Shown: positions 1-64,000 of the stretch, one piece after another | How the letters are laid out: the number at the start of each line of letters is the position of its first letter | Position numbering within the stretch: position 1 is the stretch's first letter | From: Geosiphon pyriformis uo1 | Taxonomy: Eukaryota; Fungi; Glomeromycota | NCBI GenBank assembly: GCA_016748015.1 | Contig: JAAOMT010000591.1 | Coordinates: 199,532 to 263,531, forward strand | Length of the DNA: 64,000 bases | Direction: 5' to 3' | The notes under the pieces: model-generated | Told to the model about the DNA's origin: nothing | Database searches by the model: none | The model's input: the letters and a program-made list of their open reading frames with translations, nothing else | Made by a program: the position numbers and the translations under genes

Positions 1-1079
1 AAATGGAGTAACCAAGGAAGATAGCTACCCAACTCCAAAAATCTAAAAACTTTTCAACACTTTTGGAAGGAAGAAATAGTTTTCAACTCTAGACTTAGAC
101 AGTGGTTACTGACAAGTGGCCATGAAACCAGAAAACAAAGAGAAAATGGCTTTTATAACTTGAAAAAGAAATTTTGAATTTGAAGTTATGCCATTTGGTT
201 TGATGAATGCTTCTGTCATCTTTTAATGGCTTATGGAAATCATTTATACTAGACTGCTATGGAATCAGTAGTTGTATATCTGGATAATACCAATGTGTTC
301 TCTAAGACATTCAATGATCATTTATATCATTTCCAGCAAGTATTTAAAAGACTAAAAAGAGCTGAATTAAAATTGAATGCAACTAAATGTTTCTTTAGAA
401 AAACCAAACTCAAGTTTTTGGAACATGTTGTGAGCAAAGACAGTATTAAAATGAATTCAGACAAGATTGAGGTAGTTAAGAACTTTTCAGTACCAACCAA
501 CTTAACCAAACTAAGAGCATTCCTGGGATTTGCTGAATACTACTACCACTTTATCAAAGACTTTTCTAAACTGGCTCAGCCATTACACTAGCTTCAATCA
601 AAGAACACCAAATATAAATGAATAGAAAACCAGCAAGAAGCATTCAACATATTAAAAAGAAAGTTTATTCAAGCTCTAATGTTAATGTATTCAGATTACA
701 GCAAATCATTCATTATCACCACCAATGCATCAGGCCAAGTATTGGGAGCAGTACTATTACAGAGAGGACTAGATAGAAGAGAACATCCAGTAGCATATGC
801 CAGCCAAAGTTTGAGTCCAGCAGAAAAGAACTATAGAACACCAGTATTAAAACACTTAGCAATCTACTAGGCAGTTATGAAATGAAAAAAATACTTAAGC
901 CAGAAATTTGACATATATATTGATCACAAAAGATTGACATCAATTCAGAAACAAGAATTTAAAGATAATTGTCATGCTAGATAGAAAATAGAACTGTCAC
1001 TATTTAATTATACAGTACATTACAAAAAAAGAAAAAAAATGGAAATGCCAATGGCTTGTTATGAATGACACAAATCTAA
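1..1079 (+). pseudogene. E1 RT-RNase H end of ORF1
   Basis: ORF fragments 259-591 and 679-870; stop TAA 1077-1079 just after the NADGLSR-like motif. Confidence 0.9.
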
Positions 1080-1109
1080 AAACATTTCAACCCAAAAATA
1101 TAACAAAAA

Positions 1110-2492
1110 ATAAATATACAAAAATACCAACAACTCTAATATTACATAAATATCCAATTGTTCAAGGAGAAATTATCTCAAAAAGAACAAAATAACATAA
1201 AACAACAATTAAAATATTTTATTAACCATCAAAATATACTTTACCAAAAGAACAAAAGAAATTCAGATCAACTAACCAGAGTAATTACAGAACCAGAGAA
1301 AGAGACAATATTATTCAACATGTACTCAAATCCAACAGCAGAACATTTTCACAAAGAAGCAACCATGAAAAAAATCAGAAAAAGATACTATTAGCCATCT
1401 ATGTATCCAAACATCATTCAATATGTTCAAAATTGTGATGCTTGTCAAAAAAAAAAAGGAACAAAGCTAAGTGAGCTATTAAAACCAATCAAAGTGGGAC
1501 AACCATTTGATTACATTGAAATTAACTTAGTCAGACCATTGACAATAACCAGTAGAGGAAACAGATATATTGTAGTAGCCATGAACTATCTTACAAAATG
1601 GCCAGAAGCAAAAGCCATTCAAAGAACAGATGCAAAATCTGTTGCCAAATTTATTTATTAAGATTTGATCTGTTAATACAGATGTCCAAAAAAGCTATTA
1701 TTAGACCAAAAAACTTACTTTGTAAACAAAACATTGGCAGAATTAAGTCAAATATTTGGAATCAAAAGACCATTATTGTTACCATACCATCCACAAACAA
1801 ATGGGTTAGTCAAAAGGTTTAACAGAACATTGTATAAAGCAATTGCCAAAATTAGCCAAAAAAATCAAGACGAATGGAATTTGTTCATACCATTAGTATT
1901 ATTTGCTTATCAAACAATAAAACAAGACACTACACAAACAACATCATTTGAATTGGTATATGGCAGAACAGCAACACTACCAGTTGAGATAGAAGTCAAA
2001 ACATATTCAACAAAACCAATAACAGAAGAAAATTTCCAAAGAATATTGTTAAGAAGAATATATGACTTAATAGAAACACTAGAAAACAAATAGCAAAGAG
2101 CAGTTGGTAACATCCAAAAGTTACAAGAAAAACAAAAGAAAAAACATAATAACCAATTACCAGATAAACCAGTTGAATTCAGGATTGGAGACAAAGTACT
2201 TTTACATTGTACCAAAGCAAAAAAACAATGGAGTGGAAAATTTAATCCCAAATGGAACAGACCATTTCACATAGAAAAAATTCTAGGAAATGGAACTTAT
2301 AAATTAAGATGGGACAATAAAATCTTAGCTAAAGCAGCACATAGTGATTAACTAAAACCATATTACTATATAGTATTACCATTCAACAATAATATTCCAC
2401 AATTGGGAGTACAGAGAAAATTAGTCCAACCAGATGAGATTTCACGAGATCTAGAAACAATTATTGTTATCAACACAAATACATCAAATTAA
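1110..2492 (+). pseudogene. E1 integrase (zinc-binding, rve core, GPY/F-type C-terminus, no chromodomain seen)
   Basis: ORF fragments 1158-1394, 1401-1661, 1734-2093; KWxxPF..LGNGTYKL; ends TAA 2490-2492. Confidence 0.9.
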
Positions 2493-2515
2493 TTGACCAA
2501 AGAATATATAAAGAC

Positions 2516-3175
2516 ATGGTAGATGCAACAAAAAATATCAAAAAAATGGAAATTACTGATGACATTCACTCATTAGCACAACAACTCTTTCAGTTAATTC
2601 AACAACAGAATATAGAAATTACTATCAACCAAAAAATCATTCGATACAAAAATACTAGAAAGATACACAAATACAAAATACAGAAAAAACCAGAAAACAC
2701 CATCGACAAAATAATTCTGAAAGTAAAATTAGCAATAGAAAAACCAACAAGTATTACCACATATCAAGAATTAACCAAAGAAACTTAGAAGTGATGAATA
2801 CAAGAATTTTTAAAGAACTTTTGTTATTTTCACTTGGGATAATATTTGAATATCCAAAATTTATATATAAATAAGACAAAGTGATTATTCAATCCAGAAA
2901 TATTACAATAACTTGAACAATTTGTGAGGAAAAACAATCTAACTACACAAGTATGAGCCATTTATTGATTACAAGTTGGATTTCAAGACTGACCAAAAAT
3001 ATTACACAATTCAGCAATGGACTCTATTACCATTAACCAAATGGGAAAAATAACTAATGTCCAATTTGAAAAATTACAAAACAAGATAACACAAGTAATT
3101 TTTGAAAAAGAAGTTCAAGAAATACTTAAAGACAGAGAATTAGAATTAGGAGATCTCGACAGAACTCAATATTAA
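2516..3175 (+). pseudogene. E1 ORF3, 220-codon accessory protein of unknown function
   Basis: ATG 2516 to TAA 3175 in one frame, broken only by nonsense codons; homologous to 6398-7057 and 47202-47921. Confidence 0.8.
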
Positions 3176-3189
3176 AAAAGAGAGAATAA

Positions 3190-4130
3190 TATTACTTATA
3201 GAATATAGAAAGTATATTATCATATAAATTAGCCAATCAGAAGTAGACATAGTAAATGTGGAATTCCAGAATTCCTCTTAAAAAAATTGCAGGATTCCAG
3301 GAATTTCAAAATTCTCATATGAAAAATTACAGGATTTCAGGAATTTCAAAATTCTCGTATGAGGAATTGCAGGATTCCAGAATCTCAGAATTTCTCTTAA
3401 AGAAATTACAGAATTCCAGAAATTCCAGGATTCCTGGTGTGAAAAATTAAGGAATTAATAAATTTCAATTAGGTATATATAGCAGTAGCATTAAAAGTAG
3501 AATTAGTACAAAAGATCTCTTAGTTTAGATTTAATTTAAGCAATCTTCTACATTATAAATATCAAATAAATAATTATTCATTATCTTAAATCTACTCTTT
3601 ACTATCAACTCTTCATATTGATAGTAATTAATACTTAAACATACTGAAACAATAGCTCTTAATTACAGTTATTAACAGAATATTAGCATTTATTGTCTTG
3701 GCTTATTTTTTTATTTTCTTTTATTTTTTTTTATTTTTTGTTATTTTTTTTGTTTTACTAATTGATTGAAAATTAAGTGTTGAATTATTGATGTTAAGGA
3801 TAGCCTGGTAAAAAACCCCAAAAGAAAGGTATGAAATTAAGAATTTAAGGATAACTTATCAGAAGAACATTTCTGTCAGATTACTGACCACTATGCTAAG
3901 AAAGAAATTTGATGAAATTGCGATTCTAGGAGGCTATTAAAACACTATTGAATCTCTGTTCATTATATAAAAAACTCAACCAAAATCTTCAGTCAACCAA
4001 AGCTTTTAGACAACCAAAATCTTTAGACAAACAAAACTTTTAGAAACCAACATCATCATCATCAAATCAATTGAGCACCAAGTTATAAGTTTGTTATTTG
4101 CTTTAAGATCCCAAATAATTATCTGTAACA
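3190..4130 (+). repeat. E1 3' LTR
   Basis: TATTACT (from TGTTACT) ... TGTAACA; CCAAT box, tandem array 3258-3436, TATA ~3474; homologous to 5515-6384. Confidence 0.9.
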
Positions 4131-4781
4131 GCATTTTACTTACTTGTAGAAGTCTTTTACCAGGCAATCCTTGACATCAATAACTCAGTGCTTAATCTTT
4201 AAAAGTTTAGTAAACCACCAACAAGATACAACAAAATAAAAAAATAAAATAAAAAAAATTAAGTCAAGACAATAAAAGTTAGCATCTCATCAATAGCCAT
4301 GATCAAGAGCTATTGTTTCCATGTAGTTTAAGTATCAATTATTATCAATATTTAAAGCTGATAGTAAGCAATTGGATTTGAGATGTTGAATAAGTATATT
4401 TATTGATATTTTAGAATGATATATTTCTAACTAAGAATAGTAATTAATGAATTTTTGTCTGGAAATTCTCCCTTTTTCTGCTTTTAATACAACTGCTATA
4501 TATAGATATTTTCTAGTTTTACAGAATTGTTTTGAATTGTCTGTTCTTGCTAGCTATTGCTTCATTTTCTTATGTTATAACTAATTATCCTATGTTATAA
4601 TATGTTATCTGACATTATTACATGTTATTCTGTGTTATCCTGCATTATAACACATTATTCTATATTATAACACATTATCCAACATTATTGTATATTATTT
4701 TGTGTTCTTTCATGTTTTATCATGTTTTTTAGATCATGTTTTTCCTTCTTTTTTTGATCAGCTTTCTTTCTTCAAATAACA
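4131..4781 (-). repeat. Family-A-related LTR with a different U3 array, interrupted by E1 and itself inserted in E3
   Basis: 4150-4400 is the reverse complement of the LTR core at 3560-3830; ends TAACA at 4781, after which E3 integrase sequence resumes. Confidence 0.75.
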
Positions 4782-5514
4782 ACATGTTAAACAATATTGT
4801 TTCTTTTTTTAATTTTATAATTACTTTAAGTAATTGGTTTGAATTTTTTCTGTTTTTTTAATATAGTATATTTTAATAAGTAATAAAATATTTTGATTGT
4901 TGTTTTATATTGTTTTGTTCTTTTTAAACAAATTTTTTCTTAAACTGTTAAGTATTAATATAATGTTGGAGTTGTTAATATTTTTGTGTATTTATTTTTT
5001 GTTATATTTTTGGGTTAAAATGTTCTTAAATTTGTTTTATCTATAACAAACCATTAGTATTTCTATTTTTTTCTCTTTTTATAATGTACAGTATAATTAA
5101 ATAGTAATAGTTCTATTTTCTATCTTGCATGGCAATTGTTTCTAAATTTTTGCTTCTAGATTAATATTAATCTTTTGTGATTAGTATATACATTAAATTT
5201 TTAATTTAAATATTTTTTTTATTTGATAACAGTTTAATAAATAGTTAAGTGTTTTAATATTAGTTCTATAGTTTTTCTCTGCTAAACTTAAATTGTGGTT
5301 GGCATATGTTATTGGATGTTTTTGTTTATCTGTTTTTTTTTGTGACAATACAGCTCCCAATGCTTGACCAAATACATCAATAATGATAATAAATAACTTG
5401 CTGTGATCTAAACAGATTAGTACTAGAGCTTAAATAAGCTTTTTTCTTAATATGTTAAAAGCTTTTTGTTGGATTTTAGTCGATTTATATTTAAAATTTT
5501 TTGCTTGTAGCTGG
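4782..5514 (-). mobile_element. E3 (old family-A element), RNase H to integrase N-terminal segment
   Basis: Collinear with 8250-9010; reading frame rejoins 15713 across the E2 insertion (KLAQLLYQ|LQAK). Confidence 0.85.
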
Positions 5515-6384
5515 TGTTACAGGTGACTATTTCTGGTGTTAGATTAAATAACAAACTTATAACTTGGTGCTCAAATCTAGTTGTAGTTGATAGTGATCTA
5601 AAGGTTTGTGTCTAAAAGGTTTGTATCCAAAGGGTTTGGTTGAGTTCTTTGTATAATGAACAGAGATTCAATGGTAATAGTTTTATCCATAGTTTTTTGA
5701 AACCACAGTTTCATCAATTTTTTTCTCAGCTTGATGGCCAGTATTCCTCCTGGTAAGCTATCTTCAATCGAGTGTTCTACCCTTATTTCTGGGTCTTTTA
5801 CCAGTCATGTTTATCCTGATATCAGTACCCCGCATGTTAATCCTCAATAGAGTTAGTAAACAACAATAAAATCAAAGCAAGAAATAAAAAAAAATAAATA
5901 AATAAAGAAAGAAAAAAAATAAGCCAAGGCGATTTGCAAGTTAGTATTCCATCAATAGCTGTGATCAAGAGCTATTGTTCCAGTGTGGTTAAGTATTGAT
6001 TATTATCAACATGAAGTGTTGATAGTGGCAGCAAGTTTGAGATAACAAACAGTTATTTATTTATGGTTTGGAAAGTTGTTCAGATGAAATCTAAACTGAG
6101 AGGTCTGTTTTTTTAGCTTCTAATCTTACTGCTATATATACATAATTGAGATTCCTCAATTTCTCAATTCTTCACAACAGGAATCTTGGGATTTCTGGAA
6201 TCCTGCAATTCCTTTAAAAGGAATCTTGAAATTCTGGAATCCTGCAATTCTTTGTGAGAATCCTGTAATTCCTAGAATCCTGCAATTCCTGAGAGGAATC
6301 CTGGAATTCCACATTTTACTACGTCTACTTCTGATTGGTTAATAACTATGCTAATATATATTCTCTATATTTTTATGAGTAACA
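5515..6384 (-). repeat. E2 3' LTR
   Basis: TGTTAC...GTAACA; about 93% identical to 14842-15712 by hand alignment; PPT adjacent at 6385-6399. Confidence 0.97.
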
Positions 6385-6397
6385 TTATTCTCTCCTT

Positions 6398-7057
6398 TTA
6401 ATATTGAGCTCCATCAAAATCTAACTCTGTTAATTCTCTTTCTTGAAGTATTTCCTGAATTTCATTTTTGAGAATTACTTGTGTTATTTAAGTCTGTAAT
6501 TCTTCAAATTGAGTATTGGTGATCTTTCCTAATTGATTATTGGTAACCATATCCATTGCTTTGTTGAGTAAGATTTCTGGTTGATCTTAAAATGCTGTGT
6601 GTATTTGGTATATGGCTCGGGTCTGTGTGGATAAGTTGTTTTTTCCCAAAAAATGTTCTAATTGTTGTAGTATTCTTGTGTTGAATAATCACTTTGTTTT
6701 ATCTGTATATAAATTCTGGATATTTACGTGTTGTCCCAAGTAAAAATAACAATAATTTCTTGGAAATTGTTGTATCCACCAATTCCAAGTTTTTTTAGTC
6801 AACTCTTGATATAGTAACTCTTTTGTCAACTCTTTTATTGCTAATTTTACTTTCATAATGATTTTGTCAATGGTATTTTCTGTTTTCTTCTGTGTTCTAT
6901 GTGATGATGTCTTTCTAGTGTCTTGATATCAGATGGTTTGTTGATTAATTGTAATTTCCATCTCTTGGTGTTGAATCAATTGAAAGAGTTGTTGTGCTAG
7001 TAAGTGGATGTTGTCTGTAATTTCCATTTTTCTGATATTTTTTGTTATGTCTACCAT
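6398..7057 (-). pseudogene. E2 ORF3, 220 codons, unknown function
   Basis: MVDITK..MEITDNIHLLAQQLFQLIQ ... YFxLG ... DFDGAQY*; same length as the E1 copy. Confidence 0.8.
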
Positions 7058-7081
7058 GTCTTTATATATTCTTTTGATGAA

Positions 7082-8463
7082 TTAATTTAACGTGTTGTTG
7101 TCAATAATGATGATTGGTTTCAGATCTTGTGGAATCTCCTCTGGTTGGACTAGTATCTTCTGTATTCTTAATTGTGGAATATTACTGGTGGATGATGGTG
7201 TGATATTGTGGTATGGTTTCAGTCAATTTTCATGTGCTGCTTTGGTTAAAATTTTGTTATCCAGTCTTAATTTGTAAGCTCTATTCCCTAGAATTTCTTC
7301 TATGTGAAATGGTCCATCCTATTTGAGGTCAAATTTTCCACTCCATTGTTTTTCTGCTTTAGTACAATGTAAAAGTACTTTGTCTTCAATCTTGAATTCA
7401 ACTGGTTTGTCTGGTAGTTGATTATTATGTCTTTTTTCTGTTTCTTTTGTGACTTTTGTATATTATCAGCTGCTCTTCTTCGTTTGTTTTCCAATGTTTC
7501 TATTAAGTCATATGTTCTTCTTAACAATGTTTCTTGGAAATTTTCTTCTGTTATTGGTTTAGTTGGATATGTGTTAACCTCTATCTTAACTGGTAATATT
7601 GTTGTTCTACCATATATTAATTCAAATGATGTTGCTTGTGTGGTGTTTTGCTTCATTGTCTGATAAGCAAATAATACTAATGGTATGAACAAATCTCATT
7701 TGTCCTGGTTTTCTTGGCTGAGTTTTGCTATTGTTTCATACAATGTTCTATTAAATCTTTTAACTAATCCATTGGTTTGTGGATGATATGGTGATGATAG
7801 TGGTCTCTTAATTCCGAATCTTCAGCTTAGTTCTGCTAATGTTCTATTCACAAAATAGGTTCTTTGGTCTGATAATAGTTCTTTTGGACATTCATATCGA
7901 CAAATCAAATTTTGATGGACAAATTTGGCAACAGATTCTGCATCCGCTCTTTGAATTGCTTTGGTTTCTGGCCATTTAGTAAGATAGTTCATGGCTACTG
8001 CAATATATCTGTTGCCTCTGCTGGTAATTGTCAATGGTCCAACTAAATCAATTCCAATACAGTCAAATAGTTGTCTCACTTTAATTGGTCTTAATGGTTT
8101 GCTGGGTCTTGTTCCTTCTCTTCTTTGACAAGCATTACAATTTTGCACATATTGAATGATATCTGGATACATTAATGGCCAATAGTATCTCTTTCTGGTT
8201 CTTTCCATGGTTGCTTCTTTATGAAAATGTCCTGCAATTGGATTTAAGTACATGTTGAACAGTATTGTCTCCTTTTCTGGTTCTGTAATTACTTTGGTTG
8301 GTTGATCTGAATTTTTTCTATTTTTCTGATAAAGTATATTTTGGTAAATGATAAAATATTTGGATTGTTGTTTAATTCTCTTTTGTTCTAGTTGAGATAA
8401 TTTCTCCTTGAACTGTTGAGTATCTATATAATGTTGAAGTTATTGATATTTTTGTGTGTTCAT
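7082..8463 (-). pseudogene. E2 integrase ORF with its own ATG (MNTQKYQ)
   Basis: GHF..CNAC, GIDLVGPL, SDQ, YHPQTNGLV; ORF fragments 7822-8253 and 7300-7692. Confidence 0.9.
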
Positions 8464-8524
8464 CTTTTGTTATATTTTCGTGAGTATTGTTTTGGTTTTG
8501 TTATATTTTTGGATTGAAATGTTC

Positions 8525-11500
8525 TTAAATTTGTCTCATTTGCGACAAACTGTCGGCATTTTTGTTGTCTTTTCTCTTTTTATAATTTATAGTATAAGTA
8601 TATGTCGAAAGAGCCATTTTCTATCTTGACTGTTTTCTGTCTTCAAATTCTTGTTTTTGGAGTAATGTCAATCCTTTGTGATCTGTGTACACCTCAAACT
8701 TTTGGCTCAAGTATTCTTTCCATTTCATAACTGCCCAATAGATTGCTAGATGTTCTAATTCTGGTGTTCCATAGTTCTTTTTGGCTGGAGTCAAACCTCG
8801 GCTGGCATATGTAACTAGATGTTCTCTTTCATCCAATCTTCTCTGAGATAGTAGTGCTCCCAATACTTGACCTGATGCATTAATGGTAATAATGAATGGT
8901 TTACTATAATCTGAATAGATCAATACTAAAACTTGAATAAGCTTTTTTTTTAAGATGTCAAATGCTTCTTGCTGGGTTTCAGTCCATTCATACTTTGCAT
9001 TTTTGGTTTGAAGATTATTGAGTGGTTGTGCTATCTTTGAAAAGTTCTTTATGAAGTGTTTATAATAGCTCACAAATTCCAAAAATGATTTCAGCTCAGT
9101 TATATTGGTTGGTATTGGAAAGTTTTTTACTATTTCTATTTTCTCCAGATTTGTTTTTATGCGGTCTTTGCTAACTATATATTCCAAGAATTTTAATTCT
9201 GTTTTGCCAAAAAAACATTTTGTTGCATTTAATTTTAATCCTGCTCATCATAGTCTTTCGAACACTTGTTGGAAATGACGTAGATGATCATCAAATGTTT
9301 TTGAAAACACATTGGTGTCATTCAAGTATACAACTACTGATTTCCACAATAAGCTGGTATACACAATTTCTATTAACCATTGGAATGTAGCTGGAGCATT
9401 AATTAAGCCAAATGGCATAACTTCAAACTCAAAGTTTTCCTTTCTTGTGGTGAATGCTGTTTTTTCTTTGTTGGCTGGATCCATAGTTATTTGCCAGTAC
9501 CCACTATCCAAGTTTAATGTTGAGAACCATTTGTTTCCACTAAAAGCATTAAATAGTTTTTGTATCTGTAGAGTTAGATAGCTGTTTCCATGAGTTACAC
9601 CATTGAGTTTTTTGTAGTCTACACAAAATTGGATTTTTCTATTCTTCTTACAGACAAGTACTACTGGTAATGACCATGGGCTCATTGATGACTGAATTAA
9701 TCCATTGTTAAGCATTTGGTTGATCTTTTGACGGATAATTTCATGGCTGGCTGGTAGTATCCTATATGCTTGCTGTTTGATTGGCATTACATTTCCAGTC
9801 TTAATCTGATGCTAGATAATATCAGTTCTGCCAAATTTGTTTTCACTGGCAAAGATGTCATTGAAATTATTAAGTAACATCTTTAGTTGCATCTATTGAA
9901 GTGGGTCTAGATTTCTCATGTTCATCTGTTTCAATTGTTTTGGCTGTAACAGATAACATTCATTTCGTCTATAGATGGTTTGTAATGTAATATCCACATA
10001 TTCACAAAGCTGTGAAAAATCTGGAATGCTGCTTGGTGCTTGATTTTCAATTTCCGTGGTTAAATATTCGAAAGTAGTTCCTTTCAGTATCTCTACAATA
10101 TTTCCGGTGTTGTTGTAGATGGGAATTTTGATATGGTTATGGCTTTTGGCTGGTATGTGTAGATTGATAAGTCCAATTTCTCTTGATTCACAAAGGGTTG
10201 CTTCTGCTTCAAAAATCTGTTCTTGCTTCTTCTCTCTCCTTTCTATTGCTAACATGTATTGGCTATATGGTGGAATGGAAATTGTTTGACCAGTTGAAAT
10301 AATTTCTCCTTGGCCAATAATTTTTTCCTCCACCATATTGACTGGTACCTCTATTCTACCCATTGATCCAAATCTCTGTATCCCTTTTGCTGTTATCCCT
10401 AATTCTTTCCTATTTCCCACTAAAACTAACTGAGCTATTTTCACCAGAGACAGGAATATTGCCTGTGCTATCCTTTTATTTGGCTTTATAACATAGGCTT
10501 TTTCTGAGTCATTTTGTAGCATAGCAATAATATTTCCTACATATCCTGCATTAATTATTTCTCCTCTGATGTTTATTCTCTTTTTCGCTAAACTACTCCT
10601 AGATGCTAATTGAACCATTATTGTTGCTAGAATTTTCAGTGCTATTTTCAGATCAATGCAAGTGCACAAATGGGGTTCCAATTTGATGGTATTTTTTTCT
10701 AGATATCTTAGATCAAATTCTGCATTAGTATTATGCACATGTTCTGGCATGATACCTTCATTATTATTACTGAATCATTTTAGTTCTTGCTCCTTGGTGA
10801 GGTCAGGGAGTGTAATATATTGTTTGTAGTTTGAATTGGAGTTTGAATCTGAGTTGGAATCATTGTCATTGTTATAGCCATTTTGAATGGAGCTGGAACC
10901 ATTATTTTTGTTATCATTATTGTCAGAGTTTGAATTGGGGTTGAAACTCAATTCCAATTCTGATGCACAGCTGTTAATTGGTTTTTTTTCTTCGGGGATC
11001 ATGTAAATCATGCATGGTAGTAAATTGTAGATGAGGTCACAATCATCACAGAATTAGAAGTCACATAGAATCAAACAGTAGTCACATAATCAGGTGTTGA
11101 TTTCTTCTAAGTGTTGCTCTTGCTCTTCTCTTGTGAGTGCTAAATTCTGATAATGTATGGAATTCTTCTGGGCTGTTTTCTAAGTCGATAAAGGCATCTG
11201 GGTTGAGAACCAAAACAATGTCTGTTGGTTCTGGAGGGTTATTCTTGATCTCCAGAATTTCACTGAGTGAAATGCCTTCTACTTTGGCATTGGCCATTCG
11301 CCAGATCTCGTCCTCGTCATGTGGATAGCCATCTAGGTGGGATATAGCTCAGTGCTATGCTGCTGTAATGGGTGTACCACAACTCACCTAGTCACTGATG
11401 AAGATTATGTATTGGCATGAAGCGTCGCATGTTTCTCCTTGACCAGGAATGTTGTTCCACATTTCTTCACTGAGTAATTATTCACCACAAGCGAGACATG

Positions 11501-14500
11501 ATTTATTGTCCTACTTGTCTTGTCTTTTTGGGTAGTCATATTATTCCCTATGGCAGGGCTTGCAATAGTAATGGGTTTGTGTTCAGTAGTCTTCGTCTAG
11601 TACTACCCAAGCTCCCATTGAGAACAGTTTCTTCCCACAGTCTTTGCATTTGAGAGGTATATATGGCAGCTCTTTTATTGGTTCACATGAGTATTCTCTT
11701 TCCCAGCCATTAGTTATTTCTCCTGCAGTGGTGGTTTCTTCAGGTATGTTTTTTTCCCCTTTTTCCTTGCTCTTTTCTTTCCAATCTAGAATTGGTGGCA
11801 TTTTGCTTTGGTTGTTGTCAGTCCAAGTGTCAATGGTGGCTTCCCAAGTAGGTTCTTCTTTTTGTTTTTCCTTTCTATTGTTGTTGTTGTCCTAAGCAAA
11901 TATTGGTGGCAGTTCATTGTAGTCAATGTTAGCCCATAAGACTTGGTATGCTTCCTAAGTGGGTTTCACTTTTTCTTCTTCGAATTTGATAAGTGGTGTT
12001 GATAGGGTGGTGATGGGCTTGAAGTGGCCACACATGGCTGGTACCCATGTGTGTCGACCGTTCTGGCTAAGCTGGAACTCTTGGGTGTTCCAATCTAGGA
12101 TTGTATTGGTTTTGGACAGCCAGTTATTTCTAATGAGTGCTTGGTATTGAATGGCTTCCATAATAAATACTTTGATTGGTACTATGATGCCATTGACTTT
12201 TATGGGGAAATCATCAATCTCTCCAATGGGTGTTTTGGTCACTCCATCAGCTGTAATAATCCTGGTGCTGGCAGCGCGATTAACTTAGTGACCTAATTAA
12301 TCTATGAATTGTCTTGTGATAATGCTGCCAGCTGATCCACTATCTAGGATCAGTTTGATAGAGTGACTATTAACTTTCACATTAGTGTACATTACAGTAA
12401 TGGGTTTTTTCTCAAGTGCTGCTCCACTGAACAATGGTGGGTTGATGGTTTCTTTTAATTCGAAAGGAAAGATGGTGGTGAGAGTTTTGTTTTCAGTAAC
12501 TGTTGCTGATGGAATGTTGCTGGTGAGTGGTGGTTGTTGGTTGTTTTCTGGATGATTGGATTGGGCATCTTCTGGAGTCACCAGGAGACTTAAATAGTTC
12601 TGGGTGTAACTGGTGCCCAAATTCTGAGATCACAACCCTAATGGTGGGGTTGATGAGCTGGAGATCAGTTGATGGACAACCATTGCTGATCTCCAGTTTT
12701 GGGCGACTCTTGATCTGGGGTTTCCTGATGTCATCTAAGTGGAGTTTGGTAGTGGTGTTTGTATTGCAGTTGGTTGATATATTATTTGTGGCTGTGGCTG
12801 ATACATTGTTTATGGCTGTGGTTGATAGACTGGAGTTTAATATATTGGCAGTTGATATATCAGCTGTTGCGTCATTGGTGGATAAGAATATTGACTTTGA
12901 TTTTGTTGATATCTCAGAGTTCGAAACTGGCGATCGGGGTTTCTATATTGATTTCCTGATTGTTGGTTATTTAAATGGGTACGGCAGTCGATTTGTAGGT
13001 GTCTTTGTCTTCCACAATAGTAGCATGTATGCATTTCTTGTTGCCACTGTTAATTGGTTAATAAGAATGAACACAACTAATTCTGGAAACAATTGGCGTT
13101 TTCCTGATTATTGTGTTATTTTGGAGGTTGATAAATTGCCTGATTGTTAACTAAGTATCCCTCAATTTTCTGATTGATGGAATCACTAATTTGCTTTAAT
13201 TTGGAACCCAAATCAGATGATCCATTCATCACTAGATTTACAGCTTGGGCGTGATTGGTTTCTAGCTCAGCTGCTTCAAAATCTCTAGCTTGGGTGACTG
13301 CAGTAGGGAGGTCAACTGGATGCATTGGGCATACTTATTGGAGGATGCTGCTACATAACCCTCTGATAAACTGGTTCAAGATCTGTGGTGCCATAAAATA
13401 ATCAGCTTGGATTGTCTGAATTTGGTGCAGATTTCTATGAAAGTGTTCTAAGTAAGTGGTGACTGCTTCTGTGTCCCCTTGTTTAATGGTAGTGAAGATG
13501 TTGGTCAAGTAATTAATACTGTTATTATTACTAAAATATCTTACAAACTCTGTTTTGAAATTATTGAAGGTTTGGGGTTTGGCAACTAGACTCTAATACC
13601 ACGAGTCGGCAGTATCTTTGAGAAAGTATGGAACAGCTTGTATTGTCCTGGCATCATTTCATCCATTGGCTGCAATGGCTTTTTCGATGTTGTTGAGCCA
13701 GACTTGGGTGTCATCTTCTTTGCCAGTAAAATTGTCGATTTTGGCGATTGGAGCATAGGCCATTGGATCTAAGTTTAGTTGCTGTTGTTGGATGAATGGC
13801 TGAAATGATTGTTGTGGCTGGTAATTTGGCTGCTAGGGTGGTTGTAAATTTTGCTAATTTGGCAGCTGAATTGGTTAGAGCAATTGTTGTAGTGGCAGTC
13901 CAATGGGTTCAATTGGTGGGTGATCAATAACAATATTCGGAGATAAGTTTGGATTAATTACTCCAGAGTTTTGATTGTCTTGATTTAGCAGTGTTCTAAT
14001 ATTTGGAGTTTTGATTTCGGGGTTTTCTTGATTTGGATTTTTCAGAGTTTAATCATTTGAGATTTCAAATTCTGGGTTTTCAGGAATCGGGTTTTGGTAA
14101 GTAAACTCTTGATCTTCAGATTTTTCTTCTTCCTCTTCTTCTGATTCTGTTACTTCCCACAGATCAGAAATTCCAAAATCTGGGGAAGACAGTGGTGATC
14201 AGAGTCCTGATGGCATTGATAATCGTGAGTTAAATCCTTCAAAATACATGCCATATGATTCTAATAATTCTGCTTTCCTTTGTTTACTTTGGAATGGGAA
14301 TCGTCCAAATGCTGATGTCATGTTTGATGTGGATGCGCTGGTAAATGTAATATTAATAGTGCTTCCAAGTGTATAGTGATATAATAGATTAGTTGGGAAC
14401 TCAACTCTTGTTTTCTTCCAAGTAGGTGGTTGTATTCTTTTGGATGTTACTGCTGGTGTTTGCAGTTTTTCTTTGCCTTTGCTTGTGTAAGTAATGGGAT

Positions 14501-14820
14501 ATCTTTACTATGTATGGTGTTCAATTTTTTTGTTGATTTCTATGATAATAAAGGCGAAATTGTGATTTGTTGGCAGGTTGGTATTTTGAATTAATTTACT
14601 GTAAAAAGCTTTTCTTGCCAATTCGATATTTATTAGTGTTCCTAACAGATAGACAATTCTTTTGTTGATGTAGAAATTGAAAGCTGATTCTGCTGATATG
14701 TGGTTGTGATTTAATCCCAATGTTGACAGTAGTGTTAAAATAAAGATTTTGCGAATCCTAAATAGTTTGCTCTTATGTTTTCTGATTCTGCCACTTTTAG
14801 ATTTATTCTCTATAGGATTA
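8525..14820 (-). pseudogene. E2 ORF1: gag-CCHC-aspartic protease-Cys-rich domain-dUTPase-RT-RNase H
   Basis: CYYCGRQRHLQIDC knuckle (~13000), LILDSGSAGSII (~12340), CKDC cluster (~11640), dUTPase, RT 9248-9787, RH 8621-9187; start position approximate. Confidence 0.9.
10357..10750 (-). pseudogene. dut: dUTPase domain within E2 ORF1
   Basis: Trimeric dUTPase motifs 1-5 recognisable: AEFDL, SRSSLA, IINAGYVGNI, RIAQAI, KGIQRFGSMG. Confidence 0.9.
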
Positions 14821-14823
14821 TAC

Positions 14824-14841
14824 CTTACAGGGAGCACCAAA
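14824..14841 (-). promoter_or_regulatory. E2 primer-binding site TTTGGTGCTCCCTGTAAG
   Basis: Directly follows the 5' LTR; complementary to a tRNA ending ...GGAGCACCA (candidates are elongator Met or Ile-UAU; identity is inferred). Confidence 0.85.
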
Positions 14842-15712
14842 TGTTACAGGTGACTATTTCTGGTGTTGGATTAAATAACAAACCCATAACTTGGTGCTCA
14901 AATCTAGTTGCAGTTGATAGTGATCTAAAGGTTTGTGTCTGAAAGGTTTGTATCCAAAGGGTTTGGTTGAGTTCTTTGTATAATGAACAGAGATTTAATG
15001 GTAATAGTTTTATCCATAGCTTCCTGAAACCACAGTTTCGTCAATTTTTTTCTCAGCTTGATGGCTGGTATTCCTCCTGGTAAGCTATCTTCAATCGAGT
15101 GTTCTATCTTTATTTCTGGGTCTTTTACCAGTCATGTTTATCCTGACGTCAGTACTCCGTGTGTTAATCTTCAATAGAGTTAGTAAACAACAATAAAATT
15201 AAAGCAAAAAATAAAGAAAAATAAAGAAAATAAAGAAAGAAAAAAAATAAGCCAAGGCGATTTGCAAGTTAGTATTCCATCAATAGCTGTGATCAAGAGC
15301 TATTGTTCCAATGTGGTTAAGTATTGATTACTATCAACATGAAGTGTTAATAGTGGCAGCAGGTTTGAGATAACAAACAGTTATTTATTTGTGGTTTGGA
15401 AAGTTGTCCAGATGAAATTTAAACTGAGAGGTCTGTCTTTTTAGCTTCTAATTCTACTGTTATATATACATAATTGAGATTCCTCAATTTTTTAATTCTT
15501 CACAACAGGAATCCTGGAATTTCTGGAATCCTGCAATTCTTTTGAGAGGAATTCTGGAATTCTGGAATTCTGTGATTCTTTGTGAGAATCCTGTAATTCC
15601 TGGAATCCTGTAATTTCTGAGAGGAATCCTAGAATTCCATATTTTACTATGTTTACTTCTGATTAGTTAATAATTATGCTAATATATATTCCTTATATTT
15701 CTATGAGTAACA
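14842..15712 (-). repeat. E2 5' LTR
   Basis: Direct repeat of 5515-6384; flanked by the PBS and TSD. Confidence 0.97.
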
Positions 15713-18428
15713 CTGGTAAAGTAGTTGAGCTAATTTAAAGAAGTTTTGGATGAAATAGCAATAATATCTAGCAAATTTCAAAAATGTTCTTAATTTTGTT
15801 AAGTTTGTTGGTACTAAAAAGTTTTTAACTATTTCATATTTGTTTGAATCTGTTTTGATGCCATTTTTGCTTGCAATATGTTCCAAAAACTTGAGTTTAA
15901 TTTTGTCAAAAAAGCATTTAGTTGTATTTAATTTTAATTTAGCTTTTTTTAATCTTTCAAACACTTGTTAAAGATGATGTAAATAGTTATCAAATATTTT
16001 GAAAAACATATTGGTGTTATTCAAGTAGACTATTACTTATTTCCATAGTAATCTAGTGTATTCAATTTCCATAAGCCATTGAAAAATAGCTAAAATATTA
16101 GTTAAGCCAAATAATATAATATCAAATTCAAAATTTTTTTTTGGTTATAAATGCTATTTTTTTCTTGTTAGCTGGATTAATGACTACTTGCCAATAACTA
16201 TTATCTAAGTCCAATATTAAAAACCATTTTTTTTCTTCAAAAGCATTAAATAACTTCTGTATCTATGAAGTTAAATAGCTGTTTCTATAAGTAATATTGT
16301 TAAGTTTTTAGTAATCTATACAAAAATATATCTTTCTTTTCTTTTTCTGGATAAGTACTACTGGTAATAACCATGGGCTCATTAATAATTAAATTAATCT
16401 GTTGTCTAATATTCTGTTGATTTTCTGTTAGATAATCTTATAACTGGCTGGTAATATTCTGTATATTCTTTGTTTAATTGATATTGTACTTCCAGTTTTG
16501 ATCTGATATTGGATAATATCAGTTCTGCCAAATTTATTTTTACTGGCAAAAATATTAATAAAGTTATTAAGTAGTATTTTAAGTTGCATTTGTTAAAGTA
16601 AGTCTAAGTTTCTTAAGTTTATTTGTTTTAATTATTTTGGCTGTAACAAATAACACTTTTTTTATTTATATATGGTTTGTAATATAATGTTTATATATCT
16701 GCAAAGCTGTAAAAAGTCTGGAATAATAATAAATGCTTGATTCTCAACTTTAGTGCTTAAGTATCTAATAATAATTTTACTTGGTATTTTAGTAATGCTT
16801 TTAATTGTGTTTTATATTGGAATTTTAATGTGTTTATTGTTCTTGGCTAATATATAAAGATTAATAATAGCAATTTTTTCTGATTTACAAATATTTATTT
16901 CAGCTTTAATAATTTGGGATTGGTTTTTCATTTTTTTTTTTATAACTATTATATACTAGTCATATAGTAAAATAGAAATTAATTGATGAGTAAAGATAAT
17001 TTTTCTCTTATTAATTGTTTTTTTTTCTGTTATATTAACTGATATGTCTATTCTATTCATTGATCTGAATCTCTTTATTCCTCTTGCAATAATTCCTAAC
17101 TCTTTTCTTGTTCTCACTAATATTAACTGAGCTATCTTAACCAGAAACAGAAATATTATCTGTGTTATCTTTTTATTTGATTTAATTATGTATCTTTTTT
17201 TTAAGTCATTTTGTAGTATTATAATAATATTTTCTATATATCCTGTATTAATTATCTCTTTTCTGATATTAATCTATTTTTTTGTTAAACTAAATCTAAA
17301 AGCTAATTGGACTATTGTTATTGCCAGAATTTTCAGTATTAATTTTAAATCTATGCTAATGCATGAATAAAATTCTAATCTAATAGCAGTTTTTCTTAGA
17401 TATCTGAGATTAAACTTTGTATTTGTATTATACATGTATTTTGGCATAATATTTTCATTGTTATTGCTAAACCATTTAAGTTTTTGCTTTATTGAAAGAT
17501 CTGAAAGCATGATATACTGTTCAGAGTTGTAATCAGAGTTTAAATTATTGTTGTTGTTATTGTTATAGTGAATAGAATTAGAATTATTGTTGTCATCATT
17601 GTTAGAATTTGAATTACAATTGATCTTTAATTCCAATTTTGATGTACATTAGTTGATTGGTTATTTTTCTTTGGAGATTAAATAGATTATATATAATAGT
17701 AGATTATAGATGAAATTATAGTCATTACAATATTCGAAGTTATTTGAAATTAAATAATGTTTACAAAGTCTAGTATTTAATTGTTTTAAATACTGCTTTT
17801 GCTTTTTTCTAGTGAGTGCTAACTCTTGGTAATGTTTGTGAAATTGTTCTAGATTACTTAAGATATCAAAAAATGCATCTGGATTGGGAATAAAAATGGT
17901 TTTGACAGGTTCTGATAAGTTGTTTTTAATGATAAGTATTTTATTGAATAAAACACCTTCAACTTTAGCACTTGCTATTTGCCAAATTTTGTTTTTATTA
18001 TGTAAGTAATCATTTAAGTATGAAAGTGCTCAGTTCTATACAGTATTAAAAAATATTCCTTAGCTCATTCAGTTACTGATAAAAATTATGTATTAACATG
18101 ATGTATTACACATTTCTTTTTAGTCAGAAATGTTGTTTCACATTTTTTTGTTAAGTAATATTTCTTTACAAGTAAGACATGATTTATTGTTCCACTTTTT
18201 TTGTCACTTAGGATAACCAAAGTATTCTTTGTGACATGGTTTGCAATAATAGTAAGTGCATGTTCAATAGTTTTTATTTGGCAAAATCCAAGCTCCCATA
18301 AAGAAAAGTTTTTTTTTGTAATTAATATATCTAAGTAGAATATATGACAGTTCTTTTTTTGTATTTATGGAGTATAATTTATTTTAACCATTGGTTATTT
18401 TTTTGGTAACTGTAATGACTTTTGGCTT

Positions 18429-18462
<34 letters not shown>

Positions 18463-21400
18463 TCATTCCAAAAAAGTATTGGCAGTAATTTGTTGTGTTT
18501 ATTCTTAGTCCACAAAACTTGATAGGCTTTCCAGATAAATTTTTTTTTCAAACTCAATTAGTGGTAATTGGATGGTAATGTTTATTTTAAAGTAGCTGCA
18601 AATAGCAGGTACTCAAGTTTGCTGACTATTTTGACTAAACTATAACTCTTGATTATTTTAGTCAAGCATAATACTGGTTTTAAACAGTCAGTTATTATTA
18701 ATAAGAGTTTAATACTATATGACTTTTATTATTAAAGCCTTAATAAGTGCTATAATTCTATTAACTTTAAATAAAATATTGTTGATTTTATTAATAGAAG
18801 TTTTTATTATTTCATTAGCTATGATAATTTTGGTACTGGCAGTGCAATTAATTTGGTGATCTAATTGGTTCATAAGTTGTTGAATGATGATGCTGTCTGC
18901 TGAACTATTATCAAGGATTAGTTTAATAGAATGACTATTAATTTTGGTATTAGTATATATTATTGTAATAGATTTTGTGTTAAGAATGGCTCTATTGAAT
19001 AAAGATGGCATTGTTAATTCTTCTATTTTAAATGAAAATATAACTATAAGTAATTTGTTTTCAGTAATAGTTGCTAGTAAAATATTGTTAATAAGTAGTG
19101 TTTTTAGGCTTTTTAAGTTATTGGATAAGCTGGTTTCTAAGGTAACTAGGAGACTTAAATAGTTTTAAGAATTTGGATTTTGGGAGTACCTACTTTTTAA
19201 ACTTTATTGGCATAATTCTGATGACTGATTTGATGAATTGAAAATTGATTGGTATATTATTATTGCCAATTTCCAATTCTGTTGTATGTGAATAATTCTT
19301 GATCTTTGGTTGCTAATTAATATTTAAACTAGGTTTTGGAATGATGTTTGAATTGGTTAAAGTAAATAAATGATTTGTGGCTATGGCTAATAAATAACTG
19401 GTGCTAAAGTTTAATATACTAGAAATAAGTATATTAGTTATTATATTATTGGGGTGTAATAAGGTTGATATTGTTTTTGATTTAAGATATAAAACTAGTA
19501 ATTGAAGTTTTAATATTAATTTCCCAATTATTGGTTATTTAATCTTATACAGTAGTCTAATTTTAAGTGTTTTTATTTATTACAATAGTAACATATACAC
19601 ATTTTTTGTTATCATAATTGATTGTTTGATAAAAATAATAGACATAATTAATTTTGGAAACAATTGAAGTTTCTTTAATTGTCATAACATTGTAGAGACT
19701 AATAGATTGCCCAATTGTTAGTTAGATATTTCTTGATTTTTTAATTAATGGCTTTGCCAAATTGTTTTAATTTAATATCTAATTTAGAAGATCTATTCAT
19801 TACTAGGTTGACAGTTTGGCATAGTTGGCTTTGAGTTCAGCCAATTCAAAATTTCAGGTGTATATAACTGTGTTCTAGAGAGTATTTGGATCCATTAAAC
19901 ATACTTATTGTAGAAGACTACTGCATAATTTGCAGATAAACTGGTTCAAAATCTGGGTTTTAATAAAGTAATTAGCTTAAATTGCTTAAATTTGATGCAG
20001 ATTTCTGTAAAAACATTCTAAGTAAGTAGTAACTGCTTCTGTGTTATCTTATTTAATTATGGTAAAACTAGTTAATAATTGATTAATGCTGTTGTAATTG
20101 CTAAAGTATTATAAAAACATGGTTTTAAATATGTCAAAGATTTGTGGCTTGTTAACAAAGTTCTAATATTATAAGTTAGCAGTATTTTATAAGATATAGA
20201 GAATAACTTAAAAAGCTCTGATATTATTCTAATTATTGGCTGTAATTATCTTGGTAATATCATTCAACTATGTTTGGACATTTTTTTTTTTACTGGTAAA
20301 TTTTTTGAGTTTGACAATGGGTGTATATGCTATTGGTACTAGTTGTTATTGTTGTTGAAGTTGTTGTTGTAATAGGGCAATTAATACAACTGGTAAATCA
20401 ATTATGATTATTGAAAATAAGTCTTGCTGAATAATAGAAGCAGAGTTTAGATTGTTTATGTTTTGTGAAATTTGAACAATCAAAGTTTGTGTTTCTGGTT
20501 TATTTAGAATTGAGTTTTGGTTATTATTTTTTTAATTACAGTTTTTTTTCTTCTAAATTGGTATTTTTCCAATAATTAGTAGATCTAAAATTTGGTTGAG
20601 GTGGTAGTAATCAAAGTTTTGATAATATTGTTGATTGTGATTTAAATTTTTTAAAGAAATTGCTATAAATTCCTAATAATTTGGCTTTCTTTTGATTATT
20701 TTGAAATAGAACTTAAAATAATAGTATTTTTATAGTTAATAGTAATATAATTCTTAATAATATATATATAATACTTTCTGGTATATAATAGTATAATGGA
20801 TGAATAGGTAAAATAACTCTTGGTTTTTTCTAATTAAGTAATTGTATTTTTTTTGGTGTTTCTGTTGAAGTTTGTAAATTTTTCTTATCTGTAAAAATAA
20901 TAAAAAATCTTTAATGGGTATATTTTCCAATTTCTTTGTTTATTTCTGTGATTAGTAGTACAAACAAATAGTTTGGTAGAAATGTAATGCTTTAAAATAA
21001 TTTGCTGTAGAAATTGTTAAGGATGGCTTTTGGATTTTTTTGGTCTTCCAAATAAGATTTAATTTTTTTATTGACATAAAAATTAAAAGCTAATTCTGCT
21101 AACCAACTGTTATTTGTTAATCCAAGGTGACTTTAATAATATTAAAATAAGAATTTTGCAAATTTTAAATAATTTTCTTTTATAATTTCTTGGTCTGCCA
21201 CTTTTCTGGATGATTAATGTTGGTGCTAGTTCTCTGTTAGGTTATACTTTACAAAGAGTACCAAGTATTATAAATGTTTATTTGAAGTGTTAAAACAAAT
21301 AACAAACTTATAACTTGGTATTTAATAGTTAATAATGTTGGTAATTTCTAAAGATTTTAGAGTTTGAAAGTTTTGATTGAGTTTTTTGTATAATAGACAA

Positions 21401-22188
21401 AGATTTAATTAATGATTTCTTCTGTAAATTTTTTTTTTCAACATAATAGCCAGTTTAGTCTGATAGTTATATCTATCTAATAAGTTATCCTTAAATTTTT
21501 ATTCTTATTTTTGGGTTTTTTACCAAACTATTCTTGATGTCAAATACTTAGTACTTAATCTTTTTAATCAATTAATAAACAACAAAAAAATAAAACAAAA
21601 AAAAATAAAAAAAATAAAAAATTAGTATTCTATTAATAGCTATAATCAAAAGCTATTGGTTCAGTGTAGTTAAGTATTGGATTCTATCAACATTAAGTGT
21701 TGATAGTGTAGAATTGATTAATATTTCTTAATCAAGTAATAAAAACATAGATTTTGGATAATAATTGATATTTTATTAATATGTGTGTAAATTTTACTTT
21801 AAGTTATAAAAAATTATCTTTTAAAAAAAAGAAATTTAGATAATTAATAAGTTTTACTAATTTTGTCTGTATTGATTCTGTCTTTTTTACTTCTAATATT
21901 CTTGCTATATATACATAATTTTTGTTATATGAGATCTCATATTTTTTTAAACAATATGTCCTATTTTCTCTGACAATGTGTTTATTGTTAAACAATATGT
22001 CATAATTTTCTGACAATATGCTCATTGCTGAGCAGTGTGCTCTAATTCACTAACAATATGTACATTATTAAGCAATGTATTATATTTTTTTGATATTGTG
22101 CATTTTTACTAAGTATTTTTCTTCTATTGATTTATTTTTCTATTTGTTTTTTTTATTTTTCTTTCTTGTATTTTTTCTATAAGTAATA
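15713..22188 (-). mobile_element. E3 (old family-A element): RT, dUTPase, Cys-rich domain, protease, gag, PBS and 5' LTR; heavily AT-shifted; inserted in the gag of E4
   Basis: Collinear with E2; LILDNSSADSII (~18900); PBS relic ~21248-21265. Confidence 0.9.
21266..22188 (-). repeat. E3 5' LTR
   Basis: Shares the R/U5 core with other family-A LTRs; ends mutated to TATTA.../...GTAATA; own ~40-bp U3 tandem array 21945-22110. Confidence 0.85.
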
Positions 22189-25100
22189 CTGTTTTCAAAA
22201 AATTTTATAGTAAATTACTCTAATGCATCATGCTTTTACAAAATCTTTTGTTTGTTTTACTAATTATAAAGATAAATCACGAAATTGAAAATTACATCTA
22301 ACAAAGATTTCCTATTATTTTTATAGACAAAAAAAATTACAAACTCTAGCAAAAACACCAAATAAATACAACTGTTTATTTAAAAGAAACCAAGAGTTGT
22401 TTTACTTATTTATTTGTTATAATATTATATATTAGGAAATACTATTTACATACTATTTGGATCCACATTAATATTAATAGTAAAAACACTATTATTCAAA
22501 GTACTATTTCAAAATAATCAAAAAAAAGCCAAACTATTAAGAATCTACAGTAATTTTTTTGAAAAATTTAAATTACAACCAACAACATTATTAAAACTTT
22601 AATTACTATCATTCCAACCAAATTTCAGATCTACTAATTATTAAGAAAACACCAAATCAAAAAAAAAAGAAAACAGTAATTAGAGAAATAATAATCAAAA
22701 TCTGATTCTAAATAATCTTAAAGTTCAAATTCTAATTGTTCAAATTCAATAAAATCTAAACAATTTAAACCCAGCTTTTATTTTTTCAAAAAACTTATCT
22801 CCAATTATCTTGATTAATTTACTACTAATAGCATTAATTGTTATTCAATAGCAATTATAACAACAATTATTACTTATACAAATAACATATGTACTAATTG
22901 CCAAATTAAAAAAATTTACTGGCAAAGAAGACAATTTTCAAACATTGCTAAATAATATGACAAAAACCATTATAGCCAATAAATAAGATGATGTCAAAGC
23001 ATTTCAAGCCATTTTATATTTTTTTCAAGACACTGCCAACTCATGGTATTAGAATTTTGTAAACAAATTTTAAGATTTTAATGTGTTTAAAACTATATTT
23101 CTACAATATTTTAATGATTATAACAACATCAATTACCTATTAACTAACTTTATCACAATTAAGCAAAGTAATAATAAAGCAATTATTACTTACTTGGAAT
23201 GCTTTTATAGAAATTTGTGCCAAATTCAAGCAATCAATATTGATTATTTTACAGCAACACAGATTTTGAACCAGTTTATTTATAGATTATATAATAATTT
23301 ACTATAATAAGTATGCTTATTGCATTCAAATACTCTTTAAAATACAGTTATACATACCAGAGATTTTGAATTAACCAAACTTGAAGCCAATTATGTTCAA
23401 ACCATAAATTTAATAATGAACAAATCATCCAAATTGAATACTAAATTAAAGTAATTTGATAAAGCCATTAATCAGAAAATCAAGGAATATTTAGCTAATA
23501 ATCAAGCTATTTATTAGTCTTTACAATATCATAACAATTAAAAAAACTTCAATTATTTCTAAAATTAATTATGTTTATTATCAGCAAATTAACAATAGCA
23601 ACAAAAAATGCATAATTGTTACTACTAGATAAACAAGACTATTTAAAAGCAGATTATTATGCCAAATCTAATAATTTATAATTGGAAAACCAATATAAAA
23701 ATTCTAATTATAAATTTCAAATTCTGAATTACACTTTAAATTAAAAACAATATTAATATTAGTCTTATTACTCCCAAATAACACTATAATCTATATATAT
23801 ACTTTCAGTTTATTAAACTTCAGCACTAGTAATCTATTAATTGCAGCCACAAATAATTTATCAACTCTAACCAATTCAAATACTACCATAAAATCTAGCT
23901 TAAATATTAACTAAAAACCAAAAACTAAGAATTACTTACACATAACAAAATTGGAAATCAGTAATAATTATATACTAACTGATTTCTAGTTCCTTAAATT
24001 AAACATTAGAATTGTGCCCAAGAAATTTGAAAAATGGGTACACCCAAAACTTAAATTTCTAAAACTATTTAAGTCTTTTGGCTATAACAGAAAACAACTT
24101 ATTCAACAATCTAAAAACTAATCACTAATCACTTATCAACAACATTTCACCAATAACTGTCACAAAAAATGAATTATTAGCTGCCATTTTTCTATTCAAG
24201 TTGAAAACCCAATTAAAAACCCTATTATTTAGTAAAGCTGCTCTTAATACCAAACTGATTACTGTTATATATACTGATACCAAAGTTGATAGCCACCTTA
24301 TTAAATTAATTCTTAATAGTGATTTAGCAGGCAGCATTATCACACAACAATTTATGAACCAATTAGGTTACTGAGTTAATTGTACTGTCAAGATCAGAAT
24401 TATTACAGCCAATAAAATAATAAAGACTCTTATTAGTGAAATTAATAACTTTTTCTTTAAAGTCAATGGCATCATTATGTTAATCAAAATTCTAATAATA
24501 GAAGTCATATAATACTAAGCTCTTGTTAGTAACAATTGGCTGTCTAAGATCAACATTGTATTTAACTAAACTATACAAAAGCTATCAATTAAAATAGTTA
24601 GTATACTTAAATACTAGTTATCTGCAGTCACTTTAAAACAATTTAATCACAATCACTAATAGAATTTGAGAATATAATAAACAAATCTACCTAAGAAGCC
24701 TATTAAGTTTTATAAGTTAACAACAATTACAATAAACTATTATCAATTTTATTCTGAGATAATAATAAAAAAGAAAAAAAAGAAAACAAACCTCAAACAA
24801 CCACTTTTACAAAAAAAACAAATAATAGTTAACATGTTCTATACTTATTAGAACCAAAAAAAAAACTGTTCTATATTTCACTTAAGTGTATCGACTATAA
24901 AAAAAACTTTCTTCCATAAAAGCTTGAATATTGCTCAAAGAAAACTATTGGATATATACCTTTTACTACTACAAATTGTATTATAGAAAATATTTTGGAT
25001 ATCCAAAATAACAAAGAAAGTAAAACAATGAACTATGTTTTATTTGTAAAGAAATCTTACTCAACAAAGAAATATAAAACAACATTTCTGGTTAAGAAAA

Positions 25101-28100
25101 GATATATGATATATTGTATTAATACACAATTCTTATTAATAACTGGGTAAGCAGAAAAATATTATTTAATGTTGTATAAAATTAAGCACTTTTATGTTTA
25201 AATAAATATTTACACAATAAAGATAAAATCTGGCAAATAATAAGTATTAAAGTTGAAGGCATTTTACCCAGTGAAATACTTGTCATTAAAAATAATCCAC
25301 TAGAACCTATTAAAACTGTTTTTATCTTAAATTCAGACAGCTTTTTTAACATTTTGAGTAATTTAAAACAATTCCATAAACACTACCAAGATTTAACATT
25401 CACTCAAAAAAAGCAAAAACAGTATTTAGAACAATTAAATACTAGATTCTGTAAATATTGTCTAATTCCTAGTGACTTCAAATATTGTGACAATTGTGAC
25501 TTTATTTACAATCTACTATTACACATAATCTATTCAATTTTTAAAAAAAAAACCAATCAGTAAATATGTATTAAAATCAAAATCAAAATTTAATTGTAAT
25601 TCAGACTCTGATAATAATAACAATAATGGTTCCAATTCTATCTACAATGGCAATAACAACAATTTCAATCTTAATTCCAACTCCAAACAATATATTATGC
25701 TCCCAAATCTTTTACAAAAGCAGAAACTTAAATAATTTAGTAATAATAATAAGAGTATTATGTCAGAATGTGCACATAATACTAATATAGGATTTGATTT
25801 TAGATATTTAAGAAAAACTGCTATTAGATTAGAACCTTATTTATGCACTAACATAGATTTAAAATTAGCACTAAAAATTTTGGCAATAACAATAATCCAA
25901 TTAGCTTTTAGATCTAGTTTAGTAAAAAAAATATTAATATTAAAGAAGAAATAATTGATGCAAAATATGTAGAAAATATTATTGTAATACTATAAAACAA
26001 TTCAAAAAAAAAATACACAATTAAACCAAATAAAAAAATAGTACAGACAATATACTTGTCTTTGGTTAAAATAAATCAATTAGTATTAATAGGAATGAAG
26101 AAAAATTTAGAGATTACAGCAAAAAAAATACATAAATTCAGATCTACAAGTAGAATAAAAATACCAGTTAATATGATGAAAAAAAAATTATTAATAAGAG
26201 AGAAATTATCTCTACTAATTAATCTATTTTTATTTTACTATATAACCAGTATATGTTAATTATAGAAAAAAAAATAAAGAATCAACCCTAAATTTTTGAA
26301 GCAAAATCAAATATTTATGAGTCAGAAAAAATTGGCATTACCAATTTTTACATATTAGCCAAGAATTATAAATATATTAAGATCCTAATACATAATACAA
26401 CTAAAAATTCTATAGAATTACCAAATGAAATTATTATTAGATACTTAAGCATTGAAATTAAAAATCAACTACCAACAATTATTCTAGATTTTCTACAATT
26501 TTCTAGATATGTGAATATTATATTACAAATAATTTACAAATGAGAAAAGTGTTATTTATTACAATTAAAACAGTTAGAATAAATAAACTTAAGAAATTTA
26601 GATTTACTTTAACATATACAACTTAAAATACTATTTAACAATTTTACTAATATTTTTATTAGTAAAAATGAATTTGACAGAACTAATATTATTTAGCATC
26701 AAATTAAAACTAGAGATATGATGTTAATTAAATAAAAAAAATACAAAATACTATTTGCCAGCTATAAAATTATTCAACAAGAAATTAACCAAATATTAAA
26801 CAACAGATTAATTCAATTATTAATAAGTTTATGATCTTTATCAGTAGTATTTGTTCCAAAAAAATTGGAAAAATCTGCTTTTGTGTAGACTATTGAAAAC
26901 TTAACAGTATTATTTATAAAGACAGCTATTTAACTCCATAAATCCAAAAATTATTCGATGTTTTTGGAAAAAAGAAATAATTTTTAATATTAAACTTAGA
27001 TAGTAATTCCTAGCAAGTAACTATAAATCTAACTGACAAAAAAAAGACAGTATTCATTACCAGAAAAAAAATTTTTGAATTTGATATTATGTTATTTAGT
27101 TTAACTAATGTTTTAGCCACTTTTTAATAGCTTATGGAAATTGTTTACACTAGATTGCTATGAAAATCTATAATAGTTTACTTAGATAATACCAATGTGT
27201 TTTTTAAAACATTTAACAACCATTTTCACCATTTTTAGCAAGTGTTTGAAAAATTAAAAAGAGTCAAACTAAAATTAAATGCTATTAAATGCTTTTTTGA
27301 GAAAACCAAACTCAAGTTTTTAGAATATGTTATGAGCAAAAACAGCATCAAAACAGATCCAGATAAAATCAAAATATTTAAAAACTTTTTAGTATTAATA
27401 AATCTTACAGAATTAAAAGCATTTTTGGAATTTACTAAATACTATTGCTGTTTTATTTAAAATTTTTCCAAACTGACTCAACTATTTTACCAGCTCTAAA
27501 CAAAAAATGTTAAATATAAATAGACTGAAATTCAACAAAAAGTTTTTAATATTTTAAGAAAAAAGTTTATTTAAGCTTTAGTATTGATCTATTCAGATCA
27601 TAGTAAGCTATTTGAAAAGAACTATAGAACTCCAGCATTAGAATATTTAGTTATTTATTGGACTGTTATTAAATAAAAAAAATACTTGAATTAAAAGTTT
27701 GATATATACACTAATTACAAAAAATTGACATTAATTCAGAAACAAAAATTTGAAAACAATTACCATATAAGATAAAAAATAAAACTATCACTATTTAATT
27801 ATATTATACATTATAAAAAAAGAAAAAAAAACAGAAATGCTAATGGCTTATCATAAATGAGACAAATCTAAAAACATTTTAACTCAAAAATATAACAAAA
27901 AATAAATACACAAAAATATTAACAACTCTAACATTATATTAATACTCAATAGTTCAAAAAAAAATTATCTCAAAACAACAAAACAACATAAAACAACAAT
28001 TAAAATACTTTATTACTTACTAAAATATCCTATATTAAAAAAACAGAAAATATTCAAACCAGCTATTCAGAATAATTACAGAATTAGAAAAAGAAACAAT

Positions 28101-28921
28101 ACTATTTAACATGCATTCAGATCTAATAGCAGAACATTTTCATAAAAAAGCAACTATGAAAAGAACCAAAAAAATACTACTGGTTATCTATATCTCTAAA
28201 CATTATTTAATATATTCAAAATTGTGATACTTGTCAAAAAAAAGAAAAAACAAAACCCAGTAAATTATTAAGACTATTAAAGTGAAACAACTATTTAATT
28301 AAATTGGAATTGACTTAATTAAACTATTAATTATAACCAATAGAAGCAATTAATATATAACAGTAATCATAAACTATTTTACAAAATGGCCAAAAACAAA
28401 AGCAATTCAAAAAGCAGATGCAGAATTTGTTACCAAATTTGTACACTAATATTTAATTTGTTAACATAGATGTCTAAAAAAATTGTTATCAAACCAAGAA
28501 ACTCATTTTGTAAACAAAACATTAACAGAATTAAATTAAAGATTTGGAATTAAGAAACTATTATTATTATCATATTATTCACAAACAAATGGCTTAGTCA
28601 AAAAGTTCAACAGAATATTGTGTAAAATAATAGCCAAAATTCAAGAAAACCAAGAACAAATAAAATTTATTTATATTATTAGTAATATTTGTTTATTGAA
28701 CAATAAAGCAAAATACTATATAAGCAACAATATTTAAACTAGTTTATGATAAAACAGCAATATTACAAATTGAAATAAATATTAATATATATTTAATAGA
28801 GCCAAAAACATTGTTAAAAAAAACATATGACTTAATAAAAACTTTAGAAAACAAAAGACAAAAAGCAGCTGATAATATACAAAAGTTATAAGCAAAACAA
28901 AAAAAATAACATGATACCTAA

Positions 28922-29726
28922 TGTTATGAGAGAGTTTTTTTGGTATATTTTAATTGTTGATATCTCGTTTTAATTGCAATCAGTCTCTCATGAGTTTTTT
29001 AATTTTATGTGTTGGATATTAATAATAATATACTGAAAGTTTTCTCTTAATGTTGTAATATAAGTCTTTTCTTTAATTTTAGTTGTCTTTGTATGTTGTG
29101 TACTCTTTTTCAGAAACTAATCTGAAATCTATCTGCTGTCTGAGGTCTTCTCTGAAACTATCTTTGCAATTGCCTGATGTGTTTCTCTAATCTAAAAACA
29201 TAGAATATTAATGGCCTTTTCACAATTTTTCTAAGTATATAATAAAGTTTTTTCAATTTAATTAGTAATTACATAAATAATTTTAATCAGAGATTATTCT
29301 TCCAAAGGATTCAAAAATAGAATGATAGTTTCATTCACTAAAGAGTGTATATAAATTCTATTATTAATCTTGTAATTGTAATGTTCATTTAATTTATTAT
29401 TTTTATTAATTCTTTTTGAATAAAATTTTATTTAGATATTTGTTGTTTCGAATTGAAGCTGTTTTTTTTTATCATTAAAAACTATTGTATATATATATAA
29501 TTATTGTTTTACAAAATAACATCTTGTAATACTCTATTTCTGTTATTTCTAAATAGTGCTTGCTGCTATTGTAAAATAATGCTTGCTGCTTTTCCACAAT
29601 AGTACTTGCTGCTATTGTAAAATAGTGCTTGTTGTTATTTGTAAATCATTTTTTTTTATAAATTATTACTGTGCTATTTCATGATTGGCTAATTTATAAT
29701 TCTTATTAAATTCTTGAACTGTAATA
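28922..29726 (-). repeat. Solo LTR, family C, inserted in the E4 integrase
   Basis: TGTTA...TGTAATA ends; host frame resumes after it; degenerate TSD CTAA/CCAG; TATA, CCAAT and GTGCTTGCTGCTATT repeats; homologous to 31858-32702 and 39480-39853. Confidence 0.8.
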
Positions 29727-30723
29727 CCAGTTACTAAATAAACCAGTCAAATTTAAGATTGAAAACAAAATACTCTTATATTATACTAAAATAAAAAACC
29801 AATAAAGTGGAAAATTTGACCCCAAATAAAACAGACCATTTTACATTAAAGAAATTTTAAGAAATAAAACTTATGAATTAAAATAGAACAACAAAATTTT
29901 AGCTAAAACAATACATAGAAATTAACTGAAATTATATTATAATATAGCATTATTATTTATTAGTAATATTTTACAATTGAGAATACAATAAATACTAATT
30001 CAACCAAATAAAATTCCATGAAATTTGAAACCAATCATAATTATTAACATGAACATGTCAACTTAATTTATTAAAACAGAATATAAAGAACTAATATACA
30101 CAACAAAGACAACTAAAAAATGAAAATTACAGACAATATCCACTTTTTAGTCCAACAATTATTTTAATTTATCAAACATCAAAAATTAAGCATAAAAATT
30201 ACCAAAACTTCAATAAAAAATACACATAAGACTGAAAAACATAGTAGATACTATAATAACAAAAATAAAGTTGTCAATAAAAACACTAAAGACAATAATA
30301 TTATATAGAAAATTAATGAAAAAAAAAATTGAAAACAATAAATACAACAATTTCCAAAAAACTTTTGCTATTATCACTTGGAACAAAAACTCTATATTTA
30401 GAACTTATATAGATAAAACAAGGTAAATATTTAATACAACAATATTACAACAAATAAAACAATTTATAGAAAAGAACAATCTACCTACATAAACATAAAC
30501 AATATACAAATTACAAGCAAAATTTTAAAACTGTCTGGAAATACTGTTATACTTAATTATAAATACAATAATCATTAATTAATTGGAAAAAATCACAAAT
30601 ACCCAACTCAAAAAATTACAGACCAAAATTGTTCAAGTAATCTTTAAAAAAAAATTATAGAGCTAATTCAAAAAGAAGATTTAGGAGATCTTAATAAAAC
30701 TTAATATTAAAAGGAAAAAATAA

Positions 30724-31527
30724 TGTTACTTATAGAAATTAGGAATTATAATAGTAGATAAAATAGCCAATTAAAAATAGACATAATAAAAAGAGAAATT
30801 CCAAGATTCTTCTTAGAAAATTCCAGAATTTCTGTCAAAAGAATTAAAAAATTTCAAAAAATCTTGTATAACATAAATTATGTATATATAATAAAAGTAT
30901 TAAAAGCAAGAAATTTAAACAAAACAGTAGCTAACAATAACTACTTATCTTATACCTCTCTTTTTAAAAGATAGTTTTTTATAACTTAAAGTGAAATCAC
31001 ATTAATATCAATAAAAATATCATCTAATTCATGTTATTATCACTTAATTAAAAATATTAATTACTTTTTCTACTATTAACAACTCATATTAATAAATTTT
31101 AATACTTAATTACACTAAAACAATAGCTCTTAATTATGACTATTAATGAAATACTAATTTTTTATTTTTTATTTTTATTTTTATTTATTTAATTTATTTT
31201 ATTTTTTTGTTGTTTATTAATTAATTAAAAAAAATTAAGCACTAAGTATTTGTCATTAAAAATAGTCTGATAAAAGACCCAGAAACAAAGGTAAAAAACT
31301 TAAAAATAGCTTATTAGAAAGGCACAACTGTCAAAATAAACTTGTCATTATGCTGAAAAAAAAATTTACAAAAAAAACTATTAATTGAATCTCTGTTCAT
31401 TATATATAAGACTTAACCAAAATTTTTAGACTTCAAAATCTTCAAAAATCACCAATATTCTCAACTATTAAGCACTAAGTTATGGATTTGTTATTTGTTC
31501 TAATATCCTAAATAGTTACTTATAATA
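30724..31527 (+). repeat. E4 3' LTR
   Basis: PPT AAAAGGAAAAAATAA then TGTTACT; homologous to 3190-4130. Confidence 0.88.
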
Positions 31528-33510
31528 CTACCAGTTTCTTTTAACAAAATATTTAGATTATAAGCAGTTGTTCTTATAAGGAAAATAAATAAAACCACTC
31601 TAAATAAATTCTTTGACATTTAAGTATTATAATTACTTATAGCTTTGGCTATATATACAGAATTTTTCTCAATTAAAAATGACTACTTTAATACCAATTA
31701 ATTAATTTGATTTGATTCAATAAATTCTATTACAGCTTTTTATTACAGTCCAATTAATTATAATCAGATTAATACTATTTAACCAAACTCAAAAAAAGTT
31801 ACAACAATCATTTTTTTTGGTATATCTATGAAAATTTTTTTGATAACTACAGTCTAATGTTATAAAATAGTTTTTTTAATATATTTTAATTGCCAATATC
31901 TTATTTTAATTACAATTAGTCTCTTGTAAGTTTTTCAATTCTATTTATATAATAATATTAATATTAATATTTATATTAAAGACTTTTTCTTAATGTTATA
32001 ATGTAAGTTATTTTTTAATTTTAATTGTTGTATATATTTATGTACTTTTTTTTAAAGACTGAACTAAAATTTATCTATTGTCTGAAATCTTCTTTGAGGT
32101 AATTTTTGCAATTGTCTAATGTGTTTTTCTAATTTAAAAACACAAAATATTAATAATCTTTAGCACTTTTTTTAATTTTTATAATAAAGCTTTTATCAAT
32201 TAATAACAATATAAATAATCTTGATTAGAAATTATTTTTTTAAGAAATTTAACTAATAAATAATACTTTTATTTAATAAATAATACAAATAAGTTTTTTA
32301 ATACTTTGAGTTGTGATAATTTAGTTTTTAATATTTTTTTCATTTTTTTTGATTAAAAGTTTTTATGGATATTTATTTTAAAAGTAAAGACTAAAAAATA
32401 AAGTAAAATTGTTTAATAAATTGTTTTTTTATGATTTGTTTTATGACTTGTTGTTTTTTTTAATATTAAAGCTATTATATATACATGTTTGTAATTCTAC
32501 AAGAAAACATATTGTAATGTTTTTTTTTCTGCTATTACCAATTGGGATTGGTCACTATTACAAACTGATACTTGTTATTATTGTAAGATGGTACTTGTCA
32601 CAATATTAATTATTATCTTTCTAGGATTATTATTGTGCTATATTATAATTAGATAATTTATATTATTTTATAATTTTTTTGTTAAATTCTTAAATTATAA
32701 TAGTAATCTGATCTAATTTCTTGTTTTTTAATATTATTGTTTATAATAATTACTTTTTTCTAAGTCAATAATACAGCTTTATTCATGTTTTTCTTTAATA
32801 TAAATGTAAATTTAATAATTTTTTCAAAATTTGAAAGAATAGTGGCTTCTTTAAAACCATTAATTATTGAAAAAAATTCTAATTGTCTGAATTTTGGCTT
32901 TTGCCAATTTGTTTTTTACTGCTAATAGATTGATATTCAAGACAAAAAAATTTTTAATAATTACTTCTATCTGAATTTTAATGATCTTAGAATTAATTCA
33001 TCTCTTGTCTAAAAATATATTGAGAAAAGTTAAATGAAGTTTTATTTTTTCTTTTATATTAAAGTTAAAAAAACCAAGAAAGACATTATGAATTATATTA
33101 ATACTAATCTTATTGGCTTTGAAAATAGTTATTGTCAAGTTTAAAAAAGACTTACTATTAATATCTTTTATAATAAAATTATTCTCATTATTATTAGATC
33201 TATTGTCCAAATCTGAATATATACTATTAAGACTTGACTTGACTAATAATATGTTTTTTTATTACTTGAGTATTTAATATTACCAAGAACAATCTTTTTT
33301 TTTTAAGAAAAAAACCACCAACTGGATCATAAAAAACCTCTTTGGGCATTTTTTTTAGACATGTTACTGCTTGAAGCAGCTTTTAAGTTTACAATAAAAG
33401 GGTTATTAAATTAAGAAATATTGACAATAAACAAGAAAAATAAAAAAACTTCTTTATCAAAATTATGCTTTTTGGGGAATTTGGGATGTAGGAGAAAAAG
33501 AAGTTTTGAT
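31528..33510 (-). mobile_element. Very decayed LINE L-1 (5' UTR and ORF1 N-terminal part)
   Basis: Aligns by eye to 51361-52480, including the 5'-end motif GGAATTTGGGAT...AGAAAAA. Confidence 0.75.
31858..32702 (-). repeat. Solo LTR, family C, inserted in LINE L-1 ORF1
   Basis: Homologous to 28922-29726; LINE sequence resumes after 32702; degenerate TSD CTAA/GTAA. Confidence 0.75.
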
Positions 33511-33714
33511 GGTTTTTTTTAAACCCAATTGATTTTATATTCAAAATATTTAATAAATTAATTAAAACTAATTTACTTTACAAATATAAATAAATAAATT
33601 TAAATTTAAATTTAACCATTAAAAATTCTCGTTATCTGAGATCATCCTATATGCATAAATGATAATGCTCTTACAAAAAAAGATTACGCGCAAACAGCTT
33701 TGCAATTTATTGAA

Positions 33715-35909
33715 ATGCCTCGCGAACTTATAACGATTCAAACCGGCCAATGTGGCAACCAGAGTAAATGATAAATGAAATTCTTTTCAGTAAATTTTGG
33801 TCCATTCTTAGCTGCATGCTCTTTTACAGTCGGAATGGAGTTTTGGGCGCAACTTTGTGCTGAGCATGGAATAAGTCAGGATGGGATACTTGAAGACTTT
33901 GCGACTGAAGGTGGTGATCGAAAGGACGTATTTTTTTATCAGGTAGGTTTCCTTGACTTCTGGTGATTTCACTCACCAAAAGACCATCCTTTCCAGCTTA
34001 TGTTACCTCTATAGGCTGATGACGAGCATTATATACCAAGGGCACTTTTACTAGATTTGGAACCTCGTGTATGTTTAATTCTTATATTCTATAATTTAAT
34101 TCTCACAGTATTTGATAGTCACACACATTCATATCTCTTACCTCTTTCCCATCCGTAGGTCATTAATAATATTTTAACGTCGAAATATGCAAATCTCTAT
34201 AATCCAGAAAATATTTATTTATCCAAAGATGGTGGTGGTGCTGGTAACATTTGGGCTTATGGGTTTTCCCAAGCCGAAAAAGTATGTGAAGACATATTTG
34301 AAATGATCGATCGCGAAGCAGATGGCAGTGATTCTTTAGAGGTATTGGAATTTCTATGGTTTTGTATTTGGCAACGTTAATTTTCATGTCATTTATTAAC
34401 GATAAAACAAACTTTTTTCAAAGGGATTCATGCTTCTTCATTCGATCGCAGGTGGAACAGGATCCGGAATGGGATCTTTCTTATTGGAGCGATTGAACGA
34501 GCGATATCCTAAGAAGTTGATTCAGACTTATTCGGTGTTTCCGAATAACGATGAGGTCTCTGATGTTGTTGTACAGCCCTACAATAGCATCCTGACATTA
34601 CGGCGATTGACTAATAATGCAGACTGTGTGGTAAGATAGTAGCCAGTATTTTCAAGGGATTATCAAGAAATTTTAATCTCATTTATAAGTTTGAATAACT
34701 CTTTGAATAGATTGTACTGGATAATGCAGCTTTGACGCGTATTGCGAGTGATAGGCTACATATCCAAAATCCCACTTTCGCTCAGACAAATCAGCTGGTA
34801 ATTCTATCAAAACGTGTCCCAACAGATCTTTTTCATTCAGCATCTTATATCATTAGTGTATCGAAAGGTTTCGACAGTCATGTCTGCGAGCACAACAACG
34901 CTCCGCTATCCTGGCTATATGAACAACGATCTTGTGGGTATGATCGCCTCATTAATTCCAACCCCAAAGTGTCATTATTTGATGACTGCCTATACCCCAT
35001 TTACGAGTGATCAAGTTGAGAAGGTGGGCAATTGAATGAGCTAGAGTTTTTCAAAGGCGTTCTTTTAATTTAGTTATTTCAAATATCTATTTAGGCCAAA
35101 TCAGTTCGCAAAACAACCGTGTTGGACGTGATGCGGAGATTATTACAACCCAAAAATAAGATGGTCTCAACCAATCCATCGAAAAAAAGTTGTTATATAT
35201 CCGTATTAAATATAATTCAGGGAGAAGCTGACCCGACGGATGTGAGCTTTTCTATTGCTCCCAATTATCTTCATGTCTTTTCCCATGATATATTCCAAAT
35301 CCGTGCTCTTTTCAGGTACACAAATCATTGCTGCGAATTCGCGAGCGACGTCTTGCACAATTTATTCCTTGGGGCCCGGCCAGCATTCAAGTAGCTTTGA
35401 CTAAAAAATCCCCATATGTTCAAACCTCTCATCGCGTTAGCGGTCTAATGTTGGCGAACCACACAAGCATTACTTCAGTGAGCCTTCATTCTTTTGATTA
35501 TTGGTATTAAAGAATCACAGACGTTATATGTCGAACATTTCCAACATTTCGCAATAGCTCTTGAAGCGAACCTGCGATCATTATGATCGTTTCAGAAAAC
35601 GCGGGGCATTTTTGGAGCAATATAAAAAAGAAGATATGTTTGCGAATAACTTGGAAGAATTCGATATTGCAAGGCATGCAACAATGCTTATGGCACATTA
35701 CTATTTGATCAAAATTACATCATTAATTAGTTTGCATAATGTTTTTAGGGAAACGGTGCAAGATTTGATTAATGAGTATGAAGCCTGTGAAAGTCCGGAT
35801 TATATTAATTACGTAAGTTACATTTCATATGCATTCTTCCTTATCACCATTTCACCAGAAACAATTGATATTTGATATTTCTCAGGGAATCCCGAAGGAT
35901 CAAAATTAA
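33715..35909 (+). CDS. TUBG1: Gamma-tubulin, 12 exons, 453 aa: 33715-33763, 33830-33942, 34015-34068, 34159-34341, 34424-34630, 34711-34797, 34868-35023, 35095-35241, 35316-35477, 35558-35673, 35749-35812, 35886-35909
   Basis: [18 protein letters not shown], gamma-specific [64 protein letters not shown]; the hand-spliced frame is open; 10 GT-AG introns and 1 GC-AG; last exon least certain. Confidence 0.97.
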
Positions 35910-36199
35910 ATGGAAGTATTTCAGAGCATAGTGTTGCTGTTAATTACGTGTTCGCTTTCTGAAAGAAAATATGCATTATATTGACCATCATTAGACTTTT
36001 ATAGTAGAACGGTTCGCCTGCAATGGCTTTGTGGTTAGATAAAATTTTCTTTAATATCAATTATTTCACAGATCATTATCAAAGTTGTTTTGCAATTAAG
36101 AAGGATGTAATCTTTATAGGTTTAGATTATTGATATTCTTAACCCATTGTTGGTGAAATTTTATCATATTAGTAATATAAATGCAAAAGTTATTATTAA

Positions 36200-37445
36200 A
36201 ACACATTCTTTTTGGTTTTTTTGGCATTGTTATTAGTTAAAATTTGAACATAAAATTATTAATATTAGTATTTTTTTATTATTTTGCTTTAACAAAGTTT
36301 AGTCTAATTATTAATAAAACATAAAATTCAAAAATTTTAAATTAGCCATAATTTATGTATTTTTTACATATAACTAGTTATTTAAACCAATTAAGATTAA
36401 ATTAAGTTGATTTTAATAAAAAAACCTATTTTAAACAGATATTTTGTGCATAATATCAACCAAAATATAATTATTACTTATTTACTTGGCAGTATTTTGT
36501 TTACTAAACCAATTAATAAATAAAAGCAGTTATAACAATATTAAAAATTTAAAATAAACAATAATATATTGTTAAATACCAGCAAATTTTAAAGTAATTT
36601 AAAAAACATTATTAAAAACACCAAAAACATTTTTAATATTAATAATATTAATGTTTTTAAACATATTATATAAAGCAATAATAGAAAAAAAAACAGACTT
36701 AAATATTATCAAAATTTGACAATTTTAAAAATAAAAAAATAAACAAAATTAGCAAACTTAACTTGAAAAACAAAATCGAATATAACTTAAAAAACAAATT
36801 TCATATAAATAAGTTTTATATTGTTTTTAAATACAAATTTTTTATTAAAAAAACCATGTATAAACTAAAAAACAATTTTAATATAAACTAATTTAATCTT
36901 AAAAATACCAAATATTAAAATAAAAACTATTTACTCAAAGAATTTTTAATAACTAAGAATAATTTTTTAAGTACTATTAGAAACAATATTACCAGAAAAC
37001 CAAAAAAATAATTAATTTTATTTCTATTTAATTAATTTAATTTTTAAAAACAAATAATTTAATAAATTAATTAAGTAAAAAAATATTTTGTTTTGTTTTT
37101 AATAAAAATTAACTAAAAATTAATATAATAAATAATACAAATCAATTAAAATTAGTTTTATAAGCATATTATTACTATTATTATTCAAAAAAAAATTATT
37201 AGTTACAACTAAATTCAATTTAAATATTATAATCAATATAATTGTAACAAAACCAATAAAATTATTAGAAAAATCAGATAAAATTAATGTTTTATTTTTT
37301 ATAAAAAAAATTAAACTTTAAAGTATAAATGGTATTTTAAAAAATATTAAAAAAAAAACATTTTTAAGCATTTCAAAAAATTGGTTGCTTTAAAAAAAAT
37401 AATAATTGTTTTTTAATTTTTTGGTTTTTTTTTGGTTAAACTAAT

Positions 37446-37478
<33 letters not shown>

Positions 37479-39853
37479 AGTTTTAAATTTTTTTATAATA
37501 TTATTTATAAAATATAACAGAAAAAAAATATAATATAATATATAAAATAATTAGCCAATAATATAGTATAAATTAATTAAACAAATGATATTAAAAATTT
37601 TAAAAATGCCAAAATTCTAAAAATAATTTAAAAAAAATACAATAATTATTAAAAATTATAAAAATTTTATATTATAAAAATTTATGTATATATAAAAATA
37701 ATAATAAAAGTTTAAGTTTAAGTTTAATTTAACTTTTATAAAAGTAACTTTAATAATTAAAAATCTAATACTTAAAGTAAAATAATTATTTAAATTATTT
37801 AATATCTAATTTTTATAAATATATTTTTATCTTTTTGAAATTTACTTATTTTTAAATTAATGTTAATAATATTTATATAATATTATTAACAATATTAAAA
37901 TAATAGTTTTTAATTATAATTATTAATAAAATACAAATTTATATTCTTATTTTTTTATTAATTAAAAAAAAACATTAAAATTATAATATTAAAAATTATC
38001 TAATAAAAAATACAAAAATAAATGTAAAATTAATTAATTAAATTATTTATCAAAAAAATAAAAAACACTTAAGTAAACTAGTTATTATATTAATAAATTT
38101 AAACATTAACAATATTTAAGCATTAATATACATATTAATATATTATTATAGAGATGTTTTTTTAATAAAGATTGTATTATAATTAATTTCTAATACAGTT
38201 TTAGATCAAATAATAATACTGAAAATTATTTAATTGTGGTATGTAGATAAGTATATTAGTTTTAATAAATGCTGTTCTTAATTTATACTAGATTTTTATT
38301 TAATAGATTATTATTATTTTTTCTTATTTAAGAATTTGAAAGTTAGCTTAATAAGTTTTTTCTAATTTTTAGCAAATATAAAATAATTTTTTCTAATAAG
38401 TGCTTTTTTTATTTGATTTAATATATAGAGTAATATTCTTATCAAAATCATGATAAATAGCTATTATTACAATAGTTCTTTAAAGAAAAGTTCTATATTT
38501 TTGTTTGTGTCTTTTCTTAAAACTTTTGTGAAGATACTTTTTTTATCTTGCATTAATATTAGATATCTGTATTTTTTTACTTATAGTAAAGCAGTATCTT
38601 ATTTCTAATAAATTTAAAAAAGATTAAAAAAATTAAAATTTAACAAAATTAGTATTCGAAAATAATTTTAATCAGATATTATTTTTTCAAAACATAAAAA
38701 AACTATTTTGGATTTTTAAGTTAATTGTTAATTTTGGTCAAGATATTATTATAAGTAAATTTTATGTGATTATATGTAATTAATATTTTTTAATGTGTTT
38801 TTAATTTTATTAAGCTTGAGTTTTATCTGTGTTTTATTATTGTGTCAGATATTTTTACTATTGTTTTTACCAATAAAAAGTAATAATTAAAAAATATTAA
38901 TATCTTTTTGGACCATTATTAAAACCCAGATTTATAAAAAGAGAAGGTTTTTAATTTATTAATTTTATTATTAATAAGTTTTATAATACAAAGCTAAAAA
39001 GACACACTTTTCAGCTTTTTTTGAAATTATAATTTAATTTCTTCTTTTTTTTTTATTTTATCTAATTAACTTTTTGTTAGTCTGTTTTTTTTTTAGTTTA
39101 AAAATTTATTGTATATATACATATATAAAGTTATATATAATTATGTTTATTCTAATTAATTAGTGAATAATTATTAAGCTATTGGGCTTTCTGTTTAGTT
39201 GTGAATGTTTTTTGACTTATTTGTTTATAATTTTATTAAATTATATGTATTTTGTACATATTTTATATACTATTATATACACATTATGTTTTTTAATTTT
39301 ATTTATTGCTTTGTACTATTTATATTGTTATTTAATAATTAATTAATATTTTATAATTCAAAATATTAAAATAAACAATTATATTACTAATTATTAAATT
39401 AAAATTTAAAAATTTTTAATATAAATTACCAATTTTATTAATATTTAAAATAAAAAATTTTAAAACAACATAAACATTTAATATAATATTTTGAATTGGT
39501 TTTCTTGGTATATTAAATATTAATATATTATTTAATTACAATTAGTTTTTTGTAAGTTTCTTAATTTTATTTGTGTAATAATATTAATATACTAAAAACT
39601 TTTTTTTAATGTTGTAATATAAGTTATTTTTTAATTCTTAATTATTATATATGTTTATATAGTTTTTTTTAAAAATTAAACTAAAATTTACCTATTGTTT
39701 TGGGTTTTTTTTGAGCCTATTTTTATAATTGTTTAATGTGTTTTTTTAATTTAAAAACATAAAATATTAATAACTTTTAATATTTCTTAATTTTTATAAT
39801 AAAGTTTTTATTAATTAGTAACAATATGAATAATTTTAATTAAAAATTATTTT
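36200..39853. repeat. Extremely AT-rich, terminally decayed TE relics (probable family-A LTR ghost ~37500-38140; family-C LTR piece ~39480-39853)
   Basis: Residual ATTAGCCAAT (37550), TATA and LTR core pattern; 39530-39853 aligns to 28965-29300 and 31905-32240. Confidence 0.6.
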
Positions 39854-39984
39854 TTCAAATTATAGGAGATAATTTGAAGATAAATTCAGTTATTGGAGGT
39901 TCAACTACTTCTAGAAAACGTAAATTTGCAACCAACAGGCAGTTACAACATTCAAGAAAAGAGACCAAAAACCTCCGGTAACAT

Positions 39985-42900
39985 TTGGTGCTCTCCCATG
40001 GAAATAACACAGCAACAACAAAATTCAAAGTGGTGACCACACCAGATGCAACAATTTTAGAGTATTACCAATCAATTTACACACACTGCAAGCAAAGATT
40101 CAACATTCCAAACAGAATTGAAGTTGTCAAGAAATCAGTATACCAATACATTAAAAACTGCATCAACAATTATCTTTTTGGAAATTACAATATCTCAGAA
40201 GTTAGAAACAACCTTTACAATAATTTAGCACACTATTCATGGTTGGAAACTGAAGACCTTAACAGCGAAACACTTGCCACTTACTTTCATAAACTTAATT
40301 TTAACATTATTAAATACTGTGAAAAAACATATCCAGTGCAGTCTCAATACTCTATTGATTTTGAATTGGAAACAGAAACAAGCAACAAAGGCAAAAACAA
40401 ATTGAAGCAATACTCAAAAACCACCCCAAATACTCCAACACTACCAAAAACAACTGCCAACTATTTACAAACACCTGAACAAGGAACCAGTTCAAAACTT
40501 CTACTTACTATCACACCTTTTCCAGCTTTACTTGTACAAACACAAATGCCTAATTCACCCTTGAATCAATTTGCAAGACCAGAAGATTTTACATCACTCA
40601 GAAGTCCCATCAGACAACAAGAACTTTTTCAAACTAGTTCCAATCTCCTTGACTTTCTAGCTGAAAATCAAAGTAAACACTCTGAGACAGCAGCAAATGA
40701 AGAAAATGAACCTGAAATATCTAAAGAAGAATCAATAGACAGTGAAAATAAAGAAGACGAAATGACAACATACATCACAAAAATTCTTGAATTTAATGGA
40801 GAAAACATTGAGACCAGTCCCCAAGAATGGCTCGACCAAGTTACTAAAGCTGGAGATGCAAATGGATGGAATGCTGCCAGAATGTTAAGAACAATTCCTT
40901 ACTTTCTCAAAGGAACAGCAGAAGAATGGTTTGAAAACTTGGCCACCCCATTCAATAATTGGAATGCTTTCAAAACAGCCTTCCTTAAACAGTTCACTGA
41001 CAATAATACCTCCATCACCTTTCACAATCATTTTCAAAATATCAAACAAGAACCCTCTGAATCTGTTATAACTTATATTGAGAAATTCAACAAAATTCTC
41101 AAACAAATTTGCCAACTCGAAACAAACAATTATTATTCCGATGCTCAAATCTTGGATCAATTTATCGCTGGTCTAAAAGATAAACTAATTAAAAAAGTTC
41201 ACCCACATGTGCCAGAAGATTTAAACTCTGCCATACAGTATGTGAAAAGATACAAAATGGCCATGGAAGAGGCCAATTGCACAAAACTTGTAAATTTGGC
41301 AATTGGAGAAACCAGTTTAGCAGCTGAGAAAAAAATTGACCAACTCATAAAGAAGGTTGAAAACTATTTCACCAATTAACAACAACAGCAACTCCAAAGA
41401 TATCAACCACCCCAAAGACGAAATCAAAATAACTTTGCACCACTTTCTAATAACCAGTCTTAGAATTGTCATTACTGTGGAATTTTTGGCCACTGGAAAA
41501 GAGATTGCAGAAAGCTACAACGAGACCAACAAAATAGGAGTAATCAACATTACCCTTTACCACAGTAATCTTATTATTAACTACCACCACCAGCTTACTA
41601 TCCACCAAGACCCCAATACCAAAATAACTATTATCAGCCTGCCCCACAGCCAATCCAACAGCAATACCAACAACCACCCACACAACATTATCAAGTACTT
41701 GCTCGAAGACTGATTACACAAAATCAATTCACACCACAAAACCAATACTAAGTAAACAACAATAAAATCAGTTTAAACAACCAATTGGTTCCCCGAAATT
41801 CCACTCAACTAAGACCCAACCACTACCACACTCAACCCAGTTATTTAACAATGCCAAAAGAACAGGATTTTCACTATACTGCACCCTTAGAAGATAGAGC
41901 TGTAACACAACAACAAAACTCTTTCTATACTCTCACTACAATCCCACCAGCCAGAATCACTGAAAATGCTAACCTTTCAGATATATTTTCTTTTGAGTTC
42001 AAAGCAAATAAGTCATCATTTCTGTTTAGCAATGGAACCGCCAATGAACAAAAAGCAATTACGGCTATGTACACTGAAGCAGAAGTCGAAGGAAAGATAA
42101 TTCACTTGATCCTAGACAGTGGATTTGCCGGAAGCATTATTACCTACTAGTTAATGCAACAGTTGAAGAAAAATGTCGACCGACCAGCTCAAACAGTAAT
42201 CGTCACTACTGATGGCATAAAAAAGACCCCAGTAGGAGAAATTGACAATTTTCTGTTCACTCTTGATGGAATCACCATTCCAGTCAAAGTTCTTGTAATA
42301 GATGCACCCCAGTACCAAGCTCTCATTGGAAATGATTGGCTTCAAAAAGCCAATGCTAATCTGAATTGGGAAACACAAGAGTTAACAATCTCCTACCAAG
42401 GACAACATGCCCAGATACCTGTCATTTGTGGTACATTCAACAAATGTTCTGAAAAAGCCCTGGCTTTTGAATTCGAACCGAAAGAAGAAAAACCTCTCAT
42501 TGAAACATTCATGGCTCTTAGATCAACGTCCAACTGGGCCAATAAAACAGAACAAGAACATTTTACCTCACACTCTGAACCCAAAACCTCTGGATGGAAT
42601 ATCCCTTACTTAAAACCCGAACCAAGGAAACAATGCCCCTATATTCTTCTTAAATGTAAGGACTGCCACAAAAAACTATCATCAATGGGAGCCTGCATTT
42701 CACCTGAAGAAGAATATGAGAATCATACTTGTTATTACTGCAAGACTTGCTACAGAGAATGATGGGGCCATCTAATAAAAAGAAGCGGAAAATGGGATAA
42801 CACCCCTTGTTTGACTTGTGGAAATATGCTACTGGAAGAATGTAATTGGATTAATGTAGCTATGAAAGGAGGAGTCTGTGATCAGACCTGCCAATATGCT

Positions 42901-45648
42901 TTATCAATTTCAGAAAAAGTAAAAAGAGAAACACCCTTTAATGCAGCATACAACAGTGCTCTCAACAAACTTTATCACTACCTCCATGATGTCGAGATGA
43001 TTTTCAACCTAGCAATGGCATTAATTAATGGAGCTACCAAAGAAAATGTTTGTCAAATGAAGGAAGCAGAATACATTGAATACATTATAGAATTAGCTGG
43101 ATTTGATTATGAAGACGAAGTAGAAGTTTACCACCAAATTGCAATTCACACCTACCCAATCCAAGAAGCTCAAATTTAACAATTAGAGCAAATAAACATT
43201 AGGCTATGTGAAGAATGCATTATGTCTTGTGATGAACAGTGGTGTCCTGAATGCTACACTCTTAGTATCCCCTTGCCCAGCAAAAATGATGAGAACAAAA
43301 TTGAATTTGGAGAACTTGAAGCAACAAAAAAAATTGAAACAACACCCATCTACCTTATCAAAAATCAGCCTGCCTTACAACTTAAATACTTCAACAACAA
43401 CAGACAAGGAATAAAATCCGAAAAAGCACATGAAATTGATGCTGGATATGACCTAAAATATTCAGGCAAGGATACTCTTGTTCTCAAACCCAAATCTCTC
43501 ACAAAAATCAACCTCAAAATTGCACTCAAAATCCTGCCAGGAGCAATAGTTCAAATCACCTCCCAGTCCTCTCTGGTAAGCAAAAGAATTAATGTCAGAG
43601 GAGGAATAATTGATGCTGGATATACTGGAGACATTACAGTGATGCTTCAAAATGAAACTGACAAACCATTCAAGATTGAACATGCTGAAAAAATTGCCCA
43701 AGCTATTTACCTACCCCTAATCAACATTTCGGGTTTGCAACTAATCAATAAAAAAAAACAATTAGGAAAAAGTAATAGAGGAACCCAAGGTTTTGGTTTA
43801 ACTGGACGATTCACAGTTCCAGTTAATATAGCTCTTAATACACAGAACAAATCCCACCAGATTCTCAGACTTCCATAACCAATTACCATCTTACCCTTTG
43901 AAGAACATTTGGAAATCTACATCTGCCCAAAGCCAACAATCACACAACAAATTTTTGAGTCCAATGAACAAGTCTGCTTGGAACATAATATTTCAATCCC
44001 AAACATTTATATTCCAGAAGGAACAAAGAAAGTCCGAGTTACTTTTTACAACTCCAATAATTACCCCATAATTTTATTAAATAATTTAGAAATTGGAGTT
44101 ATTCACAGTAATATATTTCAACAAAAATTACCCCAAACAGTTCCCAATTTCTCTGAAATTATTGGACATTCACTACCAAAAATCAACCCAAACCCCAGCT
44201 CCGAAAACTACCATGTTGTCATAAAAAAACTATCTCGAATCAACATGGGACAACTTGAATTACAACAACAGACTCAGCTCAAAGAGCTAATTGCAGAATT
44301 TGCTGATATCTTTGCTAAAAACAACAATGACTTAGGAAGAACCAATTTGGTCTAATACCAAATTTATACAGGAGATGCCAAACCAAAAAGACAACAAGCA
44401 TATTGAGTTGCTCCAGAAAGCCACCAATTCATCTGAGAAGAAGTACAACAAATGCTTAACAATGAGTTCATCCAATCCTCCATGAGTCTTTGGGCTTCAT
44501 CTGTAGTGCTAGTTAAAAAGAAAAATGGAAAGATCTAATTTTGTGTTGACTATCAACAACTCAACAGTGTTACAATTGAAGATGCCTACTCCTTTCCCCA
44601 GATTGATGACATGTTAGATGCCCTTGGGAAATCCAAATACTTTTCAACACTAGATTTAAAAAGCAGTTACTGGCAAATTGCTATGGATCCCAAAGATTGC
44701 CCCAAAACAGTATTCATCACCTAAGACAGAAATTACGAGTTCAATGTAATGTCTTTTGGATTATGCAATGCACCAGCAATATTTCAGAGATTAATGGATG
44801 TTGTGTACCAAGGACTTCTTTGGAAATCAGTAGTCGTTTATCTTGACAATACTAATGTTTATTCTCCATCATTCGAATTACACTTAAAACACCTGCGAGA
44901 AGTTTTTCAATGATTATGAAAAGCAGGACTAAAACTCAACATCGAAAAATGCTATTTTGGAAAAACAAGCTTGGCTTTTCTTGGGCATATTGTTAGTAAA
45001 GATGGAATCAAACCAGACCCTGGAAAAATCAGTGTTGTCAAAAACTTCAAAACTTCTCGAAACACTACAGAACTAAGAGGATTCATAGGATTAGCATCTT
45101 ACTATCGGAAGTTTATTAAAAGATTCTCGAAAATTGCAAAACCCCTCAACCAGCTCACCACCAAAAACGTTGAATACAAATGGACTACCAAACACCAAAA
45201 AGCTTTTGAAATTCTCAAAGAAAAACTAACAACAGCTCCAATCCTCACCTACCCGGATTTCAGCAACCGATTCCAATTAGCAACAGATGCCTCTTATACT
45301 GCCTTTGGTGCTATCCTATCACAATTGAATGACAATAGAAATGAGCGAGTAATTGCCTATGCCAGCAGAACATTAAAACCAGCTGAAAAGAATTATTCTG
45401 CCACAGAACTAGAAACAGCAGCCATAATTTGGGCCCTACATTACTTCAACCTTTATCTTAGGCCTAAAGAATTCAATATTATTACTGATAATATTGGACT
45501 CAAATGGCTTCAGAACAAAAATACTCAGCTGAATGCAAAACAAATCTGATGGACAGGATTTCTAGCAAACTATCAATACATAGTACATCACAAACCAGGA
45601 AAACTCCACACCAATGTTGACTGTCTCTCCAGAATGAAACAAGATTAG
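39985..45648 (+). pseudogene. E5 ORF1: gag-CCHC-protease-Cys-rich domain-dUTPase-RT-RNase H in one frame
   Basis: ORF pieces starting 39985, 41785, 42154, 42811, 43222, 43909 and 44971 share one frame; CHYCGIFGHWKRDC, LILDSG, VVVYLDN, LATDAS; true start codon not identified. Confidence 0.93.
43425..43806 (+). pseudogene. dut: dUTPase domain within E5 ORF1
   Basis: DAGYDL, SQSSL (from SRSSL), GGIIDAGYTGDI, KIAQAI, RGTQGFGLTG. Confidence 0.95.
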
Positions 45649-45699
45649 AAAACACAAAAACCAACACTCAACTTAACCAACCAAAAGAGCCAACAAACA

Positions 45700-47084
45700 A
45701 TGAATTCAAAAAACTACAACAATCTCAAGCAATATTTAGAAACATTAACAATCTCAACAGATTGGTCTTCAGATAAAAAACATCAACTACAACAACAAAC
45801 CAAACAATATTTTCTACACAACAACATTATTTATCATCGAAATTTCAAAAACCCAAACAAACCACTCAGATTAATACAAGAACAGGAAAAAGAGACCATA
45901 TTATACAACATGCACTCAGATTCTTTATCAGCACACTTCAGAAAAGATGGCACCACCCAAAGAATACTAGAATACTACTTTTGGCCTTGAATGAGAAAAG
46001 ACATTCACAAATATGTCAAATCTTGTGATAGTTGTCAAAGAAGAGGAGGAATACGCCCTACTGAACCATTAAATCCAATCAAAGTTGGACAACCCTTTAA
46101 CTGAGTTGGTATCGATTTAGTTGGACCACTATCTATTACCACTCAAGGAAACTGTTATATTGCAGTAGCTGTAGACTATCTTACTAAATGGCCCGAAGCC
46201 AGAGCCATTCAACGAGCAGATGCAAAATCAGTAGTAAATTTCATCTACGAAGACATTATTTGTAGACATGAATGTCTAATTGAACTTTTATCTGATCAGG
46301 GGAACACTTTGTGAACAATCTGATACAAAAAATTTGCGAATGATTCAATGTTAAAAGACCTCTGTCTTTGCCCTACCATCTACAAACAAATGGACTTGTG
46401 GAACGTTTTAACAGAACATTGTGTGAGTTATTAGCCAAAGTCTCAACTGATTTTGAGCAAGAGTGGGATATCTTTATTCCATTAGTGTTGCTAGCATACA
46501 GAACACTAAAACAAGATACTACAAAACACACACCATTTGATTTAACTTACGGAAAGACAGCAACATTACCAATTAGTTTCACAGTAGAAACATACCCAGC
46601 ACAACCAATCGATGAAAACAATTTCTAAAAAACACTTCAGCGAAGAGCCTACACTCTGCTTAGCACATTGGAAAGAAAACGATGAATAGCAGCCACCCAT
46701 ATTGAACACTCCCAAGCTCGACAAAAAGAACAGCATGATGACAAATTGCCTCCAGTCACCAATAAATTTAAAATTGGAAACAAAGTTCTCTTACACAGAA
46801 CTAAAGCTGAAAAACAATGGAGTGGAAAATTTGAAAATAAATGGGATGAACCATTCTTTATCCATGAAGTTCTAGGCAACAGATCATACAAGCTAAGACT
46901 TGATAACAAAATTCTAGCAAAAGTTGCACATGGAGATTGTTTGAAACACTATCATTCCAAAAACAATTCTGAACCATTAATTCCACAAATTAGTACACAT
47001 TCCCCTTTAGTCAATCCCAAAGATATTCTCTGAAACTTAGAACCAATAGTTGTCATTGAACAACCTTTCAATCTGAACACTTAA
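45700..47084 (+). pseudogene. E5 integrase ORF (MNSKNY...), one frameshift near 46300
   Basis: MHSD..AHF..CDSC, GIDLVGPL, SDQG, QTNGLVERFN, KWDEPF..LGNRSYKL. Confidence 0.92.
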
Positions 47085-47201
47085 TTTAATTTTACTAGTT
47101 ATTCCCTTATAATTTAGAAACAATCTCACAAAAACAAAGCAAAAATAACATAAAAACCCATACACCAAAAATAATTTTCTTTTATTTTCAAATCTCTTAT
47201 A

Positions 47202-47921
47202 ATGACTATTCCTCAAAACATTTAACAATTATCCCAAAAATTAATGTTAGCTTTAAAAACAATATTCGAATTATCCATTACTGTTACTGGAAACCACATT
47301 AATTATACCTAAACAGAAGTAGTTACAAATTTAGCCCCAAATTCATGAAAATATCACCCATATAAGAAGAACACAAAAAGTTATTCTGGAATTCACCTGC
47401 CAGAACTTTTAAAGCTTGCTTTAAGAGAAAATTTAATGCTCACTCCAATTAGTATTCTACCAAATGCTACAATTCAACAAAGACTTCAACTGTGTTTCAA
47501 TGAAGAAAACACTGAATATCCTCCAATCTATAGATATTTCCACATTGGAAAAACACTCTACAAATAAAAACTGGAACTTACAACAGCAAACCTCACAAAA
47601 GAAGCTATTCAGAAACAACTCCACAATGAATTCAAGACAACAGCTGGACCAACAAACAGTTGCTACAAGCTCAGAGCTGCTTTTAGACTTTATAACCTAT
47701 TCCACACCTGTGAAAATGTCCTACAAAACCCAATTTTACGACCTTTGAAGATTCAATACATTGAAAAGTTCACAGAACTGAAATTTCAACAATTTTCAGA
47801 CCAAATTTCTTCAATAATTGTGGATTACTATCTGGAAATTACAGACAGTACTTGGACTTTGATGGAGCTCAGTTTTGAGGAGAAGGTTATGTTACCAGAC
47901 AAAATTAGAGATATTATTTAG
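47202..47921 (+). pseudogene. E5 ORF3, divergent homologue of the family-A ORF3
   Basis: MTIPQNI.QLSQKLM ... YRYFHIGKTL ... AAFRLYNLF ... KFTELKFQQFSDQI aligns by eye with family-A ORF3; C-terminal frame uncertain. Confidence 0.7.
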
Positions 47922-48867
47922 CATGAAATTATCTTATAAATCTTATCATTAATTAGCATATATTATCATTTCAAATTATCACTTATTACATTAGCAAAAT
48001 GTCCGAAATTATCATTTAATTAATAACCCAATTTGTACACAACACAAATGTAACCTAATTGCAATGATCAAATCATGCAATACTCCAAACTATGTAACAT
48101 TCAAAAGTTCGCCGAAATTTGTAGAAATTCACCGAAATAATTGATAGTTCACCGAAATATCTAATAGTTCGCTGAAATAACTTGTAGTTCGCTGAAATGT
48201 ATCTTTAGTTCAGCGAAATTGTAGAAAATAGCAAAGTTCAAGTTCATAGAATAGTATTATGACAAGTTGTATAAAAGAAGAGCATCTCTCTTCAAGAAAA
48301 TGTATCTTACTTTAGATTTATCACTTAGAATCATTCTTACACCCACACAAAAAGAAATAAATATCAAATAATTCGAAAAACCAAATTCTTTAATTATTGT
48401 ACTTGGAAAATCCTCAAAAACCCAACTAATATTTTGAAATTGATTAGCTACCAATTTCAGTAAACTGTTAGTGACTCCAGGTCTAGATAGAAAACGTTTC
48501 TCTTAACAAAATTCTATTTCTTTTACATTTCTTTTATTTTTTTCTTTTCTTATTACAATCATTAGGGTAGTCTACAGACAAGATTCTTGTAGAAGAGTTG
48601 ACTTTCACAACAAAATAACTATACATTTTAGTGAGCTTCCAGACAAACAATTCCTGGGAAAGAGTTGATGTTTACTACAACGTAACTACATAAAGTAACT
48701 GGCGAAGAATTGGCCATTCCACTTATAAGCCCAGCAGTTCAAATTATAGGAGATAATTTGAAGATAAATTCAGTTATTAGAGGTTCAACTACTTTTAGAA
48801 AACATGAATTTGCAACCAACAGACAGTTACAACATTCAAAAAAAGAGACCAAAAACCTCCAGTAACA
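47890..48867 (+). repeat. E5 3' LTR (family B, ~978 bp)
   Basis: TGTTAC...GTAACA; follows the PPT; 20-bp tandem array 48104-48220; TATAAAA ~48270. Confidence 0.93.
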
Positions 48868-51800
48868 ACGTATTTAACAGCTCCAGAAGGCAACCCAACA
48901 CCATATCACCACTATGCTTCCACAGCTCATTAGAAATGCCAGACAAGCCAGCAGCCTTGTCATCAGGCAGACCCCCAACAACTGAGAACAGCTTACCCAA
49001 ACCGATTTTACGCATTACCCCAGAAAAAGTGTCATTCCATACATGATTTAGAGATGCATACTGGCGAGCCCAGAGTTCAGATACCACTGTAAGCACCACC
49101 CACTTCCTCATCCATTCCACCATAATCTTGTCCACCTTAGATTTCACCTCCACAGGTTCCAGAACCAAACCATTATCAACAACCAAATGATCAAGAATTA
49201 CCTTGCGAAAAGGCCAATCCAATATACTCCTTATCATGCCCTCTTTATTAGAAGCAAAACTCTTCATGCGTCTCTCTACAGCTCCTTTAATAGAAGCTTC
49301 CTCAGCCAACCTTGATTCAAACATCTTCAACTTCCTATATTCTTTGTGACTTGATGACAGGTACTTAAGAAGAACCATACTACTTACATCCAATCTAACC
49401 AAATCAGAAAACATGCAAGCTTTGGTCTCATCCAAAGTAGACCATTTCCTCATGAGACAATCAACTTCAAGCATGTTACTAGCGTGAACCACACCAACAA
49501 TCTTGGCAACGAATAACTCCAACCGAAAGAACTTTGAAGAATGCTTATTTCTAGAACATTAAAATTCACTAAACCATTGTCTGGAAAAAATTTTATCAGC
49601 AGACTCAACCATCACTTTTCCTAAAATTGCCCACATGGTATTCAAATCACCACCAGCTTTGGCATCAGAGAAGAGGTCCTTGATCAACAAAAGCTTAGCT
49701 GAAACACAATCCCTAAACTCAGACCACTTGGAAGCATCTGCATTCTTGACCTTGAACTTCCAACAATCCTTGTTAGCCTGCTTGCACAAACTATTTAGCT
49801 GAACATCCAAAAGTCCACCCAGACTAACTGACACCATAACAGCCTTGTGGTCTATATCGAAAAATTCTGAGACTGACCCAACCCAATGTTTAGCAACAGC
49901 AGAAAACAGATTCTCACTAACCAAAATGTAATCAATAGTTTTTTCTATTCCTCTTGAGTTGCTCCACGTAGAAGCCTTTGCCAACTGATGGCCAGCAAGT
50001 GAATTGACCAGACCAAGACCTAAGCAAAACCCATAACTTGCACTTCTCCCAGATTCATTTTCGTTAAAATTCTCACCCAAGACAACAAAATTGCTGACAT
50101 TAACAGCCTTAGCAATGAATGAATTAACCTCAGATGCCTGCCTAAAATGAATGCCCGGAGATGCACCAGTGTACAAACCAAGTACAATCACCGAAAGCTT
50201 GTCTTTGAACAAAAGACGCACCAAAATAACTTGATCAGGGATCTCTTCAATCTTAGAAACATGTCGAGCCAATAAACTGTTCATAATAATCACAACCTTA
50301 GCACCAACAAAACCCTTATTCAATTCCGAAGAAAAAATTCGCACTCTGTCGAACTTATCTGCAATCTATGGCCTAGTAGAAGACCTCAACTTTGTTTTTG
50401 TAATGAATGAGACCAAATTGCCAGAATTGCAATGCCAATGTACAACATCCTCCTGCTTGGCAGGGACATTAATTCCATGAACATTTTATGTAGTAAATTT
50501 CCAAACCAAACTGCTCATTGGGATGATAGCAGTAAAGAAGAACCCAAATCAGAACACAAAAAATCCAATCTCACCAAAACAGAACTGACTGAAGCCTCCA
50601 GAGCTAACATTTTAGACTCCAAGCCACCCACTTTGGTGGTCAGAATCTTTGAATTACTTGAACTAAAACCCCCATCCAACTCAGCATTTGAGAGAGGAGA
50701 AGAGGGTAATGTCAACACACCATCCAAAACCATATCCGAGTCCAAAACAGGAGCCACAGGTACAGAGCCAACCAAAGAAGAAGTATCAAAAGATAGCACC
50801 ATGGGCACCAATTCAACAAAATTCAATTTTCTAAGAATGCCAGAAACCTGGTCAGCCAAAAGTCCAACCGAGCATCCAAGAGAGACCTGTTAATTGGGAA
50901 GGAGGGAGCACCACCAACCAAACCCAAAGCACCTGACAAAGAGGGGCCAAAACCAAAACCAGAACCAGAGGAAGAGCCACCAGCAAAGGAAGCAAAAGAG
51001 ACCATCTGAGCCCAAGATTTGCCACCAAAGACAGCAGAGTGAGAGATAGGAACATTTTTTTTTGTATATAACTTGGCTAAATGAAAGCAATCCACACTGA
51101 AAACATGTCTTCCTTTTTTTAAAGCAATAGAAGGCACAGGAACAAAAACATCAGAAGCATCACATTCCAAGGCTGAATGTCCAAATCTCCCATACTTTTC
51201 ACACCAAACCAAGCCTAACCTAGCCCAAGAAAGTCTCACACTGCCAAAAATTGGTTCTGTGCGAAAAACAGCTTCCAGTTTCTCCTTAGAATCAAAACCA
51301 ACCACAGCACAGTAAACCCTATTGTCCATTTCAAATGACCAATTGATAATACAAGTTTTTCCGTCAGCCTCCTTTAACAGATTGCCAAGATCATAAGCCG
51401 TCATTCCCACCGGCAAAGTAAACAACAGTGTTTTGAACCAATCTCTAGAAGCCCAAGTCTCGCGATCTCCCACAGCCATAGTTACACGCACCAAATCTTT
51501 CCTGATTAGGAATAACTACTTAGAAGCCAATTGCACTGCCTGTTTCAATTTGGCAAACTCAACCACAGTCTTCTGCCATAGTCCAACCAGTTGTACATGG
51601 ATCGACTTAATTTCTCCAAATTCAGCTACTGCGGCAATAATCATATCCTTAGGCATATCCATGGGAATTTCCTTGATTACTACGGCCTGATCTGAGCAAA
51701 TTTTTTGTTTTTTAAGATTGCTGTTTATGATGATTCCCTTTTTCCTAGCCAATGATGCAGCTCTTTCCATGCTTTCTTCTGACATGAATGTAGATCTAAT

Positions 51801-52480
51801 GATCCCTTCAAATTTTGAGGAGATAGTGGCCCCCCCAAAACCATTGATTCCTGAAAATAATTTCCTTATGACCTGAGTTTTGGCCATTGCCAATTTCTCT
51901 TTTACAGCTGAAAGATTAATGTCCAAAGCAAATGATTTTTTCACGGTGACTTCCACTTGAGTTTTAATGATTTTGGGATCCACTCACACCTTATCCAAAG
52001 AAAAAAACTTACAGGGGGGAAGGGAAACTTCCTTTTCTTCTTCCATGTCATAATTAATAGAGCTGAGAGGGAAGCCGACAGTTGCACCATTATTGAAATG
52101 CTTGGCTTGAAGTGTATTCATTCTAGAATCAGGTACTTCTTTATCTTCAGAAGCTTCTTTATCAGTATCTATGCCATTAAACTGCCCAACCACATGATCA
52201 GACCCACCACTTTCGAGAGTTGCATCACTACTTGAGAGCTTGGTACCACCAGGGAGTTTCTTGATTTTATGACCTGAACCACCACTAACCGAACCAGTGG
52301 TCGAAACTCTGGCTGACTTTCTCTTAACACTAGGGCCACTCATAGTAGTAGCTGGACTGACAACAAAAGGGTTTGTTTCTTGTGAAATAGTGGAAGACAG
52401 TATATAAAAAAACAGAAAAACTTCTTTCAAAATTTTGACTCTTTTTCAGGAATTTGGGATAAAGAAGAGAAAAAAGTTTT
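48868..52480 (-). mobile_element. LINE L-2 5' half: 5' UTR, ORF1 (52343-50515), ORF2 AP endonuclease and start of RT (50518-48868); cut by E5
   Basis: ORF1 with RRM-like segment and CEKYGRFGHSALEC knuckle; ORF2 NVHGIN, ETKL-type site, GENFN, TIDYI, DIDHKAV, KAAGLSGISNELWK. Confidence 0.93.
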
Positions 52481-54085
52481 TTGTAGTTATTATTTAATTT
52501 ATAATAATAATAATAATTTTTAATTTGTATAAAATTAAATTTATAAAAGATTTAATTATAAAAAATTGAATTTAAAAATATATATTATTGTATAATTTAT
52601 TATATATTTATTTAATCTAATTAATATAAATTTTTAAATTATTTAATAATATTATAAATAAAAATTTTTATGAAAAATTTTTGGTTTTTTTAAAATAATT
52701 TGCCAAATAAAAAGATTGTTAATTTGTTTAAAATTCTTAATAAATTGTAAAAATATAGTAGTTTTTTTATATAATTTGCTTTTAAGTTTGTTTATTTTTT
52801 GTTTATTTTTAAAACATAAACTAATATTTAAGTATTAATAATTTCTAAGTTTTATATTTAAAAAAGTATTTTAATAAATACTTTTGTTTTAATTAAAACT
52901 GTCAAAAAACTTTTTATTAATTTTATTTCTAAAGTTTGTAATAATAATAAAATTTTTAAAAAAAAAGTTTTTTTATGTTTAAAATTATTTTAACTTAAAT
53001 TTTTATTTTTTTAATTAGTTTTATTATAAAAATATTTTAGAAAAGAAAAAAAATTGTAATTAATTCTTTAAAACATATAAAAAACCTTTAATTTTGTTAA
53101 ATAAAATTGGAAAAAAATTCTAAGAAAATTAAGATATATAATAAATTTGTAAATTTTTTTGTTATATTTATTATAATTATTTGGGCTTATAAATAATTAT
53201 TGTATACATAATAAATTAAATAAAAAAAAGTGTTTTTGTTATTATTTTAACACATATTTTATGATTTATTTTTGTATAAAATCAAAAAAAATTGTAATTA
53301 CAAAATTAATATAAAACTTATTAATAAAAATAATAAACCAATTTAATAAACCATTTTTATATTATATCTTATTATTAAAATATTTTTATTAATAATATAA
53401 TAAAACATAATGCTAATATATCATTAATTTTAAATATAAATAGTTGATTTTTTTAGGTTAATAATATTTTAATAAACATAAACAAAATAAAACAATGACT
53501 ATTTTAATTATTTATAGAATAAAAAATATTGATTTAAAAATTTGTAAACAAAGTATTAATGTAATAAAATTTAATAAATTTTATAAATATTTAATTATTA
53601 TATTGTTTATAAATAAACTTAATATTTTAAATTTGAAAAAAGCTAAGTTTAATATTTAATTTTTTAATAATATTATATTTAAAATAATTATATTAAATAA
53701 ATAATTTATTTATCTAATTACAATAATTTTGTTATTAAATAAGTTTTATTAATAAAAATTAAGACTATTTATTATTTATTATATTATAATTAAAAAATAA
53801 AATTACAATAATAATAAATTTTGTTAACATAGATAACTTGTTAAAAAAATTATTTTATTATAAATTTGTGAATTTTTACATTTTAAATTAGAAATTTTGC
53901 AGTTTGTTTTTATTATTTACTAAATTAAAAACAAATTTTGTGAATTGTTTGGCTAATATAATTGATATTATTATAAAATTTAAACTTATTTATATATAAT
54001 ATTAACATTATATTTTTTGGTTTTAAATCAAATATTGTAATTTTAAATATTTTAAGATAAATAAATTTTTTAAGTTTATTATAAA
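52481..54085. repeat. Near-pure AT low-complexity spacer between head-to-head LINEs; probably a fully mutated TE relic
   Basis: Very few G or C bases; no credible ORF. Confidence 0.5.
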
Positions 54086-54089
54086 AAAA

Positions 54090-57000
54090 AAACTTCTTTC
54101 TCTTTTTCATCCTAAAAATCCCAAAAAAGAGTCAAAAGTTTTTTCTGAAAGAAGTTTTTACAATTTAGTATGATAAATCCAAATTTTTTTTCGATTTTGA
54201 GGTCATGGTCAGCCCTAGTATTACTGTTATAAAAAAGACTGTTAAAGATTCTGGCTCTGGTAGAAATTTCAGGCCTGTTTTGCCAAGAAAAAAGAAAAAA
54301 AGTGGTGCCTTGGAAGAGAATATTGAAAGCAAAAATAATTCTGTTAAGAAGCCAAGTGGTCAATCATGGGGGTCTGAAACCAGTGACACTACCGAATTTG
54401 ATAGTGTTAACATGGAAAAAAAATGTCTGGTTAAGGAAACCAGTTTTGACTATAATGAAAGTAGTATTCTCATTGATGAGGATCTTAATCAGACACCTAA
54501 AAAACTGGGTGTTAAGACTAAAAAAGCATTGGGCAAGCCATTAGGGAAAATAGATTTTACAAGTCATGGTGATATGAATAATGTTCTGTCTGATAGTTTT
54601 TTAGAACTTCCCCCTCCTTTGAAAAATTTGGTTAATGTCTCTGTTCAGAAATCTTTTGCTTTGGACATTGGGCTGGATAAAGTGGCTGGAAAATCTTCTT
54701 AGAATAAAATTTCAACAGTCAGAAAATTATTTTCAGGAATCAATGGTTTTGGGGAGGTTTTTATTCCTTCAAAATTCTCTGGAATTATCTGAGTGACATT
54801 TACTTCTGAATTGGATTTGATAAAAGCCACTAAAAAGACTACTGATACAGGGATTATGGTAAACACCAATCTTAAAAAATCTACTGGACATTCAGATTGG
54901 GCTGTGATAATAAAAAAAATTTCAGTTAGAACATTGGCTGAGGCTGTCCATGCTGTGCTTGCTAAATTTGGTTCTGTTAAGACAATTAAGATGCAATTGG
55001 TAAAGCTATGGCAAAAGGCCATGGTCAAATTTGCTCAATTAGATCAGGCTGATTTGGTTGCAGCTAGATAGTCCATTTTAATTGGGAAAAATGCCATAAG
55101 AGTGACCAAGGCTAATGCAGACAACGAATTATGAGATACAAAGGATTAGCATAGGGCTTTGCTCTATATACTGCTGATGAGCATCAATGCTCATAATATT
55201 TGGGACTTCATTAACTCTGTAGATGAGAAAACATGTGTTATTGATTAACACTCTGTTACATATGCTCGGGCCAGGTATGCTGTAGTTTGTTTTGATTCTG
55301 CTGCTTTAATTAATGCTGTTATAAAAACTACACCTGTCTTAAAGGGTGCCAATTTGTGTTGGTCTTACCTAAGTTCTGTTAAGTATGCTAAGTATAGAAA
55401 TTTGGGTCATACATCTCTGAGTTGTTCTGTAAGTAAGAATGTTTCTCCTAGTGGCATAACTCACAAGATATGATTAGATGATGATAAAAGCAGGCTGGCT
55501 TCTATTTATGTTAGATGCTCTACTCCTATCTCTTGTTCTGTTTCTTTTGGTGGTGTCTCTTAGGTCAATATTGTTAATAGATCTTCTTTTCCTCCTTTTT
55601 CTGTATGCAATAGCTTAGCTGCTTCTGGTTTTTTTTCAGAGATGAGACCTACTCTGATGGTGTCTATGGAATTGAATAATAGGTTTGCTGCTCTTGAGTG
55701 TAATCTTACCAGCCTTGCAGAATGCATTAACAAGTTGGCTAAGAAATTGGACTTACTTGGACCAATGGTTTCTCAGTCTAGCCCTGGATGTCAGCCGTTG
55801 ATAACCTTTTTATCACAGAATCAAGAGGCAAATATAGTAATGAATGAGGGTTCAAGTGTGGCCACTGGTGGTGAGACTATTGCAGGAGTGGCAGTTTTTG
55901 ACTCTTCAGTTGTCTCCAAAATGGAAGATACTCTAAACAATCTTTCAATCATGGTTATGGGCCTCTTAGCCAAAATTGACAATGCTGATTTGGTTTCTAT
56001 TGCTCTCTTTTCTCAATAATGGAGCTTGTATAGAAGTTTACTACATGCAATGTTTGAAGTCTCAATGTTTCTGCTAAGCAGGAAGACATTGTTTGGTGGC
56101 ACAGAGAATCTAAAAATATGATGTCTATTGTTATGGAAACAAAATTAAGATCTAATGTTAGACTATAGATCATAAACAGATTTGATGAAGTGTGCATTTT
56201 CACATCTGGCTTGGATAATAGGTTTCTTGGGGCTGAAGTGGTAATAGTTATGAACAATTCTCTGACTCAACATGTTTCCAAGGTAAAGGAGATTTCTGGT
56301 CATGTTATTTCAGTGTGTCTTCTTTTTAAAGGCAAGATTCTGGTCTCAGTTGTTGGTTTGTACGCTTGTGCTTCTCCTGGTGACTGGTTTGGCCAAGCAC
56401 CCAGTATTAATTTTTTCATAGCTTAGGTGGTCAACTCTAGTAATTTTGTTGTTTTGAGTGGTAATTTCAATAAGGGCAAGTCAATAAAGAGTGCAAGTTT
56501 TGGGTTTTGTTTGAGTTTGGGTTTGGTTAATTCTTTTGGTGGACATTTTTTGGCTGAAGCTTCTATGTGGAGCAACTTGAAAGGCATTGAAAAAGTCATT
56601 GATCACATTTTTGTTAGTGGGAGCCTGATCTTAGCTGTGGCCAGCCACAGAGTAGAATCCATGACTGAGTTTTTTAACACTGATTATAAAGCTGTTTCAG
56701 TTTCAGTAGGCTTGGGTGGTCTTTTGGACATGCGGCTGGATGGCATATGTAGGAATACTAATAGAGATTACTGGAAATTCAAGCTGAAGAACGTGAATAC
56801 TGATAACTGGGGGTGTTTTATAAAGTGCTCTTCAGACAAGTTTCTGGAAAAGTTGGTTGTATTTCATGATGCAGAACATAGTGGTGATTTGAATGGCATG
56901 TGGGATGTTCTCAGAGAAGTAACAATTGATTCTGCTGATGTAATCTTTTCTAGACTCTGGTTTAGCAAATTTGATAGTATAAGAAACAAAATTTCTTCAA

Positions 57001-59899
57001 AATTTCATGGTTTAAAGCTGCTGATGTTTAAGATTGTCAATAGTATGAAGACAAGTCTGAGTTTGGAGACTGACCATTTTGTTAACACTTAAGCAGATTT
57101 AGATAATGATGAGGCATCCAAGATTAAAATTATAATCAATAGAGGCACTAGAATTGAGAATATTGTGCACCACATTTCAGTTGTCAAGAAAAGATACTGC
57201 AGGTCCAAATATCATGAATCTAAGATTGCCAGAAATGAGTCTATCAGGGTGGCTATGGCAAAGCATATGGAAAATTTCTGCTCAGATAAGAGAAGAATAA
57301 TAAAGAACATTTTAGACCAGTCCTTTAGAAAGATAGTTCTCAATTACTTGATTGTTGATGATGAGCTTATCTTGGAGCTCCAGGCTGTCAAGTCTTCAGT
57401 TGATATTATAATAGAAGATTGGATAAGGAAATGCTTGGTCTCTGGTGTTTTTCCAGATTGGTGGCTTGACTAATACACTTCTTTAAATTATGTTGATAAT
57501 GATGTATTTTCGGAGGTTATGTGTAATATTGGTTTAGACAAACTTTTGGTGGTTGTCAAAAAATTACCCAATGGTAAGACCACTGGTCTTTTTGGGATTC
57601 CCAATGAACTTTGGAAGCACAGTGGTTCTCTGGTTCTCAATGGTCTTCTGAGCATTCTCAATAGGTGCTTGGAATCTGGTAGTGTTTCTACACAGTGAAG
57701 AAAATCTTGGGTTTCTATAATTTCTAAACCATACAATTGGAAAGATACTCTCACCAACATTAGGCCAATAGCACTAATTGAGACTGCATGAAAGATCTTG
57801 TCTAAAATTCTTTCAGACAAAATTTCTTTGGCTTGTAGTAAGTATAATGTCTTGTGTGGCAACAACTTTTCAGTGTTAAAGGGCACTTCCACACAATTCT
57901 CCATTTTTGCTGTTGGCTCAATTGTTGAAGATGCTTTGGAGAAAGATAAGAAGTTGTGGTTGGTTTTTCAAAATATGTACAAAGCATATGACTCTGTTGG
58001 TTGAACCCATTTGTGCAATAGTCTGGTTAGGATCAAAATGTGCTCTGCTTTATAAGTTTCTTTGGTGATATACACAATGGAAGATACAATCAGGTTATGA
58101 TGAATTTTGGTCTGTCTGATAGTTATATTGTGCATGATGGTTTAGATCAAGGAGGAGTGTTTTCTTTACTGCTATGGCAAATTTTTTATGACCCATTGCT
58201 CTATAAAATTAAAAAACATGAACAGTTGTATGGTTACAGATTGTGCTTGAAATTCTATACTAAGTCTGGTAAGCCTGATCTAAATAATAGCAGTACTTTA
58301 TTTTTTGCTGTCGGTGTCTTTGTTGATGACACGATTTGAATTGGGAACTGTTTAACAGTGACGCAAAATATTTTAAATATTGCTAGCAAATTTTTTTCTA
58401 TTAATGACATCTCAATAAATACTGACAAGACTGTCACCATTCTTATTAACCAAGGTGCTCAGAGAGCTGAGTTATTCATTAATAGATCAAGGATTTCTAT
58501 GGCTAAGAGGAGTAAATTTTATCAATATTTGGGAATTTTCTTGTTTATTGAGGGCTTGTTCAAGCCAAGTCTTACCAAGACTTATGTCAATGTCAGATTT
58601 TTTTTGAATGTTGTTCTAAGGAAGACCATTACTGAAAAACGATTTTTGTATCTGGTTTTAGCTGTCCTGCAGCCTATTGTTTGCTACAGACTTCAATTTA
58701 GCTTTGCATCTAAAAGTGTTTGCAAAAAATAAGACAAGTTATTGAGAAAGGGGCTTAAACTTAAGGCAAATTTGCCTAAAGACTTTCTTAGTGTGGCACT
58801 ACATCATCCCGAGTTGTATCACCTGAAACCTTTTGAACAGGTGCTCACTAAAAGTTTGATGGCCAATCTGATCAATTTTAACAATACAGGTGAGACTCTT
58901 AACAAGTTTTTTAAATACAAGGCAATGGACTTATAGGCGGCCAGCTGGATGCTCTGGCACCCTCTCAGTTTTCCAGTCATGTTGTCTATTAGTATTTTGA
59001 ATTGTTTTTTAGCTGGTGCTACACACACACTTACTTTGTGCAACACTTCCTTGAATGGTGTTCTTCTTAATGTTTTTAAAGCCAAGTCTGGTGTGCCAAT
59101 TCTAAACGTGTTGAGTGTAAATGGTTATTTGGATGTGAGAAAATCTCTCAGGAAATATGGTCTTGTTTTTGCCAACCAATTGTTAGATTATTATGGTGTA
59201 TGTTTTACTTAGAACACTTTTTACAGATGGAAAAGGCTTAACCCTAGAGGTTCAATTTCCACCTGGTTTGTTTCTATTTCCAATTTTATCAAAAGTGGTG
59301 GTTTGAGCAATAACATGATTGTGGCTTTTCATTCTGCTCCTGCCAATATTGTTTGTGATACTGGTTTTATTTCTGAACAGTTGCTTGCCACAGAGCTTGG
59401 TTCTATTGATGTGTATATGGATGGTTCTGTTAAGAGTTTGGAGTCTATTAGTGCCTGTGGTGGTGTTGTGGCTTATTTTTCAAAGGCCAACATGAGTATT
59501 GGGGTAAAAGTTATTAAATTACTGTTCTCAATGCTGGTGGAGTTGCAGGCCATTGCTTTAGTGTTGGAATGTGTTCCTAGATTTAGCACAGTCACTTTGT
59601 TTATGAACAGTTAGGTGTTGCTGGATATATGTAAGTTTGAAGTAAGTGGTTTTGGTCCTGATTTTTGATGCAAATGCTGAATTGAGGGAAAGCATATTCA
59701 TCAAGCTATTTTGAATAAAAATTTGTCAATCATGTGGAAGAAAGTCAAAAGATATTCAGGCATTATCAAAAATGAGCGTGTGGATTTTTTTGCAAATGTG
59801 GCAACTTTGTTTAAGTCTGTATTGCCTCTAAGTGTGCCATGTTGCTTTTTTAGTGTTGAGAACAAGCCTGTTTTTGGGAATGCATGTTATTTTGTTAGT
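54090..59899 (+). mobile_element. LINE L-3: ORF1 (54205-56019) and ORF2 APE-RT-RNase H (56019-59899); 3' truncated and decayed
   Basis: ETKL, GNFN, IDHIF, RPIALIET, KAYDSV, GLDQG, FVDDT, YLGI; RNase H VYMDGS, VELQAI, FMNS, WKKVKRYSG..NERVD. Confidence 0.95.
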
Positions 59900-62800
59900 A
59901 GTCTACACAAAAACAGATCTTTTTATTCTTTTTTTAAACAAATACTACTAATAACAACCATGAATTTATTGATGATTGAATTAATTTATTGTCTAATATT
60001 TGGTTGATTTCTTATCAGATAATTTCATAGTTGGCAAGTGGTTTTTTTTATACTCTTTTTTTGATTGGCATTGTAACTTCAGTTTTGATTTAATGTTAAA
60101 TAATATCAATTCTGTCAAATTTGTTTTTACTAACAAAGATATCAGTGAAATTGTTAAGTAGGATTTTGAATTGTATATATTAAAGTAAGTCTAAATTCCT
60201 TAAGTTCATTTGCTTTAACTGTTTTAATTATAGCAAATAATACTCTTTTTGTTTATAGATTTGTTGTAATATAATATTCACATATCTATACAGTTGTAAA
60301 AAGTCTGAAATAGTGGTTGGTGATTGGTTTTTAACTTCAATGTTTAAGTATCTAATAATAGTTTTATTTGGTATTTCTATAAAGTTTTCAATTATATTGT
60401 GTAGTATATTAGAATCTTAATATATCTATGATTCTTGGCTGGTATGTAAAGATTGATAATGCTAATCTCTCCTAACTCACAAATATTTGGTTTTACTTCA
60501 AAAATTTGGGATTGATCTTTTACTTTCCTCTTTATAACTACTATATACTAGTCATATAATAGAATAAAAATAGATTAATTGATAGAAATATTTTCTTTCT
60601 TATCAATGATTTTTTTTTCTGCCATTTTAACTGATATTTCTATTTTACTTATAAATCTTTTTATTTCTTTTGTTATAATTCCTAATTTTTCTTTTGTTCT
60701 TATTAACATTAACTAAGCTATTTTAACTAAAAACAAAAATATTGCCTATGCTATTTTTTTATTTGGTTTAATGATATATTTTTTCTCTGAGTTATTTTGT
60801 AATACAGCAATTATATTTCTTACATATTTTGCATCAATTATTTTTCTCTGATATTAATCTCTTTTTTTGCTAACCTAGATTTAAAGACTAATTGGACTAT
60901 TATTATTACCAGAAATTCCAATATTATTTTCAGATCTATATTAATATGTAAATAAGATTCCAATTAAATAACAGTTTTTTTGGAATATCTAAAATCAAAT
61001 TCTATATTGGTATTATGTATATGTTCTGGTATAATACTTTTATTATTATTACTGAATCATTTAAGTTCCTGCTCTTTTGAAAAATCTGAAAGCACAATAT
61101 ATTGTTTAAGGTTTTTGTTAGAGTTTGAATTATTGTTATTATCATTGTTATTGTGAATGGAGTTGAAACCATTATTGTTATTATTGTCAGAGTTTGAATT
61201 ACAATTGAATTTTGATTTCAATTCTAAAACACATTCACTAATTGGTTCTTCTTTTTCAGAAATTGAATAAATTATGTGTGTTAATAGATTGTAAATAAGA
61301 TCACAATCATTACAATATTCGAAATTACTGGGAATTAGGCAATATTTACAGAGTTTAGTATTTAATTGTTCCAAATGCTGCTTTTGCTTTTCTCTAATAA
61401 GTGTTAGATCTTGGTATTGTTTATGGAATTGTTTTGAATTACTCATAATATTAATAAATGAATTTGGGTTAGAAATGAGAATAGTTTTGACAAATTCTGG
61501 TAAGTTGTTTTTAATGGCAAGTATTTTGCTGGATAAAACATTTTCAACTTTGGCACTTGTTATTTGCCAAATTTTATTTTTGTTATGTGAATAACTGTTT
61601 AAGCATAAGAGTGCTCAGTTTTATATAGCATTAAAAAGCATTCTTTGGCTTATCTAATTGCTTATTAAAATCATGTACTAATATAATATATTATATGTTT
61701 CTCTATAACCAGAAATATTATTTTATATTTTTTTATTAAATAGTGTTTTTTTACAAATAAAACATGATTTATTGTCTTATTTTTTTTGTTGTTTTAAATA
61801 TCTAAACATTCTCAATAATACAGTTTGCAGTAGTAGTGGATATGTGTCCAGTAGTTTTTTTCTAATAAGATCTAAGCTCTTATGAAAGAAAGCTTTTTTT
61901 TATAATTAATGCATCTAAAAAAAATATATGGTTTTTTTCTTGAATCTATTAAGTATAGAACATATTAACTATTATTTGTTCTTTCTGTGAAAGTAGTAAC
62001 ATGAGATTTGTTTTCTTTTTTTTTTTTTTTTATTGTTTCAAGATAAAATTAGTGATAACTTATTGTAATTATTATTAGTCTACAAGACTTGATAGGCTTT
62101 TTAAATAGAATTTTTTTTTTAAAATCTATTAGCAATTGGAATGAATTTGTTTTGAAATGGTCACAGGTAACTGGTACTCAAATATGCTGATTATCTTAAT
62201 TAAGCTATAGCTCTTGTATGTTCTAATTGAATACAGCATTGGTCTTGAACAGCCAGTTATTATTAATAAGAACTTGGTATTATGTGGCTTTTATGACTAA
62301 AATCTTGATTGGTGTAATAATACTATTGACTTCAAAAGAAAAGTTATTAATTTTGCTAATAAAAGTCTTGGTTGCTCTATTGGCTGTAATAATTCTGGCA
62401 CTAACAGCATGATTAACTTGGTAACTTAATTGGTCTATAAGTTGTTATGTAATAATACTGTTTGTTAATTTACTATTAAGAATTAGCTTAATACATTGGT
62501 CATTAACTTTGATATTAATATACATAGTAGTAATTAATTTAATATTAAGGGTGATTTTATTGAATAATGGAGTTTCTGATTAGTTTTCTAACTCAAATAA
62601 AAAGATAGTGACTAGTAATTTGTTTTTTGTAATAGCTGCTGGTAGGATGTTATTGGTAAATAGTTGGTAATTGGTTTTTAAGTTATTGGATGAGTTGTTT
62701 TCTGAAGTAATCAAGAGACTTAAATAGCTCTGAAAATTCAGGTTTTGGATGTATCCATTTCTTAAACTTTACTAGTGTGATCTTGATAGCTAATTTAATG

Positions 62801-63125
62801 AACTGAAAATTAGTTGGTGTCTTACTATTGCTAATTATCAATTTTGTTAGGTGTATGTAATTCTTGGTCTTTGATTTTTGGTTGTTATTTAAATTTTGAG
62901 ATAATGTTTAAATTAGTTAAGATTAATAAATTACTTGTGGCTGTGGTTAATAGATTACTGATATTGAAGTCTGATAAACTGAAAGTATATATATTAGTTG
63001 TTATATTATTGGTGTATAATAAGATTGATATGGTTCTAATAATAAATTGGTAACATAGTTCTAGATTTGAAATCTGTAATCAGAGTTTTAATATTAATTT
63101 TCTGATTATTGGTTATTAAATCTAA
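59900..63125 (-). mobile_element. E6, internal fragment of an old family-A LTR element (gag C-terminus, protease, Cys-rich domain, dUTPase, RT start)
   Basis: Collinear with 16310-19545; CKYCLIPSNFEYCNDCD in ORF 61057-61446. Confidence 0.88.
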
Positions 63126-63130
63126 AAGAG

Positions 63131-63258
63131 TGTTATTAGTAAAATTTTAGCTATTAACTAGCATAAAATTATCTTTATAATTTCTATTATTAATTAACAT
63201 ATATTAAAATTATTTCAAATTATTACTTATTACTTAATCAAATTATTAAATATTACTA
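63131..63258 (+). repeat. 5' end of a family-B LTR, interrupted by LINE L-4
   Basis: Aligns to 47890-48015 (TGTTA...TAGCATRAAATTATC...TTTCAAATTAT). Confidence 0.7.
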
Positions 63259-64000
63259 TTTTTTTTTTTTAACGAGTGAAGTCCAAACACTACCTAGTAC
63301 AATACATCATACAAGTGATCTAAACTAGGTGTGAATCATGCTCTTTCTACACGTGACCAGCCACTCAGACTAGTCAGGACAACACTAGACACCTATATGC
63401 ACTGAGACCAAGTTACCTACACCTGAAAAGAATAAATTAGATTTATGAAACCCAAAACCAATACCAATAGTATCAGTGATACCCAATAATCTAACCACAT
63501 TAGACGAGAGTATTGAAGGAAGACCAGAAACCGAGACAGGAATAGAACCATCATGTGGGATAAAGCCATCCTTCTCTATAACAGCTCTGTGTTTCACACG
63601 AACCAGCCAAATATTATCACAGAATGCAAGACAGAAATCACGCATGAATGCCATAATATTCTGAGCCGCCGTTTTAGAGTCCTTGAAAACAGAAAAAGAT
63701 TCCTGATACCATTCATTGAAAACAAAGCCCTTACATATAGCCACACCAACAACAGCATTGGAAGTGCAAGCAGAAAGCAACTGTGAAACACATGAAGTCG
63801 AGTGAGATAAATCTGAGTGCATTTTCTAAACAGATGCATGAGCATTCATCAACTGAGCACGATCACCAGTATCGAACAGGCACGAAAACACATGATCTGA
63901 AATTTCACAGAACAAACACATCACACTGGGGTACCCCTTATTGTAAAGTCGCTTTCGCACAGCAACAGAAAGACAATGATGCAATGCCTTCATAAAATAC
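63259..64000 (-). mobile_element. LINE L-4 3' end: ORF2 C-terminus with CCHC, 3' UTR and poly(A) tail
   Basis: VAVRKRLY..YPSVMCLFC..SDHVFSC; ORF ends 63385; T12 at 63259-63270 on the + strand; higher GC and CpG content suggests a younger copy. Confidence 0.85.

Follow-up and report, generated by a model that had tools for sequence, protein, structure and literature searches.

C>T decay of transposon cytosines, fastest at CpG, beside a spared gamma-tubulin gene in Geosiphon pyriformis

Loss of cytosines from repeats has been described in several fungi. In Neurospora crassa and other Pezizomycotina, RIP (RID, DIM-2) changes only C:G to T:A, acts only on repeats, and leaves nonsense and catalytic damage and AT-rich relics beside intact genes. 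A survey of 1,239 genomes, whose species table does not include Geosiphon, states that the RIP signature occurs in Ascomycota only (PMC12543289), and RIP signatures are stated to be undetected in Gigaspora margarita or Mucoromycotina (10.1101/2021.03.30.436303). The Dim2 mutator of the ascomycete Zymoseptoria tritici, described by Moller et al. in 2021, causes mitotic C>T mutation in repeats. As reported there, more than 95% of the mutations are C>T, only methylated repeats are hit, sex is not needed, and the targets are non-CpG, with more than 98% at CpA and CpG spared (PMC8016269). For the CpG/TpCpG transposon decay of Basidiomycota (DNMT1/Masc2), the surveys report CpG as the top target, CpG-depleted repeats, a 5'-T preference in Pucciniomycotina and little or no excess beyond CpG (PMC3318451, PMC4352252). 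Phycomyces blakesleeanus is reported to have DIM2 and DNMT1 and LTR elements methylated at CG and CHH (CG 3.4%, CHG 0.5%, CHH 0.9%; PMC11258239). AM fungi are stated to carry DNMT1, DNMT2, DNMT5, DIM-2 and RID, and 32.5–49.5% of cytosines are given as methylated in Rhizophagus irregularis (PMC8298701). Our literature look-up found no description of such decay for Glomeromycota.

The window analysed here is the whole 64-kb stretch of DNA (64,000 nucleotides) from Geosiphon pyriformis, a fungus related to AM fungi, which lies outside Dikarya, in keeping with the early-diverging host proposed in a first-pass annotation. It contains a Gypsy element (E2) inserted in an older Gypsy copy (the host copy). 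The features of E2 are as follows.

5511..5514, unstranded: target-site duplication CTGG, left copy
5515..6384, minus strand: 3' LTR; 29 of the 59 LTR transitions (15 C>T and 14 G>A, read on the plus strand)
6385..6399, minus strand: polypurine-tract-like stretch preceding the 3' LTR, recognised by sequence
7300..8439, minus strand: integrase (H2C2 zinc finger and core), two in-frame stops; Pfam PF17921, with rve under the cut-off
8621..9244, minus strand: RT connection and RNase H; Pfam PF17919/PF17917
9248..9811, minus strand: reverse transcriptase (RT), catalytic motif YLND at 9317–9328; Pfam PF00078
10382..10756, minus strand: dUTPase domain, between protease and RT; Pfam PF00692, E=5e-15
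11180..14261, minus strand: presumed gag, interrupted by 26 in-frame stops; a zinc knuckle is present, as are aspartic-protease-like and Cys-rich regions
14830..14841, minus strand: primer-binding-site-like stretch starting with TGG and adjoining the 5' LTR, recognised by sequence
14842..15712, minus strand: 5' LTR, TG...CA; 30 of the 59 LTR transitions (24 C>T and 6 G>A, read on the plus strand)
15713..15716, unstranded: target-site duplication CTGG, right copy

Both LTRs are bounded by TG...CA. Together with the target duplication, the primer-binding-site-like and polypurine-tract-like stretches and the order PR-RT-RH-IN, this identifies E2 as a Ty3/Gypsy element; tRNA genes were not found within the 64-kb window. 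The region that we take to be gag by its motifs aligns to the gag of another copy (E5), which scores Retrotrans_gag. The dUTPase was confirmed by a separate Atlas search. This domain occurs in two Gypsy families of the window, and the order Gag-PR-dUTPase-RT-RH-IN is shared with the dUTPase-bearing Ty3/Gypsy elements reported from Postia (PosPlaTy3-5), Phanerochaete and Tuber, a likeness of domain order (PMC2864245). E2 is a single insertion, because the CTGG duplication is intact and the flanks are collinear halves of the older Gypsy copy.

Global alignment of the two LTRs (870 columns) gave 59 transitions, of which 39 are C/T and 20 G/A, with one transversion and one 1-nt indel that lie adjacent in an A-tract at ~5899. 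The first-pass count of about 60 differences in ~870 bp, all transitions bar one A-tract site, is thus reproduced, and its CpG examples are present at 5739/40 and 5820/21. A ratio of 59:1 has p=2e-5 even under a true ts/tv of 4, and ts/tv has a 95% lower bound of 10. The rate of non-CpG C>T is at least 50-fold over the upper bound for transversions. Dating by LTR divergence is invalid here, as had been claimed, with K2P at 0.074 vs 0.0012 from transversions. The gag-pol region has three frame changes and 38 in-frame stops in 2338 codons. At ten of these stops at least one paralog has TGG, and at six at least one has CAA/CAG; the remaining 22 are not assignable or fall in divergent stretches, a few of them opposite codons needing a transversion. 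E2 has YLND as its RT motif, copies E1, E4 and E5 have YLDN, and the host copy has YLNN. The coding damage agrees with the first-pass annotation in its TGG and CAA stops and its YLDN and YLND motifs.

The LTR sites were polarised with family contigs of run X1, which may be the window's own source sample; runs X2 and X3 contributed none. At 39 of the 59 sites, C or G makes up 35% or more of the letters. It is the majority at 36, 31 of them non-CpG; at nine further sites the C/G letter is uncontested. The opposite direction was seen at one non-CpG site only (6190, which looks like A>G). Four non-CpG sites, plus three inside the A-tract that lack contig cover, were left without polarity. The E1 LTR was dropped as an in-window outgroup, having 28 C/G, 22 T/A and 9 other letters at the 59 sites. 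Independent polarisation used 67 RT columns conserved among 70 outside proteins, which served as outgroup only; no named Geosiphon or AM-fungal copies were among the hits of that search. There were 90 departures in 332 site-copies, 72 of them C>T/G>A only, none reverse, six transversions and 12 ambiguous, compared with a uniform null of 12/15/70%. Of the single-step changes among 51 LINE proteins of G. pyriformis, drawn from many contigs, 63% belong to the C>T/G>A class, vs a 10% null; in the outside RT set the figure is 29%. All three sources are directional, and the non-CpG excess survives polarisation.

For the context counts, C/G was taken as ancestral where either LTR carries it. The fractions of sites changed are 10/18 at CpG, 15/111 at CpA, 12/69 at CpC and 22/112 at CpT. 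All contexts are therefore hit, as had been proposed, but the process is not context-free: CpG is ~3.7-fold hotter than non-CpG, and there is a preference for a 5' pyrimidine. Non-CpG cytosines were changed at 39/175 sites after a pyrimidine vs 10/119 after a purine (p=0.002). The rates at CpA, CpC and CpT do not differ significantly (p=0.47), with CpA the lowest, and 49 of the 59 transitions are non-CpG. Grouped by methylation context, the counts are CpG 10/18, CHG 9/73 and CHH 40/219.

The same decay is seen at different stages along the window, around an intact gene.

1..4012, plus strand: Gypsy copy E1 (pol end and 3' LTR), GC 28.5%
4100..5514, minus strand: right part of the older host Gypsy copy split by E2, GC 22%
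15713..21935, minus strand: left part of the host Gypsy copy (H3), GC 23%, one CpG, 227/490 conserved C:G pairs now T:A
22197..31529, plus strand: Gypsy copy E4, GC 21%, 263/584 conserved C:G pairs now T:A
31530..33621, minus strand: LINE ORF1 and 5' relic pieces, GC ~20%, stopping ~95 bp short of the start codon of tubulin
33715..35900, plus strand: gamma-tubulin gene, intact, coding for 453 aa with 11 introns and serving as the unmutated control; its span has a CpG o/e of 0.99
39900..47100, plus strand: Gypsy copy E5, second family, dUTPase present, GC 36%
52489..53981, plus strand: LINE RT relic, end state of decay, 9% GC, no CpG
59885..63190, minus strand: Gypsy copy E6, GC 23%, 167/332 conserved C:G pairs now T:A

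About half of the conserved C:G pairs are gone from the older Gypsy copies, with a non-CpG loss of 45–50%. CpG o/e in the repeats is 0–0.26, and E2 pol has 3 CpG vs 26 expected. The equilibrium GC implied by the E2 LTR pair is 1–5%, and the LINE relic at 9% GC is almost there. This relic was aligned as purines and pyrimidines to 57343–58909 (score 384 vs 75 or less in six shuffles) and is 54% identical to this in-window relative. An AT tract at 36.2–39.5 kb gave no alignment above shuffles to any in-window element, and usable LTR pairs were not found for the host copy, E4, E5 and E6. The gene keeps its CpGs: 68 were observed vs 59 expected in the coding sequence and 25 vs 23 across codon boundaries. 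CpGs begin at 33630 and end by 36015. This agrees with the repeat targeting proposed earlier, the control being the window's only single-copy gene, judged by base composition. The spectrum, the direction, the context ranking, the graded decay and the gene boundary are established.

Transposon cytosines in this region have been lost by C>T on each strand, with CpG going first, other cytosines later and the gene left untouched. Judging from sequence, we consider it somewhat probable that the cause is heavy all-context methylation of transposon chromatin, with the methylated cytosines converted to T. In such a scheme, a DNMT1/DNMT5-type enzyme would mark CpG, and in heterochromatin the CpA, CpC and CpT sites would be marked by a DIM-2-type enzyme. 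Marked C would then turn into T, either by deaminating spontaneously or with assistance from the methylating enzyme, as is the case for the mitotic mutator Dim2 in Zymoseptoria. Chromatin state and not repeat pairing would pick the targets, and decay would continue until nearly no cytosine remains. A metagenome scan with a DNMT1 motif returned 10 loci, all animal-like by translation and none fungal.

The known systems agree with this scheme in part. Like Zymoseptoria Dim2, the window has non-CpG C>T limited to transposon chromatin. It lacks the CpA specificity with CpG spared; here CpG is the hottest context, CpA, CpC and CpT are about equal, and there is a 5'-pyrimidine bias. That Dim2 hits CpA and spares CpG counts against the methylation scheme; the enzyme in Geosiphon, a member of Glomeromycota, is putative. 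As in Basidiomycota, CpG is depleted and changes fastest, and the 5'-T preference of Pucciniomycotina resembles the 5'-pyrimidine preference here. Non-CpG mutation at a background rate, as expected of plain CpG decay, was not found, given the 49 non-CpG changes among 59 and the non-CpG loss from old copies. The reported methylation targets in Phycomyces and R. irregularis, which are related fungi, are transposons, as in Geosiphon (PMC11258239, PMC8298701). The methylation order CG > CHH > CHG in Phycomyces matches the mutation order here, a match of methylation with mutation that is suggestive only.

True RIP is a possible alternative that we regard as doubtful. A RID-type enzyme would be triggered by homology during a cryptic sexual or parasexual stage, acting in bursts and with relaxed context, in addition to ordinary CpG decay. 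Almost pure C>T/G>A confined to repeats, nonsense and catalytic damage, AT-rich relics beside an intact gene and one strand-skewed LTR are features in common with Pezizomycotina. The equal load of the two LTRs (29 and 30) also speaks for RIP. The skew of the 5' LTR (24:6) has p=0.0013 after conditioning on trinucleotide context, and the E2 family overall leans the same way (74/130 C vs 59/144 G places, p=0.01). This skew fits episodic, strand-coordinated events better than steady decay and counts against the methylation scheme. Of the strand coordination that the first-pass annotation proposed to test, this LTR gives a sign, but the 3' LTR (15:14) and most internal regions do not; among six of these, strand patches are borderline in E4 only (p=0.049), and overall skew is found in H3 only (p=0.017). 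AM fungi are stated to possess RID (PMC8298701), and a signal in RIP indices has been put forward for a group outside Dikarya, the Entomophthorales (PMC10515909). Against RIP, there is no CpA preference, and 12 of the 13 regions score below zero on the composite RIP index; the one that does not is a tract with 12% GC. The hits are not clustered, either by density (p 0.27–0.80 in six of six copies tested) or as close pairs in the LTRs (p 0.79 and 0.15). RIP needs roughly 80% identity, and the 9%-GC relic is only 54% identical to its in-window relative, although closer partners may exist elsewhere; its GC is also far under usual RIP levels. There is no visible spill into the tubulin gene 95 bp off. 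The RIP-like label of the first-pass annotation is apt for directional, repeat-confined C>T, but mechanistic RIP (homology-sensing, premeiotic, RID-dependent) is not established. With CpG > YpC > RpC, negative RIP indices, an even spread and 9% GC, a process directed by chromatin or methylation fits at least as well as RIP.

A genome-wide C>T bias with few transversions, masked by selection in the gene, is unlikely. Translesion polymerase loss in Glomeromycotina could cut transversions, and a 2025 preprint reports that replication and translesion polymerase complexes were lost there (10.1101/2025.09.02.673565). The tubulin introns are somewhat low in CpG (10 vs 15 expected), with a GC of 29%. 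However, fourfold-degenerate sites of the gene have 42% GC and CpG across codon boundaries is undepleted, vs the LTR-implied equilibrium, and CpG content switches within ~100 bp at the gene edges.

We think it quite unlikely that a dedicated YpC-preferring cytidine deaminase edits transposon DNA or cDNA, and we know of no such DNA deaminase in these fungi. The 5'-pyrimidine preference, which recurs in older copies (TCA 0.54 vs ACA 0.27, with GCA at 0.41), would suit it, as would the 5' LTR skewed to G>A on the sense strand of the element and the dUTPase in both Gypsy families. Internal regions are, however, changed about equally on both strands, dead relics decayed on long after reverse transcription, and CpG is hottest irrespective of the preceding base.

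Assembly error, library damage by deamination, UV, editing at reverse transcription and a chimera of two insertions were also considered and ranked low; artefact or damage is very improbable, since, although dipyrimidine cytosines outside CpG are favoured (45/247 vs 4/47) and the 3' LTR has two CC>TT doublets, the target duplication and the tubulin gene are intact, the flanks are collinear, the 16 contig pieces listed carry 10–34 other letters at depths of 61–187, and UV leaves unexplained the changes at purine-flanked CpG (7/10) and at ACA and GCA in older copies.

RIP signatures are said to be absent from relatives of Glomeromycota and to belong to Ascomycota only, yet the repeat-confined C>T of this window is as pure as RIP while being index-negative. 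Ages of Geosiphon transposons estimated from divergence are too high. With an apparent divergence of 7.4%, E2 lacks any transversion outside the A-tract, so Kimura landscapes may greatly overstate the age of the LTR expansion; recent transposon peaks are listed only for Glomeraceae and Diversisporaceae (PMC11952901). A bolder and tentative proposal, which we think improbable at present, is that Geosiphon, and perhaps its Glomeromycota kin, has an active RIP-class defence with the ranking CpG > YpC > RpC and occasional one-strand bursts. RID/DIM-2 homologues would drive it and take transposons below 10% GC, it would be missed by CpA-based indices, and it would be the footprint of cryptic sex in a lineage long held asexual. 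If the decay is general, the RID/DIM-2 homologues of AM fungi and their reported very high 5mC level would acquire a function, and the AT-rich repeat DNA of these fungi a possible cause. The decay would then also open a direct test between cryptic sex, with burst-like, homology-dependent hits, and a vegetative mutator.

E2, a Ty3/Gypsy retrotransposon, interrupts an older Gypsy copy, part of which we call H3 (15713-21935). The structure of E2 is listed below.

5515-15712, minus strand: E2, with TG...CA LTRs and PBS- and PPT-like stretches
14842-15712, minus strand: 5' LTR, TG...CA ends
5515-6384, minus strand: 3' LTR, TG...CA ends
Within 5515-15712, minus strand: gag, protease, dUTPase, RT, RNase H and integrase

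A CTGG target duplication lies on both sides, and the two flanking stretches match the older copy as collinear halves, so both LTRs belong to one insertion event. Reverse transcription, as its mechanism is established, makes the LTRs of one insertion identical at the start, so this pair began identical. Both LTRs also carry about 10 common non-CpG T/A letters where 40-93% of the family depth is C/G. This exceeds the yield of double hits, and the parent element was therefore probably partly mutated when it transposed. Pfam places a dUTPase between protease and RT in two different Gypsy families (10382-10756, minus; 43180-43878, plus), an order reported for a few other fungi (PMC2864245), and linking it to uracil or to pressure from deamination would be speculative. 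A Cys-rich stretch lies between protease and dUTPase in both (11200-11700, minus; 42600-43200, plus).

The 870-column LTR alignment holds 59 transitions, 1 transversion and 1 indel, the latter two adjacent in an A-tract, which bears out the first-pass annotation of a nearly transition-only pair. At 95% confidence, ts/tv is no lower than 10. With C/G taken as ancestral, differing sites number 10/18 at CpG, 15/111 at CpA, 12/69 at CpC and 22/112 at CpT; the last three do not differ (p=0.47). Cytosines changed more often after a pyrimidine (39/175) than after a purine (10/119; p=0.002, by a counting that can inflate CC), and the trend recurs in older copies (TCA 0.54 and TCC 0.55 vs ACA 0.27 and ACT 0.30). 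After correction, each LTR copy has a C>T rate of 0.33 at CpG and of 0.088 at other cytosines, and the non-CpG rate exceeds the transversion upper bound by a factor of at least 50. K2P is 0.074 with a transversion part of 0.0012, and dating by LTR divergence fails here, as had been claimed.

The direction of change was determined in three ways. Contigs of the public run X1 were placed on the LTRs (12,686 on one, 13,188 on the other); because this run may be the window's own source, they reflect family copies and not a second isolate. Among the variant places listed (40 of 202 for one LTR, 40 of 42 for the other), C/G made up 35% or more at 39 of the 59 sites and the majority at 36, 31 of them non-CpG, and was uncontested at 9 more. 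Three sites lay in the skipped A-tract and six had no clear direction, two of these CpG. One CpG site was already mostly T in the family, and the non-CpG position 6190 seems to have gone from A to G. Family-wide, the variant places comprised 189 transitions and 13 transversions. The LTR of E1, another Gypsy copy, was uninformative as an outgroup for these sites. Secondly, six window copies were read at the 67 RT columns on which at least 80% of 70 outside proteins agree (332 site-copies). The 90 departures comprised 72 explained only by C>T/G>A, 0 reverse, 6 transversion and 12 ambiguous, against 12%, 15% and 70% for C>T/G>A, reverse and transversion under a uniform null. YLND or YLDN occurs in 11/51 RT motifs among these outside proteins (P0052-P0121), some of which may belong to organisms where a comparable C>T process operates. 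Thirdly, one LINE protein of the window is 99% identical to a predicted G. pyriformis protein, and 51/51 matches are from this species, which places the host in Glomeromycota. These 51 proteins are spread over many contigs, and the C>T/G>A class accounts for 63% of their single-step changes where 10% is expected; for the outside RT set the figure is 29%. The non-CpG excess, which the annotation had allowed might vanish on polarisation, survives it.

Decay is graded across copies. GC is 35% in E2 and 21-23% in H3 and the Gypsy copies E4 and E6, where 227/490, 263/584 and 167/332 conserved C:G pairs, respectively, have become T:A, with C:G transversions at 2-4% and reverse changes at 3-5%. The loss is even over CpA, CpC and CpT. 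There are 38 in-frame stops in E2. W and Q codons alone (CGA excluded) should yield about 20 at the LTR rate, and so the body of the element was struck no less severely than its LTRs. From the LTR pair, GC is expected to settle at 1-5%. One copy is close to this level:

52489-53981: LINE RT relic, 9% GC, recognised by purine/pyrimidine alignment to 57343-58909

The alignment scored 384, while none of 6 shuffles exceeded 75; C/G-to-T/A differences number 346, with 42 in the opposite direction. The tract at 36200-39480 (7-16% GC), which matches no in-window element, is probably one more relic at the end of its decay. A non-coding repeat, about 400-500 bp long, is inserted three times in or beside other elements (28899-29444, 31855-32377, 39464-39859), with a ts:tv of 53:9 between two of its copies. 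Fragments of two LINE copies (48400-52600, 54100-59800) are deposited as G. pyriformis 'hypothetical proteins', which suggests that pieces of decayed transposons account for many of the genes annotated in this species.

We somewhat favor a process in which cytosines of transposon chromatin would be methylated in every context by DNMT1/DNMT5-type and DIM-2-type enzymes and then converted to T, spontaneously or with enzymatic assistance, without homology sensing. AM fungi are said to retain DNMT1, DNMT2, DNMT5, DIM-2 and RID, and 32.5-49.5% of R. irregularis cytosines are methylated (PMC8298701), by our inference a level beyond what CpG sites could provide by themselves where the genome is AT-rich. 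Likewise, Phycomyces LTR elements are reported as methylated at CG and CHH (PMC11258239; PMC7862722), and DIM-2 as active in all CpN contexts (PMC13297926), driving mitotic C>T in Zymoseptoria repeats (PMC8016269) and marking AT-rich DNA in Trichoderma (PMC11381340).

RID-type RIP (repeat-induced point mutation) is the strongest rival, though unlikely. Of the 'RIP-like' label, the outcome stands, namely repeat-confined C>T/G>A; the CpA test fails, with no excess over CpC and CpT, and the composite RIP index is negative in 12/13 regions. We do not file the decay as RIP. In the 5' LTR, C>T changes outnumber G>A by 24 to 6 (p=0.0013 with context taken into account), against 15 to 14 in the 3' LTR, and changes cluster in neither; the family leans like the 5' LTR (74/130 C vs 59/144 G places, p=0.01). 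Across six internal regions change density is homogeneous, strand patchiness is borderline in E4 only (p=0.049), and overall strand skew appears in H3 only (p=0.017). This mixed evidence tips towards steady decay, accompanied by some strand-coordinated events. Literature searches on RIP in Geosiphon, Glomeromycota, Gigaspora, Ambispora and Endogonales turned up no report of such decay in Glomeromycota; the two Geosiphon genome papers, outside that scope, may mention it. As far as the available text goes, Dallaire et al. detected no RIP signatures in G. margarita or Mucoromycotina (10.1101/2021.03.30.436303), Badet and Croll confine them to Ascomycota (PMC12543289; Geosiphon is absent from the 12 of 19 supplementary files examined), basidiomycete surveys report CpG or TpCpG bias (PMC3318451, PMC4352252), and an index signal outside Dikarya is proposed, with caveats, for Entomophthorales (PMC10515909). 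The parts seen of an AM-fungal transposon survey mention neither RIP nor such a spectrum, and those of PMC13443276 and PMC12344493 hold nothing on such decay.

A genome-wide mutation bias is improbable, and the control here is a gene:

33715-35900: intact gamma-tubulin gene, 453 aa, 11 introns

Its coding CpG is 68 observed vs 59 expected, and across codon boundaries 25 vs 23 (E2 pol, 3 vs 26); GC is 42% at fourfold sites and 29% in introns, where CpG is 10 vs 15. CpGs start at 33630, directly after a LINE relic whose end lies near 33621, and are gone by 36015. The control, one gene read by base composition and not by rate, argues for repeat targeting. The gene is isolated among transposon relics, with sharp CpG borders, and its intron 35674-35748 is GC-AG. 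A deaminase as the source of the changes is slightly less probable still, and an artefact is barely credible. The Geosiphon pattern is real, has been polarised, is confined to repeats and goes beyond what CpG decay would account for.

Follow-up and report, generated by a model that had tools for sequence, protein, structure and literature searches.

A retained third open reading frame after pol in Ty3/gypsy LTR retrotransposons of Geosiphon pyriformis

Retroelements and ORF3 copies in the window

The window, as we call the whole 64,000-nucleotide stretch of Geosiphon pyriformis DNA that was analysed, was AT-rich and packed with decayed retroelements. Based on a Pfam search, these encoded gag, an aspartic protease, a dUTPase, reverse transcriptase (RT), RNase H (RH) and an integrase with an SH3-like tail. 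Their LTRs with TG..CA ends, primer-binding site (PBS), polypurine tract (PPT), target duplication and gag-PR-RT-RH-IN gene order identify them as Ty3/gypsy elements. One element on the reverse strand, E2, was complete, with 870-bp LTRs 93% identical to each other. It comprised a 5' LTR (14842..15712), a PBS (14832..14841), a decayed gag-protease-dUTPase-RT-RNase H region whose frame ended just past RNase H (8528..14831), a decayed integrase with H2C2, rve and SH3-like parts and its own ATG past the RNase H stop (7082..8463), a 24-nt spacer (7058..7081), the open reading frame under study, ORF3 (6398..7057), a PPT (6385..6397) and a 3' LTR (TGTTAC..GTAACA; 5515..6384) with a 4-bp target duplication matching the 5' flank. 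E1 and E4 belonged with E2 to family A, and E5, with its 3' LTR at 47890..48867 (+), represented family B.

Some further features of the two families were observed. Their PBSs start alike, and both carry a Cys-rich insert together with the dUTPase between protease and RT (42763-43600(+) and 10770-11900(-)). The gag frames of E2 (14832-14843(-)) and E5 (39982-39995(+)) open at the LTR end/PBS and contain no ATG for more than 100 codons, so that a non-AUG start or splicing is possible.

ORF3 was present in four of four integrase-bearing Ty3/gypsy elements of the window. The copies in E2 (6398..7057, reverse strand) and E1 (2516..3175, forward strand) each had 219 codons plus a stop, in agreement with the 220 codons given in the preliminary description, and could be aligned without gaps at 63% amino-acid identity. 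The E4 copy was a frameshifted relic at about 30117..30710 (+), as had been proposed, and the diverged homologue placed at 47202 in E5 had 239 codons plus a stop (47202..47921, forward strand) and homology to family A above chance. The distance from the integrase stop, put at about 25 nt in family A and about 120 nt in family B, was measured as 24 nt in E2, 23 nt in E1 and 117 nt in E5. The start shared with the other families was Met11 of family A, at 7027 in E2. Several details required correction. ORF3 had been said to run to the PPT, which was true of family A but not of family B, since the E5 frame reads through the PPT and 32 nt into the U3 of the LTR, and that of L001 (a related element described below) likewise continues into the LTR. 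A shared YFH(L/I)G motif was found as YFHLG in E1 and YFHIG in E5, but E2 has YFYLG, and the true form is Y-x-[YF]-x-[IL]-G.

None of the window copies was open, with four internal stops in E2, nine in E1 and four in E5. The E1 and E2 stops mostly face CAA, CGA or TGG in the partner copy, a pattern that C-to-T decay yields. Consistent with this, 59 of the 60 substitutions between the two E2 LTRs were transitions, indicating that the copies decay via C-to-T change. The contexts of these transitions (5515-6384 against 14842-15712) were CpT 25, CpA 21, CpC 9 and CpG 4; CpG is already depleted across the window (0.24), and the contexts fit broad C-to-T decay.

Conservation, selection and distribution of ORF3

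Similarity between the ORF3s of families A and B was detected within the window by tblastn (E 6e-7), and the alignment of the two families was significant (hhalign probability 84.4, E 7e-6, 184 columns), bearing out their proposed relationship. The family A HMM profile gave 15–23 bits on seven of seven B proteins. The family B profile gave −0.5 to 20.8 bits on 11 A proteins, three of which, truncated or gapped models, scored below 3 bits. In the null for these profiles, the maxima over about 1000 shuffles were 5.9 and 6.4 bits, and reversed sequences scored at most 0.9. Judged by sequence similarity, ORF3 of families A and B is homologous.

For E1 and E2, pN/pS was determined with transitions and transversions handled separately. 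The ORF3 ratio was 0.50 (95% CI 0.37–0.67) over 207 codons, similar in both halves, against 0.82 and 1.61 for the other sense frames and 0.88–1.22 for LTR frames; all of these ratios are driven towards 1 by post-insertion decay. Codon-level constraint within family A was likewise found with transversions only (0.49), as presumed when ORF3 was first described as a retained protein. One antisense frame gave 0.61, the expected shadow. The transversion ratios of pol (0.04–0.15) were below that of ORF3, and that of the integrase tail was 0.82. An estimate of 0.23 for the E1/E2 ratio, from uncorrected classes, was discarded, dS being inflated by transition bias. In family B, 33 differences counted in a selected subset (40 of 268 matches) were split 11/4/18 over codon positions 1/2/3 (p 0.012). 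ORF3 is thus under purifying selection, which is weaker than that on the enzymes; it is real and ancient, and its window copies are dead. Among E2, E5 and L001, identities were 50–63% for RT/RH, 51–63% for integrase and 22–33% for ORF3. The low identity of a retained protein suggests that ORF3 is old, kept and fast-evolving, as a host-facing regulator would be.

Searches beyond the window were used to determine how widely ORF3 is distributed, with copy numbers resting on annotated proteins and contigs. The E2 query returned 111 protein matches, all hypothetical proteins of G. pyriformis, and the E5 query 203, of which the best 120 were likewise all hypothetical proteins of this species. Among these 120 of 203 family-B gene models, 29 were of 235–245 aa and 40 of 221–225 aa, and uninterrupted family-B copies therefore exist. 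When 1.84 billion representatives were searched with a profile, 113 matches emerged, comprising 25 known Geosiphon proteins and 88 new ones; 26 of the latter were examined as sequences and 10 were traced, seven to Geosiphon and three to metagenome proteins. At least six Geosiphon subfamilies (the A, B1, B2, P0253, P0272 and P0321 types) and three metagenome types (P0266, P0262 and P0322) were distinguished, in a tree with long branches and unsure deep joins.

The element L001, which came from a different data set and was almost intact, had the same layout as the window elements, with a stop after RT-RH, a separate integrase and ORF3. The closest solved structure to its RT was that of Ty3 (best PDB match, E 6e-47). 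Its integrase had its own ATG and one premature stop and was followed by a 316-nt spacer and an intact ORF3 of 230 aa, which continues through the PPT into a TGTTAC LTR. In a further sequence, L002, the order was integrase tail, a further ORF, then ORF3. This extra ORF (L002:425-811) is of about 128 codons; a likeness to a gag N-terminus was considered and rejected (E 0.27).

No relatives were matched in phages and plasmids (tblastn with the P0119 protein), in viral contigs (search with the family A protein) or in a first metagenome scan, and a profile from alignment A7 gave a sole, stop-containing row at E 0.3 among 35 prokaryote genomes. No published description of this ORF3 family was found in the main texts of a mostly open-access literature, and the protein family appears to be undescribed. 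An abundant uncharacterised domain borne on repeats in Glomeromycotina may have a comparable pattern.

As a kind, extra ORFs after pol are already known, and what appears to be new is this protein family. Sense-strand additional ORFs between pol and the 3' LTR are termed aORF-3S, and in the cited part of Vicient and Casacuberta 2020 (PMC7264820) the examples given are env-like and in some cases contain membrane segments. ORF3 resembles them in position, orientation and presence in most copies, and is in addition constrained; it differs in being soluble, fungal and without a match in Pfam, PHROGs, NCBIfam or PDB. Functional third genes other than env occur in further Ty3/gypsy-like elements. 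The non-Env ORF3s of bdelloid Vesta/Juno-type LTR elements are esterases or exonucleases, with a dUTPase in some elements, according to the section cited (PMC5408684), and CERV of Cer1 is a spliced export factor in the extract used (PMC10309623). Geosiphon ORF3 has no conserved catalytic-type residues.

Properties and predicted structure of the ORF3 protein

The ORF3 proteins are about 210–240 aa long, compared with about 520 aa for the caulimovirus translational transactivator (TAV), and neutral to basic, with isoelectric points of 5.8–9.9. In a hydropathy scan, the top 19-residue value was 0.06–1.29 in 12 of 12 near-full-length proteins, confirming the absence of a membrane segment and giving no sign of a signal peptide; values of at least 1.6 were reached by one of the 120 listed B gene models and four of the 111 A models. 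The same 12 proteins had 0–3 Cys each, none of them conserved. Nothing above cut-off was found for ORF3 in Pfam, PHROGs or NCBIfam, and a profile search of PDB sequences gave no significant match. A candidate match to FtsQ (NCBIfam E 5e-4 but 19.5 bits against a cut-off of 366; PDB E about 0.5) vanished with wider profiles and was rejected. ORF3 is set apart from the integrase C-terminal domain by the integrase stop, a spacer of 23–316 nt (E1, E2, E5 and L001) and the lack of a Pfam match, in keeping with its original description as a separate gene.

An AlphaFold model was built from 66 alignment rows and had a mean pLDDT of 78.6, with residues 81–200 at 86–96 (about 90); an earlier model with a pLDDT of 45 was set aside. 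The predicted fold consists of an N-terminal helix and beta-hairpin, a disordered or flexible linker and a helical core (residues 80–205 of P0266). A Foldseek search of the model against PDB and viral structures gave nothing at E 0.001 or better. The VIA comparison of the whole model gave no Z of 5 or above, which does not show a new or different fold. Together with the selection and hydropathy results, the helical model upholds the view of ORF3 as a retained soluble, mostly helical accessory protein.

Over eight subfamily representatives, G108, R155, F160 and L167 were invariant and Y102 nearly so, while N145 was kept in seven and K143 in six. The best-kept elements were the turn 142–145 (highest, at 51% identity) and the helices 100–119 and 146–160, and the turn-plus-helix window held 3–5 Lys/Arg against 0–2 Asp/Glu in these eight representatives. 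No Asp, Glu, His or Cys was kept in at least eight of 10 representatives, which argues against an enzyme role. The helix-turn-helix order in the model, with a Gly/Lys/Thr/Asn turn and a basic helix following it, suggests nucleic-acid binding, although a role in binding RNA or protein would fit the same conservation pattern, and isoelectric points no more than neutral to basic count against DNA binding.

Several comparisons pointed weakly towards ParB-type helix-turn-helix domains. Pfam DUF1016_N (PF17761) was seen below threshold in four of 22 family-B proteins (E 0.037–0.12, residues 109–176), its best score of 14.6 bits missing the cut-off of 32.8, and HTH_ParB (PF17762) gave no Pfam row. 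Atlas rows, usable for the B protein but not the A protein, included DUF1016_N and DUF1016/HTH_ParB at 0.86–0.89 and were outranked by unnamed bacterial clusters at 0.91–0.94. The best 50 fold rows contained Spo0J (Z 3.9, rmsd 5.3, 93 aligned), the DNA-binding domains of KorB (Z 3.4, rmsd 5.2, 95 aligned) and ParB (Z 3.4, rmsd 3.1, 59 aligned) and a sigma-F fragment (Z 3.9, rmsd 2.4, 57/57 aligned), the ParB-type rows being tied with unrelated helical bundles, the top ones of which reached Z 4.7.

Against a 27-sequence ParB profile, the ORF3 core gave a probability of 0.13% and a score of 10.7, inside the column-shuffled null (maximum 14.7), and against a YhcG-N profile 1.8% over 15 columns only, whereas the positive control of YhcG-N against ParB gave 87.7%; the two profiles used for comparison covered a narrow range, with 27 and 70 sequences. 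The best local ORF3/ParB alignment covers the turn and the following helix. The helical core is of comparable size to those of ParB/Spo0J/KorB (PF17762) and DUF1016_N/YhcG-N (PF17761), but ORF3 adds the N-terminal helix-hairpin and lacks a nuclease or CTPase domain. The link to helix-turn-helix domains reached significance in none of these comparisons. ORF3 may work like a ParB-type domain but cannot be classed as one. It is doubtful that ORF3 is a highly diverged ParB/KorB-type helix-turn-helix of bacterial mobile-element ancestry that activates the repeats of its own LTR, or relieves their silencing, in a family-specific manner. If it were, it would be without precedent in fungi and would partly account for the spread of LTR elements over about 41% of the Geosiphon genome (41.2% in the portion of the source cited; PMC11952901).

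Cis motifs, expression and candidate functions

In each type of LTR, a TATA-like box was preceded by a repeated motif peculiar to that type, with nine and six copies in two A LTRs, six in B and four in L001. None was shared across families, and shuffled maxima were 1–2, for motifs derived from the very LTRs in which they were counted. In E2 the nine copies form an array in U3 directly upstream of the TATA-like box (6180..6306, reverse strand), and in E5 six 12-bp units with 20-bp spacing lie in U3 upstream of theirs (48107..48219, forward strand). Both arrays are candidate targets of ORF3; U3 repeats of this kind occur in many LTRs, where host factors may bind them.

Two other potential signals were found near ORF3. 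A 14-nt motif before the PPT of E2 (6405..6418, reverse strand) is identical in E5 (47858..47871, forward strand) and partly present in L001 (L001:3087-3095). As the reading frame across it differs between families A and B, it is likely to be a cis signal. The spacer between integrase and ORF3 in family A contains a TATA-like octamer, which lies about 40 nt ahead of the start that the families share, and the 316-nt spacer of L001 contains two partial copies of that element's own U3 motif, together hinting at an internal promoter for ORF3.

In each of E1, E2, E4, E5 and L001, a stop closes the pol frame 3–4 codons past the motif that ends RNase H, and a separate Met for integrase lies a few to about 20 codons beyond that stop (RNase H stop/integrase at 8528-8463(-), 1077-1130(+), 45646-45700(+) and L001:772-801). 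A conserved separate integrase of this kind would need read-through or reinitiation. The association between ORF3 and the split integrase, raised as a question in the preliminary description, held in five of five readable elements (E1, E2, E4, E5 and L001).

We tentatively favour a role for ORF3 as a DNA-binding activator or anti-silencer acting on the family-specific U3 repeat arrays of its own LTR. ORF3 would be the third gene of a dUTPase-bearing Ty3/gypsy LTR retrotransposon lineage in Geosiphon and related hosts, possibly made from the internal promoter or through reinitiation. Its helix-turn-helix-like core would bind the array in the LTR of its own family, with helix 126–141, turn 142–145 and helix 146–160 as the putative DNA contacts and the variable residues 146–154 perhaps setting family specificity, and this binding would lead to more transcription or less host silencing. 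There are partial parallels in plants. VANC proteins bind element-specific tandem repeats in VANDAL transposon anti-silencing, as set out in the part of PMC5735166 cited, and ORF3 may share their proposed logic of a fast-evolving element protein paired with family-specific tandem repeats; the likeness is one of description, and VANDALs are plant DNA transposons. The TRP28 ORFs of Retand, from plant gypsy elements, are also conserved non-Env ORFs after pol in elements with tandem repeats, and are proposed in the extract cited to bind DNA and regulate the element (PMC11963269), but they are antisense, whereas ORF3 is sense, fungal and without a Pfam match to the TRP28 domain.

Were ORF3 such a family-specific activator or anti-silencer, the VANC-type arms race would extend to fungal retroelements and ORF3 would provide a new DNA-binding module of small size. 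LTR retrotransposition is regarded as needing no more than Gag and Pol, and the job of an additional gene is known in few cases. In the present case, a single small gene has persisted in families with RTs of only 50–63% identity, alongside an unusual stand-alone integrase. Uninterrupted natural copies (the P0119 type and P0266) and the candidate target repeats make its function directly testable.

It is less probable, and on balance unlikely, that ORF3 acts at the RNA level, either by binding RNA or the ribosome for integrase translation in the manner of TAV or by exporting unspliced RNA in the manner of CERV or Rev. Because a stop separates pol from integrase in every one of the five readable elements, and integrase begins at a Met of its own, translation downstream needs a special route. 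In E1, E5 and L001, however, integrase shares its frame with the RNase H stop, so that read-through or cis reinitiation could suffice without a helper. Of the analogy with caulimovirus TAV drawn in the preliminary description, the position stood: in the section cited, TAV/P6 is likewise the last of several consecutive ORFs, placed after pol behind a 106-bp spacer and with its own promoter (PMC5902531). The resemblance did not extend further, as no Pfam or PDB row for TAV domains was obtained with ORF3 and no significant likeness to TAV or an RNA-binding family was found by sequence or fold. CERV provides a precedent, in the extract cited, for an export factor encoded by an LTR element (PMC10309623).

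Rather improbable is a role in which ORF3 targets or tethers the stand-alone integrase in place of a chromodomain. The E2 integrase tail gave a weak SH3-like match and no Pfam match to a chromodomain, and ORF3 and a separate integrase always occur together in the readable elements; this co-occurrence can be attributed to shared descent. ORF3 resembles no known targeting domain and diverges much faster than integrase. A protein with a structural accessory part in the particle, or one that suppresses host RNA interference or other defence through protein contacts, is similarly improbable. Fast evolution and a conserved hydrophobic core would suit such a protein, and small helical viral proteins appeared as very weak fold matches to the first, poor model (Z 3.4–4.5), but these were mostly gone with the better model, and the conserved Lys/Asn/Arg patch suits nucleic acid better.

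A degenerate Env or membrane protein, suggested by the sense orientation and env position, is largely refuted by the lack of a hydrophobic segment, of conserved Cys and of a match to fusion-protein families, together with the soluble helical model, in line with the initial view that no Env features are visible. A non-functional by-product of A-rich sequence or cis signals would account for the broken state of every window copy and for the last 14 nt before the PPT being conserved as DNA in differing frames, but is refuted for the lineage by sense-frame selection, the intact L001 ORF, protein homology down to 22% identity and the 29 B gene models of 235–245 aa.

Elsewhere in the window, 48836-52445(-) and 54169-59614(+) are two decayed copies of another repeat of endonuclease/RT/RNase H-like appearance, for which the Pfam search gave nothing above cut-off and which we take to be probably a LINE. 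A 105-codon ORF without a Pfam match at 35558-35875(+) lies in a GC-richer island amid very AT-rich stretches and is possibly a host exon.

Follow-up and report, generated by a model that had tools for sequence, protein, structure and literature searches.

According to the textbook picture of Ty3/Gypsy elements and retroviruses, integrase enters the particle only by being cleaved from a Gag-tethered polyprotein; where a lineage encodes integrase separately, both the translation and the delivery of the enzyme need another solution. Integrase within the pol polyprotein is given as the rule for Ty3/Gypsy (PMC3248453; here and below, papers are cited for their accessible passages), and dUTPase-bearing members are described from fungi, namely PosPlaTy3-5, Tuber Tmt1 and Phanerochaete elements (PMC2864245). 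The window analyzed here, a stretch of 64,000 nt from Geosiphon pyriformis (contig JAAOMT010000591.1), holds five copies (E1 to E5) that are dead members of a Ty3/Gypsy-derived LTR retrotransposon lineage, likely of Glomeromycotina fungi. Like Ty3/Gypsy elements such as yeast Ty3, they have LTRs with TG...CA ends, a primer-binding site (PBS), a polypurine tract and the order gag-PR-(dUTPase)-RT-RH-IN. They differ from them by an integrase lying outside the pol polyprotein, by gag and RT sharing one frame and by an extra ORF3 without an assigned identity. Since LTR elements make up 41.2% of the G. pyriformis genome (PMC11952901), such a layout is no marginal oddity there. We found no description of a separate integrase ORF in such elements in the literature searched, and element libraries in Repbase, subscription journals, the Geosiphon genome paper and supplements, all outside that scope, could already show the layout.

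Organization of the elements

The annotation supports an element that would comprise three ORFs: gag-PR-dUTPase-RT-RH (ORF1), IN and ORF3. E1 to E4 belong to family A and E5 to family B, and the relevant features of the window are the following.

1077..1112, plus strand: E1 junction (TAA 1077-1079, 30-nt spacer, second TAA 1101-1103, decayed start ATA)
4993..5028, minus strand: E3 junction (TAA 5028-5026, 30-nt spacer with second TAA, decayed start ATA)
5515..6384, minus strand: E2 3' LTR, polypurine tract just before it
6398..7057, minus strand: E2 ORF3, ~219 codons, ATG 24 nt past the integrase stop
7082..8463, minus strand: E2 integrase gene with its own ATG, decayed (Pfam Integrase_H2C2 and rve; ATG at profile position 1)
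8464..8524, minus strand: E2 61-nt spacer, in which a 31-nt insert, a repeat of the unit with the second TAA, extends the 30-nt form
8525..8527, minus strand: E2 TAA closing ORF1
8528..14841, minus strand: E2 ORF1, gag-PR-dUTPase-RT-RNase H, one frameshift from decay
14842..15712, minus strand: E2 5' LTR, 93% identical to 5515-6384, TG...CA ends
27869..27904, plus strand: E4 junction (TAA 27869-27871, 30-nt spacer with second TAA, decayed start ATA)
39854..39983, plus strand: E5 5' LTR remnant, 3' end only, 94.6% identical to 48738-48867, ends GTAACA
39984..45645, plus strand: E5 ORF1, gag - protease - Cys-rich region - dUTPase - RT - RNase H in one frame, with decay stops
45646..45648, plus strand: E5 TAG closing ORF1, four codons past the RNase H end motif
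45649..45699, plus strand: E5 51-nt A/C-rich unstructured spacer, no ATG (G+T 0.10, lowest 0.03% of element windows; MFE 0.0)
45700..47084, plus strand: E5 integrase gene with its own ATG (A at -3), decayed, frameshift in the core, ATG at profile position 1
47202..47878, plus strand: E5 ORF3, closing just ahead of the polypurine tract
47890..48867, plus strand: E5 3' LTR, TGTTAC...GTAACA

E2, whose LTR length is 871 bp and whose target duplication is 4 bp (CCAG), is a complete LTR element with integrase between its LTRs, so that this integrase is not a separate DNA transposon. It was inserted into another element, E3. A PBS-like motif lies directly after its 5' LTR (14841), and E5 has a PBS-like TGG motif at 39984, with TTTGGTG after the LTR as in E2; in both elements the TGG motif right after the 5' LTR is matched by a purine run before the 3' LTR. 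The domain order is gag-PR-RT-RH-IN. In E5, gag, dUTPase and RNase H were recognized by Pfam (Retrotrans_gag, dUTPase, RT_RNaseH) and RT by tblastn, in a single frame (39856-45648) that holds 19 stops. The protease gave no Pfam match in the decayed window ORF and is present in the relative P0239. ORF3 is kept in E1, E2 and E4 (63% identical between E2 and E1) and shares its last motif with E5, in which 7 of 8 residues are those of E2; compared with Pfam, it had no family above the cut-off.

The integrase is of the Ty3 type, with an N-terminal helix (in E2), a zinc finger, a DDE core and a C-terminal module. Pfam assigns it H2C2 and rve domains, Ty3-G Gag-Pol is the best solved relative of its profile (PDB, E 5.9e-50), and the H, H, C, C, D, D and E residues are invariant among relatives. 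As the original prediction had it, an aligned integrase ATG is present in E2 (8463) and E5 (45700) and reads ATA in E1, E3 and E4. Both ATGs align to position 1 of the profile of intact stand-alone integrases of ~425 aa, a family in which 55 of 56 rows have Met in the first alignment column. The same prediction described the E2 integrase frame as clean though off the ORF1 frame. The frame difference, caused by the 61-nt spacer, is real, but the frame carries a decay stop at codon 8 (TAA, 8442-8440), which is CAA in 99% of the read depth from run X1.

The stop between RNase H and integrase

A stop had been predicted at the same position after RNase H in E1 to E5, and we found it at each of the five coordinates, four codons past the RNase H end motif N.D.LS[R]. 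Among the 197 codons covered by all five copies, the junction is the only one with a stop in every copy, and this stop is TAA in family A and TAG in family B, two families with ~60% DNA identity. Decay, measured as CAA>TAA, varied by copy: 1/37 in E2, 4/37 in E1, 7/21 in E3, 14/41 in E4 and 2/19 in E5, so that E2 and E5 are only lightly decayed. At these rates, a parallel CAA>TAA change in five independent copies has a chance of ~3.5e-5 per codon, or 1e-4 with E3 and E4 counted once; the copies are not fully independent, E3 and E4 being 84% alike and E2 lying inside E3. A Trp codon (E2 8623) has become a stop by decay in all four family-A copies, which cautions against over-reading the window alone.

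Beyond the window, the loose-end consensus of 21 contigs reads TAA at the junction. In the run X1 reads mapped onto the E1 junction no C was seen at either stop, but the expected controls (1076, 1080 and 1112) were missed too; the base table was thus not counted as evidence, and only joints and loose ends were. The first base of the junction stop was also absent among the 40 rows listed (904 more exist), which, with listed X1 rows mostly above ~86%, gives a weak bound only. Neither Gln at the junction codon nor spacers that are always a multiple of three appeared in the data examined, which amount to less than a genome-wide count. Parallel decay of a sense codon is an unlikely origin of this stop.

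The spacer proved A/C-rich and variable in length, as predicted: 30 nt in E1, E3 and E4, 61 nt in E2 and 51 nt in E5. Spacers are unstructured, poor in G+T and free of ATG, with A at -3 of the integrase start. Relative to the E1 spacer, run X1 contigs carry inserts of 31, 31, 32, 34 and 63 nt, with 31-nt inserts related to that of E2, and an E2-like insert occurs in a consensus of 8 contigs. A second in-frame spacer stop, proposed as common to family A, is indeed found as TAA in E1, E2, E3 and E4, but is less firm than the first, since a loose-end consensus built from 8 contigs has CAA at this place.

Rhizophagus and soil data seem to contain intact relatives. First, among 110 RT-RH relatives at no less than 51% identity, 84 end 1-38 aa past the motif (median 4, the value in the window), 19 have a non-integrase tail of 66-357 aa, one ends before the motif and six are fused R. 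clarus gene models without the RNase H end. Second, none of the best 120 of 1575 integrase relatives has an RT/RH domain; 99 of these 120 begin with MD, MN or ME, and 16 at a second Met ~17 residues in. This "near" search was limited to proteins of 235-749 aa and cannot by itself show the absence of fusions, and fused integrases do occur in an unbiased search, at 28-43% identity. Also, gene callers must open an ORF after a stop at a Met, so that only the fixed position of the Met is evidence. Third, seven pairs of RNase H and integrase matches have source contigs of exactly equal size, versus a null mean of 1.76 (maximum 6 in 400 offsets); six share their source and fit the contig, while the seventh is impossible (more coding sequence than contig) and thus due to chance. 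The DNA of one relative (L001) runs from a pol-tail homologue through stops to an integrase ATG. Lineage DNA spanning RNase H and integrase was found neither in the metagenome locus scan (1 locus returned), nor in the viral one (3 distant loci), nor in prokaryote genomes (77 loci, IS elements and a few distant contaminants).

In a quick tree, the window RNase H nests in a 111-row group without ORF-level fusion (SH-aLRT 85). With FastTree, the window integrases fall in a 38-row group without fusion (support 94), within a wider 69-row group that contains 4 fused rows. These trees were built without bootstrap and with plant and arthropod database proteins as outgroups.

Together, these data suggest that integrase is a separate gene downstream of a true stop that ends the gag-to-RNase H gene, with a probability of about 0.93. 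The predicted three-ORF element with a separate integrase gene is thereby upheld by intact relatives that end after RNase H, the fixed initiator Met, the single gag-RNase H frame of E5 and the retention of ORF3.

Routes to integrase

The original prediction called for reinitiation, a spliced subgenomic RNA or readthrough. Frame-variable spacers (30, 51 and 61 nt, with further lengths in run X1 contigs) argue against readthrough, whereas the other two remain and are not separable by the data here. At somewhat better than even odds, our analysis favors termination-reinitiation across the spacer. After terminating at the ORF1 stop, a minor fraction of the ribosomes would remain on the genomic RNA, cross the ATG-free, A/C-rich 30-61 nt and reinitiate at the integrase ATG. 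Little integrase would thus be made per Gag-RT polyprotein, a low output that would be useful because Gag and RT are encoded in the same frame. Entry of integrase into the particle would have to do without a Gag tether and would most plausibly rely on binding to the RNA just translated; alternatively, integrase may meet the cDNA after particle opening. Precedents for reinitiation include LINE-1 with a 63-nt spacer, pneumoviruses with up to 29 nt and fungal viruses (PMC5972666). On the other side, reinitiation past a long ORF, here of ~1900 codons, is normally inefficient without special signals (PMC5972666). We saw no stop/start overlap at the five window junctions and no conserved upstream structure between E2 and E5, and the 100 nt ahead of the stop fold differently in E1, E2 and E5, which are decayed copies. 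Also counting against reinitiation, two of the three window spacer lengths (30 and 51) are in frame, as readthrough predicts, which happens by chance in 1 in 9 cases.

The main rival, possible but distinctly less probable, is a separate integrase gene read from a subgenomic RNA that would arise either by splicing between the 5' LTR region and a spacer acceptor or from an internal promoter. Subgenomic RNA is the usual route for third ORFs, and such an ORF lies further downstream and has to be expressed too. In foamy virus, a spliced RNA gives rise to Pol (PMC3705302). In E2 and E5 the integrase ATG is closely preceded by an AG that has a branch-point-like TRAY upstream, but so are 40 of the 161 E2 ATGs and 24 of the 137 E5 ones. 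As a splice acceptor, this site is therefore no better than chance; the acceptors are AAG and the spacer is without pyrimidine tracts. Moreover, stop and start are no more than ~60 nt apart in either family, a closeness that this route does not need.

Low-rate readthrough or frameshifting at the stop, which would give an RT-RH-IN polyprotein and keep normal packaging, is improbable. TAG or TAA readthrough is used at the gag-pol junctions of some retroviruses, and the 30-nt and 51-nt spacers are in frame. Against it stand the 61-nt spacer of the complete element E2 and the X1 inserts, the second in-frame TAA of family A, the fixed Met of relatives, which a protease cleavage site would not lead one to expect, and the long-tailed relatives that end pol far from the motif. 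We rate internal ribosome entry on the spacer, with an integrase start independent of upstream termination, just as low: the spacer is A-rich and unstructured, and A-rich leaders can support cap-independent starts in yeast, but no positive sign was seen, the spacer is as short as 30 nt and sequence does not separate this route from reinitiation.

An intron that removes stop and spacer and fuses RT-RH to integrase would be slightly less credible still. Six NCBI Rhizophagus clarus gene models do join RNase H to integrase, but in the five with the junction displayed the last RNase H motif, with a catalytic Asp, is lost at the join, and two families of these models are joined at different places, as is to be expected of ab initio prediction. 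In E2 and E5, the GT sites that would allow an in-frame join are all weak, and no single one could serve both elements. The models rather serve as a warning for annotation, as they invent introns across the RNase H-integrase junction. Last, an ancestor with ordinary fused pol whose sense codon became a stop by parallel C>T or G>A decay is the least believable origin, for despite the heavy decay and the Trp codon lost in all family-A copies, E2 and E5 are little decayed, intact relatives stop at the same place and the 21-contig consensus keeps the TAA.

Comparison with known systems

Mammalian LINE-1 (ORF1-ORF2) and silkworm SART1 are likewise retroelements with a bicistronic RNA on which an enzyme ORF follows a stop, and for LINE-1 the crossing of the 63-nt spacer by termination-reinitiation has been proposed (PMC5972666). 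These are non-LTR elements whose downstream ORF is the whole RT, whereas here only integrase is split off, behind an upstream ORF of ~1900 codons; SART1 uses a stop/start overlap while the window copies are spaced. The victorivirus HvV190S and the hypovirus CHV1 indicate that fungal ribosomes can reinitiate past a long ORF (PMC5972666). They and caliciviruses have overlapping stop/start codons and upstream signals, in contrast to the 30-61 nt spacers of the window, for which no such signal was identified.

As to delivery, foamy virus Pol resembles the window integrase, since this replication enzyme too is synthesized free of a Gag tether and yet has to be packaged, but there the whole PR-RT-IN comes from the spliced RNA and integrase is still cleaved from Pol (PMC3705302). 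In plants, the additional RNase H of Tat elements is likewise a Ty3/Gypsy enzyme domain in an ORF outside pol and raises the same packaging question; the detached domain is an accessory RNase H, and integrase stays in pol (PMC10508981, PMC13468544). With apparently intact relatives in Rhizophagus and soil data, reinitiation past a very long ORF and Gag-independent integrase delivery become directly testable.

A stand-alone Gypsy-like integrase ORF is shared with Ginger1 and Maverick/Polinton, and Ginger1 also has TG...CA ends and a 4-bp target duplication (PMC6839031). Some unplaced stand-alone integrase matches of the unbiased search could be Ginger-like. Where surveys use the rve domain to assign "Ginger" (PMC5751038), integrases of the present lineage may be counted. 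Ginger1 has integrase alone, terminal inverted repeats and no RT; the window integrases, in contrast to those of Ginger1 and Maverick, lie inside direct LTRs behind gag and RT, and thus serve a retroelement. We see an even chance that the copies stand for a large, old fungal LTR clade with integrase outside the polyprotein, a stop-restart translation tolerating overlapping and spaced junctions, delivery without a Gag tether and, possibly, the role of a stepping stone to Ginger-type DNA transposons. If true, this would be a retroelement cycle outside the Ty3/retrovirus model. Compared with the canonical Ty3/Gypsy, in which integrase lies inside the pol polyprotein, the place of integrase outside pol leads us to file the lineage as a derived Ty3/Gypsy (Metaviridae) variant rather than as a canonical member.

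The RNase H-integrase junction

The A+T-rich window contains nested, decayed retroelements, five of which (E1-E5, LTR retrotransposon copies) cover the RNase H-integrase junction. The family-A copies E1-E4 are 73-84% alike, and E5 (family B) is 55-62% like the others. As originally predicted, a stop lies at the same position in all five copies, 4 codons past the N.D.LS[R] motif, and is followed by a spacer of variable length and by an aligned integrase start codon that has become ATA in the more decayed copies. The prediction that the E2 integrase frame runs clean from its ATG had to be corrected: the frame contains a single stop from decay, in codon 8, which reads CAA in 99% of the depth of sequencing run X1.

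Junction stop, spacer from stop to start, integrase start codon and CAA>TAA rate per copy
E1: TAA; 30 nt; ATA; 4/37
E2: TAA; 61 nt; ATG; 1/37
E3: TAA; 30 nt; ATA; 7/21
E4: TAA; 30 nt; ATA; 14/41
E5: TAG; 51 nt; ATG; 2/19

Among the 197 codons covered by all five copies in their alignment, the junction is the sole codon with a stop in 5/5, and the chance of five parallel CAA>TAA decays is about 1e-4 (E3 and E4 counted once). This window-only argument is limited by one Trp codon that has become a stop in each of the four family-A copies; intact relatives are the stronger evidence against decay. In the E1, E2 and E4 alignment, decay takes the form of C>T changes on both strands and depends little on the neighbouring base (CpA 0.29, CpC 0.32, CpT 0.39, CpG 8/12), whereas RIP in Neurospora is CpA-specific.

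Relatives of the two ORFs

We searched the RT-RNase H end of E5 among longer proteins and used the best 120 of 3202 matches, 110 of which form a close set (identity at least 51%). Most of these (84) end 1-38 residues past the motif (median 4). Another 19 have a tail of 66-357 aa that shows no integrase match. Six Rhizophagus clarus gene models are joined to integrase but lack the final RNase H motif, and the remaining 1 stops short of the motif. By comparison, 8 of the 10 distant matches (plant, arthropod) run far beyond the motif, as in a normal pol. Gag to RNase H is one ORF in 12 close matches, likewise in E5. A quick tree places the window RNase H in a group of 111 rows (support 85), none of them an ORF-level fusion; the close matches P0234 and P0253 fall outside it.

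In a subgroup of relatives (P0239, P0209, P0244, P0249 and others; locus L001:1-345), RNase H is followed by an acidic, Cys/His-rich domain of 150-360 aa that has no match in Pfam and carries a conserved PWW motif close to its end; 15 of these relatives form one well-supported branch. Separately, the public gene models P0002, P0003, P0198, P0199, P0217, P0243 and P0251 splice element pieces together, joining integrase to gag or to RNase H, and are likely annotation artefacts.

For integrase, the closest named relatives are Geosiphon pyriformis gene models (56% and 69% identity), which makes a Glomeromycotina fungus the likely host. A search restricted in protein length, with a 428-aa integrase as query, gave 1575 matches. 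The best 120 all lack RT and RNase H domains, 99 of them starting with MD, MN or ME; because the search was length-limited, the evidence rests on the fixed position of the start: the first alignment column is Met in 55/56 integrase rows, and the ATGs of E2 and E5 fall on profile position 1 of the stand-alone family. Among 50%-identity representatives from an unrestricted search, many separate clusters start at position 1 and fused proteins occur only at 28-43% identity. RT-RNase H and integrase matches lie on contigs of exactly equal size in 7 pairs (null mean 1.76; 0/400 offsets reach 7). One of these pairs is impossible; the other six have a common source, as two ORFs of a single contig would. 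The DNA of L001 runs from sequence homologous to the long pol tail through stops to the integrase ATG. In a quick tree of the 123 rows left after a coverage filter, the window integrases sit in a 38-row group without fusion (support 94), within a wider 69-row group that has 4 fused rows. A distant fused RT-RH-IN protein, P0359, has Met at the position matching the family's start codon, perhaps a hint at how the split arose.

We put at about 0.93 the probability that the separate integrase gene is real and lineage-wide and no decay artefact.

Expression of the integrase

Our best guess for how integrase is expressed, held at somewhat better than even odds, is reinitiation. The spacers are ATG-free and G+T-poor (lowest 0.03-3% of element windows) with A at -3, and are predicted to be unfolded in E2 and E5 (lowest 1-2%; E1 at 24%). 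Such spacers suit a ribosome that would terminate at the stop of ORF1 (gag to RNase H), cross the spacer and restart at the integrase ATG. A review describes termination-reinitiation for fungal viruses with overlaps, for pneumoviruses up to 29 nt and, as a proposal, for LINE-1 over 63 nt (PMC5972666).

Acceptor-like motifs before the ATG are no more frequent than chance, but integrase may instead come from a subgenomic RNA. Readthrough of the stop, giving an RT-RH-IN polyprotein, demands a single frame, whereas the window spacers use frames 0 and +1. Moreover, measured against E1, X1 contigs carry inserts of 31, 31, 32, 34 and 63 nt (computed lengths), and a consensus of 8 X1 contigs has an E2-like insert, which suggests that spacers out of frame have been copied. 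The pattern that would have refuted the original prediction, Gln at this codon with spacers always a multiple of 3, is not seen in these data; since two of the three window lengths are in frame, we still leave readthrough a very slim chance. As for a splice fusing intact RNase H to integrase, no usable splice sites are common to E2 and E5.

For packaging, integrase may, on the model of foamy virus Pol (PMC3705302), bind element RNA or RT, or else join the cDNA later.

Element architecture and known systems

The split integrase belongs to a retroelement and is of Ty3 type. E2 is complete, with 871-bp LTRs (93% alike, TG...CA ends), a 4-bp target duplication, a PBS-like motif and a polypurine tract; E5 shares these LTR ends and the PBS motif. 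The insertion of E2 (5515-15712) interrupts the RT-RNase H region of E3 (within 4770-20300, minus strand), and several more nested or truncated copies lie nearby.

Other features of the window
6398-7057 (-), 2516-3172 (+), 47202-47878 (+): ORF3, about 220 codons, between integrase and polypurine tract
42400-43400 (+), 10800-12000 (-): Cys-rich region between protease and dUTPase
39856-39983 (+), 48738-48867 (+): LTR end of E5 with ORF1 frame apparently open
3260-3478, and E2 LTRs: U3 tandem repeats of roughly 40 nt (family A)
48836-52445 (-), 54169-59614 (+), 32706-32946 (-): second element type, decayed

The gap between the integrase stop and ORF3 is 24 nt in E2 and 117 nt in E5, and ORF3 extends to the polypurine tract. 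Its sequence differs strongly between families A and B, save for a final 8-residue motif kept with synonymous changes, and it matches no Pfam family. The Cys-rich region, several hundred residues in both families, matches neither Pfam nor the RNase H tails of relatives. Geosiphon gene models carry the translation of the open E5 LTR frame, and gag may start inside the LTR. The second element type has endonuclease- and RT-like text and looks like non-LTR retrotransposons, with no Pfam match for three of its ORFs. On a viral contig unrelated to the window lineage (L002, ~7400-8092), a separate integrase ORF begins a few codons after the end of a DNA-polymerase-B-like ORF, in Polinton-like fashion.

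Our search of openly accessible literature found no separate integrase ORF described, and the accessible text of work on Glomeromycotina elements (10.1101/2021.03.30.436303, PMC11952901, PMC13465315) and on integrase-like DNA transposons (PMC6839031, PMC5751038) mentions no split integrase. A dUTPase between protease and RT is already known in fungi (PMC2864245, PMC6431247), and Tat elements carry an extra RNase H as a separate enzyme ORF (PMC10508981, PMC13468544). The elements share their LTR organisation, domain order and type of integrase with Ty3/Gypsy, for which a single pol polyprotein is the described rule (PMC3248453). In the window lineage, by contrast, integrase lies outside pol, which makes it a derived Ty3/Gypsy variant.
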